DNA from: Eledone cirrhosa
Lineage: Eukaryota
Assembly: GCA_964016885.1 (NCBI GenBank)
Contig: OZ024740.1
Location: 411,432,001 to 411,496,000, forward strand
DNA length: 64,000 bases
Reading direction: 5' to 3'
The position numbers and the translations under genes were made by a program. Below, one piece after another: positions 1-64,000 of the stretch. Positions within the stretch are counted from its first letter, which is position 1. The number at the start of each line of letters is the position of its first letter. The notes under the pieces were generated by a model. That model saw only the letters and a program-made list of their open reading frames with translations, searched no databases and was not told the origin of the DNA.

Positions 1-2908
1 CTTGGCAAGATAACATCAATCGCCAAATAAACCTTCTCCGATCTGACATAGAAATTTTAACAAACTATAAAGTAGGGGAACATGTTAAACAAACTAAACT
101 TAGAAAATTGAAAAAAAAGTACAGTATAAGATCAACATGTGACATAGACATGCTGATAGAAACAACCAAGCAAAAAGTGTCGGCCAAAGCTGCTCGTATA
201 AGGCGCTTTGAAAAACGATCTAGATTCTATAAGGACAATAATATGTTCAAAAACAACCAAAGAAACTTCTACAGAAAAATTGGTAAGTCAGCAATAACTG
301 CTAAATCAATACCACCCAAGGAGGAAGTGCAAGAATTCTGGGAAAAGATCTGGGCCGAAGAAAAAGTTCATAACATACATGCCCCATGGATAGACAGACA
401 AATAAAAGAAACAGCTTACCTTGAAGAACAAACATGGGAAAATATAACAGTTGAACAGCTGCGCTTGGCTCTAAGAAAAACCAGCAAATGGAAATCCCCA
501 GGAAAAGACAAAATACAAAACTTTTGGATAAATGCCTTCACAGAGTCTCATGAGCTGTTAGCCCAACTTTACAATGAAATAGTTAAGGAGCCAGAAAAGA
601 TACCATCATGGCTAGTTAACGGCATCACATTCCTGCTACCGAAGAATGATGAGACAAACAATCCCAAAAATTACAGACCGATAACCTGCTTGACCACAAT
701 GTATAAAATTTTAACATCAGTCCTAACTGAATACACATATGACCACCTGATAACAAATGACCTATTTCCCATTGAGCAGAAAGGGTGTAAACGAGGCTCA
801 TATGGCTGTAAGGATCAGCTTCTGGTTAACAAAATGATACTGGAAGATTGTCATAATAGACACAAAAATCTATCGATTGCTTGGACAGATTATAAAAAAG
901 CATTTGATAGTTTGCCACACAGTTGGATTGAAAAATGTTTAGAGATTTTCAAAATATCCCCCGTTATCAGGAGGTTTTTGTCATTCAGTATGAGGACATG
1001 GAGAACGACACTCCTTTTGAATAGTGAAACAAAATCACTGGAAGCTGGAGAAGTTAACATTAATTGTGGAATTTTTCAGGGTGACTCTTTATCACCGCTT
1101 TTATTCTGCATCGCACTTATACCATTAAGTAAAATGCTCAATGAAACAAAACATGGATATAGAGTCTATGACAAAACCATTAATCACCTGTTCTACATGG
1201 ATGACCTGAAACTATTTGCAAAAAATGATGAACAATTGCAAGGGCTATTATCCACTGTGAAGCAGTTCAGTGATGACATTAAAATGGAGTTTGGACTGGA
1301 TAAATGCGCCAAAGCAACGTTCACCAGAGGAAAGCTGCTGAAGAGTTCAGACATTAATCTTGATCGGGAGAACGTGATAAGAGAGCTTGATCAAGAACAA
1401 ACTTACAAATATCTAGGTGTTTGTGAAGGAGACGGAATCAAGCACTCGACAATGAGGGAAAGGATAAGGAAGGAATGTTACCGCAGAGTCAGAGCAATCT
1501 TAAGAACGGAATTGAATGCAAGGAATAGGATCGATGCCATAAACACGCTTGCCATACCAGTAGTAACCTACAGTTACAATGTCATCAACTGGTCAAGCAC
1601 AGAGATCCGTAGGCTCGATACAAAAATTAGGAAATTCTTAACCATGCACAGAATGCATCACCCTAAGGCAGACATAGATAGAATATATCTCCCTAGGAAA
1701 GAAGGAGGACGTGGGTTAATCCAGTTAGACATTGCGTTGAAAACTGCAACAATTGGATTATCCACATATCTAAGGGAATCACATGATTGGATGATCAAAC
1801 TCGTTTTGAAACACGAAAGCACCAAAAGATCATATTCCATTACAAAAGATGCACAAAGATACAGTAATGGACTACAAATTTCAGAAGTCCCATTTACTGC
1901 TGAAATGGAAAACACAGAAAAAGCAAAGCAGGTAAAAGTAACTGCAAAGAAAGAACTGCTACAGAAACTGGCTAAGAAATGGCAAGAAAAGCCTCTGTAT
2001 GGAAAATACCCAGAGCTAGCTAACAATCCTGATGTTGACAAAACTGTAACCCATCAGTGGTTGGCATCCTCTGGACTGAAATCGGAGACTGAAGGACTGA
2101 TTATATCGGCACAAGATCAGTGTCTGCCAACAAAAAATTACCAAGCCAACATAATAAAAAATGGGTGCAGCCCATTATGCCGTGTATGCAAAAAACAACC
2201 AGAGACCATTGACCATATAATTTCAATGTGCAGTCCTATAGCTCCAACCGAATACCTAAACAGGCATGACAGAGCTGCACAATACATACATTGGATAATG
2301 TGTAAGCATTTTGACCTGCCCCATCAAAAGAATTGGTGGGAGCATCAACCACCTTCCATACTTGAAAAAGATCACATCTCAATCTTGTGGAACTTTAGCA
2401 TCCAAACAGACCGAACAATAGATGCAAATAGACCTGATATAATATTGAAGGACTTTCAAAGGAGGGTATGCCTGCTAATTGATATGTCTGTTCCAATAGA
2501 CAAGAATGTATCTATAAAAACATTTGAAAAATTGAGCAAGTATAAGGACCTGGAGATAGAAATTGGAAAAATGTGGAAATTGAGAACTAAAACAATACCA
2601 GTGGTTGTAGGCGCTCTGGGAATGATACCTAAGGGGTCTAACGACTACTTATCGCAAATCCCAGGAAACCCGCGTATAGGAGAAATACAAAAGATAGTAC
2701 TAATGGGAACTGCCCATATACTAAGGAAGATCCTGTCAATATAAGTACATCACAAGTCTAAACACTAAGGATGCATGTGTGAATATGTATGTTCTTTCTT
2801 GAACATGGCGGACCTTGTTGTCTCTTGAGGTCACTGGTTGTGACTTGGTGATAACTCGTATAAACATAAAGCAAGATAAATGCAAATAATAATAATAATA
2901 ATAATAAT
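1..2908 (+). mobile_element. R4/Dong-like LINE copy 1 including 3' UTR and (TAA)n tail
   Basis: The ORF above is followed by a ~140-bp UTR and then (AAT)n at ~2886-2908. Confidence 0.88.
3..2744 (+). CDS. R4/Dong-clade non-LTR retrotransposon ORF (reverse transcriptase + CCHC + restriction-like endonuclease), 5' end outside window
   Basis: The frame is open from base 3 (WQDNINRQINLLRSDI...) to the stop at 2744. RT motifs: KSPGKD, YRPITCL, DYKKAFDS, GIFQGDSLSP, YMDD, YKYLG. CCHC: CRVC..ETIDHIISMC. RLE motifs: RHD, RPDII...IDMSVP...EKLSKY. Confidence 0.93.
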   Translation, partial: WQDNINRQINLLRSDIEILTNYKVGEHVKQTKLRKLKKKYSIRSTCDIDMLIETTKQKVSAKAARIRRFEKRSRFYKDNNMFKNNQRNFYRKIGKSAITAKSIPPKEEVQEFWEKIWAEEKVHNIHAPWIDRQIKETAYLEEQTWENITVEQLRLALRKTSKWKSPGKDKIQNFWINAFTESHELLAQLYNEIVKEPEKIPSWLVNGITFLLPKNDETNNPKNYRPITCLTTMYKILTSVLTEYTYDHLITNDLFPIEQKGCKRGSYGCKDQLLVNKMILEDCHNRHKNLSIAWTDYKKAFDSLPHSWIEKCLEIFKISPVIRRFLSFSMRTWRTTLLLNSETKSLEAGEVNINCGIFQGDSLSPLLFCIALIPLSKMLNETKHGYRVYDKTINHLFYMDDLKLFAKNDEQLQGLLSTVKQFSDDIKMEFGLDKCAKATFTRGKLLKSSDINLDRENVIRELDQEQTYKYLGVCEGDGIKHSTMRERIRKECYRRVRAILRTELNARNRIDAINTLAIPVVTYSYNVINWSSTEIRRLDTKIRKFLTMHRMHHPKADIDRIYLPRKEGGRGLIQLDIALKTATIGLSTYLRESHDWMIKLVLKHESTKRSYSITKDAQRYSNGLQISEVPFTAEMENTEKAKQVKVTAKKELLQKLAKKWQEKPLYGKYPELANNPDVDKTVTHQWLASSGLKSETEGLIISAQDQCLPTKNYQANIIKNGCSPLCRVCKKQPETIDHIISMCSPIAPTEYLNRHDRAAQYIHWIMCKHFDLPHQKNWWEHQPPSILEKDHISILWNFSIQTDRTIDANRPDIILKDFQRRVCLLIDMSVPIDKNVSIKTFEKLSKYKDLEIEIGKMWKLRTKTIPVVVGALGMIPKGSNDYLSQIPGNPRIGEIQKIVLMGTAHILRKILSI

Positions 2909-4378
2909 CAGCAATGATATATGTATGCAATTTGGTATTAGTAAGTGTGGAGTCATTGTGATGAAGAGGGGTAAGTTGAGCAGAGGTAACGGAATCCAGT
3001 TACCAACAGTTGAGATGATAAAGGAAATTGACTCTGAAGAAGGATACAAGTATTTGGGCGTTCTGGAGGCTGATGACATCAAGAACAAAATAATGAAGGA
3101 ATTGATAAGAACTGAATACATTTGGAGAGTAAGGAGCGTATTAAAGTCACATCTGAACAGTAGGAATGCCATAAGTGCAGTAAATTCCCGAGCTGTGTCT
3201 ATTATTAGGTACAGTGCGGGAATTCTGAGATGGAACGTTGCTGAACAAAAAGAAATGGATAGGAAGACTAGGAAGCTATTGACTATCTAGAACATGTTCC
3301 ACAAGAGGAGGGATGTCGATAGACTCTACTTAAGGAGATCTGAAGGTGGAAGAGGTCTTATCAGCATAGAGGACTGTGTTCAGATGGAGAAAAACAACCT
3401 ACACAAATACGTGACTGATAGTAAGGAGCCAATGCTCAGAATTGTACTGAAGGAGGGGACAATAGACCAGGGGATGTCCAAGGAGGAAATAACATCAAGG
3501 AGGAAGAGCAGCCTTCAGGAAAAATCCCCTCATAGTACCTTCTTTGAGAAAACTGAATTTAGAGATCCACAGACATGGAACTGGTTGAAAAGAGGAGACC
3601 TTAAAAAAGCTACAGAAGGAATGTTAATGGCTGCGCAGGAGCAGGCCCTCAAAACGAAGTGGTTGAAACACCATATTTACAAGGAGGAGGCTAGCCCACT
3701 GTGCAGGATCTGTAGAGAGAGAGAGGAGACTGTGGCTCACATTGTATCCGAGTGTAAACACCTAGCCCAGACTCACTATAAGGGCTGGAGACATGATGTG
3801 ATGGGCAGGGTGATCCACTGGCACCTATGCAAAGTAAACAATTTACCACATTCTGAGAAGTGGTATGAGAATAAGCCAGAGTCGGTGATAGAAAACGATC
3901 AGGTGAAGGTGCTGTGGGATTTTAGGATACAGACGGACAAAAAACTGGAACACAATAGACCTGACCTGGTGGTTGTGGACAAAGAAAAAAGATCGTGCCT
4001 GATTGTGGATGTGGCCTGCCCGTTCGACACGAGAGTGCAAGAGAAGGAGAGGGAGAAAATTAACCGATACCAGGACCTAAAGTGGGAGGTGAAAAGGATT
4101 TGGAACTGCCATGAAGTCAAAGTGATCCCGATTGTCATAGGCGCACTGGGGACTATCTCCAAAGGTTTCCAGGGATGGTTAAAGAAAATCGGCCCCTTCA
4201 CGCTTTTTGGAACGCTTCAAAAGGCATGCTTGCTAGGAACGGCAAGAACCCTCCGATACGTCCTGAATATCTGAGGCTGCAGGTAGTGGCTTGATATTCA
4301 ATCCAACGGACTTTCCAGTTAACCAACATCAATGACTGAGATTCAAGGAATAACAATATTAATAATAATAATAATAAT
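2909..4378 (+). mobile_element. 5'-truncated R4/Dong-like LINE, second family, with one premature stop
   Basis: ORFs 2880-3290 and 3294-4274 are in the same frame, separated by TAG. They contain YKYLG, CRIC..ETVAHIVSEC, RHD and RPDLVVVD...VDVACP. The element starts right after (AAT)n and ends in (AAT)n at ~4360-4378. Confidence 0.9.
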
Positions 4379-4563
4379 TGTTTCTACTTTAGGCACAAGG
4401 CCAGCAATTATCCAGTGCATTACTGGTACTTTATTTTATCGACCCCGTAAGGATGAAAGGCAAAGTCAACCTCGGCGGGATTTGAACTCAGATCGTAAAG
4501 GGACATAACTATGCTGGAAAGCATGGCGTCCGACTCTCCACCGATACTGCCAATCCACCACCC
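4379..4563 (-). mobile_element. tRNA-derived SINE inserted in the LINE (TAA)n tail
   Basis: The minus strand carries A-box TGGCAGTATCGG and B-box GAGTTCAAATCC. attaataataataataataat is duplicated on both sides. Confidence 0.9.
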
Positions 4564-4587
4564 ATTAATAATAATAATAATAATAAC

Positions 4588-4820
4588 AATACAAGGACAC
4601 TTTGTTAAGCCTTCATTACGTTTATTGATTTGGTGACGCGTGTTTCGCTATTGGTCAGCTCAAGGTTCGACCTGTATCGATCTGCTCCGACTCGTCCGAT
4701 GACCATTTGATTCCAGTCTCGAGCCAGATCGGTACAGATCGAACCTTGGGCTGATCAATAGCGAAACCCGTGTGACCAATCAATAAACGTAATGAAGGCT
4801 TAACAAATCGTCCTTGTATT
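4588..4820. repeat. Imperfect inverted repeat (~95-bp arms) of a Penelope pLTR-like sequence
   Basis: aatacaaggac..ttaagccttcattacgtttattgatt..tttcgctattg..gttcga.ctgta.cgatctg is mirrored at ~4725-4820. A third copy lies at 44421-44550. Confidence 0.75.
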
Positions 4821-4926
4821 ATTATATTACACTGTGTCTAGCTCTACATCTCGCCACTGACGTGACCTTAAAGATCGAGTGCTCACCTGGGTAAACCTAC
4901 CGTAACTTCACGTTACACTGCCTGGC

Positions 4927-5719
<793 letters not shown>

Positions 5720-6079
5720 CTCACCTATGTGTTTGATAATTATAGTAACAGATTCGATTTCGAAAGAAGCTGTAGTTTATTATAAAAATGCAGACAATAA
5801 TGATAAACTATTTTTAGCTGTTATTTTACAGTATTGTTTTCAATTATAATACTTGTACTAAATGAAACATTAACTAAATTAATACAAATAATACATTATT
5901 AGCAGGGAATGTAAAGTTGTCACTGTTGATTTTGTAGTATAAGCCAGATTAGCTTTGCTTCGATAGAGTAAATAATCAGAAGCGTAGACAGCATAACCAT
6001 TCTGACATTTTTATGTGATTTGGACGTCTGGCTTTCTCTCAATTTTAGTCTTGTATTCTTAATTCGAATGTGATTATTT

Positions 6080-7800
6080 CCTTTATATCTGGAAAAAAAA
6101 AAATGAGACTGTCCAAAGGCGAAGATAAACTTGCGATATGGGTCGAGCACTTCAAGAAAACACTAATCTGACCTGAGCCCGACTCTCTGACATAACTGAA
6201 GAGCCTTCTTATCATCTCCCTATTAATACTGGCGACTTCTCAGGGGAAGACATACGGAAGGCGATCAAAAGCCTAAAAAAATATAACCCGCCATATAACA
6301 CGATGGTATCACCGCAAAAATGCTTAAAAGTGAAGGGGAATGCGGCACCGGATGGTTGCAACCAGATCAGGTGAGATCAGGTGTGAACTGGAAGCGCGGA
6401 GCAGTTGCCTGTGTCCCTCCCAAAAAAACCTTGCAGAATGCGATACCTGGAGGGAAGTAACACGTCTATGCATACCTGGAAAAGTGTACTGCCAGATTAC
6501 CCTGAATCGAATGAAAGAGATAGTGGAACATGATTTGCGGGAGCAATAAGCTGGATTCCGACGCAAACACTCCTGTGCTGATCAACTCTTGAAATACAAT
6601 GAATTTCGAATACCACTTGCCATAGCATAAATTGACTTTACTAAAGAATTTGAAAGCCTACACAAAGCATCCTTATGGAACATTATCCTAGCTTATAGCA
6701 TACACTCCATGGTTGTTTCACCTATCACGGATTTATACAGTGGTTCAAAATGATGCATAAGAACTGAGGATGGCTATAGTGAATGGATTGAGGTAATCAC
6801 AGGAAGTCCGCCAAATATACCCGCTGTCTTCAATTCTCGTTGCTTTGGCCATCGACTGGATTCTCAAAGGGGCAACAGAAGATAGGTTGATTGACTAGCT
6901 AGATGAGCAGAAGCTCTTAGAGCTTAATTTTGCAGACGATATTACGACCATGGCAAAAAATACGTCCGACTTAAGTATCTGATAGATGAGATATAGTAAT
7001 CTACATCCAGCATCAGTCTCCACGCCAGTGCCAAAAGAACATGTTAGTTGGTATATATCCACCACTAACAAATGTTTGCATCAATCAGGAGGATGTGGAG
7101 GTCGTGGACAATTTAACCTACCTCGGAAGCGCTATCAACAGAAGTGAGGACATGGTGAAAGAAATCAATTACAGATTAAGCGAAACTTCGAGTGCTTGTA
7201 AGCAACTCAACAAATAATTGTTTCTACGTTTGGCACAAGGCCAGTAATTATGCCACTGTATTACTGGTACTTTATTTTATCGACCCTGTAAGAATGAAAG
7301 GCAAAGTTAACCTCGGCGGGATTTGAACTCAGTCCATAAAGGGACGTAACTGTGCTGCAAAGCATGGCGTTCGACCCTCTACTGATACTGCCAATCCACT
7401 GCCCTCAACAAATAATGGAGAAGCACAAGACGCTTCATTGGTACGAAGTTGAAATTGTACAACAGTAATGTGCTACCAAAGCTCCTGTAAGCGCGCAAAA
7501 CATTGTGTGATGAAACCAGCCAAGAGCACCAATTAGATAATTCTGACACTAAATGCCTTGGCGTCAAGTGGAATGATTTTATCACCAACAAAGAAGTATG
7601 TCAATAAAAACACCACCAACGTGTGTCTAACATTATGTGCAAGTGTCGACTTGGCTGATTGGAATACACGACCCCCAAGTGAGAGATATTTATCAGGTCT
7701 TGTATTCGTGCCCCCGCGGAAAGAGGTGATGAGAATATTCCAAGATAATCTAGCTGCAGACAATCGACAGAGAAATCCGTCAACAAAAGTTGGATCTATT
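6080..7800 (+). pseudogene. Decayed RTE-clade LINE reverse transcriptase
   Basis: Broken frames give WVEHFKKTL, AGFRRKHSCADQL, IDFTKEFESLH, LELNFADDI, VEVVDNLTYLGS and KLKLYNSNVLPKLL. There are many stops and frameshifts. Confidence 0.75.
7219..7403 (-). mobile_element. SINE inserted in the RTE relic
   Basis: Matches the SINE consensus. 13-bp TSD ctcaacaaataat at 7206-7218 and 7404-7416. Confidence 0.92.
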
Positions 7801-7907
7801 GATGGATGAAACTGACTGTGGTCATTGGAGTACTTTGGCTGCCTCATGCAACGCAGGAACGTCTAAATCTAATTCAGCCATCTACACCGGCCAAATTTAT
7901 CAAACCA

Positions 7908-8950
7908 CTAGCAGTAAAGCCCGGCGTTGCTCGGGGTCGCTCAGTAGCTGTGTTAAAGTTACAATGTTAAGTTTCTTTTTTGGCTTAAAAACTGTAGTGT
8001 CTACTGTGCAGACTTGCATGTGGTGTTTTTGATTAATATTCCCTCAACCAACAATATGCATTATGAAGTTAAGAAAACATAACGATAACCCGAATGTTAT
8101 AACAAAAGAGGATGCTGGGGATAAAAACTGCACTGGTTATTTATTAACAAAGATCGAAAATGTAAACACTGCAACGCAGAGAAAAACATTAGCGTAACCA
8201 AATTATCAGTTATGTCTGTCTGCACGCCTATATCACCTCTCTGCACGACTGTCTGTCTGCACGCCTATATCACCTCTCTGCACGACTGTCTGTCTGCACG
8301 CCTATATCAACTCTCTGCACGACTGTCTGTCTGTCTGCACGCCTATATCACCTCTCTGCACGACTGTCTGTCTGCACGCCTATATCACCTCTCTGCACGA
8401 CTGTCTGTCTGCACGACTGTCTGTCTGCACGCCTAACGAAATTTACAGATACATATATTTTAAATAAACTTCTATAATTTTTGCTTTTTTTTACGAAATA
8501 TTTGCTTGTTTTACGTAGTCTTCAAATAGACTTGTTTTCAAGTAAAAATATTGTTTTAAAATGCTTTTAAATGGAAATGAAGCAAAACGGAAGCTTAGTG
8601 TTCGAACTGATGAATTTTGCAGGTCAATATTTTGCTGGCTCGACAACTGTTCGTGTATTGTGTTAATGTCATTTTAAACGTTGAGAAAGCCAGCGTAATT
8701 TTTTACGTAAGACGCTCAATGTAAACAGAACAAAGGGAAATAACTGATAACTTACGCTCAAAAATCGATACATTATATTCGATTTCGTCACATAGGGCGG
8801 GTCAATTTGAAATATTTTTTTTCCGATGTCTTCGCTAGGGCTCAATGTACAAGTATAGCAATTTCGGTGCAATTCCGTGAGAGATTCTAAGAGGAGATGT
8901 GTGCCAAAAATCGATAGACAGACAGACAACCACAGTTTTATATATATAGA
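7908..8950 (-). mobile_element. Non-autonomous Helitron
   Basis: The minus strand begins A^TCTATATATATAAAACTGTGGTTGTCTGTCTGTC and ends with hairpin CCCGAGCAACGCCGGG, 8 nt, then CTAG^T. It is inserted at an AT dinucleotide with no TSD. Confidence 0.82.
8212..8434 (+). repeat. ~37-41-bp minisatellite inside the Helitron
   Basis: About 5 copies of gtctgtctgcacgcctatatcacctctctgcacgact. Confidence 0.9.
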
Positions 8951-9223
8951 TTAAATACTACATGCGCAATTCCTTCGTACGATTTCATCACCTTTATCAT
9001 TACCACACACCCATCTCGTTTCCATTGACTTTCACATTTTCTTTTGATATATATATATAGTGATTAGAAAGGTTACGTTGTTGTTTATTTTATAATTTCG
9101 GTAACAATATCCGTAGTTTTCATTCTAATAAGTGGATCAATACATTTGGTATTGTAAAATAAATAATTTGGGACCCTCTAATTTGATAGCAATATGCATT
9201 TGGCAATATTATTAGAGATTATA

Positions 9224-9400
9224 GGGCGGTGGATTGGCAGTATTGGTAGAGGGTCAGACGCCATGCTTTGACGCATAGAGTTACGGCCCTTGCCATTCTG
9301 AGTTCAAATCCCGCCGAGGTTAACTTTGCCTTTTATTCCTTATGGGGTTGATAAAATAAAGTACCAGTAATATACTGGCCTTGTGCCAAAAGTAGAAACA
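9224..9400 (+). mobile_element. SINE
   Basis: A and B boxes present. 16-bp TSD attattagagattata at 9208-9223 and 9401-9416. Confidence 0.92.
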
Positions 9401-9663
9401 ATTATTAGAGATTATATTGGATGAATTCCAGTAAATTTGATTGCAGGTTCGTTTGAGCTCCGAGTGAAATTTAGATGATTTTATTTCTAATGTTAGCATA
9501 GCATGAGTGTCTTCCCTTTGCAGGGTTCCTTTGCAACAGGTGTTTACCTGACAGCGTTGAATTGATGATGTGTTATAGAAAAGATGTGTAAAAAAGAGAT
9601 ATGTGAATGAGATAGTAAAACTTTAATTAGCAAGAATGATAGTTTACATAAACACATACATAT

Positions 9664-9664
<1 letters not shown>

Positions 9665-9742
<78 letters not shown>
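9665..9742. repeat. (CA)n microsatellite
   Basis: Pure CA tract. Confidence 0.95.
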
Positions 9743-9744
<2 letters not shown>

Positions 9745-10661
9745 AATATATACATATACTGAGAGAGAGGGAGTGAGAGAGAAGGAGGGGTTTGTAGAAA
9801 TTAAGATAGGAAGTGAATAATGACAACACATGAAAACAATTGGAAAACATAAAACTGTAAAAGTAAAACATAATCTATATGTGAGAGCAAATGTTGCAGG
9901 AGAAGCAACGAAGAAAGAAAGAGGCCGAGGGAAGGATTCTAAATAAATGGGGGAAGTCAACTATAACACTGAGTAGGAAAACGAATAAATTTGATGTAAA
10001 ATTTAGAAAATAATAATTTGGAACGGAAATGATTTAGCTGGAAAATAGCAGGGAAATGGAAGGGAGTAAGGAAATAATAGTGTTGACAAACATATAGAGA
10101 GTAAAAAACGAGAGATAAAACGGAAGAGTAAAGGTCTATTAGAGAGATGGAGATAAACATAAATTAATTACATTTGAAGAGTAACATTGTAATAATATTA
10201 AATAATTAAGTATTAAATAAAAATGAGATGGCAATCATTAGATGTTATTAACTACTAGGGCATAAAATACAAAAGAGAAAAATGGGTGAAGAAAGGAGGA
10301 TCAGAAATAGGAGCACAGAATATGTGTAAAAGAAGGAATACATAAGAACGAAAATAAATGAGATCCACATCCCTCTCTCTCTCTTTCTCTCTCCTTCACT
10401 CACACACTTTCTGCAGATAGATAGATAGATAGATATGTTTCTTTATTAGCCAAAGGGGCACAAAAGAAGGGGGAAGTTTACATAAAATAAATACGTGTAA
10501 AATATTATCACAAATGCAATTTAAAAATTAGTCGATTTTCCCCCAAAAAGGGGAAACATTTCATATGGGTAACACATACCCCCGAAAAAAAATGTGCAAC
10601 CCTCATCTCCAGGAGTACGAAGAGTTTGTACTCCTTTCTTCTCCTCCTCTTTTTCCTCAAC

Positions 10662-13600
10662 CTACAGGCTGATATAGAGAGAAGGCCCATTCACTCGGGC
10701 CATTCTCGCCACTTTCACCCACCTTTCATAAAACTTACTCTCTCTCCATCCTGATTCTTCTTTCAAAGTGGTATTTGAAAAAAAAGAATCAGTTGTTGGC
10801 CGGAGAGAATGGTGTCTGACCTCAGACCTTTCAACCTTGTCCACCATACAACCTCTTTCGCCATAGCTATCACACAAAGGAAAACCGCATCTCCTTCGCT
10901 TTTGAAGGAGGGTGGCGGTTTGATCATGACAATGGACTCGGTGGTCAGCCGGATTGGTCCCACCCGCGACAATAGTCGTTCTACATAGCCCCACAGGTCG
11001 GTGACGCCCGGGCAGTGTATGAATGCGTGCGCGACGGTTTCTTCGTCTCGCACGCACCTCGGACAGATCTTTTTTGCAGAGTCCCTGCTCGGGCGCCCAT
11101 GTCTGTAGAGCTTGTCTCGAACTGGTAGAGCTCCTCGGTAGCACTGCCAGGCCAGGGACTTTTGGAAGTTGTCCATCGGTCCCGGGCGGAAGGTCCTACC
11201 GAACAGACTGGCCAGTTCGTCTTCCTCTACGCCTACAGTTTCACCGAGCACGTCGTCGCACTTGGTGCGGATCAACCCTCTATAGAATGACGAAGTGGAG
11301 TCTCCACTGATCGCCGAGTCCGCCTGCCAGAGGGCTGTGAGCGCCTGAGCACATTCGATGTGCCAGTCGCCCATTTTCCTCGGTCTTTGCTTGACCCAGG
11401 ACTGCAGCTCGGTCAGCAAGACGAGTCGTAGGAAGGCTCGCCTCGCGAACGGGGCCCACACCGGTTGTCCGGTGAGGAATACGTAGAGATGCCGCATCCT
11501 GAGCGCGTGTTTGCGCATCGTCAGTCACGGCATCCCCAGCCCTCCGTTGGTAGGGCGTTGGCAGCAGATGGATCTTCTCACCAAAGGAGCCCGCCTCTTC
11601 CAAGGGAATTGGAAGAGCGCGCGCTCCCTTTTGGCGAGCGTTTTGGCTGGACAAGGCACGACGGTCAAGCGGTAGTAGATGACGGACGCTATAAAAGTGT
11701 TCGCCACTTCCGCTCGACCTTTCAAGGATAGTTTGCACTCGGCCCACTTCTGGGTGAGTGCAAACACCTTGGCCGACACCTCGTTCCAGTTCTTCTCCAC
11801 CTGGAGGTCCAGACAAAACCAGACCCCGAGCAGCTTTACTGGTCCTTCCGTCCAGCGTCCGACGACGCTATCGTAAGGCATCTGTTTTCCTCTCCACGAT
11901 CCGAGTTGCAAATCGATGGACTTGTCCCGGTTCAGCTTCACTCCTGTGAACCTTTCTTATTCCTTCAGTAAGGTGCCGACTTCCGCGATTTGCGAGGCGC
12001 TTTTTCACCATTACTGTAATGTCGTTGGCGTAGGCCGACGCCGCTTTCCGCAGTCCCGGTTCCAGAGGGATTCCCTGCAACAGCTCCAACTTCCGCAGTA
12101 GTGGCTCGAGAGTCAAATACGTACAGAAGGGAGGAGAGAGGGCATCCCTGTCGAATGGATCGTGTGATATGGAACGGCTCCGAGAGGTAGCCGTTCACCT
12201 TAACTCTTGAGCAGATGTTGCTGTTATGCATTGCAGCAATCCAGCCCCTGAACACGGGTCCGAATCCTGCCGCCTCGAGAACCGCATCCAGGTAACGATG
12301 GTCAACCCTATCGAAAGCCTTAGACTGATCCAAGTTGATCAGGGCTCCACCGAAGCCGAGTTTACACCCTACCCTCTCTATGATGTATCGCATGAGGTGG
12401 AGTTTGTCGTGTATGTACCTGGTCGGGATTGCGCATGTCTGCGCCTCTCCCACCAGGTTCTCGACGACAAGCGCCAGCCTCTTTGCCAACACCTTGGCCA
12501 AAATCTGTAACTCTGTGTTCAGCAGAGTTATGGGCCGGAAGTTGCCTATGTCATCCCCCTTATTCTCGTCCTTCCTGACTAGTGTGACTACTCCCCCGGT
12601 CACAGAAGTGGGAATTCTCCCGTTCTGTTGCCAGTTGCAGTAGACCGCTTCCAGGAGACCGGAGAATAAGTCCGACATTGTTACGTAAAATTCGTAGGGT
12701 AGACCGTCGAGACCTGGAGATTTGCGTTTGCCGCATTGGCTCAGCGCGTCCCCTATCTCAGCGGCTGAAATCGGCTTTTCGCAGAACTTCGCCTCGCTGT
12801 CAGAGAGTCGCGGTAGGCCGTCGAGGTATGGACTGAAATCCATAGTCCCTCCCGGAGCGCCTCCCTGCCCGAACAGCTGAGCAAAGTGCCGCAGAAAGGC
12901 CGCACACATCTGCTTAGGCTCACGTATCACGCGACCGTTTTGGTCCTTCAAAGACCGAATCGTGGACTTGTTGCCACTTTTTGCCTCCGTCACTCGGGCC
13001 CAGCTAACAGCTTTGGCTCCCTCGTTTCCCAGAGCACGTATTTTGCTTCTGACAACGCAGCCCTCATGCTTTGCGTCGAAGAACTGGTCCAAGTCCCTTC
13101 TCGTTGCTAGCACGCTGGCTAAGTTGCCACTTCTAATTGCCTCTTCTACTTTATCTACCAGTTCTTTCTCGGTTCTATTTCTATCTAACGCTAATACTTT
13201 ACTAAAAACTAACGAGTCTAATGTAACTGCCCTCTTGAGAGAGTACCACCATCTGTTGTTGACAATGGCCCCTGTCAAGTGCTGTTTAACTAAATGCTAA
13301 TCCGTCTACTGTAGGCTTTGCATGTCGGTAACAACAAGTTCAGTTTCCAGTAGCCGGGTCCTTGTCTATGGGTTCTCTCAAGGTTGACCATGCAGGTCAC
13401 TAGTTTGTGATCTGAATAGGCAACCATGAACATTTGTGGACAGCTTAACATGTCGCTATTCTTATTTCTAACTAGAACCCTATCTAGGTACGATCTAGAT
13501 GTTCCGCCACGATTAGTCCACATCCACAGTGGCACAGTCGGAAAATCTAGTCGATATCTATCGGCCAGGTCAAATCCGCCGATTAACTGTTTGAGGATGT

Positions 13601-14063
13601 TACATGCTCCCACATAGTCCCAACGTGCATCTAGGATTCCATTCCAGCCCCCCACTAAAAGCAAGGAGCGGGACGTTCCCAGAAAAGTCTCTAGACGTTT
13701 GAAGAAGTGTGGCCGCGGTGTCCCGGATGGGGCATATGCGGCCACCAGCCTGAAGGCTCCACCTTCACTACCTTCAACGTCTAGGACCACCAGTCGACCC
13801 TCCGGGTCCAGATGTACCGTCTGTGTTACGAGGTGTTTCCGCAGCAAAACGGCAACCCCGCCCACACCTCCCGGCTGACAGAGAGATGCGTAGATCTCAA
13901 AGTCATCGAAGATGGGGGCCAGCTGTCACTCGCTGTGGATCCTGGACTCGCAAATGGCTACTACATCCATACTGTGCGACCTGAGGTCGTTTAAGAGTTT
14001 GCCCTGTTTCCAGGGCATCCCCAGGCCCCGTACATTCACATATCCAACTCTTATCTTGACCAT
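10662..14063 (-). pseudogene. Tx1 ORF2 (APE endonuclease, RT, CCHC), frameshifted
   Basis: Starts MVKIRVGYVNVRGLG. Motifs: YLDRVLV, YSDHKLV, SPGLDGLPYEFY, FRPITLLN, LDQSKAFDRV, QGCPLS, GGLGMP, CPRC..ETVAHAFIHC. Confidence 0.9.
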
Positions 14064-14078
14064 GTTGGTTCTGAAAAG

Positions 14079-15262
14079 TTAAAAGAGAAGAAAACACTCA
14101 CCACTTCGTCTCCCGGGGATCAGACCGCACGATTTCCATGGGGGTGTTAGAGGAGTTGTCTGGGTGGGTGGTGGTCTCCGGCGTGGTGGGGACGGAGATG
14201 TTTGGTGGGGTGGGGTGTCTGGGGTGAGGGTGGGTAAACTTTTTAAAAGGACGCGGTTAATGGGTTTAACACAAGGATTACCCACGTCTTTAGGAAAGTT
14301 TTCCTTTAAAGACTTATAGGTGTCCGTTGGGACCCTAATCACCTTTAAATTAGGTTTGTCTACACAGTTCGAAAAAGTTTTCCCTTCGGTTTTCACCGAA
14401 GGGTCGTTGGAGATGACCTCCATTAAAGTTTTGTTTTTACTGTTTATGTATGTGTAATGTTCTTGTTGTGTTGCGGTGGTTTTTGTCTGTTGTTCTTGTG
14501 GGAGCTTTCGTTTTGTTGTAGGTGTTTGTGTTTGGAGTGATGCCGTGGTTTTGTTTTTGGGACGGGGGTTTTGTTTGTAATGTTTGTGTTGTTTGTGTTG
14601 GTGGTTGTATGTTTGTAGTGATGTTTGTTGTTTTTTTGTTCTTGTGGTGTCTTTTCTTCTTTCTTTTCGAACGGAGAGGCTCTCCCTCATCATCATTTGG
14701 TGATGATGTGGGGACCTCGTCCGTTGTGGTGTCTGTGTTATTTAGAAGGGGTATGTTTTGGGGAGCTGTTTTGTTTGTGGGTGTTTTTGCAGTGGTTTTA
14801 GGTGGAGTGGGTTTGGGTGGGACTGTGCTTGCAGGTTGGTTTGTTGTTCTTGTTTTGGTTGTGTGTGCGTCTTGTTGTTGTTGTTGTTGTGGTGGTGGTG
14901 TTGTTGTTTTGGGTGTTGGCAGTAGTGCCTCTTTTTCTTTTTTAGTTAACTGAGGACAGTAAGCCTTCAGGTGACCACTTCTTAAACAGTGGTAACATGA
15001 AGACCGCCTACCCTCAACAGAAATGTTTATGTGTGAAATTCCATCCAGAGGCACACGTTGGGGTATTTTAGCTATCCGTTCTGGCCTCATTTGGACCAGA
15101 ACTTCCATGCTTGTACCATTGAATGTGCCTCTGGAGGACTTTCCCACCGAAATGATGGTGTATTCGTCGAAATCGATGAAGCCAGTTAGAATCCACCAGA
15201 CGTTTATATTTGGTGCAATGTTCAACATTTTTATTTTTTGTGTTTTTTTCCCATATATGTGG
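14079..15262 (-). pseudogene. Tx1 ORF1 (gag-like), partial
   Basis: Zinc knuckle CYHCLRSGHLKAYC followed by a T/P/Q-rich low-complexity tail. Confidence 0.8.
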
Positions 15263-15277
15263 TAGATAGATAGATAG

Positions 15278-15342
15278 ATGGTCGACCATATCAAATGCCT
15301 TAGACTGATCTAAATTGATCAGAGCCCCACCGAAGCTGGGAT
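15278..15342 (-). pseudogene. ~65-bp isolated Tx1 RT fragment
   Basis: Encodes SFGGALINLDQSKAFDMVDH and directly abuts (TCTA)n. Confidence 0.75.
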
Positions 15343-15865
15343 AGACACATGTGCTGAGCTCGCTCGGTAAGTTTCGTTTAAATTTATCTGGAAATTGTGA
15401 ACTGTAAACTTTCATTTTTGTACCATTTTGTAGAGAGACTGCCAGGTCAAATTTTGATCTGGTAAGTCTCTCAAAATATTCTACGCCTTTAGGCGAAATA
15501 GTGTTGTAAAAATGTTATCTTTCGAAAAATTTCGAAAAATCCTATTTTGATAAAAATGGCTGAAGCATCTTCACCAACATTCTAAGGAGGAAAGGGGAAG
15601 ATAAGCTTACAGCTTCCCCCTGCCACTGTCACAGTAGCAGAGGTAAAAAAGAAAGATCAGCCAGAGGAAGGATTTTCTCCACCTGTTGACCGACAACTTG
15701 ACGTTGCCATGGCAACAACCTAAAGAACCAGCGGCACCAGCAACAGCAACAACAACAACAATGCGACGGAAATATTGGATTTTGAACACGCGAGGAAGTT
15801 ATATATAAAACAAACCACGACACAAAGCATACTGCGTGATTTGCCTTGCGTAAAATAGGACGGGC

Positions 15866-16203
15866 TGAGGTGATGTAATATCAGCAAGGTAAAATGTGGC
15901 GGGGTGAGGTGTTGTAATGCCAGTAAAGTTAAATACGGCGGGGTGAGGTGTTGTAATACCAGTAAAGTAAAATACGGCGGGATGAGGTGTTGTAATACAA
16001 ATAAAGTAAAATACGGCGGGGCGAGGTGTTGTAATACCTGTAAAGTAAAATACGGCGGGATGAGGTGTTGTAATACCTGTAAAGTAAAATACGGCGGGGC
16101 GAGGTGTTGTAATACCTGTAAAGTAAAATACGGCAGGATGAGGTGTTGTAATACAACTAAAGTAAAATACGGCGGGATGAAGTGTTGGAACGGCAGTAAA
16201 GTC
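15866..16203 (+). repeat. 39-bp minisatellite (~8.5 units), copy 1
   Basis: Unit aaagtaaaatacggcggg(at/gc)gaggtgttgtaatac(ctgt/aaat), with no spacers. Confidence 0.92.
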
Positions 16204-16298
16204 AGGTTAATAAATAAACAATAATAATTAAAACAAAGAAAATACAGAACAGAATAGAATACAAGAATAGGATCGCCCCAAATCGGTAATACCTCGTA

Positions 16299-16666
16299 TA
16301 GATAGATAGATAGATTTCTTTATTAGCCACAGGGGCACAAAAGAAGGGGACAAATACAAAGGGGGAAGTTTACATACAATAAAAACGTGTAAAATGTTAT
16401 CACAGATGGAATTTAAAAGTTAGTCGATTTTCCCCAGTAGAGGGAGACAGCTTATATGGGTAACACATACCCCCGAAAAAAATGTGTAACCCTCATCTCC
16501 AGGAGGACGAAGAGTTTGTACACCCTTCCTCTCCTCCTCCTTTTCCTCAACCTACAGGCTGATATAGAGAGAAGGTCTATTCCCTCGGGCAATTCTCGCC
16601 ACTTTCACCCACCTTTCATAAAACTTGCTGGGGTACAGCACCTCTCTCTCCATCCTGATTCTTCTT
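16299..16666 (-). mobile_element. Tx1 3'-end fragment B1 with (TATC)n tail and TSD
   Basis: Homologous to 10436-10760. cctcgtatagatagatag is present at both ends (~16292 and ~16667). Confidence 0.88.
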
Positions 16667-16672
16667 CCTCGT

Positions 16673-16707
<35 letters not shown>

Positions 16708-19700
16708 TATTTCTTTATTTACCATAAAGGCATAACAAGAAGGGATAAATACAAAGGGGGAGTTTACATACAATCGAGTAAAAAGGGTATAAAATGAAAA
16801 TAATCGAAAGCAACCTCAAAAGGGAGGGGACGTGATGGGGGTTGCACACCCCCCCGAAAAAGTGTGCAATCCTTTGCCCAGGGAGCACATGGAGAAGGTG
16901 CTCCCCTCTCCTTCACTTCTTTACCTACAGGATGGTATACAGAGAAGGCCCATTTACACGAGCCATTCTCGCCACTATCACCCACCTTTCATAAAACTGC
17001 CTGTGGCCAAGCACCTCTCTCTCTATTCTTATCCTTCTTCCGAAGTGATATCGGAAGAAGTAGACCAGACTATGGCCAGAGAGGATGTTGCCTGACCTCA
17101 GACCTTTCAATCGTGTCCACCAAACAACTTCTTTCAACATGGCTATTACGCACAGAAAAACCGCCTTTGCTTCCTTTGTGAAGAGGGGGGGGGGGCGGTT
17201 TGATTGTCATCACGGACTCAGCGGTCAATTGAATCGGCGCCACCCGCGACAGCAGTCATTCGGCGTAGCCCCACAGATCAGCCACGCCCGGACATTGCAC
17301 CAATGCGTGCGCAACGGTTTCTTCGTGACGCACGCATCTAGGGCAAATCTTTTTCGAGGGATCCCTGCCCGGGCGCCCGTGTCTGTAGAGCCTCTCTCGA
17401 ACGGGTAGAGCCCCCCGGTAGCACTACCAGGCTAGTGACTTCTGGAAGTTGTCCATTGGTCCCGGGCCGAAAGTCCTACCGAACAGGCTGGCCAGTTCGT
17501 CCTCTTCCATGTCCAGCGACTCTCCAAGGGTGTCATCGCCCCTGCTAGCCACCAGCCCTCTATAGAATGATGAGGTGGATTCTCCACTGATGGCCTGGCC
17601 CGCTTGCCAGAGAGCCCTGAGCGCCTGAGCACACTCAGTGTGCCAGTTTCACAGTTTTCCGGATCTTTGCTTGACCCAGGACTGCAGCTCGGTGAGCGAG
17701 ACGAGTCTCGGAAAGGCTCGTTTCACGAACGGAGCCCACACCGGTTGACCAGTGAGGAATACCTGTAGGTGCCGTAGCCTTAATGCGTGCCTACGCATCA
17801 TCAACCACGGCATCCCCAGCCCTCCTTTCGAAGGTTGTTGGCAGCAGATGGATCTTCTCACCATAGGAGGGCGCTTCATCCAAAGAAATTGGAAGAGCAT
17901 GCGTTCCATGGTGGTGAGTGTTTCCTTAGGGCAAGGCACGACAGTCAGGCGGTAGTAAGTGACGGACGCTATGTAAATGTTCGCCACCTCCGCCCGGCCT
18001 TTTAGGGACAGCTTACACTTGGCCCATTTCTGGGTTAGTGCAAACACCTTGTTCGTAACCTCGTCCCAGTTCTTTTCCACCTGGAGGTCCGGTCCAAACC
18101 AGACCCCAAGCAACTTTACCGGGTCCTCCGTCCAGTGTCCGACGACACCGTCGGGAGGCATCGGTCTGCCTCTCCACGTTCCGAGTTGCAGCCCGATGGA
18201 TTTTTCCCGGTTCAGTTTCGCTCCTGACAACCTTTCGTAATCCTCCAGTAAGGTACCGATCGCCTCGATCTCCAAGTCGGTCGATACCATTACTGTTACG
18301 TCATCGGCGTAGGCCGACACCGCTTTGCTCAATCCTGATTCCAGGGGGATACCCTGCAACAACTCTAACTTCCTCAGTAAAGGCTCGAGAGTCAATACGT
18401 ACAGAAGGGAGGAGAGAGGGCACCCCTGTCGAATGGATCGTGTGATTTCGAACGGCTTCGAAAGGTAGCCGTTCACCTTGATCCTAGAACAGATGTGGTT
18501 GCTATGTAAGGCAGTGATCCAGCCTCTGAAAACAGGACCGAACCCAGCCGCCGCTAGCACCGCATCCAGGTAACCATGGTCGACCCTATCGAAGGCCTTA
18601 GACTGATCCAAGTTGATCAGGGCCCCACCGAAGCCGGGTTTGTTGCCAACCCTCTCTATGATGTATCGCATGAGGTGGAGGTTATCTTGAATGGACCTGG
18701 ATGGGATAGCACATGTCTGCGTATCTCCCACCAGGCTACCCACGACAAGCGCCAACCTCTTTGCTAACACCTTGGCCAAAATCTTTAACTCTGTGTTTAG
18801 CAGGGTTATGGGCCGAAAATGATTTATACTATCCCCCTTGTTCTCGCCCTTCCTCACCAGCGAGACTACGCCCTTGGCTACAGAACAAGGAATTCTCCCG
18901 TTCTGCTGCCAATTGCAGTAGACCGCTTCGAGGAGTTCGGAGAAGAAGACCAGCATTGCTAAATAAAGTTCGTAAGGTATACCATCGAGACCTGGAGATT
19001 TGCGTCTGCTGCATTGGCTCAGCGCATCTCCGATCTCATCAGCCGAGATTGGTCCCTCGCAGGACTCTGCCTCTTCGCTCGAGAGACGCGGCAGGCCGTC
19101 GAGGTATGGACCGAAATCCACGTCCCCGCCCGGACCCTCGCCTCCCCCGAATAATCGGGCAAAGTGCCTTTGAAAGGCCTCGCACATCTGCTTAGGCTCC
19201 CGGATCACCCGTCCATCCTCGTCTTGCAACGACCGGATGGTGGATCGATTTCCACTCTTAGCTTCTGTCACGCGGGCCCAGCCAACGGCTTTGGCCCCCT
19301 CATTACCTAGAGCACGTATTTTGCTTCGAATGACGCAGCCTTCGTGCTTTGCATCGAAAAACTGGTTCAAGGCCGTCATCGATGCCAGCACTCTGGCCAC
19401 ATCTTCGCTCTTGATTGCCTCTTCTAATTTACCTGTTAATTCTTTCTCGTTTCTATTCCTATCGGCAGCTAACATCTTGCTATATCTTATTGATTCTGTT
19501 CTAATCTCTCTTTTGAGAGATGCCCACCATCGGTTGTTGACGATTGCACCCGTCAACCTCTCCTTAACTAATCTGCTAATCCGGTTTCTGTAAGTCTCTT
19601 TTGCCGGTAAAGACAAATTAAGTTTCCAGTAACCGTACCCTGTTTATGTGTTTTCTCGAGATTGACTACGCAGGTCACTAATTTGTGATCCGTATAGCCA

Positions 19701-19958
19701 ACCGTGCGCATTTCTGGACAGCTTAATATGTCCCTCTTCTTACTTCTAACTAAGAATCTATTTAAGTACGATCTAGATTGACCACTGTGGTTTCTCCAAG
19801 TCCAGGTAGGCACAGTTGGAAAATCTAGTCGATATCTATCGACCAAGTTAAAACGGTCGAGTAACCCCTTGAGGCTGTTACACCCCCCTCTATTAGGACA
19901 TGCTCCTGCATAGTCCCAACGTGCATCTAGGATGTCATTCCAATCCCCCGCTAGAAGC
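16673..19958 (-). mobile_element. Tx1 copy B2, 5'-truncated within the APE domain
   Basis: The 655-aa ORF 17649-19616 has YADD, QGCPLS and FRPITLLN. The (ATAG)n tail is at 16673-16708, and the 5' end runs into (ATAG)n at ~19959. Confidence 0.92.
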
Positions 19959-19966
19959 ATAGATAT

Positions 19967-20026
<60 letters not shown>

Positions 20027-20476
20027 GTAGATAGATAGATAGATATCTTTCTTTATTTGCCACAGGGGCGTACAAAAATGGGACATTACAAGACGTGACG
20101 GCGGGGGTTTTACATAAAAATAACTTTAACATTAATAAATAACAATAAACTAAATATAATAAAATAACAATTGAAATCCCCAATAGGAGGGGGAGGGACG
20201 TTACTGCAGGGTTGTTTTACACCCCGTGGATAGAACAACCCTCAACACCAGTAACACGTTTTGTAGGTGTTCCTGTCTTCCCTCTGTTTATCTTCCTTAA
20301 CCTACAGGTTTATATACAGAGAAGGCCCATTCACTCGGGCCATTTTTACCACATTCACCCACCTTTCAGCGAATTTACTGGGGTGTAGCACCTCTCTCTC
20401 CACTCTCACGTTTCTTCTGAAGTGATACTTAAAGAAGGGGATAAGTTGTTGTCCGGAGAGAAAGGTGTTTGCCCTC
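19959..20476 (-). mobile_element. Tx1 3'-end fragment B3 with long (TATC)n tail
   Basis: Encodes the ORF2 C-terminus RANTFLSGQQLIPFFKYHFRR...NGPSLYINL. (ATAG)n at 19959-20046. Confidence 0.85.
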
Positions 20477-23400
20477 ATAGATAGATTTCTATTTATTTGC
20501 CACGAGGGCACAAAAGAAGGGGACAAATACACAGTGGGGGAGTTTACATAAATCGAGTAAAGAAAAAAAGGAATAACAATAATAATATAATAATAAAAAG
20601 TCCTCAAAAGGGAGGGGGCGTGTTGGGGATTGCACATACCCCCGAAAAGTGTGCAACCCTTTTCGCGGGGGAAGCCCAGAGAGGAGGCGCTCCCCCTTTC
20701 CTCTTCACTTCTTCACCTACAGAACAATGTAGAGAGAAGGCCCATTTACACGAGCCATTCTCGCTTCTTTCACCCACCTTTCATAAAACTGTCTGGGGCC
20801 AAAGCACTTCTCTCTCCATCCTGATCCTTCTTCCGAAGTGGTATCGGAAGAAGTAAACCAGGTGATGGCCGGAGAGAAAGTCACCCGACCTCAGACCTTT
20901 CAGGCGCGTCCACCACACAACCTCTTTCATCATGGCTATTACGCACAGAAAGACCGCCTCTGCTTCATTTCTGAAGGGAGGAGGCGGCTTGATGTTCACC
21001 ACAGACTCGGCGGTTAATCGAATCAGCACCACACGCGACAGCAGTCGTTCGACGTAGCCCCACAGATCGGCAACGCCCGGGCAGTGTACCAGTGCATGCG
21101 CAATGGTTTCCTCGTCGCGCACGCATCTGGGACAGATCTTTTTCGCTGGATCCCTGCCCGGGCGCCCGTGTCTGTAGAGCTTTTCTCGAACGGGCAGAGC
21201 CCCCCAGTAACACTGCCAGGCTAGGGACCTCTGGAAGTTGTCCATGGGTCCCGGGCCGAAAGTTCTACCGAACAGGCTGGCCAGTTCGTCCTCCTCCATG
21301 CCTAGCGACTCTCCAAGGGTGTCGTCGCCCCTGCTAGCCACCAGCCCTCTATAGAATGTCGAGGTGGATTCTCCACTGACAGTCGGGTCCGCTTGCCAGA
21401 TAGCCGTGAGCGCCTGGGCACACTCGGTGTGCCAGTTGCCCAGTTTTCTCGGTCTTTGCTTCACCCAGGATTGCAGCTCGGTGAGCGAGACGAGCTGTGG
21501 GAAAGCTCGCCTCACAAACGGGGCCCACACCGGCTGACCGGTGAGGAATACCTGTAGATGCCGTAGCCTCAATGCGTGCCTACGCATCAACAGCCACGGC
21601 ATACCCAGCCCTCCTTTCGAAGGGTGCTGGCAGCAGATGGATCTCCTCACCATGGGAGGCCGCTTCTTCCAGAGGAACTGGAAGAGCATGCGTTCCATGA
21701 TGGTGAGCTTTTCCTTGGGGCAAAGCACGACGGTCAGGCGGTAGTAGATGACGGACGCTATGTAAGCGTTCGTCACCTCCGCCCGACCTTTCAGTGATAG
21801 TTTGCACTTGGCCCACTTCTGGGTCAGTGCAAACACCCTGCTCGTCACCTCGCCCCAATTCTTCTCCACCTGGAGGTCCGGTCCGAACCAGACCCCGAGC
21901 AGCTTCACCGGGCCCTCCGTCCACCGCTCGACGACACCGTCTAACGGCATCGGTTTGCCCCTCCACGTTCCGAGTTGCAAACCGACTGACTTGTCCCGGT
22001 TCAGCCTAGCCCCCGTCAGCCTTTTGTATTCCTCCAGTAGGGTGGCGATCGCCCCGATTTCCGAGGCGTCCGCCACCATTACTGTTACGTCGTCGGCATA
22101 GGCCGAGACCGCTTTGTGCAATCCCGGTTCCAGGGGTATGCCCCGCAGCAACTCCAACTTCCGCAGCAGTGGCTCGAGAGTCAATACGTACAGAAGGGAG
22201 GAGAGGGGCACCCCTGTCTGATGGACCGGGTGATTTGAAACGGCTCCGAGAGGTAGCCGTTTACTTTAATCCTAGAGTAGATGTTGCCACTGTGCATGGC
22301 AGAAATCCAGCCCCTGAAAACGGGTCCGAAGCCCGCCGCCGCTAGCACCGCATCCAGATAACCATGGTCGACCCTATCGAACGCCTTAGATTGATCGAAG
22401 TTGATCAGGGCCCCACCAAAGCCGGGTTTGTTGCCAACCCTCTCTATGATGTATCGCATGAGGTGGAGGTTGTCGCGAATGGACCTGGACGGGATAGCGC
22501 ATGTCTGCGCGTCTCCCACCAAACCACCCACCACAAGCGCCAACCTCTTCGCCAACACCTTGGCCAAAATCTGTAACTCTGCATTCAGCAGAGTTATGGG
22601 CCTAAAGTTACTTAAGTTGTCCCTCTTGCTCTCGTTCTTCCTCACTAGCGTGACCACGCCCTTGGTCACAGAACAGGGAATTCTCCCGTTCTGTTGCCAG
22701 TTGCAATAGACAGCCTCGAGGAGTTCGGAGAACAAGACCGGCATAGCTAAATAAAGTTCGTATGGTAGACCATCGAGACCCGGAGATTTGCGTCTGCTGC
22801 ATTGGCTGAGCGCTTCCCCGATTTCAGTGGCTGTGATTGGCCTTTCGCAGCACTCCGCTTCGCCGCTCGAAAGACGCGGTAGACCGTCGAGGTATGGACC
22901 GAAGTCTACATCCCCGTCCGGCCCCCCTCCCCCTCCGAACAGTCGAGCAAAGTGCCTTTGAAAGGCCTCGCACATCCGCTCAGGTTCAAGGATCACCCGT
23001 CCATCCTGGTCTCGCAAAGACCGAATGGTGGATTTAATCCCACTCTTGGCTTCTGTCACGCGGGCCCAGCTAACAGCTTTGGTCCCCTCGTTTCCTAAAG
23101 CACGTATTTTACTTCGGACAACGCAGCCTTCGTGCTTCGCGTCAAAGAACTGGCTCAACGCCGTTCTCGCCGCTAACACTCTGGCCACGTCTCCGCTCCT
23201 AATCGCCTCTTCTAGTTTATCTGTTAACTCCCTTTCCTTCCTATTTCTATTCGCCGCTAGTTCCTTACTGTAACCTATCGAACTTACTCTAATCTCTCTC
23301 TTTAGAGATACCCACCACCTGCTGTTGACGATCGCTCCCGTCAACCGCATCTTAACTAAGCTACTAATCCGGTTCCTGTAATCTTTCTTTGCCGGCAAGG

Positions 23401-26100
23401 ACAAGTTCATCTTCCAGTAACCGGGACCCTGTCTATGCGTTCTATCAAGGTTGACCACGCAGGTCACTAATTTGTGATCTGAATAGCCAACCATGATCAA
23501 TTCTGGACAACTAAATACGTCCCTATCCTTACTCCTAACCAAAAACCTATCTAGGTACGATCTAGATTGTCCACTGCGGTTTGCCCAGGTCCAGGTTGGC
23601 GCAGTTGGACAATCTAGTCGAAATCTATCGACCAGGTCGAATCGATCGAGTAACCCCTTGAGGCTGCTACACCCCCCTCTATCGGGACATGCCCCTGCAT
23701 AGTCCCAACGCGCATCTAGGATTCCATTCCAGTCCCCCACTAAAAGCAGGGATCGCGACGTTCCTAGAAAAGTCTCCAGACGCTGGAAGAAGTCGGCTCT
23801 TTCAGCCCCGAAGGGGGCATAAAGACCGACCAGTCTGAAAGTCCCGCCTTCACCGCCTCCGACGTCCAGCACTAGTAATCGACACCCCGGGTCCGACCGA
23901 GTGAACAATCTGTACGTCGAGAGCCAGACGTTTATCCAGCAGTACGGCAACCCCCCCCCCCCGCCTCCGGGTTGACAGAGAGATGCGTGCATCTCAAAGT
24001 CATCGAAGGCGGGAGCCAGCTGTCGCACGCTGCTGATCCGACTCTCGCAAACAACCATCACATCTATACTTCGTGACCTGAGGTCAAGCTGAGCCCAGGC
24101 CACACGCGTTCAAACAGCCAACTCTCAATTGATCTATTTTGGTGTTGAAAGTGAAGAAAGAAAAGCACCTACCTCTCCGGGTTGTATAATTTCCATGGCG
24201 TCAGGTGTGTTGGGTGGAGGGATGTTTTGTGGTGGTGTGGGGGTACCCGAGTGTGGTGGGGTTGGGGTATTTGGAGTTGTGTCAGGGAGAGGGGAGGTTA
24301 TGGGGAAATCTTTCAAGAGGACGCGATTTAACGGTTTTAAACAGGGGGGGCTCACGTCTTGTCTAAAGTGTTCTTTTAAGGAACGATAAAGGTCCAGAGG
24401 GACTTTTATCATTTTTAAATGGGTGAAGTTCTCTGTTGAGATAAAGTTTGGCCCTTCGGTCTGCACCAAAGGGCTATTGTTTATTAATTTAAACAGTTTT
24501 TTGTTTTCTTTATTTATATATATTGTATTGCAACGTCTTTTTTTGTGATGCTGTCAATGTTTCGGAGAGGGGAGGCGCAGCTTTAATTTTGTTTGTTGAG
24601 GGTGGGGTGTTTTTGATTGGAGTTGGTGTTTGTGTGTGGGTTATTTGTGGTGTGCTGGGTGTGTGCTTTCTTTTTTTTCTTTTAACTTGTCTGAAGGCTT
24701 CTCCTCTTTCTTCTTCAGAAGTTGGGGGAAACTTTTTCAGCGCTAGGTGGGAGGGACGTGGTGTCTGGTTGTTTTTTTTTTGCGGGAGGGGTAGATTTGT
24801 TGCTGTTTTTTTTTGTTATTTGTTTGGAATGCGTTTTGTGGTGGTGGTGGTGATGTTTGTGTCGTGCTTGTGGTTGGTGATGGTGGTGGTGGTGTTTGTG
24901 TTGTGGTTGGTGATGGTGGTGGTGATTTTTGTGTCGTGCTTGTGTTTGGTGCTGGTGGTGGTGATGTTTCTGTTGTGCTTGTGGTTGGTGGTGTCTGTAT
25001 TTTGTTTGCTGTGTGTGGTATTAGTGTATTTTTGGAGGTGGGTGGTGTTGGTGTACTGTTTGTGGTGGGTGTGGGCAATAGTCCTTTTTGGGGGATACGT
25101 TTCGGGCAGTTGGCCTTAACGTGTCCCCTTTCCGTGCATAAATAGCATGCTGGTCTTCTCCCCTCTACAATTATATCTATTGGGGTGAGGTCATCCAGCC
25201 AGATGCGATCCGGGATTTGTGCCACTCTTTCGGGCCTCATTTGGACTAGTAGGTCGAGGCCCATTCCCAGGAACGCATCTCCAGATGCCTTCTCCATTGA
25301 CAGCACTGTGTCCTCGCCCATGTCTATGAAGCCAGTAATAGCCCACCAGAAGTCCATTGTGGGCAGCATTGTTTGTACTTTGACTCTCTGTGTTCTTCTA
25401 CCCATGTAGGAGGGATAGAAGCTGTATGTTGTTGAGGAGAGTGGGCTTAGGGAAAGCTTCTGCGCCGTTTCCTTGTCTTTTGTTAAGACCGAAATGCTGC
25501 CATAGAGTATGAAGAGAATATTCTTCATATAGTCTTTTAGGACCAACTCTATCTCCATTTGGCTGGGCTGTGCTGGCTTTCTCGTTTGGTTTAATATCGT
25601 TCTGAAGAGAACTGTGCTCTCTGTTCTCGCTTTCTTGAATTCTGGGGGGGGGGGGGTTAATGGAAAACATTCCGTTCTCCCCCAAGACTATGTGTTTCTT
25701 TGCTTCGGCCAGTTTTTCTCTGGCGGCAGTTAAGTCTATTGGTGTATATGTTATGGACTGTTTTGTTTTCTGGGCGAAAGTTGCCTCGTTGTTATTTGTG
25801 TTCTTATTTTCTGTTTGTTTGTTTTCCGTTTGCTCATTTTCCGTAACATCTTTAGTTCAATTATCTATTGATTCTGTTAACTAAATCGCCTATATTTCTA
25901 TAATCAAAATGCAATTAATCTGAAAAATAAATCTGGACACCAAACCTTAAAAAAGCTATAATGAAAATGGGATTAGGAACGCCAAAATATTGGCAAAAAA
26001 TGCTGCTACATTGCCAACACCTAACAAAACTTAGCAAAACAGAAATGGCTAAAGAAATCAAAACAAATAAAAAGCATAACGTGGTTTCTGAAAAATAGGA
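20477..26100 (-). mobile_element. Tx1 copy B4, near full-length (ORF1+ORF2); 5' boundary approximate
   Basis: ORF1 pieces span ~24134-25900 with CYLCTERGHVKANC. ORF2 lies in 640-aa and 476-aa overlapping frames. Short (ATAG)n tail at 20477-20486. Confidence 0.9.
20717..24130 (-). pseudogene. Tx1 ORF2 of copy B4 (few frameshifts)
   Basis: Motifs: VCES, GDWN, YLDRFLV, YSDHKLV, QGC/PLS split by a 1-nt deletion, YADD, CPRC..ETIAHALVHC. Confidence 0.9.
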
Positions 26101-26528
26101 CTCAAAAGTGTTTTACAAAACCAAAGCCGTCCCACCAGAAACTCTCAATATCACAATGAACTAAATTTCTTAAACATAACTGCAAAATATGACCTTATGG
26201 TGGCGTGGCGAAATTTGAATGTCATTATGTCTGACTGTCGCATCTGATTCAACATATACAGGCTGGTCCTACCAAAAAGTAATGAGAAACAGTTTATGTT
26301 CCCATCGCAGTATCGTCCTCTTTGGAGGAGCTGGTTTGCCGAATCTTACAGTGCATTCATATCGCACATTCTCCATGCACTTGCCAGAATGCACACGATC
26401 ATGTGTCCATACACTTGTAAGCAGCCTCTCTTCCAAACTGTAGGAGCTCTGAAATAGAAAATTATCTTATCATTATTTATATTATAATTAATGATATTAT
26501 ATATAATAATACTAAAACAAAAAATAAT

Positions 26529-26702
26529 TGTTTCTACTTTTGGCACAAAGCCAGCAATTATTACTGGTACATTATTTTATCGACCGTGTAAGGATGAAAG
26601 GCAAAGTTAACCTCGGCGGGATTTGAACTCAGATCATAAAGGGCCGTAACTCTTTGCTGCAAAGCATGGCGTCCGACCCTCTACCGATACTGCCAATCCA
26701 CC
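26529..26702 (-). mobile_element. SINE
   Basis: Consensus match. TSD aaaataat on both sides. Confidence 0.88.
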
Positions 26703-26747
26703 AAAATAATAAAAGTTAAAACAATATGTGACAAGGGAAGACAAGAC

Positions 26748-27042
26748 AAAATACGGCGGGATGAGGTGTTGTAATACAAATAAAGTAAAATACGGCGGGG
26801 CGAGGTGTTGTAATACCTGTAAAGTAAAATACGGCAAGGCGAGGTGTTGTAATACCTGTAAAGTAAAATACGGCAGGATGAGGTGTTGTAATACAAATAA
26901 AGTAAAATACGGCGGGATGAAGTGTTGTAATAGCAGTAAAGTCAGGTTAATAAATAAACAATAATAACTAAAACAAAGAAAATACAGAACAGAATAGAAT
27001 ACAAGAATAGGATCGCCCCAAATCGGTAATACCTCGTATAGA
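26748..27042 (+). repeat. Second copy of the 39-bp minisatellite (~5 units) plus ~100 bp of unique flank, duplicating ~15970-16302
   Basis: Same units, followed by gtcaggttaataaataaac...ggatcgccccaaatcggtaatacctcgtataga. Confidence 0.92.
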
Positions 27043-28955
27043 GTGATTCAAGACATACCAAGCGCAACCCAGGATTATACCTGGCTATACCTACATAGTT
27101 AACGTAGAAACATTTGGTGACATTCACTCTTCCTATTATTACGTTGGTAGATTGTAGAAACCTTATCTATTGGAATGGTAGGAAGCCACCAGCACCAGCT
27201 TATGTTCTATGTAATACTATGTAAACCCTATATATTAGAGATTCATGGATTTACTGTCATCGATTCATCGATTTACTATCATGTGAAAAGAGCGGGAGCG
27301 GAATTATCCCGTCATTCAACGCAGCCTGAATCGAATCTAAGCGTGAGAGATGCTGTCAATAGTCCTGCGCAACTTGAATACATTTATTCTTTGTTATTTA
27401 TTTGCAATAATGCCAATTAATGGTAAACTCATCAAATGTATTTTATCTTTATGTCCTTAGAACTATATTTAAAAGCTACGATTTCTGAAGAATTATAATC
27501 ATTTAGTTATCGCTCTAATGACCATATTATATTCCATCTATCAAAGTTGGCTACCAGCCAACTAAAATACGTTTAGATTTTTTCTGGAAATATTTTAGAA
27601 ATTAGATAGCCATGATCAGGAAATTCTGTTTGCAGGTTTATCTTTCTGACTAAATTAATTCTCTGCTATAAGATTACCTCCTCATAAATGATCATATCTG
27701 TTTATACTTGAATAGTATACTAAATATTAATGTATCTATGTGTAGATTTTTTACATGTAACTATATCTGTAAATAATTTATCAAGTCGTAGAGAAGTAAA
27801 AGTCTAACTTGATCTAGGTAAGGGCTGATTTCCACATAACCAGTACCAAATACATTAGCAGTAAATAACAATTTATGCTTCATATTTTCATATTGTTTCA
27901 ATAGTAATTAAAATATTCCTTTTAGAATAACTTAGTAAATCTGAAATTGTTTTTTTAGGGATGTAATGAATATTACAAATATATTTCAATTAGCAAGAAA
28001 TCTCAATCTACTAGTGCATGGTTGTAATAGATTGGCTGGAATAAGGTATATCAGTTGGTTGAATATTACCCACTACAACGTGATAAGAATCATTGGTGAA
28101 TAGGAAGGATTGGAAAACTGATGTGTCGATCTAAACTGAGCGTTACATGAAGGTCAGTCTCATACATCGCATTTTGCGTGATACATCAGCCCGCCATTGC
28201 AATACATCTGTCAGTCACCTGCTGTGATTTGCTGTGACTTCCAGAACATACATCAGAAATAGAATCCAGTGCATAAATATAATAATTCTCTGATACTGGC
28301 ATGAACGAATGACTCTTAATTAAATAAAGGGTCTGTAAAATTCACTGATGGGATTTATTAATTGAGTAAAATTGAAATTTCCTCGCTACGATTGTAAATA
28401 TACGAGTTATAAATATAACAGCAAATCATTTACAAACATTGTTGGAAATTACAAACAGTGATAACTTACGCTGTTCGATTGAAGGGTATATTTTTTTAAA
28501 ATCACAATTTAAGCTCCCCTGTATTATTAGTACCATGGAGAGGATCATAATTCCTATCATACAAGCTAACGATACAAATGTCTGCATATATTGAATATAG
28601 ATACTTTTATTTAATACAAATGTGGATAAAGGATGGTTTCAAAATTTGAACTTAATTTCTTTTAATACAATCATTCGACAATAAAGATTTAAATCACATG
28701 ATAACTACGTTACAGTATATACATTCAACTTCCAGAGTTCAAATTTTGTTATTTTAATAATCCATTTCGTACGCATGTCCTAAAAAATTGTATGGAGATG
28801 TTGTAAGTTGACTGACAATTAGATATGCCAGAATAGGGATTTTCACGTTAGCTTAGATAAAATGTTGTTTAGCAAATTTGTGTCATGGGATTTCGGGCAC
28901 CTGTATTGTCCCATGGTCTATGAATGATAAATATTGTGTCAGTGGTATTTTATAG

Positions 28956-28957
<2 letters not shown>

Positions 28958-29029
<72 letters not shown>

Positions 29030-29173
29030 CACACACACACACCACACACACACACATATATATATATATATACAAATGGAAGTTTAGTAGAATGGAAGCA
29101 CTGGCTGCGGGCAAGCTACATTTAGACAGCTTGACAAATTGAAAACTGCGACCAGTGAGCCTGCCGCAAGGAC

Positions 29174-29266
<93 letters not shown>

Positions 29267-29305
29267 AAATATATGTATATATATATATATATATATATGT
29301 ATAAA

Positions 29306-29378
<73 letters not shown>

Positions 29379-29410
29379 ATGTGTGGTCCTTGCGGCAGGC
29401 TCACCGGTCG

Positions 29411-29494
<84 letters not shown>

Positions 29495-29545
29495 ATATAC
29501 AAATGGAAGTTCAGTAGAATCGAAGCTCTGGCTGTGGCCATGCTA
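28958..29545. repeat. Microsatellite complex with inverted arms (29143-29176 / 29382-29416) and direct repeats (~29070 / ~29497)
   Basis: aaactgcgaccagtgagcctgccgcaaggaccacac is mirrored across the (TA)n block. tatacaaatggaagtt.agtagaat.gaagc.ctggctg occurs twice. Confidence 0.85.
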
Positions 29546-30355
29546 ACGAATGCAATCCTGAATGTGCAGCTAAGCACTCAATAATGTAGTTTCACCTTCG
29601 AGTAATAACATATGGTTAGACAGCTTAATGCCTTCAACGCGACTAGAACTGCTTCATTAGTAAGGAATCACCAGAAATGATTCCTGATGATTTCATACAA
29701 ATGAAGCCAGGTTTATTCAGAGTATCTCTATAATTGTGGTGTTTTTCTCGGTGTCGGCGAGGAGAGCCGCCCTCAGCAAAATGAATCACTTTTCCGTGAG
29801 GAACTTGTGTCACCGTGATTTTCACTAGACTTTAGCCACAGTAGCTAACCAACAAAATGAGCTCATCGCTATTCAGTTATGTCCTGAAATGTGCCCTGGC
29901 TTCCTGTGGGTGGCAAGAAAAACGTCCACAGCCCCATATTTTTTCCATGGGCTATGTAGGTTTCTTGTGCCTATACAGCACCCACAGCCTTCTGTATTTT
30001 GGATTCAGACACCCGCACTGCTCGGCGTGATTTCACACCAACTATACGGTAGGACAACGTCAAAGACGTCGTTTTCCATAACGTCAGATGGAGTGAATGA
30101 GGCTCACTCTGGGACCATTCTTTTTCACCATGTCATTGCTCACTATATTTGAAGCTCTCACGAATAAAAGTTAAAGTATATGGGCCGTCGTCCCAAATAT
30201 TATACGGTTTCCCTTCCTCCATGCAAAGTCGGGTGCAATATGTCCTATGATGAACAAATTTTATTTTTACAAAACACCAATTAAACAAGTTAAATCCACA
30301 AACCTGTTGGAACTCACAATCGCGCGTCTTACACATTCGTCGCCAATAATAATAA

Positions 30356-30574
30356 TGAGTTCTAGTATAGGCACAAGGCCAGCAATTAGAAGGGGGAGGG
30401 GAAAGTCGATTAAATCTACCCCAGTGCATTACTGGTACTTTATATTATCGACCCCGTAAGGATGAAAGTCAAAGCTAACCTTGGCGGAATTTAAACTCAG
30501 AACGTAAAGGGCCGTAACTCTATGACGCAAATCATGTTGACCGACACTCTACCGATCATGCCATTTCATCGCCC
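30356..30574 (-). mobile_element. SINE, older and longer subfamily
   Basis: Consensus match with an extra ~30-bp segment (gatttaatcgactttcccctcccc) near the 3' end. Confidence 0.8.
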
Positions 30575-30589
30575 TAATAGTATTCATTT

Positions 30590-31690
30590 TTATTATTATT
30601 ATTGTTCTTTGAGTCTCATTCATTGATGTTAGTTAACTGGAAAGTTTGTTGAAATGAATATCAAGCCGCTACCTGCAGCCTCAGATATTCAGGACGTATC
30701 GGAGGGTTCTTGCTGTTCCCAGCAAGCATGCCTTTTGAAATGTTCCGAAAAGCGGGGCGGGGCCAATTTTCTTTAACCATCCCTGGAAACTCTTTGAGAT
30801 AGTACCTAGTGCGCCTATGACAATCGGGACCACTTTGACTTCATGGCAGTTCCAAATCCTTTTTACCTCCCACTTTAGGTCCTGGTATCGGTTATTTTTC
30901 TTCCTCTTCTTCTCTTGTACTCTCGTGTCGAATGGGCAGGCCACATCCACAATGAGCACGATCTTTTTTCCTTGTCCAAACCCACCAGGTCAGGTCTATT
31001 GTGTTCCAGTTTCTTGTCCGTCTGTATCCTAAAATCCCACAGCAGCTTCACCTGATCGTTTTCTATCACCGACTCTGGCTTATGCTCATACAACTTCTCA
31101 AAATGTGGTAAATTGTTTACTTTGCATAGGTGCCAGTGGTTTACCCTGCCCATCACATCGTGTCTCCAGCCTTTATAGTGAGTTTGGGCTAGGTGTTTAC
31201 ACTCGGATACAATGTGAGCCACGGTCTCCTCTCTCTCTCTCTCCACATATCCTGCACAGTTGGCTAGCCTCCTCCTTGTAAATATGGTGTTTCAGCCACT
31301 TCGTTTTGAGGGCCTGCTCTTGTGCAGCCATTAGCATTCCTTCTGTACCCTTTTTAAGGTATCCTCCTTTCAACCAGTTCCATGTCTGTGGATCTCTGAA
31401 TTCAGTTTTCTCAAAGAAGGTACTATGAAGGGATTTTTCATGCTCTTTCTCCTCGTTGTTATTTCCTCGTTGGACATCCCCTGGACTATTGTCCTCTCCT
31501 TCAGTACAATTCTAAGCATTGGCTCCTTACTATCAGTCACGTATTTGCGTAGGTTGTTTTTCTCCATCTGAACACAGTCCTCTATGCTGATAAGACCTCT
31601 TCCACCTTCAGATCTCCTTAAGTAGAGTCTATCGACATCACACCTCTTGTGGAACATGTAGAATTATTATTATTATTATTATTATTATAG
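30590..31690 (-). mobile_element. 5'-truncated R4/Dong-like LINE, same family as 2909-4378, decayed
   Basis: Near-identical peptides (MFHKR.DVDRLYLRRSEGGRGL...TARTLRYVLNI) in broken frames. (TAA)n on the element strand at both ends. Confidence 0.9.
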
Positions 31691-31695
31691 TCCAA

Positions 31696-31883
31696 GGGCA
31701 GTGGATTGGCAGTATCGGTAGAGAGTCGGACACTATGCTTTGCAGCATAGAGTTACGGCCGTTTACGGTCTGAGTTAAAATCCCGCCGAGATTAACTTTG
31801 CCTTTCATCTTTACGGGGTCGATAAAATAAAGTACCAGTAATGCACTGGGGTAATTGCTGGCCTTGTGCCAAAAGTAGAAACA
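31696..31883 (+). mobile_element. SINE
   Basis: Consensus match. TSD attattattattatagtccaa on both sides. Confidence 0.92.
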
Positions 31884-32499
31884 ATTATTATTATTATAGT
31901 CCAAAATACATTCAGCAATCAATGCTTGTCTCATACTAAGAGGATGAGTATTAATTTTGTGCATTTTTCTATAATTAAAACCTTAGATGCTAATCTTCTC
32001 ATGTCTGTTGAAGTCAATTATGTTTCTTTTAATCTGGTTTTGCTTAGTGTTCGGTAGCTTAACGTGGTGCAGCTTCAGTTCGTGTTTTAAATACATAACT
32101 GAATTTGAGGACAAAGTAATTTCAAGATATAATCATGTCACCTATTGCCGCCATGGCGGTGTTGTATATTTGTTGTGGTAGACACATTGGAATCGGCTGA
32201 TAAAATATACGAACACTTATGAAATAATTAATTTCTCAAAATCATCTCTTTACGAAGTTCCAATATATGTAAACATTGAGGAATGATACCGTACCTTCTT
32301 ATAATCTAAAATATAAGCAAATGCATATGTAATGGCTAAATTTAATGTGTTCACATAGAAATAAGCTGTCAATGCTGTAATGTTTCTGGGAGCATCTTTT
32401 AAGTTTATAGCGACAAAACAAAATGAGAAATCGCTTAGAAAATAAAGCAAAGTAATTATAGAAACATCAGGAAATGGAAGTAAGAGATATAGAGGAAGA

Positions 32500-32660
32500 C
32501 TCCACTCCAGTACATTATTAGTACGTTTTTATCGACCTCGAATGGATGAAAGATAAAGTTGACCTTGGCGGGATTTGAACTCAGAAAGGAGAGAGCCGAA
32601 ATGATTACCGCTAAGCATTCTTCTATCTGAACTTTTAATGGCTCTGCCTATTCGCCGCCT
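32500..32660 (-). mobile_element. Diverged SINE
   Basis: Core tcgacc..ggatgaaag..aaagttgaccttggcgggatttgaactcag. Confidence 0.7.
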
Positions 32661-33258
32661 AGATTAAGCTATAGAACAATGTAGGCACAAATTTCCTACC
32701 CTGATATAATATATACATAACCATATAAAAAGTATACAGAAAACACATATTTTACAAGAACCCAAAGCAAAATATCTATAGAGTCGTTGAATACGTCATA
32801 AATCAACTCATATACAGGACATTTCATGTGCTGTAGGCAAACATAAACTGATAGCAAGGATACATTACAAAACAACAGAATTATAAATTCCCGCATCATC
32901 AGAAAATCTCTTCACTGTAAGTTAGAGAACAGATGTAATATACAATGTTCAATGTAAACGTAAACATTGTAAATTTTACAACTCACGCTGTGACATTGGA
33001 CAACAATGGATATTTTCTCGTCACTTACAAGGATATTTCGAACAACATCACCCGATATCATTTTTTAAATGTGTAAAATAAACTCGCGCACACGTATGTG
33101 TGTGTGGTCAAACGAAGAATATAACAGTATATAAGACGACTTCAGATATCAACAGGCTGAACTGCGGCTGGGAAGAAATTATTATGTTATAAGGATAGCC
33201 CCCGCACTAAGACCGTCATATTGTAGTGTCTTGCGAATATCATCATTTAGAATGATCT

Positions 33259-33437
33259 GATTGGCAGTATCGGTGGAGGGCTCGATGCCATGCTTTGCAG
33301 CATAGAGTTACGGCCCTTTATGATCTGAATTCAAATCCCGCCGAGGTTGACTTTCCTTTCATCCTTACAAGGTCGATGAAATAGAGTACCAGTAATGTAC
33401 TGAATAATTGCTGGCCTTGTGCCAAAAATAGAAACAA
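33259..33437 (+). mobile_element. SINE
   Basis: Consensus match. TSD atttagaatgatct. Confidence 0.9.
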
Positions 33438-34177
33438 TTATTTAGAATGATCTAAATCTGGAGTATCTCAGAAACGTCAGCTTGTAAAATAGAATAACCT
33501 GTAATCTATAGCTTTCGAATATTTAGAACAATAAATGTAAAATGTTATATTTTTCTTTTCTTTTTTTTGTATATAACGAGGTTCCTAAAGAAAGTGGAAT
33601 GATTTGTTCCAGTAATCTATACATATATATAAAACTGTAGTTGTCTGTGTGTGTGTGTGTGTCCTCATTTTTGCAAAGTCTATACAAATCCACATTTCTA
33701 CTCCGATTGACTTCAAACTTGCATTTATATATTCCTTGCGGTCTAAAGATATTAACTGCAGCTTTTATTTTTCAATTTTCTGTTGTTAAAGGGGTGTTAG
33801 GCGCCGGTTATCGATCTCCGTCGCGCCCTTATAATATCTGCCTGTATGCCTGGCTGTCGGCATAACGACATTATGACCAACAGGTCATTGCTGACGTATT
33901 ATCTTCGCCACATTCATGCACACACACACACACATATGTATACATATATATACATATTCACACACATATATATATATACACATATATATACACATATATA
34001 CACATATACATACACATATACATACATACATATATATATAGTAATAAGAATATTTATGTTTATATATGTTTGATACAACTATAAATATTGAGGGTAGTAC
34101 TAAGTACTATCCGGTTACCGGTATGACAAAAAGCTCAATGCAAATTTTCAAGTGTTTTACAGAGCCGAGATACACTT

Positions 34178-34236
<59 letters not shown>

Positions 34237-34240
<4 letters not shown>

Positions 34241-35687
34241 AGTTAGTATATCTACTAACATATATATACAGATGGATAGCTATGCCAGCAAATATATAGG
34301 TTTTGTCTTAGTAACTTTGTGGTTCAATGCATGGGGATGCAGAACAATAATATGAGAGACGTAAAATAAGAAAATTATAAAAATTAACTTACTTACTAAA
34401 ATTTCACTCCAACTAATTAGTTTCTGAAAGGGAATAAACATAGTTTCCAAAGAAACGTACGGAGAAGCCTTTCGTCATCAGGGAAGTCTATTCTCAGCTA
34501 AGTTTCCAGGCAATACGTGGACACAGGGAACTTATACAAAAATAATTCAGTGGATGGAAAAAAGCAAAGCATGGACTAAGTTCCAAGCCATTGAAAAAAT
34601 CACTGCCTACTGCGTCGGTGGCAAATTCAAAAGAATCAATCAGGTGACATCGAGGTCAATCAGTGAAGAGTGGTTTGTTAAGAAGACAGCAGCCGAACTG
34701 TTACTATGAACTATAGTAGTAGTTTTGGCCAATTTTGGCTCGACAAAATAATTTGGAGATAATTATAAAGAATTAGTATATCTACTAACATATATATACA
34801 GATGGATACCTATGCCAGCAAATATATAGGTTTTGTCTTAGTAACTTTGTGATTCAATGCATGGGGATGCAGAACAATAATATGAGAGACGTAAAATAAG
34901 AAAATTATAAAAATTAACTTACTTACTAAAATTTCACTCCAACTAATTAGTTTCTGAAAGGGAATAAACATAGTTTCCGAAGAAACGTACGGAGAAGCCT
35001 TTCGTCATCAGGGAAGTCTATCCTCAGCTAAATTTCCAGGCAATACGTGGACACAGGGAACTTATACAAAAATAATTCAGTGGATGGAAAAAAGCAAAGC
35101 GTGGACTAAGTTCCAAGCCATTGAAAAAATCACTGCCTACTGCGTCTTATTTTACGTCTCTCATATTATTGTTCTGCATCCCCATGCATTGGACCACAAA
35201 GTTACTAAGACAAAACCTATATATTTGCTGGCATAGGTATCCATCTGTATATATATGTTAGTAGATATACTAATTCTTTATAATTATCCCCAAATTATTT
35301 TGTCGAGCCAAAATTGGCCAAAACTGCTACTATAGTTCACAGTAACAGTTCGGCTGCTGTCTTCTTAACAAACCACTCTTCACTGATTGACCTCGATGTC
35401 ACGTGATTGATTCTTTTGAATTTGCCACCGAAGCAGTAGGCAGTGATTTTTTTCAATGGCTTGGAACTTAGTCCACGCTTTGCTTTTTTCCATCCACTGA
35501 CTTATTTTTGTATAAGTTCCCTGTGTCCACGTATTGCCTGGAAACTTAGCTGAGAATAGACTTCCCTGATGACGAAAGGCTTCTCCGTACGTTTCTTCGG
35601 AAACTATGTTTATTCCCTTTCAGAAACTAATTAGTTGGAGTGAAATTTTAGTAAGTAAGTTAATTTTTATAATTTTCTTATTTTACG

Positions 35688-35696
<9 letters not shown>
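34237..35696. repeat. ~530-bp unit: 1.7 tandem copies followed by one circularly permuted inverted copy, between (TA)n tracts
   Basis: Unit starts are at 34237 and 34767, with an inversion junction at ~35146. The inverted part reads through the unit junction and repeats cttattttacgtctctcata at 35146 and 35677. Confidence 0.93.
35559..35641 (+). ncRNA. Putative type I hammerhead ribozyme; further copies on the - strand at 34406-34487 and 34936-35017
   Basis: acttcc-CTGATGA-c-GAAAGG...CCTTTC-a-GAAAC-TAATTA-GTT-ggagt. It has the conserved core, a stem II, a palindromic stem III (AACTAATTAGTT) and a short stem I. Confidence 0.62.
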
Positions 35697-35769
<73 letters not shown>

Positions 35770-35775
<6 letters not shown>

Positions 35776-37992
35776 TTAACAAATAATAGTTAAATGCAGT
35801 CCACTTAGGTGAAGTCCAGTTATGGTATTCCAGGTAGTGGATGATATTAACGCTTGGCTTGGTTTGACTCAACAAGGCGTTTTCATAGTGATGCTGCAGG
35901 TATGCTGTAATTCCTATATTGTAAACACTTGGAGTAATAATAATTTAAAGCTATGTTATGTTGGTTCGATTCACAGAGGTTTGAATCTTATGAATTTAGT
36001 GGCTATTCTATGTCTGCAGATGATAGATCTTTCTAACTTATTATTAAGTAGCCTTTTAACATTTCTAAGGATATACAATAGCTCAAGATCACACAGCCCG
36101 CAATAGGACATCCCTGTACTATAGGTTTTAGCAGCCGACAACTTCGACCAGTTGATACTGTAGTTAGTGTTGCTGTCCTTCAATTCCCATATTTTTCTGG
36201 CGAGGGTGGTGGAACCCATAAGTGCACGGTTTTTCATTGAGTGCCTGTGCACATACCATCTTTTCTTAAAAGAACTCGCGGTGGATCCTATGTAATTCCA
36301 GGTGGAGTTACCCGAGATGACAGTGCACATGTACACCAGGCTCGAATCGAGACATCTGTTCGCCAATGGGCACCTATCTGGGAGGTGACAGTTACAGTTT
36401 GAGGTGCTATTTTGTGCAGCTTTTACATTCCTGTTTAGTACTCTGTTATAAGTGGGTTGTGATATATGCCCAATGGGGTTTTGCTGCTGCGCGTTTCTAT
36501 GCGCTTGTGGTTGTGATGTTGTGATGAGTTTGTGCTTATGTATAGGTGCAATTGATTTACTAGAGATATTTCTGTGGTTGATCTTGCGTATGTGTGATTC
36601 TATGTTAGCTGCTGTTGAGAATGAGAGTTTAATAGTAGATCTATTGAGTATTTTGTGATGTCTATGCGAGATAGGGAAGTGTTTATCTATTAGTTTAAAG
36701 AATGTAGAGGGCAGTCTAGTTTTTATAGAGGAGTTGAATATTGGGTTGAACCATAGGTATTTTCTTTGTCTGTTTCTTCTATTGTTTCTTGGGTTTACGT
36801 TATTAGTGTTTTGGCCGTTTACTCCAGGTGTTACATGTCTAACCCTATGTCTAGTCAAGCTATTCCTATTATTATGTGAGCGGTTGGAGTAGTAATTACT
36901 AGGATTGTTTATGTTGTCCTTATTCACTATATACTGTAGTTTATCTTTATGACCGGCCCTACTTAATGCTGCATTATAATAGTCAGCATGCTCGTTAAAG
37001 ATTTCTAGGTTTGAGGATAAGCGGGATATTCGGAGGGATATACTACGTGCTATGGATTTAATTATGGATTTGGGGTGATTTGAGTTGTAACTAATGTAGG
37101 CAAGATTTTCATTATTTTTGTGGAAAGGTTCTATTAATCCAGTATTTAGATTTAGAGTTACATCTAGAAAATTTACCTTCTTATGGTTTAGTTCGTAGGT
37201 AATACTTAGGCCTAGTTTTTTGAAGAATATTCTAATATTTTTCCTTAGTCTTTCCATTATCTGGTTGTTTAGGTTCCTAGCTATAAGTAACGTGTCGTCC
37301 CTATAAATTCCTCCTTGGAGGTTACTGAATTCCTTATGTAGGTCGTGTGCTATGAATAGCCCCACGATATCTGTAATTTGCGCAGAATCATTTGATCCCA
37401 TTGTTATATCGAAGCTATTTATTCTATCCTTTCTTACCCAGTAGTTATTTTCAAATTTTATGATAGTCCTTCTAGCCGCTATTATTATTTCAATTTCATC
37501 ATGGGTAAGATCAGAGTTATTTTGGGCAAATATAAGCGCCTTATCTAGGGTAGCTGGGGATATGGATGCATAATAGTCGTCTATATCAAATTGTATGAAG
37601 TTACACGTCTCCCTATTTTGTATTTTATTGAACCATTTAATTGCCTCGTTAGTGTTGCCCCATAAATTGATTTCTAGTTTACCCTTTATTTGTGCGATTA
37701 CCCTATCTAGAATGTTTTTGCTAATTTTACCTATGTCTGACTTGGATGGGCATATTAATCTAATGGTGGGATTAGTTTCAAAGTTATTTTTGTGATCTTT
37801 CAGGTTAAATGTAGGGTTGCACGGGGTAAGCGGTTCGGTCCTATCTGAAATTCCGAGTTTATTAACTATCTTGAGGCCCTCCATGTTAATGCTGGTGAGT
37901 GTAGATTCATTTGTTTTTTTATATTTTTTATGTAGTTCACGCTGAATAAAGTTATTGTATGTGTTAATGTCCATAGAGTATACGTTTGATAT
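35770..37992 (-). mobile_element. Penelope-like element (Naiad-type) inserted in (TA)n
   Basis: The ORF above plus a ~200-bp 3' region ending in (TA)n at 35694-35769. The 5' end is truncated at a short atatatat. Confidence 0.82.
35971..37974 (-). CDS. Penelope-like element RT + GIY-YIG endonuclease (Naiad-type), 5'-truncated but uninterrupted
   Basis: RT motifs: LKDHK..F..NPTIRLICP, FDIDDYYASI, TMGSNDSA, YRDD, FLDVTLNL. Linker CNCHLPDRCPLANRC (CxCx5Cx5C). Endonuclease: VY...YIGST...FKKRW..H, CGLCDLE, CRH. Confidence 0.88.
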   Translation of the reverse strand: MDINTYNNFIQRELHKKYKKTNESTLTSINMEGLKIVNKLGISDRTEPLTPCNPTFNLKDHKNNFETNPTIRLICPSKSDIGKISKNILDRVIAQIKGKLEINLWGNTNEAIKWFNKIQNRETCNFIQFDIDDYYASISPATLDKALIFAQNNSDLTHDEIEIIIAARRTIIKFENNYWVRKDRINSFDITMGSNDSAQITDIVGLFIAHDLHKEFSNLQGGIYRDDTLLIARNLNNQIMERLRKNIRIFFKKLGLSITYELNHKKVNFLDVTLNLNTGLIEPFHKNNENLAYISYNSNHPKSIIKSIARSISLRISRLSSNLEIFNEHADYYNAALSRAGHKDKLQYIVNKDNINNPSNYYSNRSHNNRNSLTRHRVRHVTPGVNGQNTNNVNPRNNRRNRQRKYLWFNPIFNSSIKTRLPSTFFKLIDKHFPISHRHHKILNRSTIKLSFSTAANIESHIRKINHRNISSKSIAPIHKHKLITTSQPQAHRNAQQQNPIGHISQPTYNRVLNRNVKAAQNSTSNCNCHLPDRCPLANRCLDSSLVYMCTVISGNSTWNYIGSTASSFKKRWYVHRHSMKNRALMGSTTLARKIWELKDSNTNYSINWSKLSAAKTYSTGMSYCGLCDLELLYILRNVKRLLNNKLERSIICRHRIATKFIRFKPL

Positions 37993-38657
37993 ATATTCAT
38001 TAAGTATACTATATCCTTCACAAGTCTATACCACACAATTGTCTGTAAGTACCTCATCTACCAACAATCTTACTCCTTCTCAGCTGCTGCCATCATTTGA
38101 TCCTAAATCCTAGTTTTTCTCATTTCACTACTACAATGTTACTTTACCTTCTTTTTGCCTTAATTACAATTAGCACGCTTTTCTCTTTGCATGTATGTAT
38201 ATTTTTGTACGAGTGTATATTGATGTGTATGTATGTGTCTATGTACACATGCATGTGTATATATGTGTATATATATTTATATATATGTGTGTGTGTGTGT
38301 GTATGTGTATGTGTGTGTGTGTGTGTGTGCGTAAATATATGCGTATATTAATTCGTTAACCTCAGTATTAACTCTACAACTATTTAGCTTTGACAGTGGT
38401 CCCACTCATGTATACTGTTGAAGATGAAAAGAAAGACTGTACAAACTAGCTTATCTTTATAATTTAAAATTGATATACACTACGATACTCTGTACATGTC
38501 AACGCTTCATTTTGCCTTATGACAGCTAGTTTTCACGCCGTAACATTAGATACATTATATACCCCCCACCTAAGTAATGTCAGGGTCTCCTTAAATAATT
38601 TATTGATAGCATTGTTGTAATTGTTGTTATTGTTCTAATTGAATGCCATTACTACTT

Positions 38658-38842
38658 GGGCGGTGGATTGGCAGTATCGGTAGAGAGTCGGACGCCATGC
38701 TTTCCAGCATAGTTACGTCCCTTTACGATCTGAGTTCAAATCCCGCCGAGGTTGACTTTGCCTTTCATCCTTACGGGGTCGATAAAATAAAGTACCAGTA
38801 ATGCACTGGTGAATTGCTGGCCTTGTGCCTAAAATAGAAACA
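38658..38842 (+). mobile_element. SINE, near-consensus
   Basis: A and B boxes present. TSD attactactt at 38648-38657 and 38843-38852. Confidence 0.92.
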
Positions 38843-39070
38843 ATTACTACTTAAGATAGTAGCCTGTATTTTCTTTTCTTTTCTTGCCTGTGTATTTTCT
38901 TCATTCTCGCATGCTCCAAAGATCTGACTGGTTATAATTCTGTATTGGCGATCGAGTAACGCAAAATTAAGCGGATAGCGATCTCTAGACATACCAGTTC
39001 AGTGAAACAAATGTAAGCTCTGTGATTAAAAACTTTTTTGTATAGCAAACCATGTAAACCTTCTTTCCTG

Positions 39071-39131
<61 letters not shown>

Positions 39132-39134
<3 letters not shown>

Positions 39135-42100
39135 CGTTTCTGAATTTGTTTAGCAAGATTCTTTAGCCGAAAACGTGTGTTGAAACCGATATTGTTATAC
39201 TTTGGGAGGGTCATGTTACCAATAAGAAACACACGCACCAGTTGCTTTCACTCCAATTTATTATAAATTAAATTTATAAATTTAAGAATTTATACATCTC
39301 CGGTTGGTTGGTTGGTTGGTCTACGAAAAACAATAACATGTCGATAATTACACTTCATAAATGAATGTGCCTCTTCCCGAGTTTATACCAACACCATCAA
39401 CACCGATGTAAACAGATTACAACTTACCAAAAAGCAAGCAGATAGGCTAAAACGAACACTAATTCTAAACATAAAAAAGAAGATTTACAGAGAATTAAGT
39501 CATAAAGAAAAACATAAGAGTAACCTAATACAAGAAATAACTAAGATCACCACACTAAGGGAAAAATTAATATTTATAAACCTTATATATGACGAAGAAA
39601 AGTACATTGTTCAAGTATGTGACAAACAATTTAACAAGAAATTAAGGTGGCTCAAACAGATGAAACTAGACCAAGAAACTTCACAGAATAAAGATAAATA
39701 TCCAGACAAGATTGACGGTATAAACATGGCCGACATCTCATTAACAGATGAATTCAACAACAACAACACAAATATATACGGCAACACTACAGTCGACTCT
39801 AATGAATTATCGATATTACAGCTACCACCTAAATATGCCACATATAATAAGGTAAATATGATAAAATGCTTGTCAGAAATAGAAAAATCATTTACAAAAT
39901 TACGTTGGAGCCTCAAAAACAAAAACAAAAGTAACAACATACGCACACACACACACACACATACAACACACATCCCAACAACAACAGACACACAGACACA
40001 AACAATGATAACAACAACAACACACACATCAACAATAATAACATACTCAGAAACAACAACAACAGACACACAGACACAAACAACAACAACACACACAACA
40101 ATAATAACACACACGGAGACAACAACAACAACAACACACGCACATTATATGGCTCTCACCACCACAACGATCTTAACAAACACACAGACACAGAAACAGG
40201 TAATGACAGTAACACAGAAGTAAGGGAAGGTAATGAGATTGAGAGGAGAAGGGAGACTATCTATACTGACAGAGAAAATAACCAGAACGAATACACAGAC
40301 ACAAAATAGAGTAGATAATAACAATGAGCCAGAGGAAAGAGACAGGAGTAATAATGAGAGACATAGAAACAACCATGAGGCTGTTGGTAGAAATAGAAAT
40401 AGAAACAACACAACTAACAATAACAATAGCAATAGTACACATAAAGCAGCAGCCTGGAACTCTACTTTTTATAATACTTCCTATATGTCCTTCGACCTAC
40501 GACGAGTCCACGCCACGACTTTAGCTTTTAACAAACGCACGCAATTGCCGTCGCAGGGCGATGAACACACAGAAGCACATTTTAGTATATCTAGATCTAA
40601 ACTTAGAAATATTATAGAACAGTATAGCAAGAAGCAAAATAGAATGGAGGCCCAGCAACAGGGAGAAAAATCTGCAAATGGCTTGCGTAAGCTCATGCAG
40701 CGCTCGCGTAATGGAGAGATTGCATGCTTTCCAACAGACAAGTCTGGCAGAATGTCGGTTGAGAGTCTGTCAAACTACATCCATGCAATGCAACCCCACA
40801 TCACTAACACAGAAGTAACACCACAATAGCATGAGGATAGGGAGAAAACCCCCAAAGCCCATATGATGATGTGGACAAACATAATGCAGCCCAATAAAAG
40901 GACTGCCAACAACTTCCAGGCCTGGAACAATGACGTGCCAGCGTTGTATGGGCTTCGAAAGGACCATAAAAAGAGCAGTGACCCTGTCACAGGACCACCA
41001 ACACGGCCAATCTGTGGAGCTAACAATGCTAGTAACTACAGACTTTCCTACTTCCTCTCCCTGATCATACGCCCCATCATTGAAATATCCCCAGATATAT
41101 GTGACAGCAGGGAGGACCTTCTCAGCAGAATCAGTGAAAGCAACCGATCTAGGGACCTAACAAACTGTATAATAGGTAGTATGGATCTTGTGTCCCTATA
41201 TCCATCCATTGACGTGGATTTTGCTGTGGAGAAATGATCAGTAAGAGCAATGTTGAATTCCGTGGGATTGATACCAGTGAGCTGGGACTCTTACTTAAAC
41301 TTACTTATAGTAATGATTATCTAGATACATATGACCTTAGCAACCTGTGCCCTACAAGACCAGCAAGGGGCAGACCACCTACCATTACCTCAATGGCCAA
41401 GATAACCCACACAGAAAGATGGAACGGGTGGACCAGAGCCATACGGACCCCCGAAAACCACGATGAACTAAAGAAAATGATTGCACATGCGGAGGGGGGG
41501 GGGGGCAGTATAAAATTAACCCTTAAGGTACATATGTTCAAATTTAATGGAAAAACATATGCCCAAGAGGAAGGAGTAGCCATTGGTGTTAGCATTGCAG
41601 GTGACATAGCTAACCTATTCATGGTATGGTGGGACAATAGACTTAAACTTAAAGAACATTTAGAAGACAGCAACCTCTTAACTCTGATAATGTACTCCCG
41701 CTACGTTGATGATATAAACATCGTAGTAAAAACACCCCCACTAGAGAACAATCAGGAATTAGAGAAAAACACCATAGAAAGCATCCAGCAAATAGCTAAC
41801 TCCATCCACCAGTTACTATATACTACCCAAGCAAACACCCCAAACATCGATTACCTGTACTAGACACAGAGCTCTGGTTAGAAACCATTAATAACAAAAG
41901 ACAAATCCTCCATTCCCATTATGCCAAACAACATGACTTCCAAATATCTGATCCACCGAAACTCAGCTGTTTCGAATCACACCAAAATCAACATACTGAT
42001 TGCGGATTTGGTACGGGTGATGAGAAACGTGTCAAGAAACGCATGTGCAACCCCAAAGAACTAGAGAGACACATACAACACTTCATCCACCGTATGCAGT

Positions 42101-42900
42101 TTTCTGGTTACAATCAGAGAGATAAAATCAGAGTATATAGAGGGGCCAAAACCAAATGGGAAAATATGGTAAATAATGATACAAATGGGACCTGCCCCTT
42201 GTATAGGAGCAAATTTTGGAATAGAATAGAAAGAACTAGGAATAAGGTTAATAGAATAAACTCATGGTATGGTAGCAATAAATAGCAGAGTGTAATGTTC
42301 ATCAATACAACCCCTAGAGGTGAATTAGCTTACAAATTTAGAAGGGCCCTAGATAAACATAAACTTAATATTAAGATAACAGAAAGACCAGGTACCTCCA
42401 TAAAACACTTATTAGCAACACATACCCTTTCCAAAGACCTCCCTGTATAGCTAAGAAATGTATAATCTGTAAACTAAGCCCCCATATTAACTGTAAAACT
42501 AAAAATGTAGTATATAGCATAAGATGTACTGAAAGACAATGTAAAGATAAGAATATAGTATACATAGGTGAGACAGCTCGTAGTATAGGAGAACGGTAAA
42601 ATGAACACTGGCGAGAACTTCAAGATAGAAAAGAATCATCTGTACTCCACCAACATGCTAAAATAGAACATAAGGGCAAATTAGAGAACATAGAAATAAA
42701 AATAGAATCTACACACAAAAAGACGCAATGTTTAGACAAATCACAGAGGCAATAAACATAAATGAACTCCAACCAAATTTAAATAGAAAACATGAATGGA
42801 ATAATAACATCACAACTTACAATTAAGGACAAAATGAAAACACACACACACATAGAACAACCAACCAACCAGTAACATGTAAATAAACAAATAAATAAAC
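39132..42900 (+). mobile_element. Decayed Penelope-like element (Neptune-type)
   Basis: Broken frames give FPTDKSGR, LYGLRKDHK...PTRPICGA, GSMDLVSLYPSID, FKFNGKTYAQEEGVAIG, RYVDDI and LPVLDTELW, then a Cys-rich linker CIAKKCIIC..C and NVVYSIRC...YIGETARSIGER (GIY-YIG). The element starts right after (TA)n. Confidence 0.82.
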
Positions 42901-42973
42901 AAATATAAACATATACAGACACTCGGATGTAACACATGCGCAAACTAAGCACACAACACACACAAAAACAAGA

Positions 42974-43115
42974 TGGCGTAGGACGTGCTCCCATGGTCAG
43001 ACGATCCATCTGCTGTCAGCACCCGTTGCGTGGAGGGCTGGGCATGCCGTGGCTGATGATGCGCAAACACGCGCTGAGGCTGCGACGTATCTGGTTCTTC
43101 CTTCACGGTGCAAAA
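42974..43115 (+). pseudogene. Short Tx1 ORF2 fragment
   Basis: Encodes RAPMVRRSICCQHPLRGGLGMPWLMMRKHALRLR. Confidence 0.8.
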
Positions 43116-43121
43116 ATGAGG

Positions 43122-43152
<31 letters not shown>

Positions 43153-43270
43153 ATTTCACTTTTATATGTATGTATAGATATACATACATATACAAACACA
43201 TACGCATATATATATATATATATATATATGCACATATACATATACATATATATAAATATACACATAAAAC

Positions 43271-43492
43271 TATATCTATCTATCTAGGGCGGGTAAAATT
43301 CCCGAGATCCATGGTCGAGTTCTCTCCAACGGTCTCTGTCCCTCATTATCGCTGCCGTGTCCTGCGTCTCCAACAGACCAGTGTCTGTCCTGAGGGCATC
43401 AACATATGTTAACCTTGGTCTTCCTCTTCCAGTGTGTCCATGCAGGGGCTCCCACAGAAGTGTCAACTCTGGATGTCGGTGAGCATGTCCAG
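43271..43492 (-). mobile_element. 3' end of an RTE-clade LINE with (TAGA)n tail
   Basis: GHAHRH..LLWEPLHGHTGRGRPRLTYVDALRTDTGL...MRDRDRWRE, then a stop overlapping tagatagatagata. Confidence 0.72.
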
Positions 43493-44094
43493 TTCGTGAG
43501 TTTTAACAGGCACTCACAAAGAAACGTTTCTCATTGGAGGTGATATTACCAATCTTCTTACCCGTGCAACGCTGGGATACACTGCTAGTCGTCAATATAA
43601 TTCAACATATCACATATAGTATTGTAAGAAATAGTTGATAAATATAGATCGACTTCTATAAATATATATCTTGTCTATATCAGCTGTCCGGCAAGATTAT
43701 TAATGGCTATTCCTGAACAATCGGAGAGAAATTAGACTTAAGGGGAATAACTCTTGCTATTTGTTTCACTAAATAGCAAATTTGAGGGAGGTAACTTCAG
43801 AGATTTTCACAAGTTAAACGTAATCTCTTTCTCCCTGTTTTGTCCTCTCGGTGTTTTTCCGCATCCATCAGACAGTGTGACACGGTATGCACCCACCGAA
43901 CTCACACCTTAGCTTCCATAGAATCGCTATAATTATATATATATATATATACACTTTAAACGAATAACATTTAATTTGTCCAGGTGTATTTTTTCTTAAC
44001 CTGTTAGTTCTTTCGTTACTTTGCTATTGTGTGTTGGATTTTGTCTACCACAATGTTCAATTTGTCAAGCTATTTAAACGTATGTTATTACACT

Positions 44095-44268
44095 TGGCAG
44101 TATCGGTAGAGGGTTGGACGCCATGCTCTCTAGCATAGTTACGTCCCTTTACAATCTGAGTTCAAATCCCGCCGAGGTTTACTTTGCCTTTCATCCTTAC
44201 GGGGTCGATAAAATAAAGTACCAGTAATGTACTGGGTATTTGCTGGCCTTGTGCCTAGAGTAGAAACA
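44095..44268 (+). mobile_element. SINE
   Basis: Consensus match. Imperfect TSD gttattac(a/t)ct. Confidence 0.88.
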
Positions 44269-44404
44269 GTTATTACTCTAAGGATCTACCTTGTTGAGTG
44301 GTTTGCTAACTCATTCATATAGAAGGTCGAATGTGCTTGCACACCGCCAAAGATTCGATTTTACTAAGCATCCAATTATATTATATATATATATATATAT
44401 ATAT

Positions 44405-44597
44405 AGACAGAGTGTCATATAATAATACAAGGACGATTAATTAAGCCTTCATTACGTTTATTGATTGTTGACGCACGTTTCGCTATTGATCACATCGAGG
44501 TTCGATCTGTATCGATCTGGTCCGATTCTGGAATCAGATGCTCGTCGGTCCTCTGCTATAGCGCGAAACGCTAATGAAGGCTTAAAAAATCCTATTA
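44405..44597 (-). repeat. pLTR-like repeat, same family as 4588-4840, between microsatellites
   Basis: aataatacaaggacgatt..ttaagccttcattacgtttattgatt..gacgcacgtttcgctattgatc. Confidence 0.75.
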
Positions 44598-44608
44598 TAC
44601 ACACACAC

Positions 44609-44738
<130 letters not shown>

Positions 44739-46227
44739 TCTGCATTTTCCGAGTGTTATTTGTTTCTAAATTCGTGATTTGTGACGAATTTGAATTATTA
44801 CTTGCAGACCGATTGACGGCGGGGCAAATAATTTCCCTCGTCGTGCAGGGATATTAAGGAATGATTACAAACGTTGCATGCTAATGACGACTCAGTCATT
44901 GCCATTCCTGCACCTCACATCTATACATTACTTCAGCAAACCAGTTGCAATTAAGAACGGCGTGTTTTGACTTGTGCTGTTGATGATAGAAAGGTCTTTT
45001 TGTTACAATATGGTAGGATTGTTTACTCAACAAACAAAATGCATTCCGGTATTTTTTTTTTTGTGTGCTTTTACTGTTCCATAGCAAATCCCTCTGGAAA
45101 TTGCGCGCGTGCATGTGTGTTGGAGGACTTTTACTTTCAGTCTTCCACTGTCGATAAAATACATTTTCAGAACATTATCGAACGAAACAATAATAACTTC
45201 ATTTTGAGTTCCTTCGTGTTCCGGTGAAGTTACAATACGTTTCTGATAATTACTGGAATTAATATAGAGGTCGTAGGAATCTAAAATTCCAAACATAGAA
45301 ATATAGAAGTGGAAAAAGAACCTATAATTAAGTATACCTTTATTTCAAAACACCAGCTTTATCACAAACTGCGTCACCTGGAATCTCTATGAGATTTACA
45401 TTAAGATTATACGTTTTATGAAATACTTACATGTTAATTTCATTAGCAGATCTTGTCGCTGATGGAACACTTGAAATGTTCCTCTTTGAAACCGACGGAG
45501 GTTCATTTCATCATTAATTTATAATTTTAGATACGAAAATCAACATGGCGATATAAAAAGTAAAAAGAAATGTAAGCCCCAGTTGACAATATTTCTGTTA
45601 TCACTTTGAATAAAGACATAATGTTGTTGTTATTGTTAGAGCTCACACCTATGCAGGTTTAGCTGGCCTCCTCCAAGGTATATCTCGTTGGATGTGTCTT
45701 GGGTGTTTTAATGATAGGGACCCTAGTCCTATAATCTAATTTCTACAGCTGCGTAAACTGGAGCAACGTGAAATAAAGTGTCTTGAAAGTTGGAAGATCA
45801 CTGATGAATGACTAATTTATTTATATATATATATATATATATACAGTAATAATAATAAATTTAAAGATTAAAATCCAAAGAGGGCTCGATAAGGATAAAT
45901 ATATATCGAATATATAAGAACCCTAGAGCAAATATTTATTAAAATAACAGATTAAAGTTTAAGCAAAGGATCGCTGCTTTCACCCTTAACGGGATCTTCT
46001 GAAACAAAAAAAAAATCAATCTGTAAACGCAGAAGTAAATATTTCGAAAAACGTTGCAACCGAAGGAAGACAGGAAGACAATACTTTAGTTCGTGGAGAC
46101 GTTCCCTGCCAATGAACGGAGAAAAGCGAACATAATACGTCATTATTTGGAGCATTGAGAACAATTACACGCCAAGATAAAACCACGTGGTTCGTGGAGA
46201 CGTTCCCTGGCATATATATATATATAT

Positions 46228-47318
46228 TAGTTTGGACGAAAAGTTCTCGCAACTCTTCAACTTTTTAGTGAAAATAATCACCATCATTTGCGGTTGCCGT
46301 CTGCCATCGTTTAGCACGGCACATGATTCCGTACCTGTAGAATTATTGTAGCTTTCTTGCAAACAATTTCATCAGCCACCCATTTAACTGCTCTTCTTTT
46401 CGAAAGCCTTTCACTACATTGCTCATTGAGAGAAAAAAATGATAGTATAAAGGTGCTAATTCATGGAGGCGGTGCAGAATCTCCAAACCTAACTTCAGCA
46501 CCTTCTCACGTGTCATGCATCATATATGAGGCCGAACGTTATCATAAAGGGCCAGGGTGTCGGCGCACCTGTGCGATTTTCGTTACTAATCTGTCAGGTT
46601 GTGGATAATAGACATCGGAGGTTACACTGGTGTTTCGTGGGAGTAGCTGGTAGTGGGTAACACCTTTTCAGTCCCATCAGACTCTCAGTAGAGCCATGCA
46701 GATTTGGCTTGACATTGCAGCTCCCTCTCTTTATCAACCAACCAGCTCTGGCACTTGCCAAACAATTTCGTAACCAGTGACAATAGAACGTAACCAGCTG
46801 GCAGAAAATTCGCAGCGGTCGTCCGACATTCAAGATTAGGGGGCACTCATTGGTCCAGCTTGGACACCTTCCCTATTAGATGGAATTGATGAGGATGGTG
46901 TTTTCGGACATTTGACATGATGTCTGGCGTGGTTGGGTATCTAGTAGCTCACGCAGTGGCTCGTCATTAAAGTAGGAATGACATCCTGTGCCAAGTCGAT
47001 CTTCAAGGCTGTAGTTATCGGAACGGAAACGTGCGAACCAGTCGCTGGCAGTGTATGGTGTTAGACCGAAATGCATTGTTAATGCGATGGCTAGATACCG
47101 ATTTGAAGTCATAAAGTAAATAACCATGAATAAACGATTTAGATAGACCCATATTGCTTCCTCTTTGACAGCGTAAGGGAAAACTGGAAAAGCAGATAAT
47201 GTAGACCAACGTCACTTCTTATATAATGTGTGCTTGGAGTAAGCTTCAGCATTTTCAGATGACTTCACCAAAATAGGTCCTTTTGAAAACCGGCGGGGGT
47301 TTTCTGTGCAATCCAATA
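46228..47318 (-). mobile_element. Tc1/mariner transposon relic
   Basis: Decayed transposase motifs: WFARFRSDNYSLED (HTH), KLDQ*VP (WVPHEL-like), KPNLHG, WD*KGVTHYQLLP, and C-terminal RWQTATANDGDYF. Diverged TATT(A/G)G-like termini lie next to TA. Confidence 0.72.
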
Positions 47319-47322
47319 TATA

Positions 47323-47358
<36 letters not shown>

Positions 47359-47919
47359 GAGAGAGTTTAAGCTAATAGAAGCATTAATAGTTCAAAGACG
47401 ACAAATTAGAAGCATCTCATTGTTTCAAATTCTAATGCTTCTAAAAGACAAATCAGAATATTTTATACATTTAAAAGGAATATAAGAAGTAGTGACATTC
47501 ATTTCTTTACTCTGGGTATCGGCACTTATGTAAAGAGAAGTGGCGTCCAAACAATATTTGCTTGCCTGCGGGAGATTACCCTCAACATTACGCAAAAGAA
47601 TTAGAGCGAACATTATATTGATAATATCTTTACAAGTCGCCTACGCGATTAACTTGTTTGTTCGCGGTGTTGTAAAGTATTATCATTTCTTTTCTTTCCT
47701 TGTCTGCAAACTTCCTCATTAGCGACTCAAATATCTTCAGTGTTTTGTCTTCATATGGCTTCATCTTATATGATTAGACAGTATAGTCATGAGTTATTTT
47801 CTTTTACAGTGTGTCATATTGTAGCATATTAATTTACTTGGAACAGTTAGACTATAATTGTTGGTATTTGGAAGAAGTACTTATGTATGTAGTTTATTAT
47901 TAGTAGTATGAATGCGGCC

Positions 47920-50900
47920 AGAGAGTCACGAGGGTCCGAATGACCCAGGTTCCACCCTCAGTGTAGATCGCTTGGATGATGGCGGCCCTCGGCGCTGACG
48001 TCAAGGAGTCAACAACAATCCTAGACGTCATGCTTATAAGACAGGAAAACTGGTCAGGCTCGGGGATGGAGATAATCATCCAATCAAACCATGAAAGCAT
48101 AGAGGCCATCCCCGAAGTGATCGACCTGGGAGACGCTAGCCATCTACCCGTGACTGTCGAAGTTAGGCGCCCAAAGTGCCACGAGTGCGGAGACAAAACA
48201 CACCTTAAGGGCTTCTGCCCCAAACTCACCAGGACGGGCACGCACTCCCCACTTCCACCAACGCCATGCCCCGCAACTGGAGTGGCCAAACCACCCGAGG
48301 CTGCAGTGGCAGAAAATCTACCAGCACCAGCGATACCAACGACAAAAAACACAATCGCTACCACCTACAACGCCAGCAAGACCAATGGAGAGCATTCTTC
48401 TTCCTGATATCGGTAAATCGGACAGGGAGTGTGAGGATGCTGAAGGAAAACCAACACAACTAAAAAAGAGAAAGAGCTCCCTACCTTCGCCCTCCAAAAA
48501 AAAGAAAAAGGCGACGACCCCACTGCCATCACCATCAACAGCCACACCCCCACAATCACTTACACCATCACCATCATTATCAGTATAAATGCCCGTGGCC
48601 TGGGTTCATCTTGGAAGCAGGGCCACCTGCTCAACGATCTCAGGTCGCTAAACATAGATGTGGTGGCCATCAGCGAGTCCAGAATCTCCGAGGCACGGGC
48701 ATTCCCACATATTTTCGGCTGCTACAAGGTGTACACATCTCCAAGCCGTCCCAGATCTAGGGGAGGAGTGGCTGTGTTGCTCAGGAGAAGTCTGGATCTG
48801 TAGATACAGGCCATCTTGGACCCAGAAGGTAAGTTAGTGATGCTGGACGAGTCTAGCGGAGAAGGGCAAGCTTTCAGGCTAGTGGCTGTCTATGCCACAA
48901 CATGGGCAGGACAGCCTGACTTCTTTCAGCGCCTGAAGACCTTTCTTGGAACGTTCCGCTCTTTTGTGTTAGTGGATGACTGGAACGGGATCTTGGATGC
49001 ACGCTGGAACTGTGTGGAATTAGAGAATAGGGAAGGAGGGTGTAAAAGCCTCGCAAACTCCTCAGATGTTTTCAACTGTCTGAAAGGTACCACCTGGATT
49101 TCCCGAATGTGCCAATGGGGACATGGACAAACCGTATCGGGTCATCAAGATCGGATCTAGATAGGGTATTTTGTAGGGAATTAGAAGGGTATAGCATAGG
49201 CTGTCCACAATTCAAGATAGTCGATTTCACGGACCACAAATTCGTGATCGGTGTGGTCGACTTAGATAGGATTCATAGAGAGGGTCCCGGATTAGCGAAC
49301 TAGTTAAACGGCGTTGACGGGAGCAATCATGAAATTGTTCACCCTGAAAAAGGCGATTAGAATAGAGTCCGTTAGGTTAATTAAGGCGTTAGCAATAGAG
49401 AAAAATGGAGCAGACGGAGAATTAGTTAAAAAATTAGACCAGGCGCTTAGTAAAGGCAATGCGACTGATTCTTGCGGCAAAATTCGCCCTCAACCAAATC
49501 TTCTAAGAAAAGCACGAAGGTTGCGTTGCCAGAGCTAGGGAACGTGCTCTTAGACACGAGCAGACGACAGCCGTCCAATGGGCCCGAGTAGCGGAGGCGC
49601 GTCGTGTCAACAAACCCCGATCCGGTCTTTGGAGGAGCACGATGGGCGCATGTTACTCGAACCCGAGCAAATGTGTGCGGTTTTTCAGCGACACTTCCCT
49701 CAGCTGTTCGGTGCTAGCGATGAATCTATTCCTACTGGCAGCAGAACGGGAGAATTCCCAGCTCTGTCAGCCGAGGCGCGGTAGTGCTGCTGAGAAAGAC
49801 CCGAAATAGGGCGACAAGATTTTGGCCAAGGTGCTAGCAAAGAGGTATGTCTGGTGGGATAGGCGCATACATGTGCCATTCCAGACAGATGCTTCCACGA
49901 TAACCCCCACCTCATACGATACATCGTGGAGAGGGTAGCTAACGAACATGCCACGGAAGGGGCCTTGATCAATTTAGATCAGTCGACCATGGTCATCTGG
50001 TGGGGGTCCTGCGGGCGGCCGGATTGGGCCTGTCTTCAGAGGCTGAATCACAGCCAAACACAGCGACATCTGCTCTGTGGTGAGAGTGAACGGTCACATT
50101 TTGGAATCGTTCAACATCATGCTCTTGGTCCACCAAGGATGTCCCCTCTCGTCCCTGTTGTACGTATTGACTCTCGAGCCATTACTGCACAAGCTGGAGA
50201 CGCTGAGGGGCGTCCCGCGCGAACTGGGTTGCGGAAGAACCGTGTTCGCATATGTCGATGACGTAGTGGTGTCTGGTTCTGTCCGGACCTCCAGATGGAC
50301 AAAAATTGGGACGAGGTGACGAGCAGGGTAGCCTCCCTCACCCAGAAATGGGCTGACAGGAAGCTATCCCTGAAAGGTCGACGGAGGTCGCGAAGGCATA
50401 CACCGCGTCCATCATCTACTACCGCCTCACCATCGTGATTGTCCTAAACTTCGCCTGACTTCATTGGAGAGTTTGCTCTTTCGCTTTTTGTGGAAGAGAC
50501 ACGCTCCGATGATCAGGTGATTCAGTTGATGTCAATACCCGCTATGTAGAGGGCTGTGCAAGCCGTCCGTGGCTGATGATGCGCAAACATGCGCTCAAGC
50601 TACGGCATCTCCACCTCTTCCTCGATGGAGATCATGTGTGGTCACCGTTTGCCTGACGCGTTTTTCCCCAGCTCGTTTCCTTGGCGAAGCTGCAGTCCTG
50701 GGTCAAGCGAAGACCGAGAGTGAGCGCTTGGAGATTGGAATCTCTTAAGGCGCCCACAGCCCTCAACCAATCGGGCGATGCGATCAGTGAAACCCCACCT
50801 TGGATTTCTATAGAGGATTAGTGGAGAGAGAGAGAGAGAGCGATGACGACCTTGGGGAAACTCTGGACGTCGGCGAAAATCAACTAGCCAATCTCTTCAG

Positions 50901-51530
50901 CAGATCTTTCGGGCTGGAGCCCATGGACAACTTCCAGAAATCCCTGTATTGGCAGTACTACCGGGGAGCTTCACCATTTCGGGATAAACTCTGCAGGAAT
51001 GGACGTGCCGTCAGCCGAGTCTGTCTGAGATGCGCGCAGGGCGACGAAACCGTCCTGCACGCACTCGTCCAGTGTCCGAGCATTGCTGACTTGTAGGTTT
51101 ATGTCGAAGACCTGCTGTCACGTGCAGGGCGGATCGGACTATCAGCTGAGTCCATCGTGAGGATTTCCTCACCGTTTTCCTTTAGCCGGGAAGGGCAGGC
51201 AGTTTTAATCTGCCTGGTGGCCATGGTGAAAGAGGTCGTGTGGTGGACGCGTTTGAAAAGACTAGAGACGAGCACTTACCACTTCGGTGATGCCCTGATT
51301 AACTTTTTCAAATTTGATTTGAAAAGGAAAATCAGGGTGAAGAGGGAAGTGCTCACTTCCTAGCAATTTTTTTTTAAAGATGGGAGAGAGAGGCAAGCAT
51401 AGTCCGAGTGAATGGGCCTGCTCTGAGTATGCGCCTGTAGATTGGAAGGGGAAAACTGGGAGAGGGGATTTGCGCTGGTAGTCAGGGTCACCGTGGCTTT
51501 TTTAATGGGATTTCTCCACAAGTGACCCTT
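47920..51530 (+). mobile_element. Old, heavily decayed Tx1-family LINE
   Basis: Motifs: CHECGDKTHLKGFC knuckle, INARGLG, FTDHKFV, GALINLDQS, QGCPLSSLLYVLTLEPLL, YVDD, CLRC..ETVLHALVQC. Many stops and deletions. Confidence 0.85.
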
Positions 51531-51896
51531 AGGGCGGGGTAGTGGTAGTATCGGTAGAGCGTCGGGCTCTCAGTTCAAATCCCGCAGAAGTTAGTTTGAC
51601 CTTTCTCCATACGAGGTAGATAAATTAAAGTCCCAGTAATGCACTGGGATCGATTTAATCGAATTTCCCCTCTCCCAAAATTGCTGGCCTTGTGCCTATA
51701 GTAGGAATCATCATTATTATTATTAGGTGGATTGGCAGTATCGGTAGAGGGTCGGACGCCATGTTTTCCAGCATAGTTACGTCCCTTTACGATCTGAGTT
51801 CAAATCCCGCCGAGGTTGACTTTGCCTTTCATCCTTACGGGGTCGATAAAATAAAGTACCAGTAATACACTGGCCATATGCCTACAGTAGAAACAA
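51531..51896 (+). mobile_element. Two tandem SINEs: older variant 51531-51711, younger 51726-51896
   Basis: Two B-box cores. The younger copy is flanked by (ATT)n on both sides. Confidence 0.85.
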
Positions 51897-54190
51897 TTAT
51901 TATTATTATTATTCGTAATACTTTTGTTGTAGCGGATGTTAAACCGACACCATACCAAAAGAGCAAGCCATAGCTAATGGCCAAAAGTTTGTGTCGTTCC
52001 TTCTCCTTCAACTTTCTAACACCCTTCTTAGAATTCTTGCTGTTCCTAGGAACGCTGTTTTCTGCAACGATTCTGTCCTGGTGTTACTACCTAGCTTCTC
52101 AAACCATGCGTACAACCATCTACTAACTGCTCCCAGTGCGCCAATCAAAATCGCTACCACTTCTACGTGTCTGTTTCTCAATAGTTTCCTGATATCTCTC
52201 TTTAGCTCCTGGTATTTCTCATCTTTCACACTTTCGTTCTCATACACCCTATGGTTCCAGGTGAAGGTATATCTACAATACATGCTATGTTATTCTTCTC
52301 ACTACGGCAACAATGTGATGCTATCTAGCTATGATAAAATTGTCGCACTGGATGGTCATGTCCCACAAGATCTTATACTGTTTATTTTCAGCCACCCTTT
52401 CCGGTTGGTGTTCTTAGCATTTCACACTTCTGCTCATGTCATATGACAGAGCTTCCAATGAACCAATCTGTCGTGTCATCTCTTGAGCTCTTTCTCAGCA
52501 AGCATCTTACATTCACTAATAATATGGTTTATTGTCTAACCTTTCTCACCACACAGCATACAATGCGAGGAATTCACAGACTTGTCAATAATGAACTTGA
52601 TATAGTTCGTGCTCAGTGCCTGCTCCAGGGCTGCAAAAATAAGGGCCTCAGTTTTAACTTTTAAGTCACTTTTCCTAGTCCATTCCCAGTTAGTTCTTAA
52701 CCTTTTCAACAGTCTCTGGCATTTCACGTATGAGTTGCCCAAACATTTGCTTTTCTTCCATCTTTTCAATGTGCTTGTCTGTCTTGTTTAAATTTTCCCT
52801 TTTCTTTGCTTCATCACTGTTTAGTACTTTTATCTTTCTTACTCCCGCCATCAATTTCTCCTTTGAATTCTTTACATACTATGCCAAATTATTTTCCTCC
52901 GACTCCACTCACAATTATACCTAATGAGACCTCTTCCCCCTCTCTGTTGTGATAGATACAACCTGTCCACGTCACCTTGGCGTGTAGAGTCCCTTGTAGT
53001 GTCATCACTTTCTTGGTTTTTCTATCATGCTCTTTAAGTTCATCACATCTTCATTCTATCACACCAACACTATACCTTAGCAGTGCCAGTATCTTATTCC
53101 TACAATTTATCTCCGTCTTTAACAGAAACTTCAGTCTCCGTTTATATTCCTTTGATAATACTTCTTTCATTCCCTTCTCATTCATTAGGTTTGTTTCCAG
53201 GATGCCTAAATTATACCCGTTGCCATCAATTCCGTTCATAATCTATCTGGTAATTCAATTCCTTCTAACTTATTGATTCTACTTCACTTCAGTAGTAGCA
53301 CTCAACACTTCTTTATGCCAAATTCCATTCCTATGTCTGTACTGGATGTATGAACAGACTGTACCAGAAAATCAATATGTTCATTTGGATTTCCCCATAA
53401 AGTTTTACGTCATCCAGATAAGCAGGCAGTTTATCTTAAACTCGCGTTCTCACCACTCGTAACCAGCCTTTGGCCTTCGCAACTCCAATGGAAGTGGAAC
53501 TATACACAGTACAAACAGCAAAGGTGAAAGACTGTCTCCCTGAAATATTCTGATCTTCATATTTACAACACCCAATGTTTATCTACATGATGTCAGCCCA
53601 GTCTTCCAACCCTCCATACTGCTCACCAGAAACTGTCTAATGTTATCAACAATACCAAACATGTTCAAACATTCTGCTATCGAACTCTATGGTACCTTGT
53701 CGTAATCCTTGCGGTAATTGATCCAGGTTATGGCAAGATTTGTGTCTCCTTTTACAATGTTTAAGGATCTCTTTTCAATCAACAATTGATACTTAGTCCC
53801 CCTGCTTCATCAACATTCCTTCTGCTCTGCAGGTAATGTGTCATCCAGTTATTCTTATATTGCCTCAGCAATAACACCTGTCATAAATTTCCACATATGA
53901 TGGAGGCAAGAGATAGGTCTAAAGTTGTCAACTGCATTTCAATTGCTGGGTTCCTCCAAATACAAGATCGTTCGCCCAAAGGTTAGCCATTTTGGCAAAC
54001 TCTCTTCTCCATTCAAGATACTATTCAGTTGCTCAGCAATTCTCCCATGAAGGGCCCTCAGCGTTTTCCTCCAGAGTCCTTGCTCACCATCTCTGCCAGG
54101 AGCTTTCCAATTTGGTATCTTTCTACACTGGATAGTTACCATATTACCATATTCTGCATTTACTCACTATGTTCTTTTTCATTATGTATT
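51897..54190 (-). mobile_element. Decayed R4/Dong-like LINE, third family
   Basis: Motifs: [50 protein letters not shown]-like, CMLCG, ILIGALG, LQKTAFLGTARILRRVL. (AAT)n tail at 51897-51912. Confidence 0.82.
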
Positions 54191-55125
54191 TCAGGTGATT
54201 TCTGGTTGATTTCAGGTGATTTCAGGTGATTTCTTGTGCTTCAAACAGAAATCACTCTGTCTCAGCTTTAAGTCCAGTGCTTCGAAACCAGTTGTGTGTG
54301 TTTTGTTTATCTATTTTCTCTTTTCCTCTCTACTCAACTTTTTCAAGTATTCGCCACGTGAGGGTTTGGCCCATATATGAGGTCGTAATGCAACATATAA
54401 TATTACAGGAAAGCTATCTGCAAAACATTGACATCACGTTCAGTGGGTGTGTTTATTTTTCTTCGTAGCAAGGATATATAAGCATGGGTTGAAAATCAGT
54501 TCTTCAGTCTGTGCACAAGTACAAGAATCTAGATTCTATGTCACGCATGATGTCACTGGAGCTACGTTCTTTTCGTGAGCTAGACTTATTAGAATGTATT
54601 CTGAAAAGCTAACACAATATCGCCAAATAATTTTGATATTATTTAACAATAGGTTTAGAAATGCAATGAACTTTTACGCATGCTTTCATATATTGGTAAT
54701 TGAAAACAATTTAACTGTGATATAAATTCAAACCTAAACAACGCAACTAAATAGAACTGATTAATGTAATACTCAAACGTCTCTGATTTGTAGGATTTCA
54801 TGAAAAAATCATTTAATTTATATAATTTGATGGGTAACTTGGTGTTGGTGATAATTTCTTACATTTTCAAGCTTCAAGGCTTCTCTTGAAATTATTTGCT
54901 ATGCAACTCATAACCACGACACTGAATCTACTCATGACTAAGTATGAAACAGCAAATATATAATTTCCCTTCAATTCAATAACCAACTAATACAAATTGC
55001 ATCAAATCTCAGACGAATAAATTGTATCAGCCCTCTTCTTTTCTAGTTCATTAAATATTTTATTATCACATAACATTTAAAAAAATCCAAAATATTATCA
55101 TGAATATCATAAAAGTCCCAAAGGC

Positions 55126-55440
55126 ATTTGTAATTTCGTGTACTGTAATATAAATATTTCTTTCACAGGTGTTGCAAGTGCAACTGTCCGTTCACCTAAT
55201 ACGATTGGTCATCATTATGGATTTATTCTACATAGTTTACATGAAGGGGGAAGTTTCCGAAAAATGTGGCTATTGAATGCCGAAATATTTTGTAAGTTGT
55301 ATTGAGGATTAATGCAGAGAGTCATGTAAACTATGTAGAATAAATCCATAATGATGACCAATCGTATTAGGTGAACGGACAGTTGCACTTGCAACACTTG
55401 TGAAAGAAATATTTATATTACAGTACACGAAATTACAAAT
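55126..55440. repeat. Near-perfect inverted repeat, 119-bp arms with a 77-bp spacer
   Basis: 55126-55244 is the reverse complement of 55322-55440, with one mismatch seen. Confidence 0.92.
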
Positions 55441-55568
55441 ACACGAATATTGTAGAACCTTTGGTGTCAGCTAAGAATAGTTCAGTAAATAAGAACTCCA
55501 ACTTCTCGAATAATTGTTCAATACTTACATGAAAGAAAATGGACTATTATATGAAAGGAAGAAAATAA

Positions 55569-55718
55569 TTGTTTCTACTTTTGGCACAAGGCCAGCGATT
55601 ATCTCAGTGCATTACTGGTACTTTATTTTATCGACCTCTAAAGATGAAAGGCAAAGTTAATCTCGGCGGGATTTAAACTGAGACCATAAAGGGCCGTAAC
55701 ACTTTATGCAAAGCATGG
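55569..55718 (-). mobile_element. 5'-truncated SINE
   Basis: Consensus match. TSD gaagaaaata. Confidence 0.85.
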
Positions 55719-56543
55719 TATATGAAGAAAATAGGCAAAAGTTCAATAAAGTAAAATGAACACGTTTCAGTTTGCAAGATGTATTTTATTAACTTGTTAC
55801 ATCTTACTAAAATTAGGTCTCGTCTTCTCCAAATTCCATTATCAAGTGAGATATTGTCTCATTCACTTGTTTTAATTGTTCAAAACATTGTAAATCAAAA
55901 TCAATAAAGGTTCAAACATATACATACACACTCACATGCACACATATACACGTACACACGCATACATACAAACATAAAGACACACACACACATACATAGA
56001 CACACACACATATATATATAAATTAGTATGCGTGTGTGTATATATGTGTGTGTGTGTGTTTGTGTGTGAGTGTGAGTGTATGTGTATTAAGATATTAATA
56101 TATACGTATATAAATGCATATAGTATATACAACATATATTGTTTCGTATACATTTTAAGAAAGAGCAACATTCATTTAAGGAGAAAATTCTTCGTAAATT
56201 TAGGACACATGAAATGTAACATGGAAAAATGAAAACTTCGTTACAAATTATTTTCAAAGTTTTCTTGCAAAATAACTTCACTTCTCGTATTAAAAGAAAG
56301 TAGATATTTGGTTTATTATTCAGTAAAAGTTGCTCCCTTCGTATATGGAAAGACCATATCGTAATCTCTGTGATTACAATAATCTAACATTGAAACTTTT
56401 TGCAGACACATTTGATATGAACGTGACTGGAATATTAAAATAGTTACAATATCAGAAATCTGTAAACATACATACACAAATAAATATATAGGTACACACA
56501 CACACTGGCATGAATCCACATATATCTGAAAACAAACATATGC

Positions 56544-56588
<45 letters not shown>

Positions 56589-56765
56589 TATGTGTGTATG
56601 TTTGTGTGAAAAACGTTTTATCGAAATTGTGACCAAAAAAGCTGTTGGACAAAATATTTTCCAAAAAGTTTCTTTTCGAAAATTTTGTCAAAAATATTCT
56701 TGGATAGAAATTTTTCCCAAAAACGTTTTTTGGAAATTTGACCAAAAATGTTTTTGGACAATAAT

Positions 56766-56861
56766 TGTTTCTACTTTTGGCACAAGGCCAGCAAATATCC
56801 AGTGCATTACTGGTACTTTATTTTATCGACCCCGTAAGGATGAAAGCCAAAGTTAACCCGA
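56766..56861 (-). mobile_element. 5'-truncated SINE
   Basis: 3' half of the consensus. TSD gtttttggacaataat. Confidence 0.88.
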
Positions 56862-56929
56862 CGTTTTTGGACAATAATGTTTCCCAAATCGCTTTTTCGA
56901 AAGTCTGGTCAAAAACGTTTTCGGACAAA

Positions 56930-57120
56930 TGTATGTATGTATGTATGTATGTATGTATGTATGTATGTATGTATGTATGTATGTATGTATGTATGCATGT
57001 ATGTATGTATGTGTGTATGTATGTATGTATGTATGAATGCATGTATGTATGTATATATGTATGTATGCATGAATGTATATGTGTGCATGAGTGTGTGTAT
57101 CTATGTATGTATGTATGAAT
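56930..57120. repeat. (TATG)n microsatellite
   Basis: Tetranucleotide tract. Confidence 0.95.
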
Positions 57121-57519
57121 GTGTATAATTATATACACATTGACATCATATGATCCTCATATAGATATACAGAGGTAATACAAATGCCACCACCAAACTT
57201 TTATTCCAGTCTTGTCTTCACAAAAAATCATGCTTCGGAAAGGAATATTTCACAATTTTAAACCAACAGTCGCAGTTAAAATCATCCATTTTCAGAGAAT
57301 ATGGGCTGTAATAAATAAAGAGGGGAAGCAAACACGTGTGTAAGCGTGTACACGCATATAGAAAAAAAAATTGTATACACCCTTGTCTGTTCACACACTT
57401 TTAGGATGCTTGTTGATTTTCTTTATTTCTACTTACACCTCAAGAGAAAAGGAGGGGGAACGAGAGAGAGGGGGGAAAAGAGAGAGGGATTTACATTTCT
57501 GGGTTTTGTCTGCATTGTC

Positions 57520-58297
57520 GCTGTTTAATCCCAGTCTGTTCGATCAGAACAGATCTATAAAGAAACGCACTCCAGCCCCAAGTATCCCGTCTTTTGCAGG
57601 ATACCTAGGACGACATTATTCTAAAGTGACCTATTTGAAGACGATAGAGTGTGATTTGAGGGAGGTTTGTCTGCTACTTGTGTGACTATGCAGAGGCTCC
57701 CTGATTTTGTCTTATTGGCTGGCTATTTCGGGCATATGACAGGGGTGTGTGGAATGGTCGGAAATAAAATTTGTCTAGTTCGGTGGGAATGGAAAACGAC
57801 TTTTTGTTTCTAAATTACAAAGAATCCTTTGTTTTATTGCATTTCTATATTATTGAGAAAATCGGTAGAGCAGGGAACAAAATTCGTTGTACAAATTAAT
57901 TTCACCCATTTACACGCACAGATGGAATCTCAGTGAGGTTGACTCAGCATTTCATCTCTACGGGATCGCTAATATATTTTACTGATCAGTAATGTGGTCC
58001 ATCTAATTAATAGACTCATCTTCACTCCCCACCCACCCCAACAAAAACATGTGTAATCTTCACCTAATGCAACAAACCTAATCATAGTTGTTGGCGCCGT
58101 TTAACGAGTTTCTGTATTTTTTCTTGTTGTATAGCACCAGATCTGCCTTGACATCAAGGGTGGTCTAGTTATGTTAATACACATTTTTGCTTTAGACATT
58201 GTGTAATTTTCTTTTCTTATTAAAAAGATAAGGTGTGATGTGTGAGAGACTTGGCTGTTATTTCTGACAGAACATCAGACCATATAGTGGCTCCCTA
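57520..58297 (+). repeat. Two diverged copies of another short interspersed repeat (~57520-57702 and ~58120-58297)
   Basis: Both end aagat..gtgtgat.tg..g.gag...tg.ctg.ta...(c)atagaggctccct-like. Confidence 0.45.
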
Positions 58298-58579
58298 TTC
58301 GGGGTGATGATGTACTTTTAGTTTTGTTCAGAGAAAGAATTGTAATTAGATGAAGCGCATTTCAAGTTTTATGCTATCTGAAATACTATAAGAATCACGT
58401 CGTACTCAATTCAAACTATGTTGGTATATTCGTGGAATTGTATAAAATAACTGAAATGTTTTTATGCGTAGGCTTACATGTATATCTTCAAAAACCGCAC
58501 ACGCACACATTTATACACAAAGCTTTAAGAATAATCCTGACATTTCAAAAGTAATGACCGTACAAGAGCATATTATTAG

Positions 58580-58653
58580 CTTACGGGGTCGATGAAATAA
58601 AGTACCAGTAACGCACTGGGATAATTCCTGGCCTTGTGTCAAAATAAGAAACA
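58580..58653 (+). mobile_element. 5'-truncated SINE
   Basis: 3' part of the consensus. TSD attattag. Confidence 0.8.
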
Positions 58654-58872
58654 ATTATTAGTCTAATGCGTTGGGAGGGATGCAGTTTACTGAAAAATGA
58701 ATCGATCCATAATTAAAACGTTATGAGTTTACAAATTAAGACTTTAAAGAACCTTATTAATACGCCGAACTCTATAGTAGGAAAAGATAATAGTAAAATA
58801 TTTTATATGGGTTATTCCCCTTGAAACTTGCATATGGGTTATTCCTCTTTACCTTTCCGAGGGTTATTTAAT

Positions 58873-59005
58873 TGTTTCTACTTTAGGCACAAGGCCAGCA
58901 ATTACCCAGTGCATTACTGGTACTTTATTTGATCGACCCCGTAAGGATGAAAGGCAAAGTCAACCTCGGCGGGATTTGAACTCAGATCGTAAAGGGACGT
59001 AACTA
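58873..59005 (-). mobile_element. 5'-truncated SINE
   Basis: Consensus match from the tail to past the B-box. Confidence 0.85.
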
Positions 59006-59152
59006 GTTTAATCTAAATATAATCGAGATAAATTCAATGAAATATATATAATTCCTGACAATTTTCTTACCGTGAGACTGATACATAAAGTAAAAAGAAA
59101 TCGCTAAAGTATGTAAGTGAAAATATACTGTAAGGATAATTACATACATACT

Positions 59153-59183
<31 letters not shown>

Positions 59184-59203
59184 CATGCACATATATATAT
59201 ATA

Positions 59204-59266
<63 letters not shown>

Positions 59267-59304
59267 ATGTGTGTTTGTGTTTGTGCTTGTGTTTGTGTGT
59301 GGTG

Positions 59305-59584
59305 AGGTATACTTAAACAATACACCTAATATGAGACAGAAAAAGGTGAACAAACCTCTTACAGTAATTGGTTTCCCTGTGTGTTATATATCTAACAATA
59401 TAAACATGACACTGAAGAGGTCACAGAATGTGTGACGAAAGAACTTTGACAATATATAAACAACTATCCTGTTGTGGAACCAGCCAACCAACCGGAAATT
59501 TATAAAACTTATATTTATAGAATTTATAAAATTTATAATTGAAGTGAAAGCAACTGGTGCGTGTGTTTCTTATTGCCAAAGTAT

Positions 59585-59590
<6 letters not shown>
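59305..59590. repeat. Solo Penelope pLTR-like fragments; 59475-59590 is the reverse complement of 39190-39320
   Basis: Shares atattgttatactttgg..caataagaaacacacgcaccagttgctttcact..ccggttggttgg. A hammerhead-like motif lies at 59406-59452 (+). Confidence 0.65.
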
Positions 59591-59641
<51 letters not shown>

Positions 59642-60653
59642 TACACTATTCCCTTCCCTGACATTTGTATATTATTCTATGTACTATACATGTACCTTTG
59701 ATGAGTTGTAGTGCACCTGAGCACTGTACACAATAATTTCATTATATTATATATTAGATCAAAGGAGCGATGTCAAACAAAGCTCAGTCTGACATTGGGT
59801 TATTCCATACTGCTTGAGGTGGAAGCTTGACATACAAATGAAGCATAATAATTATACCTTGTTCATTTAGACCTATACTTATGATAAATATGACGATGAA
59901 TTTCTGTTAGGTTATCATGGTGTAATGCTTCAAAGCGATTGTTAGATGTAGATCTAATATACGTTTCATTCCGGAACGCTGTCTGTCCATGTTTTTTTCA
60001 CATTTGTAAATATATCATTTGAGGTTTTCGTATATAATAAATTAACTGCTTATATGATATACACACACATGAACACACCCAGAGAGATATATATAAACTT
60101 ATACGCATACTTACATACATACATACATGCATACATACCTATGTATACCAGAATATGAGAAAACGTGAGATGTAAATGGTAAACATTTACACAATCTAAC
60201 ACCATTTAAGTGATGATGTACGCAAAAATGTCTTAATTAATTAAAAATTGGTGGCTAAACAAAACTTATCTGTAATTGTTAATCACACGGAAAGAGATGG
60301 GGAGGTAACTCCAAGAACTTAAACATTCATTTTGTGCTAACAAATTTGTATATTTGAGGGAGAGGTACGTCTTAGCAAGGTGAAGGTTACAGGAATGTAC
60401 CTGCTTTATAAGATCACAACAGCAATCAATTTGCAGGCGGGAAAAAATCAGGCAGAGATTATTAGCCAGGAAAATTTGTCAGATTTCAATACGTGTGCTT
60501 TTGAAGAGCTTGAAGTAAGCCGAAGACCTAACGGCATTCGTATTATACACGCACAAATACATATACACACAATTGCACATCCATCAACACGCACGTGCAC
60601 ACTCACACACATACACGCACACATGCAAAAACACACACTCACACACACACATG

Positions 60654-60689
<36 letters not shown>

Positions 60690-60833
60690 CATATATATGT
60701 ACGAGACAAACCGCAACAGAAACACAAACCCTCCATCTCAATTGTACTTTTCAAAAGCAAAAGAACTGTGAAACCGGTAAAGTAAATAAATAAATATTCT
60801 TATAAGACTCCTGATGCATTTTCGATTTCTTCT

Positions 60834-60873
<40 letters not shown>

Positions 60874-62388
60874 ACATATATATATATATATATATAAACA
60901 CATATATATATATTGTTTTACTCTTTTAAGTATATATATATATACATACACACATATATATAGCGTGTGTGAGATTTAAATGTATTATACATCTATGGCA
61001 AGATTACAGTCTTTCATTCATTGTGCTACATTGGCAGTTGTTTTGGCACCATGTCATCGTTGCAATATATATAAAAATGTTTACTAACAGCTAGGGGGGT
61101 TAACGATTTCTTTTAGACTTGATTTCCTCCGATATTTCTAAGAAGATAAACTAACCTATTAATACATAGAATTTATTATAATAATCTATATAACTCTATC
61201 CGATCATTAATATTCATTGCAATCCTTGTAATGTTGTAATAACAGGGATTGGCAACAAGTGGGGGGCCGCTGACATGGTCTATTTGGATCTGGGATCGTT
61301 CCAAATTTCTGTATGTAAGATATGATATATTATACCTATAAGCTATGGGCAAAACTTAAAAAAGACGAAAGTGAAACATTAAAAGAAACAAGTTGCTGAT
61401 CTCTGGTTTAGATAGACAATATAATATATTCGGGTCAAATCATAACCTCTTCAATCTGTGCATCATTGATTTATTCATCGATACACGTTTGCCCAAAATT
61501 TCCAAACAATTTAGAAAGAGTGGATGGATTTTAATTAACTTAAAATTTAAAACAAAGTTTTTGATGGAAACCTTTTAAATAAATATAATGTTTTGATAGT
61601 GTATTGATCATTAGTCTCACTCTTTCAGACTTTGCTACACAAAGATACATCAAATTTGTATAATTAGTGAAGCCGGAAATGTCTAAGCCATTAATGCTCA
61701 GAATCAAATGAGAATATATATCGTTATGCTACTATCTTAGTTAGACATGAAACTATAGAAGTGTGTTCTTATTTCTTGAACAAACAATACACTGATTTGG
61801 TTGGAGAATTTGACCTAAAATTTATAATCGTTAACATTTTTTCAAACCGAACTAATTCCTTTGATATTCATGTCCTTACTATAATAAAATACCACAAATA
61901 ACATCTATAATAATTTAAGCTTCATAAATAGAGTCATATTCAGTAAAAAAGATTAACATCGAAACAAAGGAATGTATTTTTCTGTAAACGCATTTCAAAA
62001 TTTAGATTGCATTTACATCGAAACTTTCAAACTATGCATTCATAGCTTCTATTTACATCGCACCTCTAATTATTTCATTATCAGCATTAATGAATGATTA
62101 ATAAGCTACTAATCTCTTTACTTTCTCAAATTAGAATTAACTTGTTTAAACATTGCATCAAACAATATTTTTGTTTTTACTAGATATAATGATTACAGAC
62201 TTTTCCAAGCGATCTCAACAATGTATAATTCTCGTTAACATCACTTGTAAAGTGATAGTCGGAATTTCATTTTTACATAGTAAATTATTTAATGACATCT
62301 AATCCGCTATTGCTAATCTATTGCTATTTCGTATGAAGCAAACATGAGATATGACAAATAACCATTAATAAAAGTAATCTCTCATAAT

Positions 62389-64000: not shown

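Follow-up and report, generated by a model that had tools for sequence, protein, structure and literature searches.

LINE families of the L1/Tx1 group at GATA repeats, and a sister lineage at ATT repeats, in the genome of Eledone cirrhosa

Introduction

Five LINE copies lie close together on the minus strand of a 64,000-nucleotide stretch of the Eledone cirrhosa genome (the window), and the 3' end of each runs into a GATA repeat. The question raised by this locus is whether the repeat is the target of these elements, their product, or only a place where they accumulated. How the sequence specificity of APE-type retrotransposons is gained or switched is an open question.

LINE copies in the window

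A first-pass annotation, made from the letters of the window, described five minus-strand copies (A and B1–B4) of an APE-RT LINE. All five are present, with remnants of the APE, RT and zf-RVT domains. The features of the locus are as follows.

10416–10435: (GATA)5 run, 3' flank of copy A
10436–15262, minus strand: copy A, 5'-truncated; ORF1 and ORF2 (APE, RT, zf-RVT) broken
15263–15279: GATA run (units 15265–15276), 5' flank of copy A
15274–15336, minus strand: 63-bp RT scrap of B3 type (94%), abutting the GATA run at the 5' flank of A
15338–15567, plus strand: 5' end of a B3-related element (76%), inverted relative to the copies
16008–16302, plus strand: local duplicate of 26748–27042 (95%)
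16298–16314: GATA run (16301–16312) and unique bases; 3' copy of the ~21-bp target-site duplication of B1
16315–16668, minus strand: copy B1, 354-bp 3' fragment, 97% to a full-length copy
16669–16707: 5' copy of the B1 duplication and (GATA)8 (16676–16707) at the 3' end of B2
16708–19959, minus strand: copy B2, 5'-truncated inside APE, 98% to a full-length copy
19959–20045: GATA run of ~22 units, from the 5' end of B2 to the 3' end of B3
20046–20477, minus strand: copy B3, 430-bp 3' fragment, 96% to a full-length copy
near 20477–20486: 2-unit GATA run between B3 and B4
20486–25849, minus strand: copy B4, near full length; ORFs broken, first 326 nt missing

All five copies are broken or truncated. 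Identity to natural full-length copies elsewhere in the genome is 96–98% for B1–B4; for A it is 89%, measured against one of the B1 type. Adjacent copies are 70–84% alike. The single family first proposed is instead a clan of at least four GATA families. Their 3' UTRs are less distinct than had been stated, A and B1 being 84% alike over 371 bp. The description of the 3' ends as AATAAA joined to (TATC)n without poly(A) is accurate for all five, which read AATAAA(TA)GAAA, two nucleotides, and then the TATC repeat.

The 5' ends and the stacking agree with the first-pass annotation only in part. Four of the five 5' ends run into TATC repeats, and in three of these four the repeat is the 3' flank of the next copy. 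The exception is B4, which stops at 25849 with neither repeat nor duplication. B1–B4 form a contiguous head-to-tail stack (16298–25849). A is separated from B1 by ~1 kb containing the RT scrap, the inverted 5'-end piece and a 39-bp minisatellite. The joining of the B3-type scrap to the inverted B3-related 5' end is possibly due to internal priming or rearrangement. B1 has the same unique 9–11 bp at both of its ends, and these bases on both sides of its ~21-bp duplication indicate that B1 was inserted into the 3' repeat of B2. Outside the GATA runs of the array, the remaining window has just one run, of 3 units.

The array is flanked by a local duplicate (15850–16302 and 26748–27042), with nine and five copies of the 39-bp minisatellite. 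The un-inserted twin site at 27042 contains no GATA run. At the window's site the repeat was thus imported or expanded afterwards, which runs counter to a pre-existing target there, and some tail copying is possible. The 295-bp flank duplicate was also considered as a dispersed repeat with many empty sites; it has two local copies genome-wide.

Three other features of the window were seen. A degraded retroelement at 39348–42700 (plus strand), with an RT match at 41213–41860, is possibly Penelope-like. A 1.1-kb inverted pair (92%; 3292–4376 and 30578–31659) with a weak zf-RVT match represents 3' fragments of another LINE family. A stop-free frame of 684 aa at 35974–38025 (minus strand) has no Pfam match.

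Encoded proteins and classification

Natural near-intact ORF2s of ~1,150 aa contain an N-terminal APE, an RT and a C-terminal zf-RVT in Pfam searches. The best PDB match of ORF2 is human L1 ORF2p (E 3e-47), and R2 is matched at 1e-21. The domain layout and the L1 ORF2p match place the clan, on sequence grounds, in the L1/Tx1 group. 5' truncation and target-site duplication, as in L1-group non-LTR retrotransposons, are present. The domains are consistent with Tx1-clade membership. The closest named homologues are proteins of Argonauta hians (64–67%) and Octopus bimaculoides (55%) and an algal protein named TX1 (25%). Clade placement via named homologues was set aside, since protein searches gave almost solely unnamed matches, cluster membership contributed nothing further and the Atlas names were generic.

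A Tx1-clade ORF1 is expected to be of type I, with an RRM and a CCHC knuckle and no Transposase_22. The Pfam search of ORF1 gave one weak zf-CCHC match (E 0.008, below the cut-off), and neither Transposase_22 nor RRM matched. The Atlas look-alikes of ORF1 are zf-CCHC and ZCCHC3-type RNA-binding clusters (0.90–0.92). ORF1 of lineage C, the sister lineage described below, has no match of zf-CCHC or ZCCHC3 type.

Flanking sequences of copies across the genome

To see the flanks of copies elsewhere, the 30 best loci for each of the four 3' UTRs were collected. Four window copies, two segmental duplicates and one 5'-less locus were removed and one hit was added, giving 114 copies, which as best BLAST hits to the window copies are a non-random sample. 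The proposed targeting of GATA is borne out by this census: the GATA motif is found in 94 of 114 3' flanks and 80 of 113 5' flanks. According to the rule described by Kojima (2015; PMC4494074), a family is target-specific when one sequence type occupies more than 20% of its flanks, and the share seen here is far above this value on both sides.

The 3' flank, read from 2 nt past the element end, is TATCTAT in 94 copies, TATC plus another sequence in 7, TATATAT in 6, and something else in 7. Positions +1, +2 and +3 of the flank are T, A and T in 113, 113 and 114 of the 114 copies. In the background, TATATAT is 30–80 times commoner than TATCTAT. The specificity is relaxed, as TA, TC and TGTC contexts are also used.

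The 5' flank was scored by a TATC-phase 7-mer within 30 nt of the 5' end, which occurs in ~1% of background 34-nt windows. Among full-length copies, 37 of 39 have the motif; among truncated ones 43 of 74 do, and one further copy has no flank. In fifteen of the 31 misses among truncated copies, the element sequence itself is broken by recombination, an indel or a variant; 5 others are loose fits, and 11 show nothing. That is, 11 of 59 true truncated 5' junctions have neither repeat nor duplication, and 5 more fit just loosely.

The exact 3' junction has 11,880 matches in the 3.0-Gb genome, against 31 for the reversed control. Together with the ~1% background rate of the 7-mer, this excludes a chance origin of the junction pattern. 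A separate study with the same species label supplied raw DNA reads, of which 1,642 cross from the 3' end into TATC repeats.

Head-to-tail stacking on the same strand is likewise a genome-wide pattern. A same-strand neighbour is present in 58 of 114 copies, and an opposite-strand downstream neighbour in 2. Among the first 100 junctions of one contig (C1), there are 27 same-strand and no opposite adjacent pairs within 6.5 kb, and same-strand clusters hold 50 of these junctions, where uniform placement would predict 1.6. Strand concordance on the same contig was also seen beyond the arrays, with 17 same and 3 opposite at 6.5–50 kb, and 15 and 7 at 50–300 kb.

Random insertion followed by passive accumulation at repeats, or an assembly artefact, is the least probable explanation of these data and hardly credible. 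In its favour, microsatellites abound in the genome, and the array is spanned by none of the reads or contigs in the sequencing runs examined, where contigs break at the repeats. Such accumulation is at odds with the base-exact phase, the strand polarity and the distinct targets of sister lineages described below. An artefact is at odds with the limited identity of adjacent copies, the proper duplication of B1 and the presence of the junction class in raw reads.

The 58 copies that abut a relative and the clustering on C1 could also mean that the elements recognize their own ends or those of relatives, array building being a telomere-like strategy. This is very improbable: no relative lies within 150 nt of 56 of the 114 copies, several target-site duplications sit in unique DNA with no element nearby, and the neighbours upstream of B4 vary in family and length. 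The copies are dispersed across chromosomes and scattered over all large contigs, and ~31 Mb separate the window from the end of its contig of 443 Mb. The arrays are not at chromosome ends or telomeric repeats as those of telomeric retrotransposons are, and the "self-targeting" of the first-pass annotation is a by-product.

Of 27,717 (TATC)4 starts without a C before them, a denominator inflated by interrupted-run starts, 6,459 follow AGAAANN. Thus about one in four (GATA)4 run starts counted lies at a clan end, which bears on the origin of microsatellites and on marker design in this animal group. Parts of the clan were also observed in sequencing runs of several other organisms, one of which has many contigs at 90–99% identity.

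Target-site duplications and the origin of the 3' repeat

Among the census copies, 21 duplications containing non-repeat bases were detected. Fourteen start exactly 2 nt after GAAA, and three more at or before this position (motif edge). These 17 duplications, at offsets of 2 or less, are 14–21 bp long with a median of 19. The other four start at offsets 3–6 in compound repeats and were excluded from the length summary. All 17 sites read TAT[C/A]TAT 3' of the cut, and the insertion point is fixed on the element strand as Y^TAT[C/A]TAT. The pyrimidine at −1 is seen in 14 of 17 sites, a bias inflated by the repeat context. A true microsatellite, at first supposed to be the target, is not required: 0–2 perfect units are enough at 8 of 17 sites, and 60 of 114 census copies have at most two perfect units at the 3' end.

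At (TA)n sites the copies are bordered on either side by the same TA duplication and have gained no TATC. The start of the duplications at +2 and these copies without TATC indicate that the 3' repeat is pre-existing DNA. The proposal that the element regenerates its target as its tail is not supported by the same data, 17 of 21 duplications starting at or before +2. The second target is created by target-site duplication, and the tail is mostly not made by the element. A minority of insertions may have added repeat units. L2, CR1 and RTE elements have microsatellite tails, whose repeat units are synthesised. A microsatellite-tail LINE is expected to have extra units after the element end, ahead of the duplication; in 17 of 21 cases there are none.

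A different reading assumes a loose endonuclease. The specificity would then be due nearly in full to the pairing of an RNA that ends in (UAUC)n with any nicked DNA that matches it, and repeat units would now and then be copied as a tail, in the manner of L2, CR1 and RTE elements. It is compatible with the position of AATAAA, ~6–8 nt before the insertion point in all families, with the lack of poly(A) at the junctions, with the twin site at 27042, and with the share of (TATC)4 starts that follow AGAAANN. It is nevertheless unlikely. The insertion phase is fixed to the base and does not slide by repeat units, and the (TA)n-site copies gain no TATC. The bias at −1 lies upstream of the cut, where priming RNA is unable to pair, although the repeat context inflates it.

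5' end joining

The 5' ends were compared in full-length copies whose 3' flank leaves pure repeat within 14 nt. This departure is kept at the 5' flank, as a full duplication, in 8 of 8 B2, 0 of 17 B4, 0 of 2 B1 and 1 of 1 B3 copies. The 5' flanks of B4 end in TATCT in 27 of 30 cases. In one B3 copy, 16 nt of extra repeat separate a 21-bp duplication from the 5' end of the element, and one lineage C copy has a 50-bp match continuing into its ATT run. The 5' junctions of B4 are thus in register with the repeat and lack the long duplication, which suggests a repeat-bearing leader on its RNA. If the cDNA end copied from such a leader anneals to the target, the 5' flanks of full-length B4 copies are not independent evidence of targeting; those of truncated copies and of B2 are. 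B2 and B4 offer a natural contrast for the study of 5' end joining.

Co-transduction of upstream elements with B4 was rejected, as the upstream neighbours differ in family and length and no displaced duplication is seen. In four B4-type copies (L244, L248, L250 and L255) the sequence 5' of reference position 390 is of another kind, which suggests a 5' UTR swap.

A sister lineage at ATT repeats

A further copy in the window led to a second lineage, here called lineage C.

47913–51530, plus strand: old, 3'-clipped copy of lineage C

Lineage C has the same 3' terminus as the GATA families, followed by (ATT)n. In young copies, (ATT)n is directly 5' in 11 of 12, the twelfth having no exact head match, and ATT follows the 3' end in all 9 copies with this end in view. 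Among 29 older copies, 4 lack the 3' motif; 21 of the other 25 have ATT at the 3' side and none has TATC. ATT or ATC is seen at the 5' side of 8 of 25 older copies, against 4–5% in the background. A 3' ATT run occurs in 0 of the 114 B census copies. The shared 3' terminus has 32,075 matches in the genome, and a hand count of the first 100 gave 44 followed by TATC, 44 by ATT and 12 by other sequences.

In the phylogenetic tree, a single clade (support 100/99) unites the four GATA families, within a 99/99 group that includes lineage C and the Argonauta protein. The tree serves for the in-group only, with long-branch warnings and unnamed or uninformative outgroups, and the ancestral target is not readable from it. 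GATA families and lineage C are 64–67% identical in ORF2, 57–62% in APE and 74–75% in RT. The APE is thus more diverged between the lineages than the RT, and 25 APE positions are common to all four GATA families and different in C. Both facts weigh against a specificity derived almost wholly from RNA pairing. A diagnostic cluster at APE residues 82–87 aligns with the L1 loop preceding the GVA strand, a loop which we take to contact DNA. The βB6–βB5 hairpin, which is implicated in endonuclease specificity (PMC1950540), is nearly alike in the two groups, N-R/H-S/T-G in GATA families and N-R-I-G in C, and this favours RNA pairing. The endonuclease of Tx1L from Xenopus, on the other hand, was shown to be sequence-specific in vitro, and loop grafts into the L1 endonuclease altered nicking just partly (both described in PMC1950540).

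Also abundant is a SINE-like repeat, ~230 bp long and ending in an (ATT)n tail (window 4355–4590, 26505–26726, 51707–51913 and about ten more). C copies are often flanked by its tails. There is a resemblance between its last 45 nt and the LINE 3' ends, with mean scores of 26–33 against 21–22 for shuffled sequences and 0–4 of 300 shuffles reaching them, although 2 of the 12 motif hits compared were not SINE ends. By this resemblance, the SINE may be a non-autonomous partner of lineage C.

Mechanism of insertion

The fixed phase, the duplication length, the polarity, the stacking and the two targets are direct observations. They are well explained, in our judgement with good probability, by insertion of the clan at TATCTAT or (GATA)n sites through a phase-fixed endonuclease nick and priming, with a duplication of ~19 bp, and of lineage C likewise at (ATT)n. 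The endonuclease nick would lie at a constant phase of the GATA strand and would prime reverse transcription. AATAAA just before the end of the element would put RNA cleavage inside the downstream repeat. RNA ending in a few UAUC units could then pair with the nicked primer, and hence no poly(A) would be copied. As the flanks show, each insertion leaves, through the duplicated target, a repeat-bearing site on both sides, and later copies of any GATA family enter those sites on the same strand, generating arrays like B1–B4.

At the other end, full-length RNA of B4, and probably of B1, B3 and C, may start inside the upstream repeat. The cDNA end would anneal to the target repeats and the long duplication would be lost; B2 is presumed to have no such leader. 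At (ATT)n, lineage C would insert in the same way, and the likely cause of the switch between GATA and ATT is a combination of endonuclease changes and the repeat carried on the RNA.

A broader scenario can be speculated, and it is offered tentatively. GATA and ATT lineages might have split through a few endonuclease changes together with repeats at both RNA ends. Each would spread its own target, seeding a large share of the GATA microsatellites, and the ATT-tailed SINE would be mobilised. A swap of one endonuclease loop or of the RNA repeat would reprogram the target. The clan would be an uncatalogued, cephalopod, Tx1-like one. As two young and abundant lineages in one genome with ORF2s ~65% identical, they make the roles of the endonuclease and of RNA–DNA pairing testable.

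Comparison with known target-specific elements

Tx1L, much like the clan, has a long target-site duplication of ~20 bp. The clan has the same domain layout as Tx1L, Keno and Tx1-1_ACar, whose targets are a DNA transposon, U2 genes and telomeric repeats, respectively, while those of the clan are GATA and ATT. Repeat targeting as in the clan is also known from Waldo, Mino, SART and TRAS of the R1 clade and from Dong of the R4 clade, which are different clades. Dong itself has an endonuclease of the restriction-like type. The R4 clade is listed as having this type of endonuclease (PMC4640811), and Dong is described as targeting (TAA)n repeats, as lineage C does (PMC3812793). SART1 ends in poly(A) and is reported to need at least three target repeats (PMC7265360), whereas the clan has no poly(A) and accepts 0–2 perfect units.

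In Octopus vulgaris, 13 recently active L1-Tx1 families are annotated (PMC13282606), and they may include the clan. The words "target" and "GATA" are absent from the main text of that paper, and a GATA or TATC target is not mentioned in the text available of the two octopus papers PMC13282606 and PMC9115989. In the full-text literature searched, to which Repbase, Dfam and most subscription papers do not belong, there is no description of a Tx1 element specific for GATA or TATC. It is quite possible that the clan is already catalogued in Repbase, Dfam or the figure and supplement of PMC4494074 that list Tx1 targets.

The nearest comparison is with the microsatellite-inserting Kibi and Koshi of teleosts (Tx1 clade) and the crocodilian Tx1 elements on (TTCC)n and (TTTC)n, as described in PMC4494074 and PMC3812793. 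Like them, the clan consists of APE-RT LINEs that prefer a microsatellite and have close relatives with different repeat targets. Unlike these vertebrate elements, whose targets are TC, TTC, TTCC and TTTC, it targets TATC and ATT, with ~32,000 shared 3' ends. The (TC)n or (TTC)n targets that define Kibi and Koshi are not those of the clan, and this comparison is by target, not by tree. In its mode of insertion, the clan works like Kibi and Koshi. Microsatellite targeting by Tx1-type elements is already known; the additions made here would be the GATA target, the ATT-targeting sister lineage and the in-phase 5' joining of B4.
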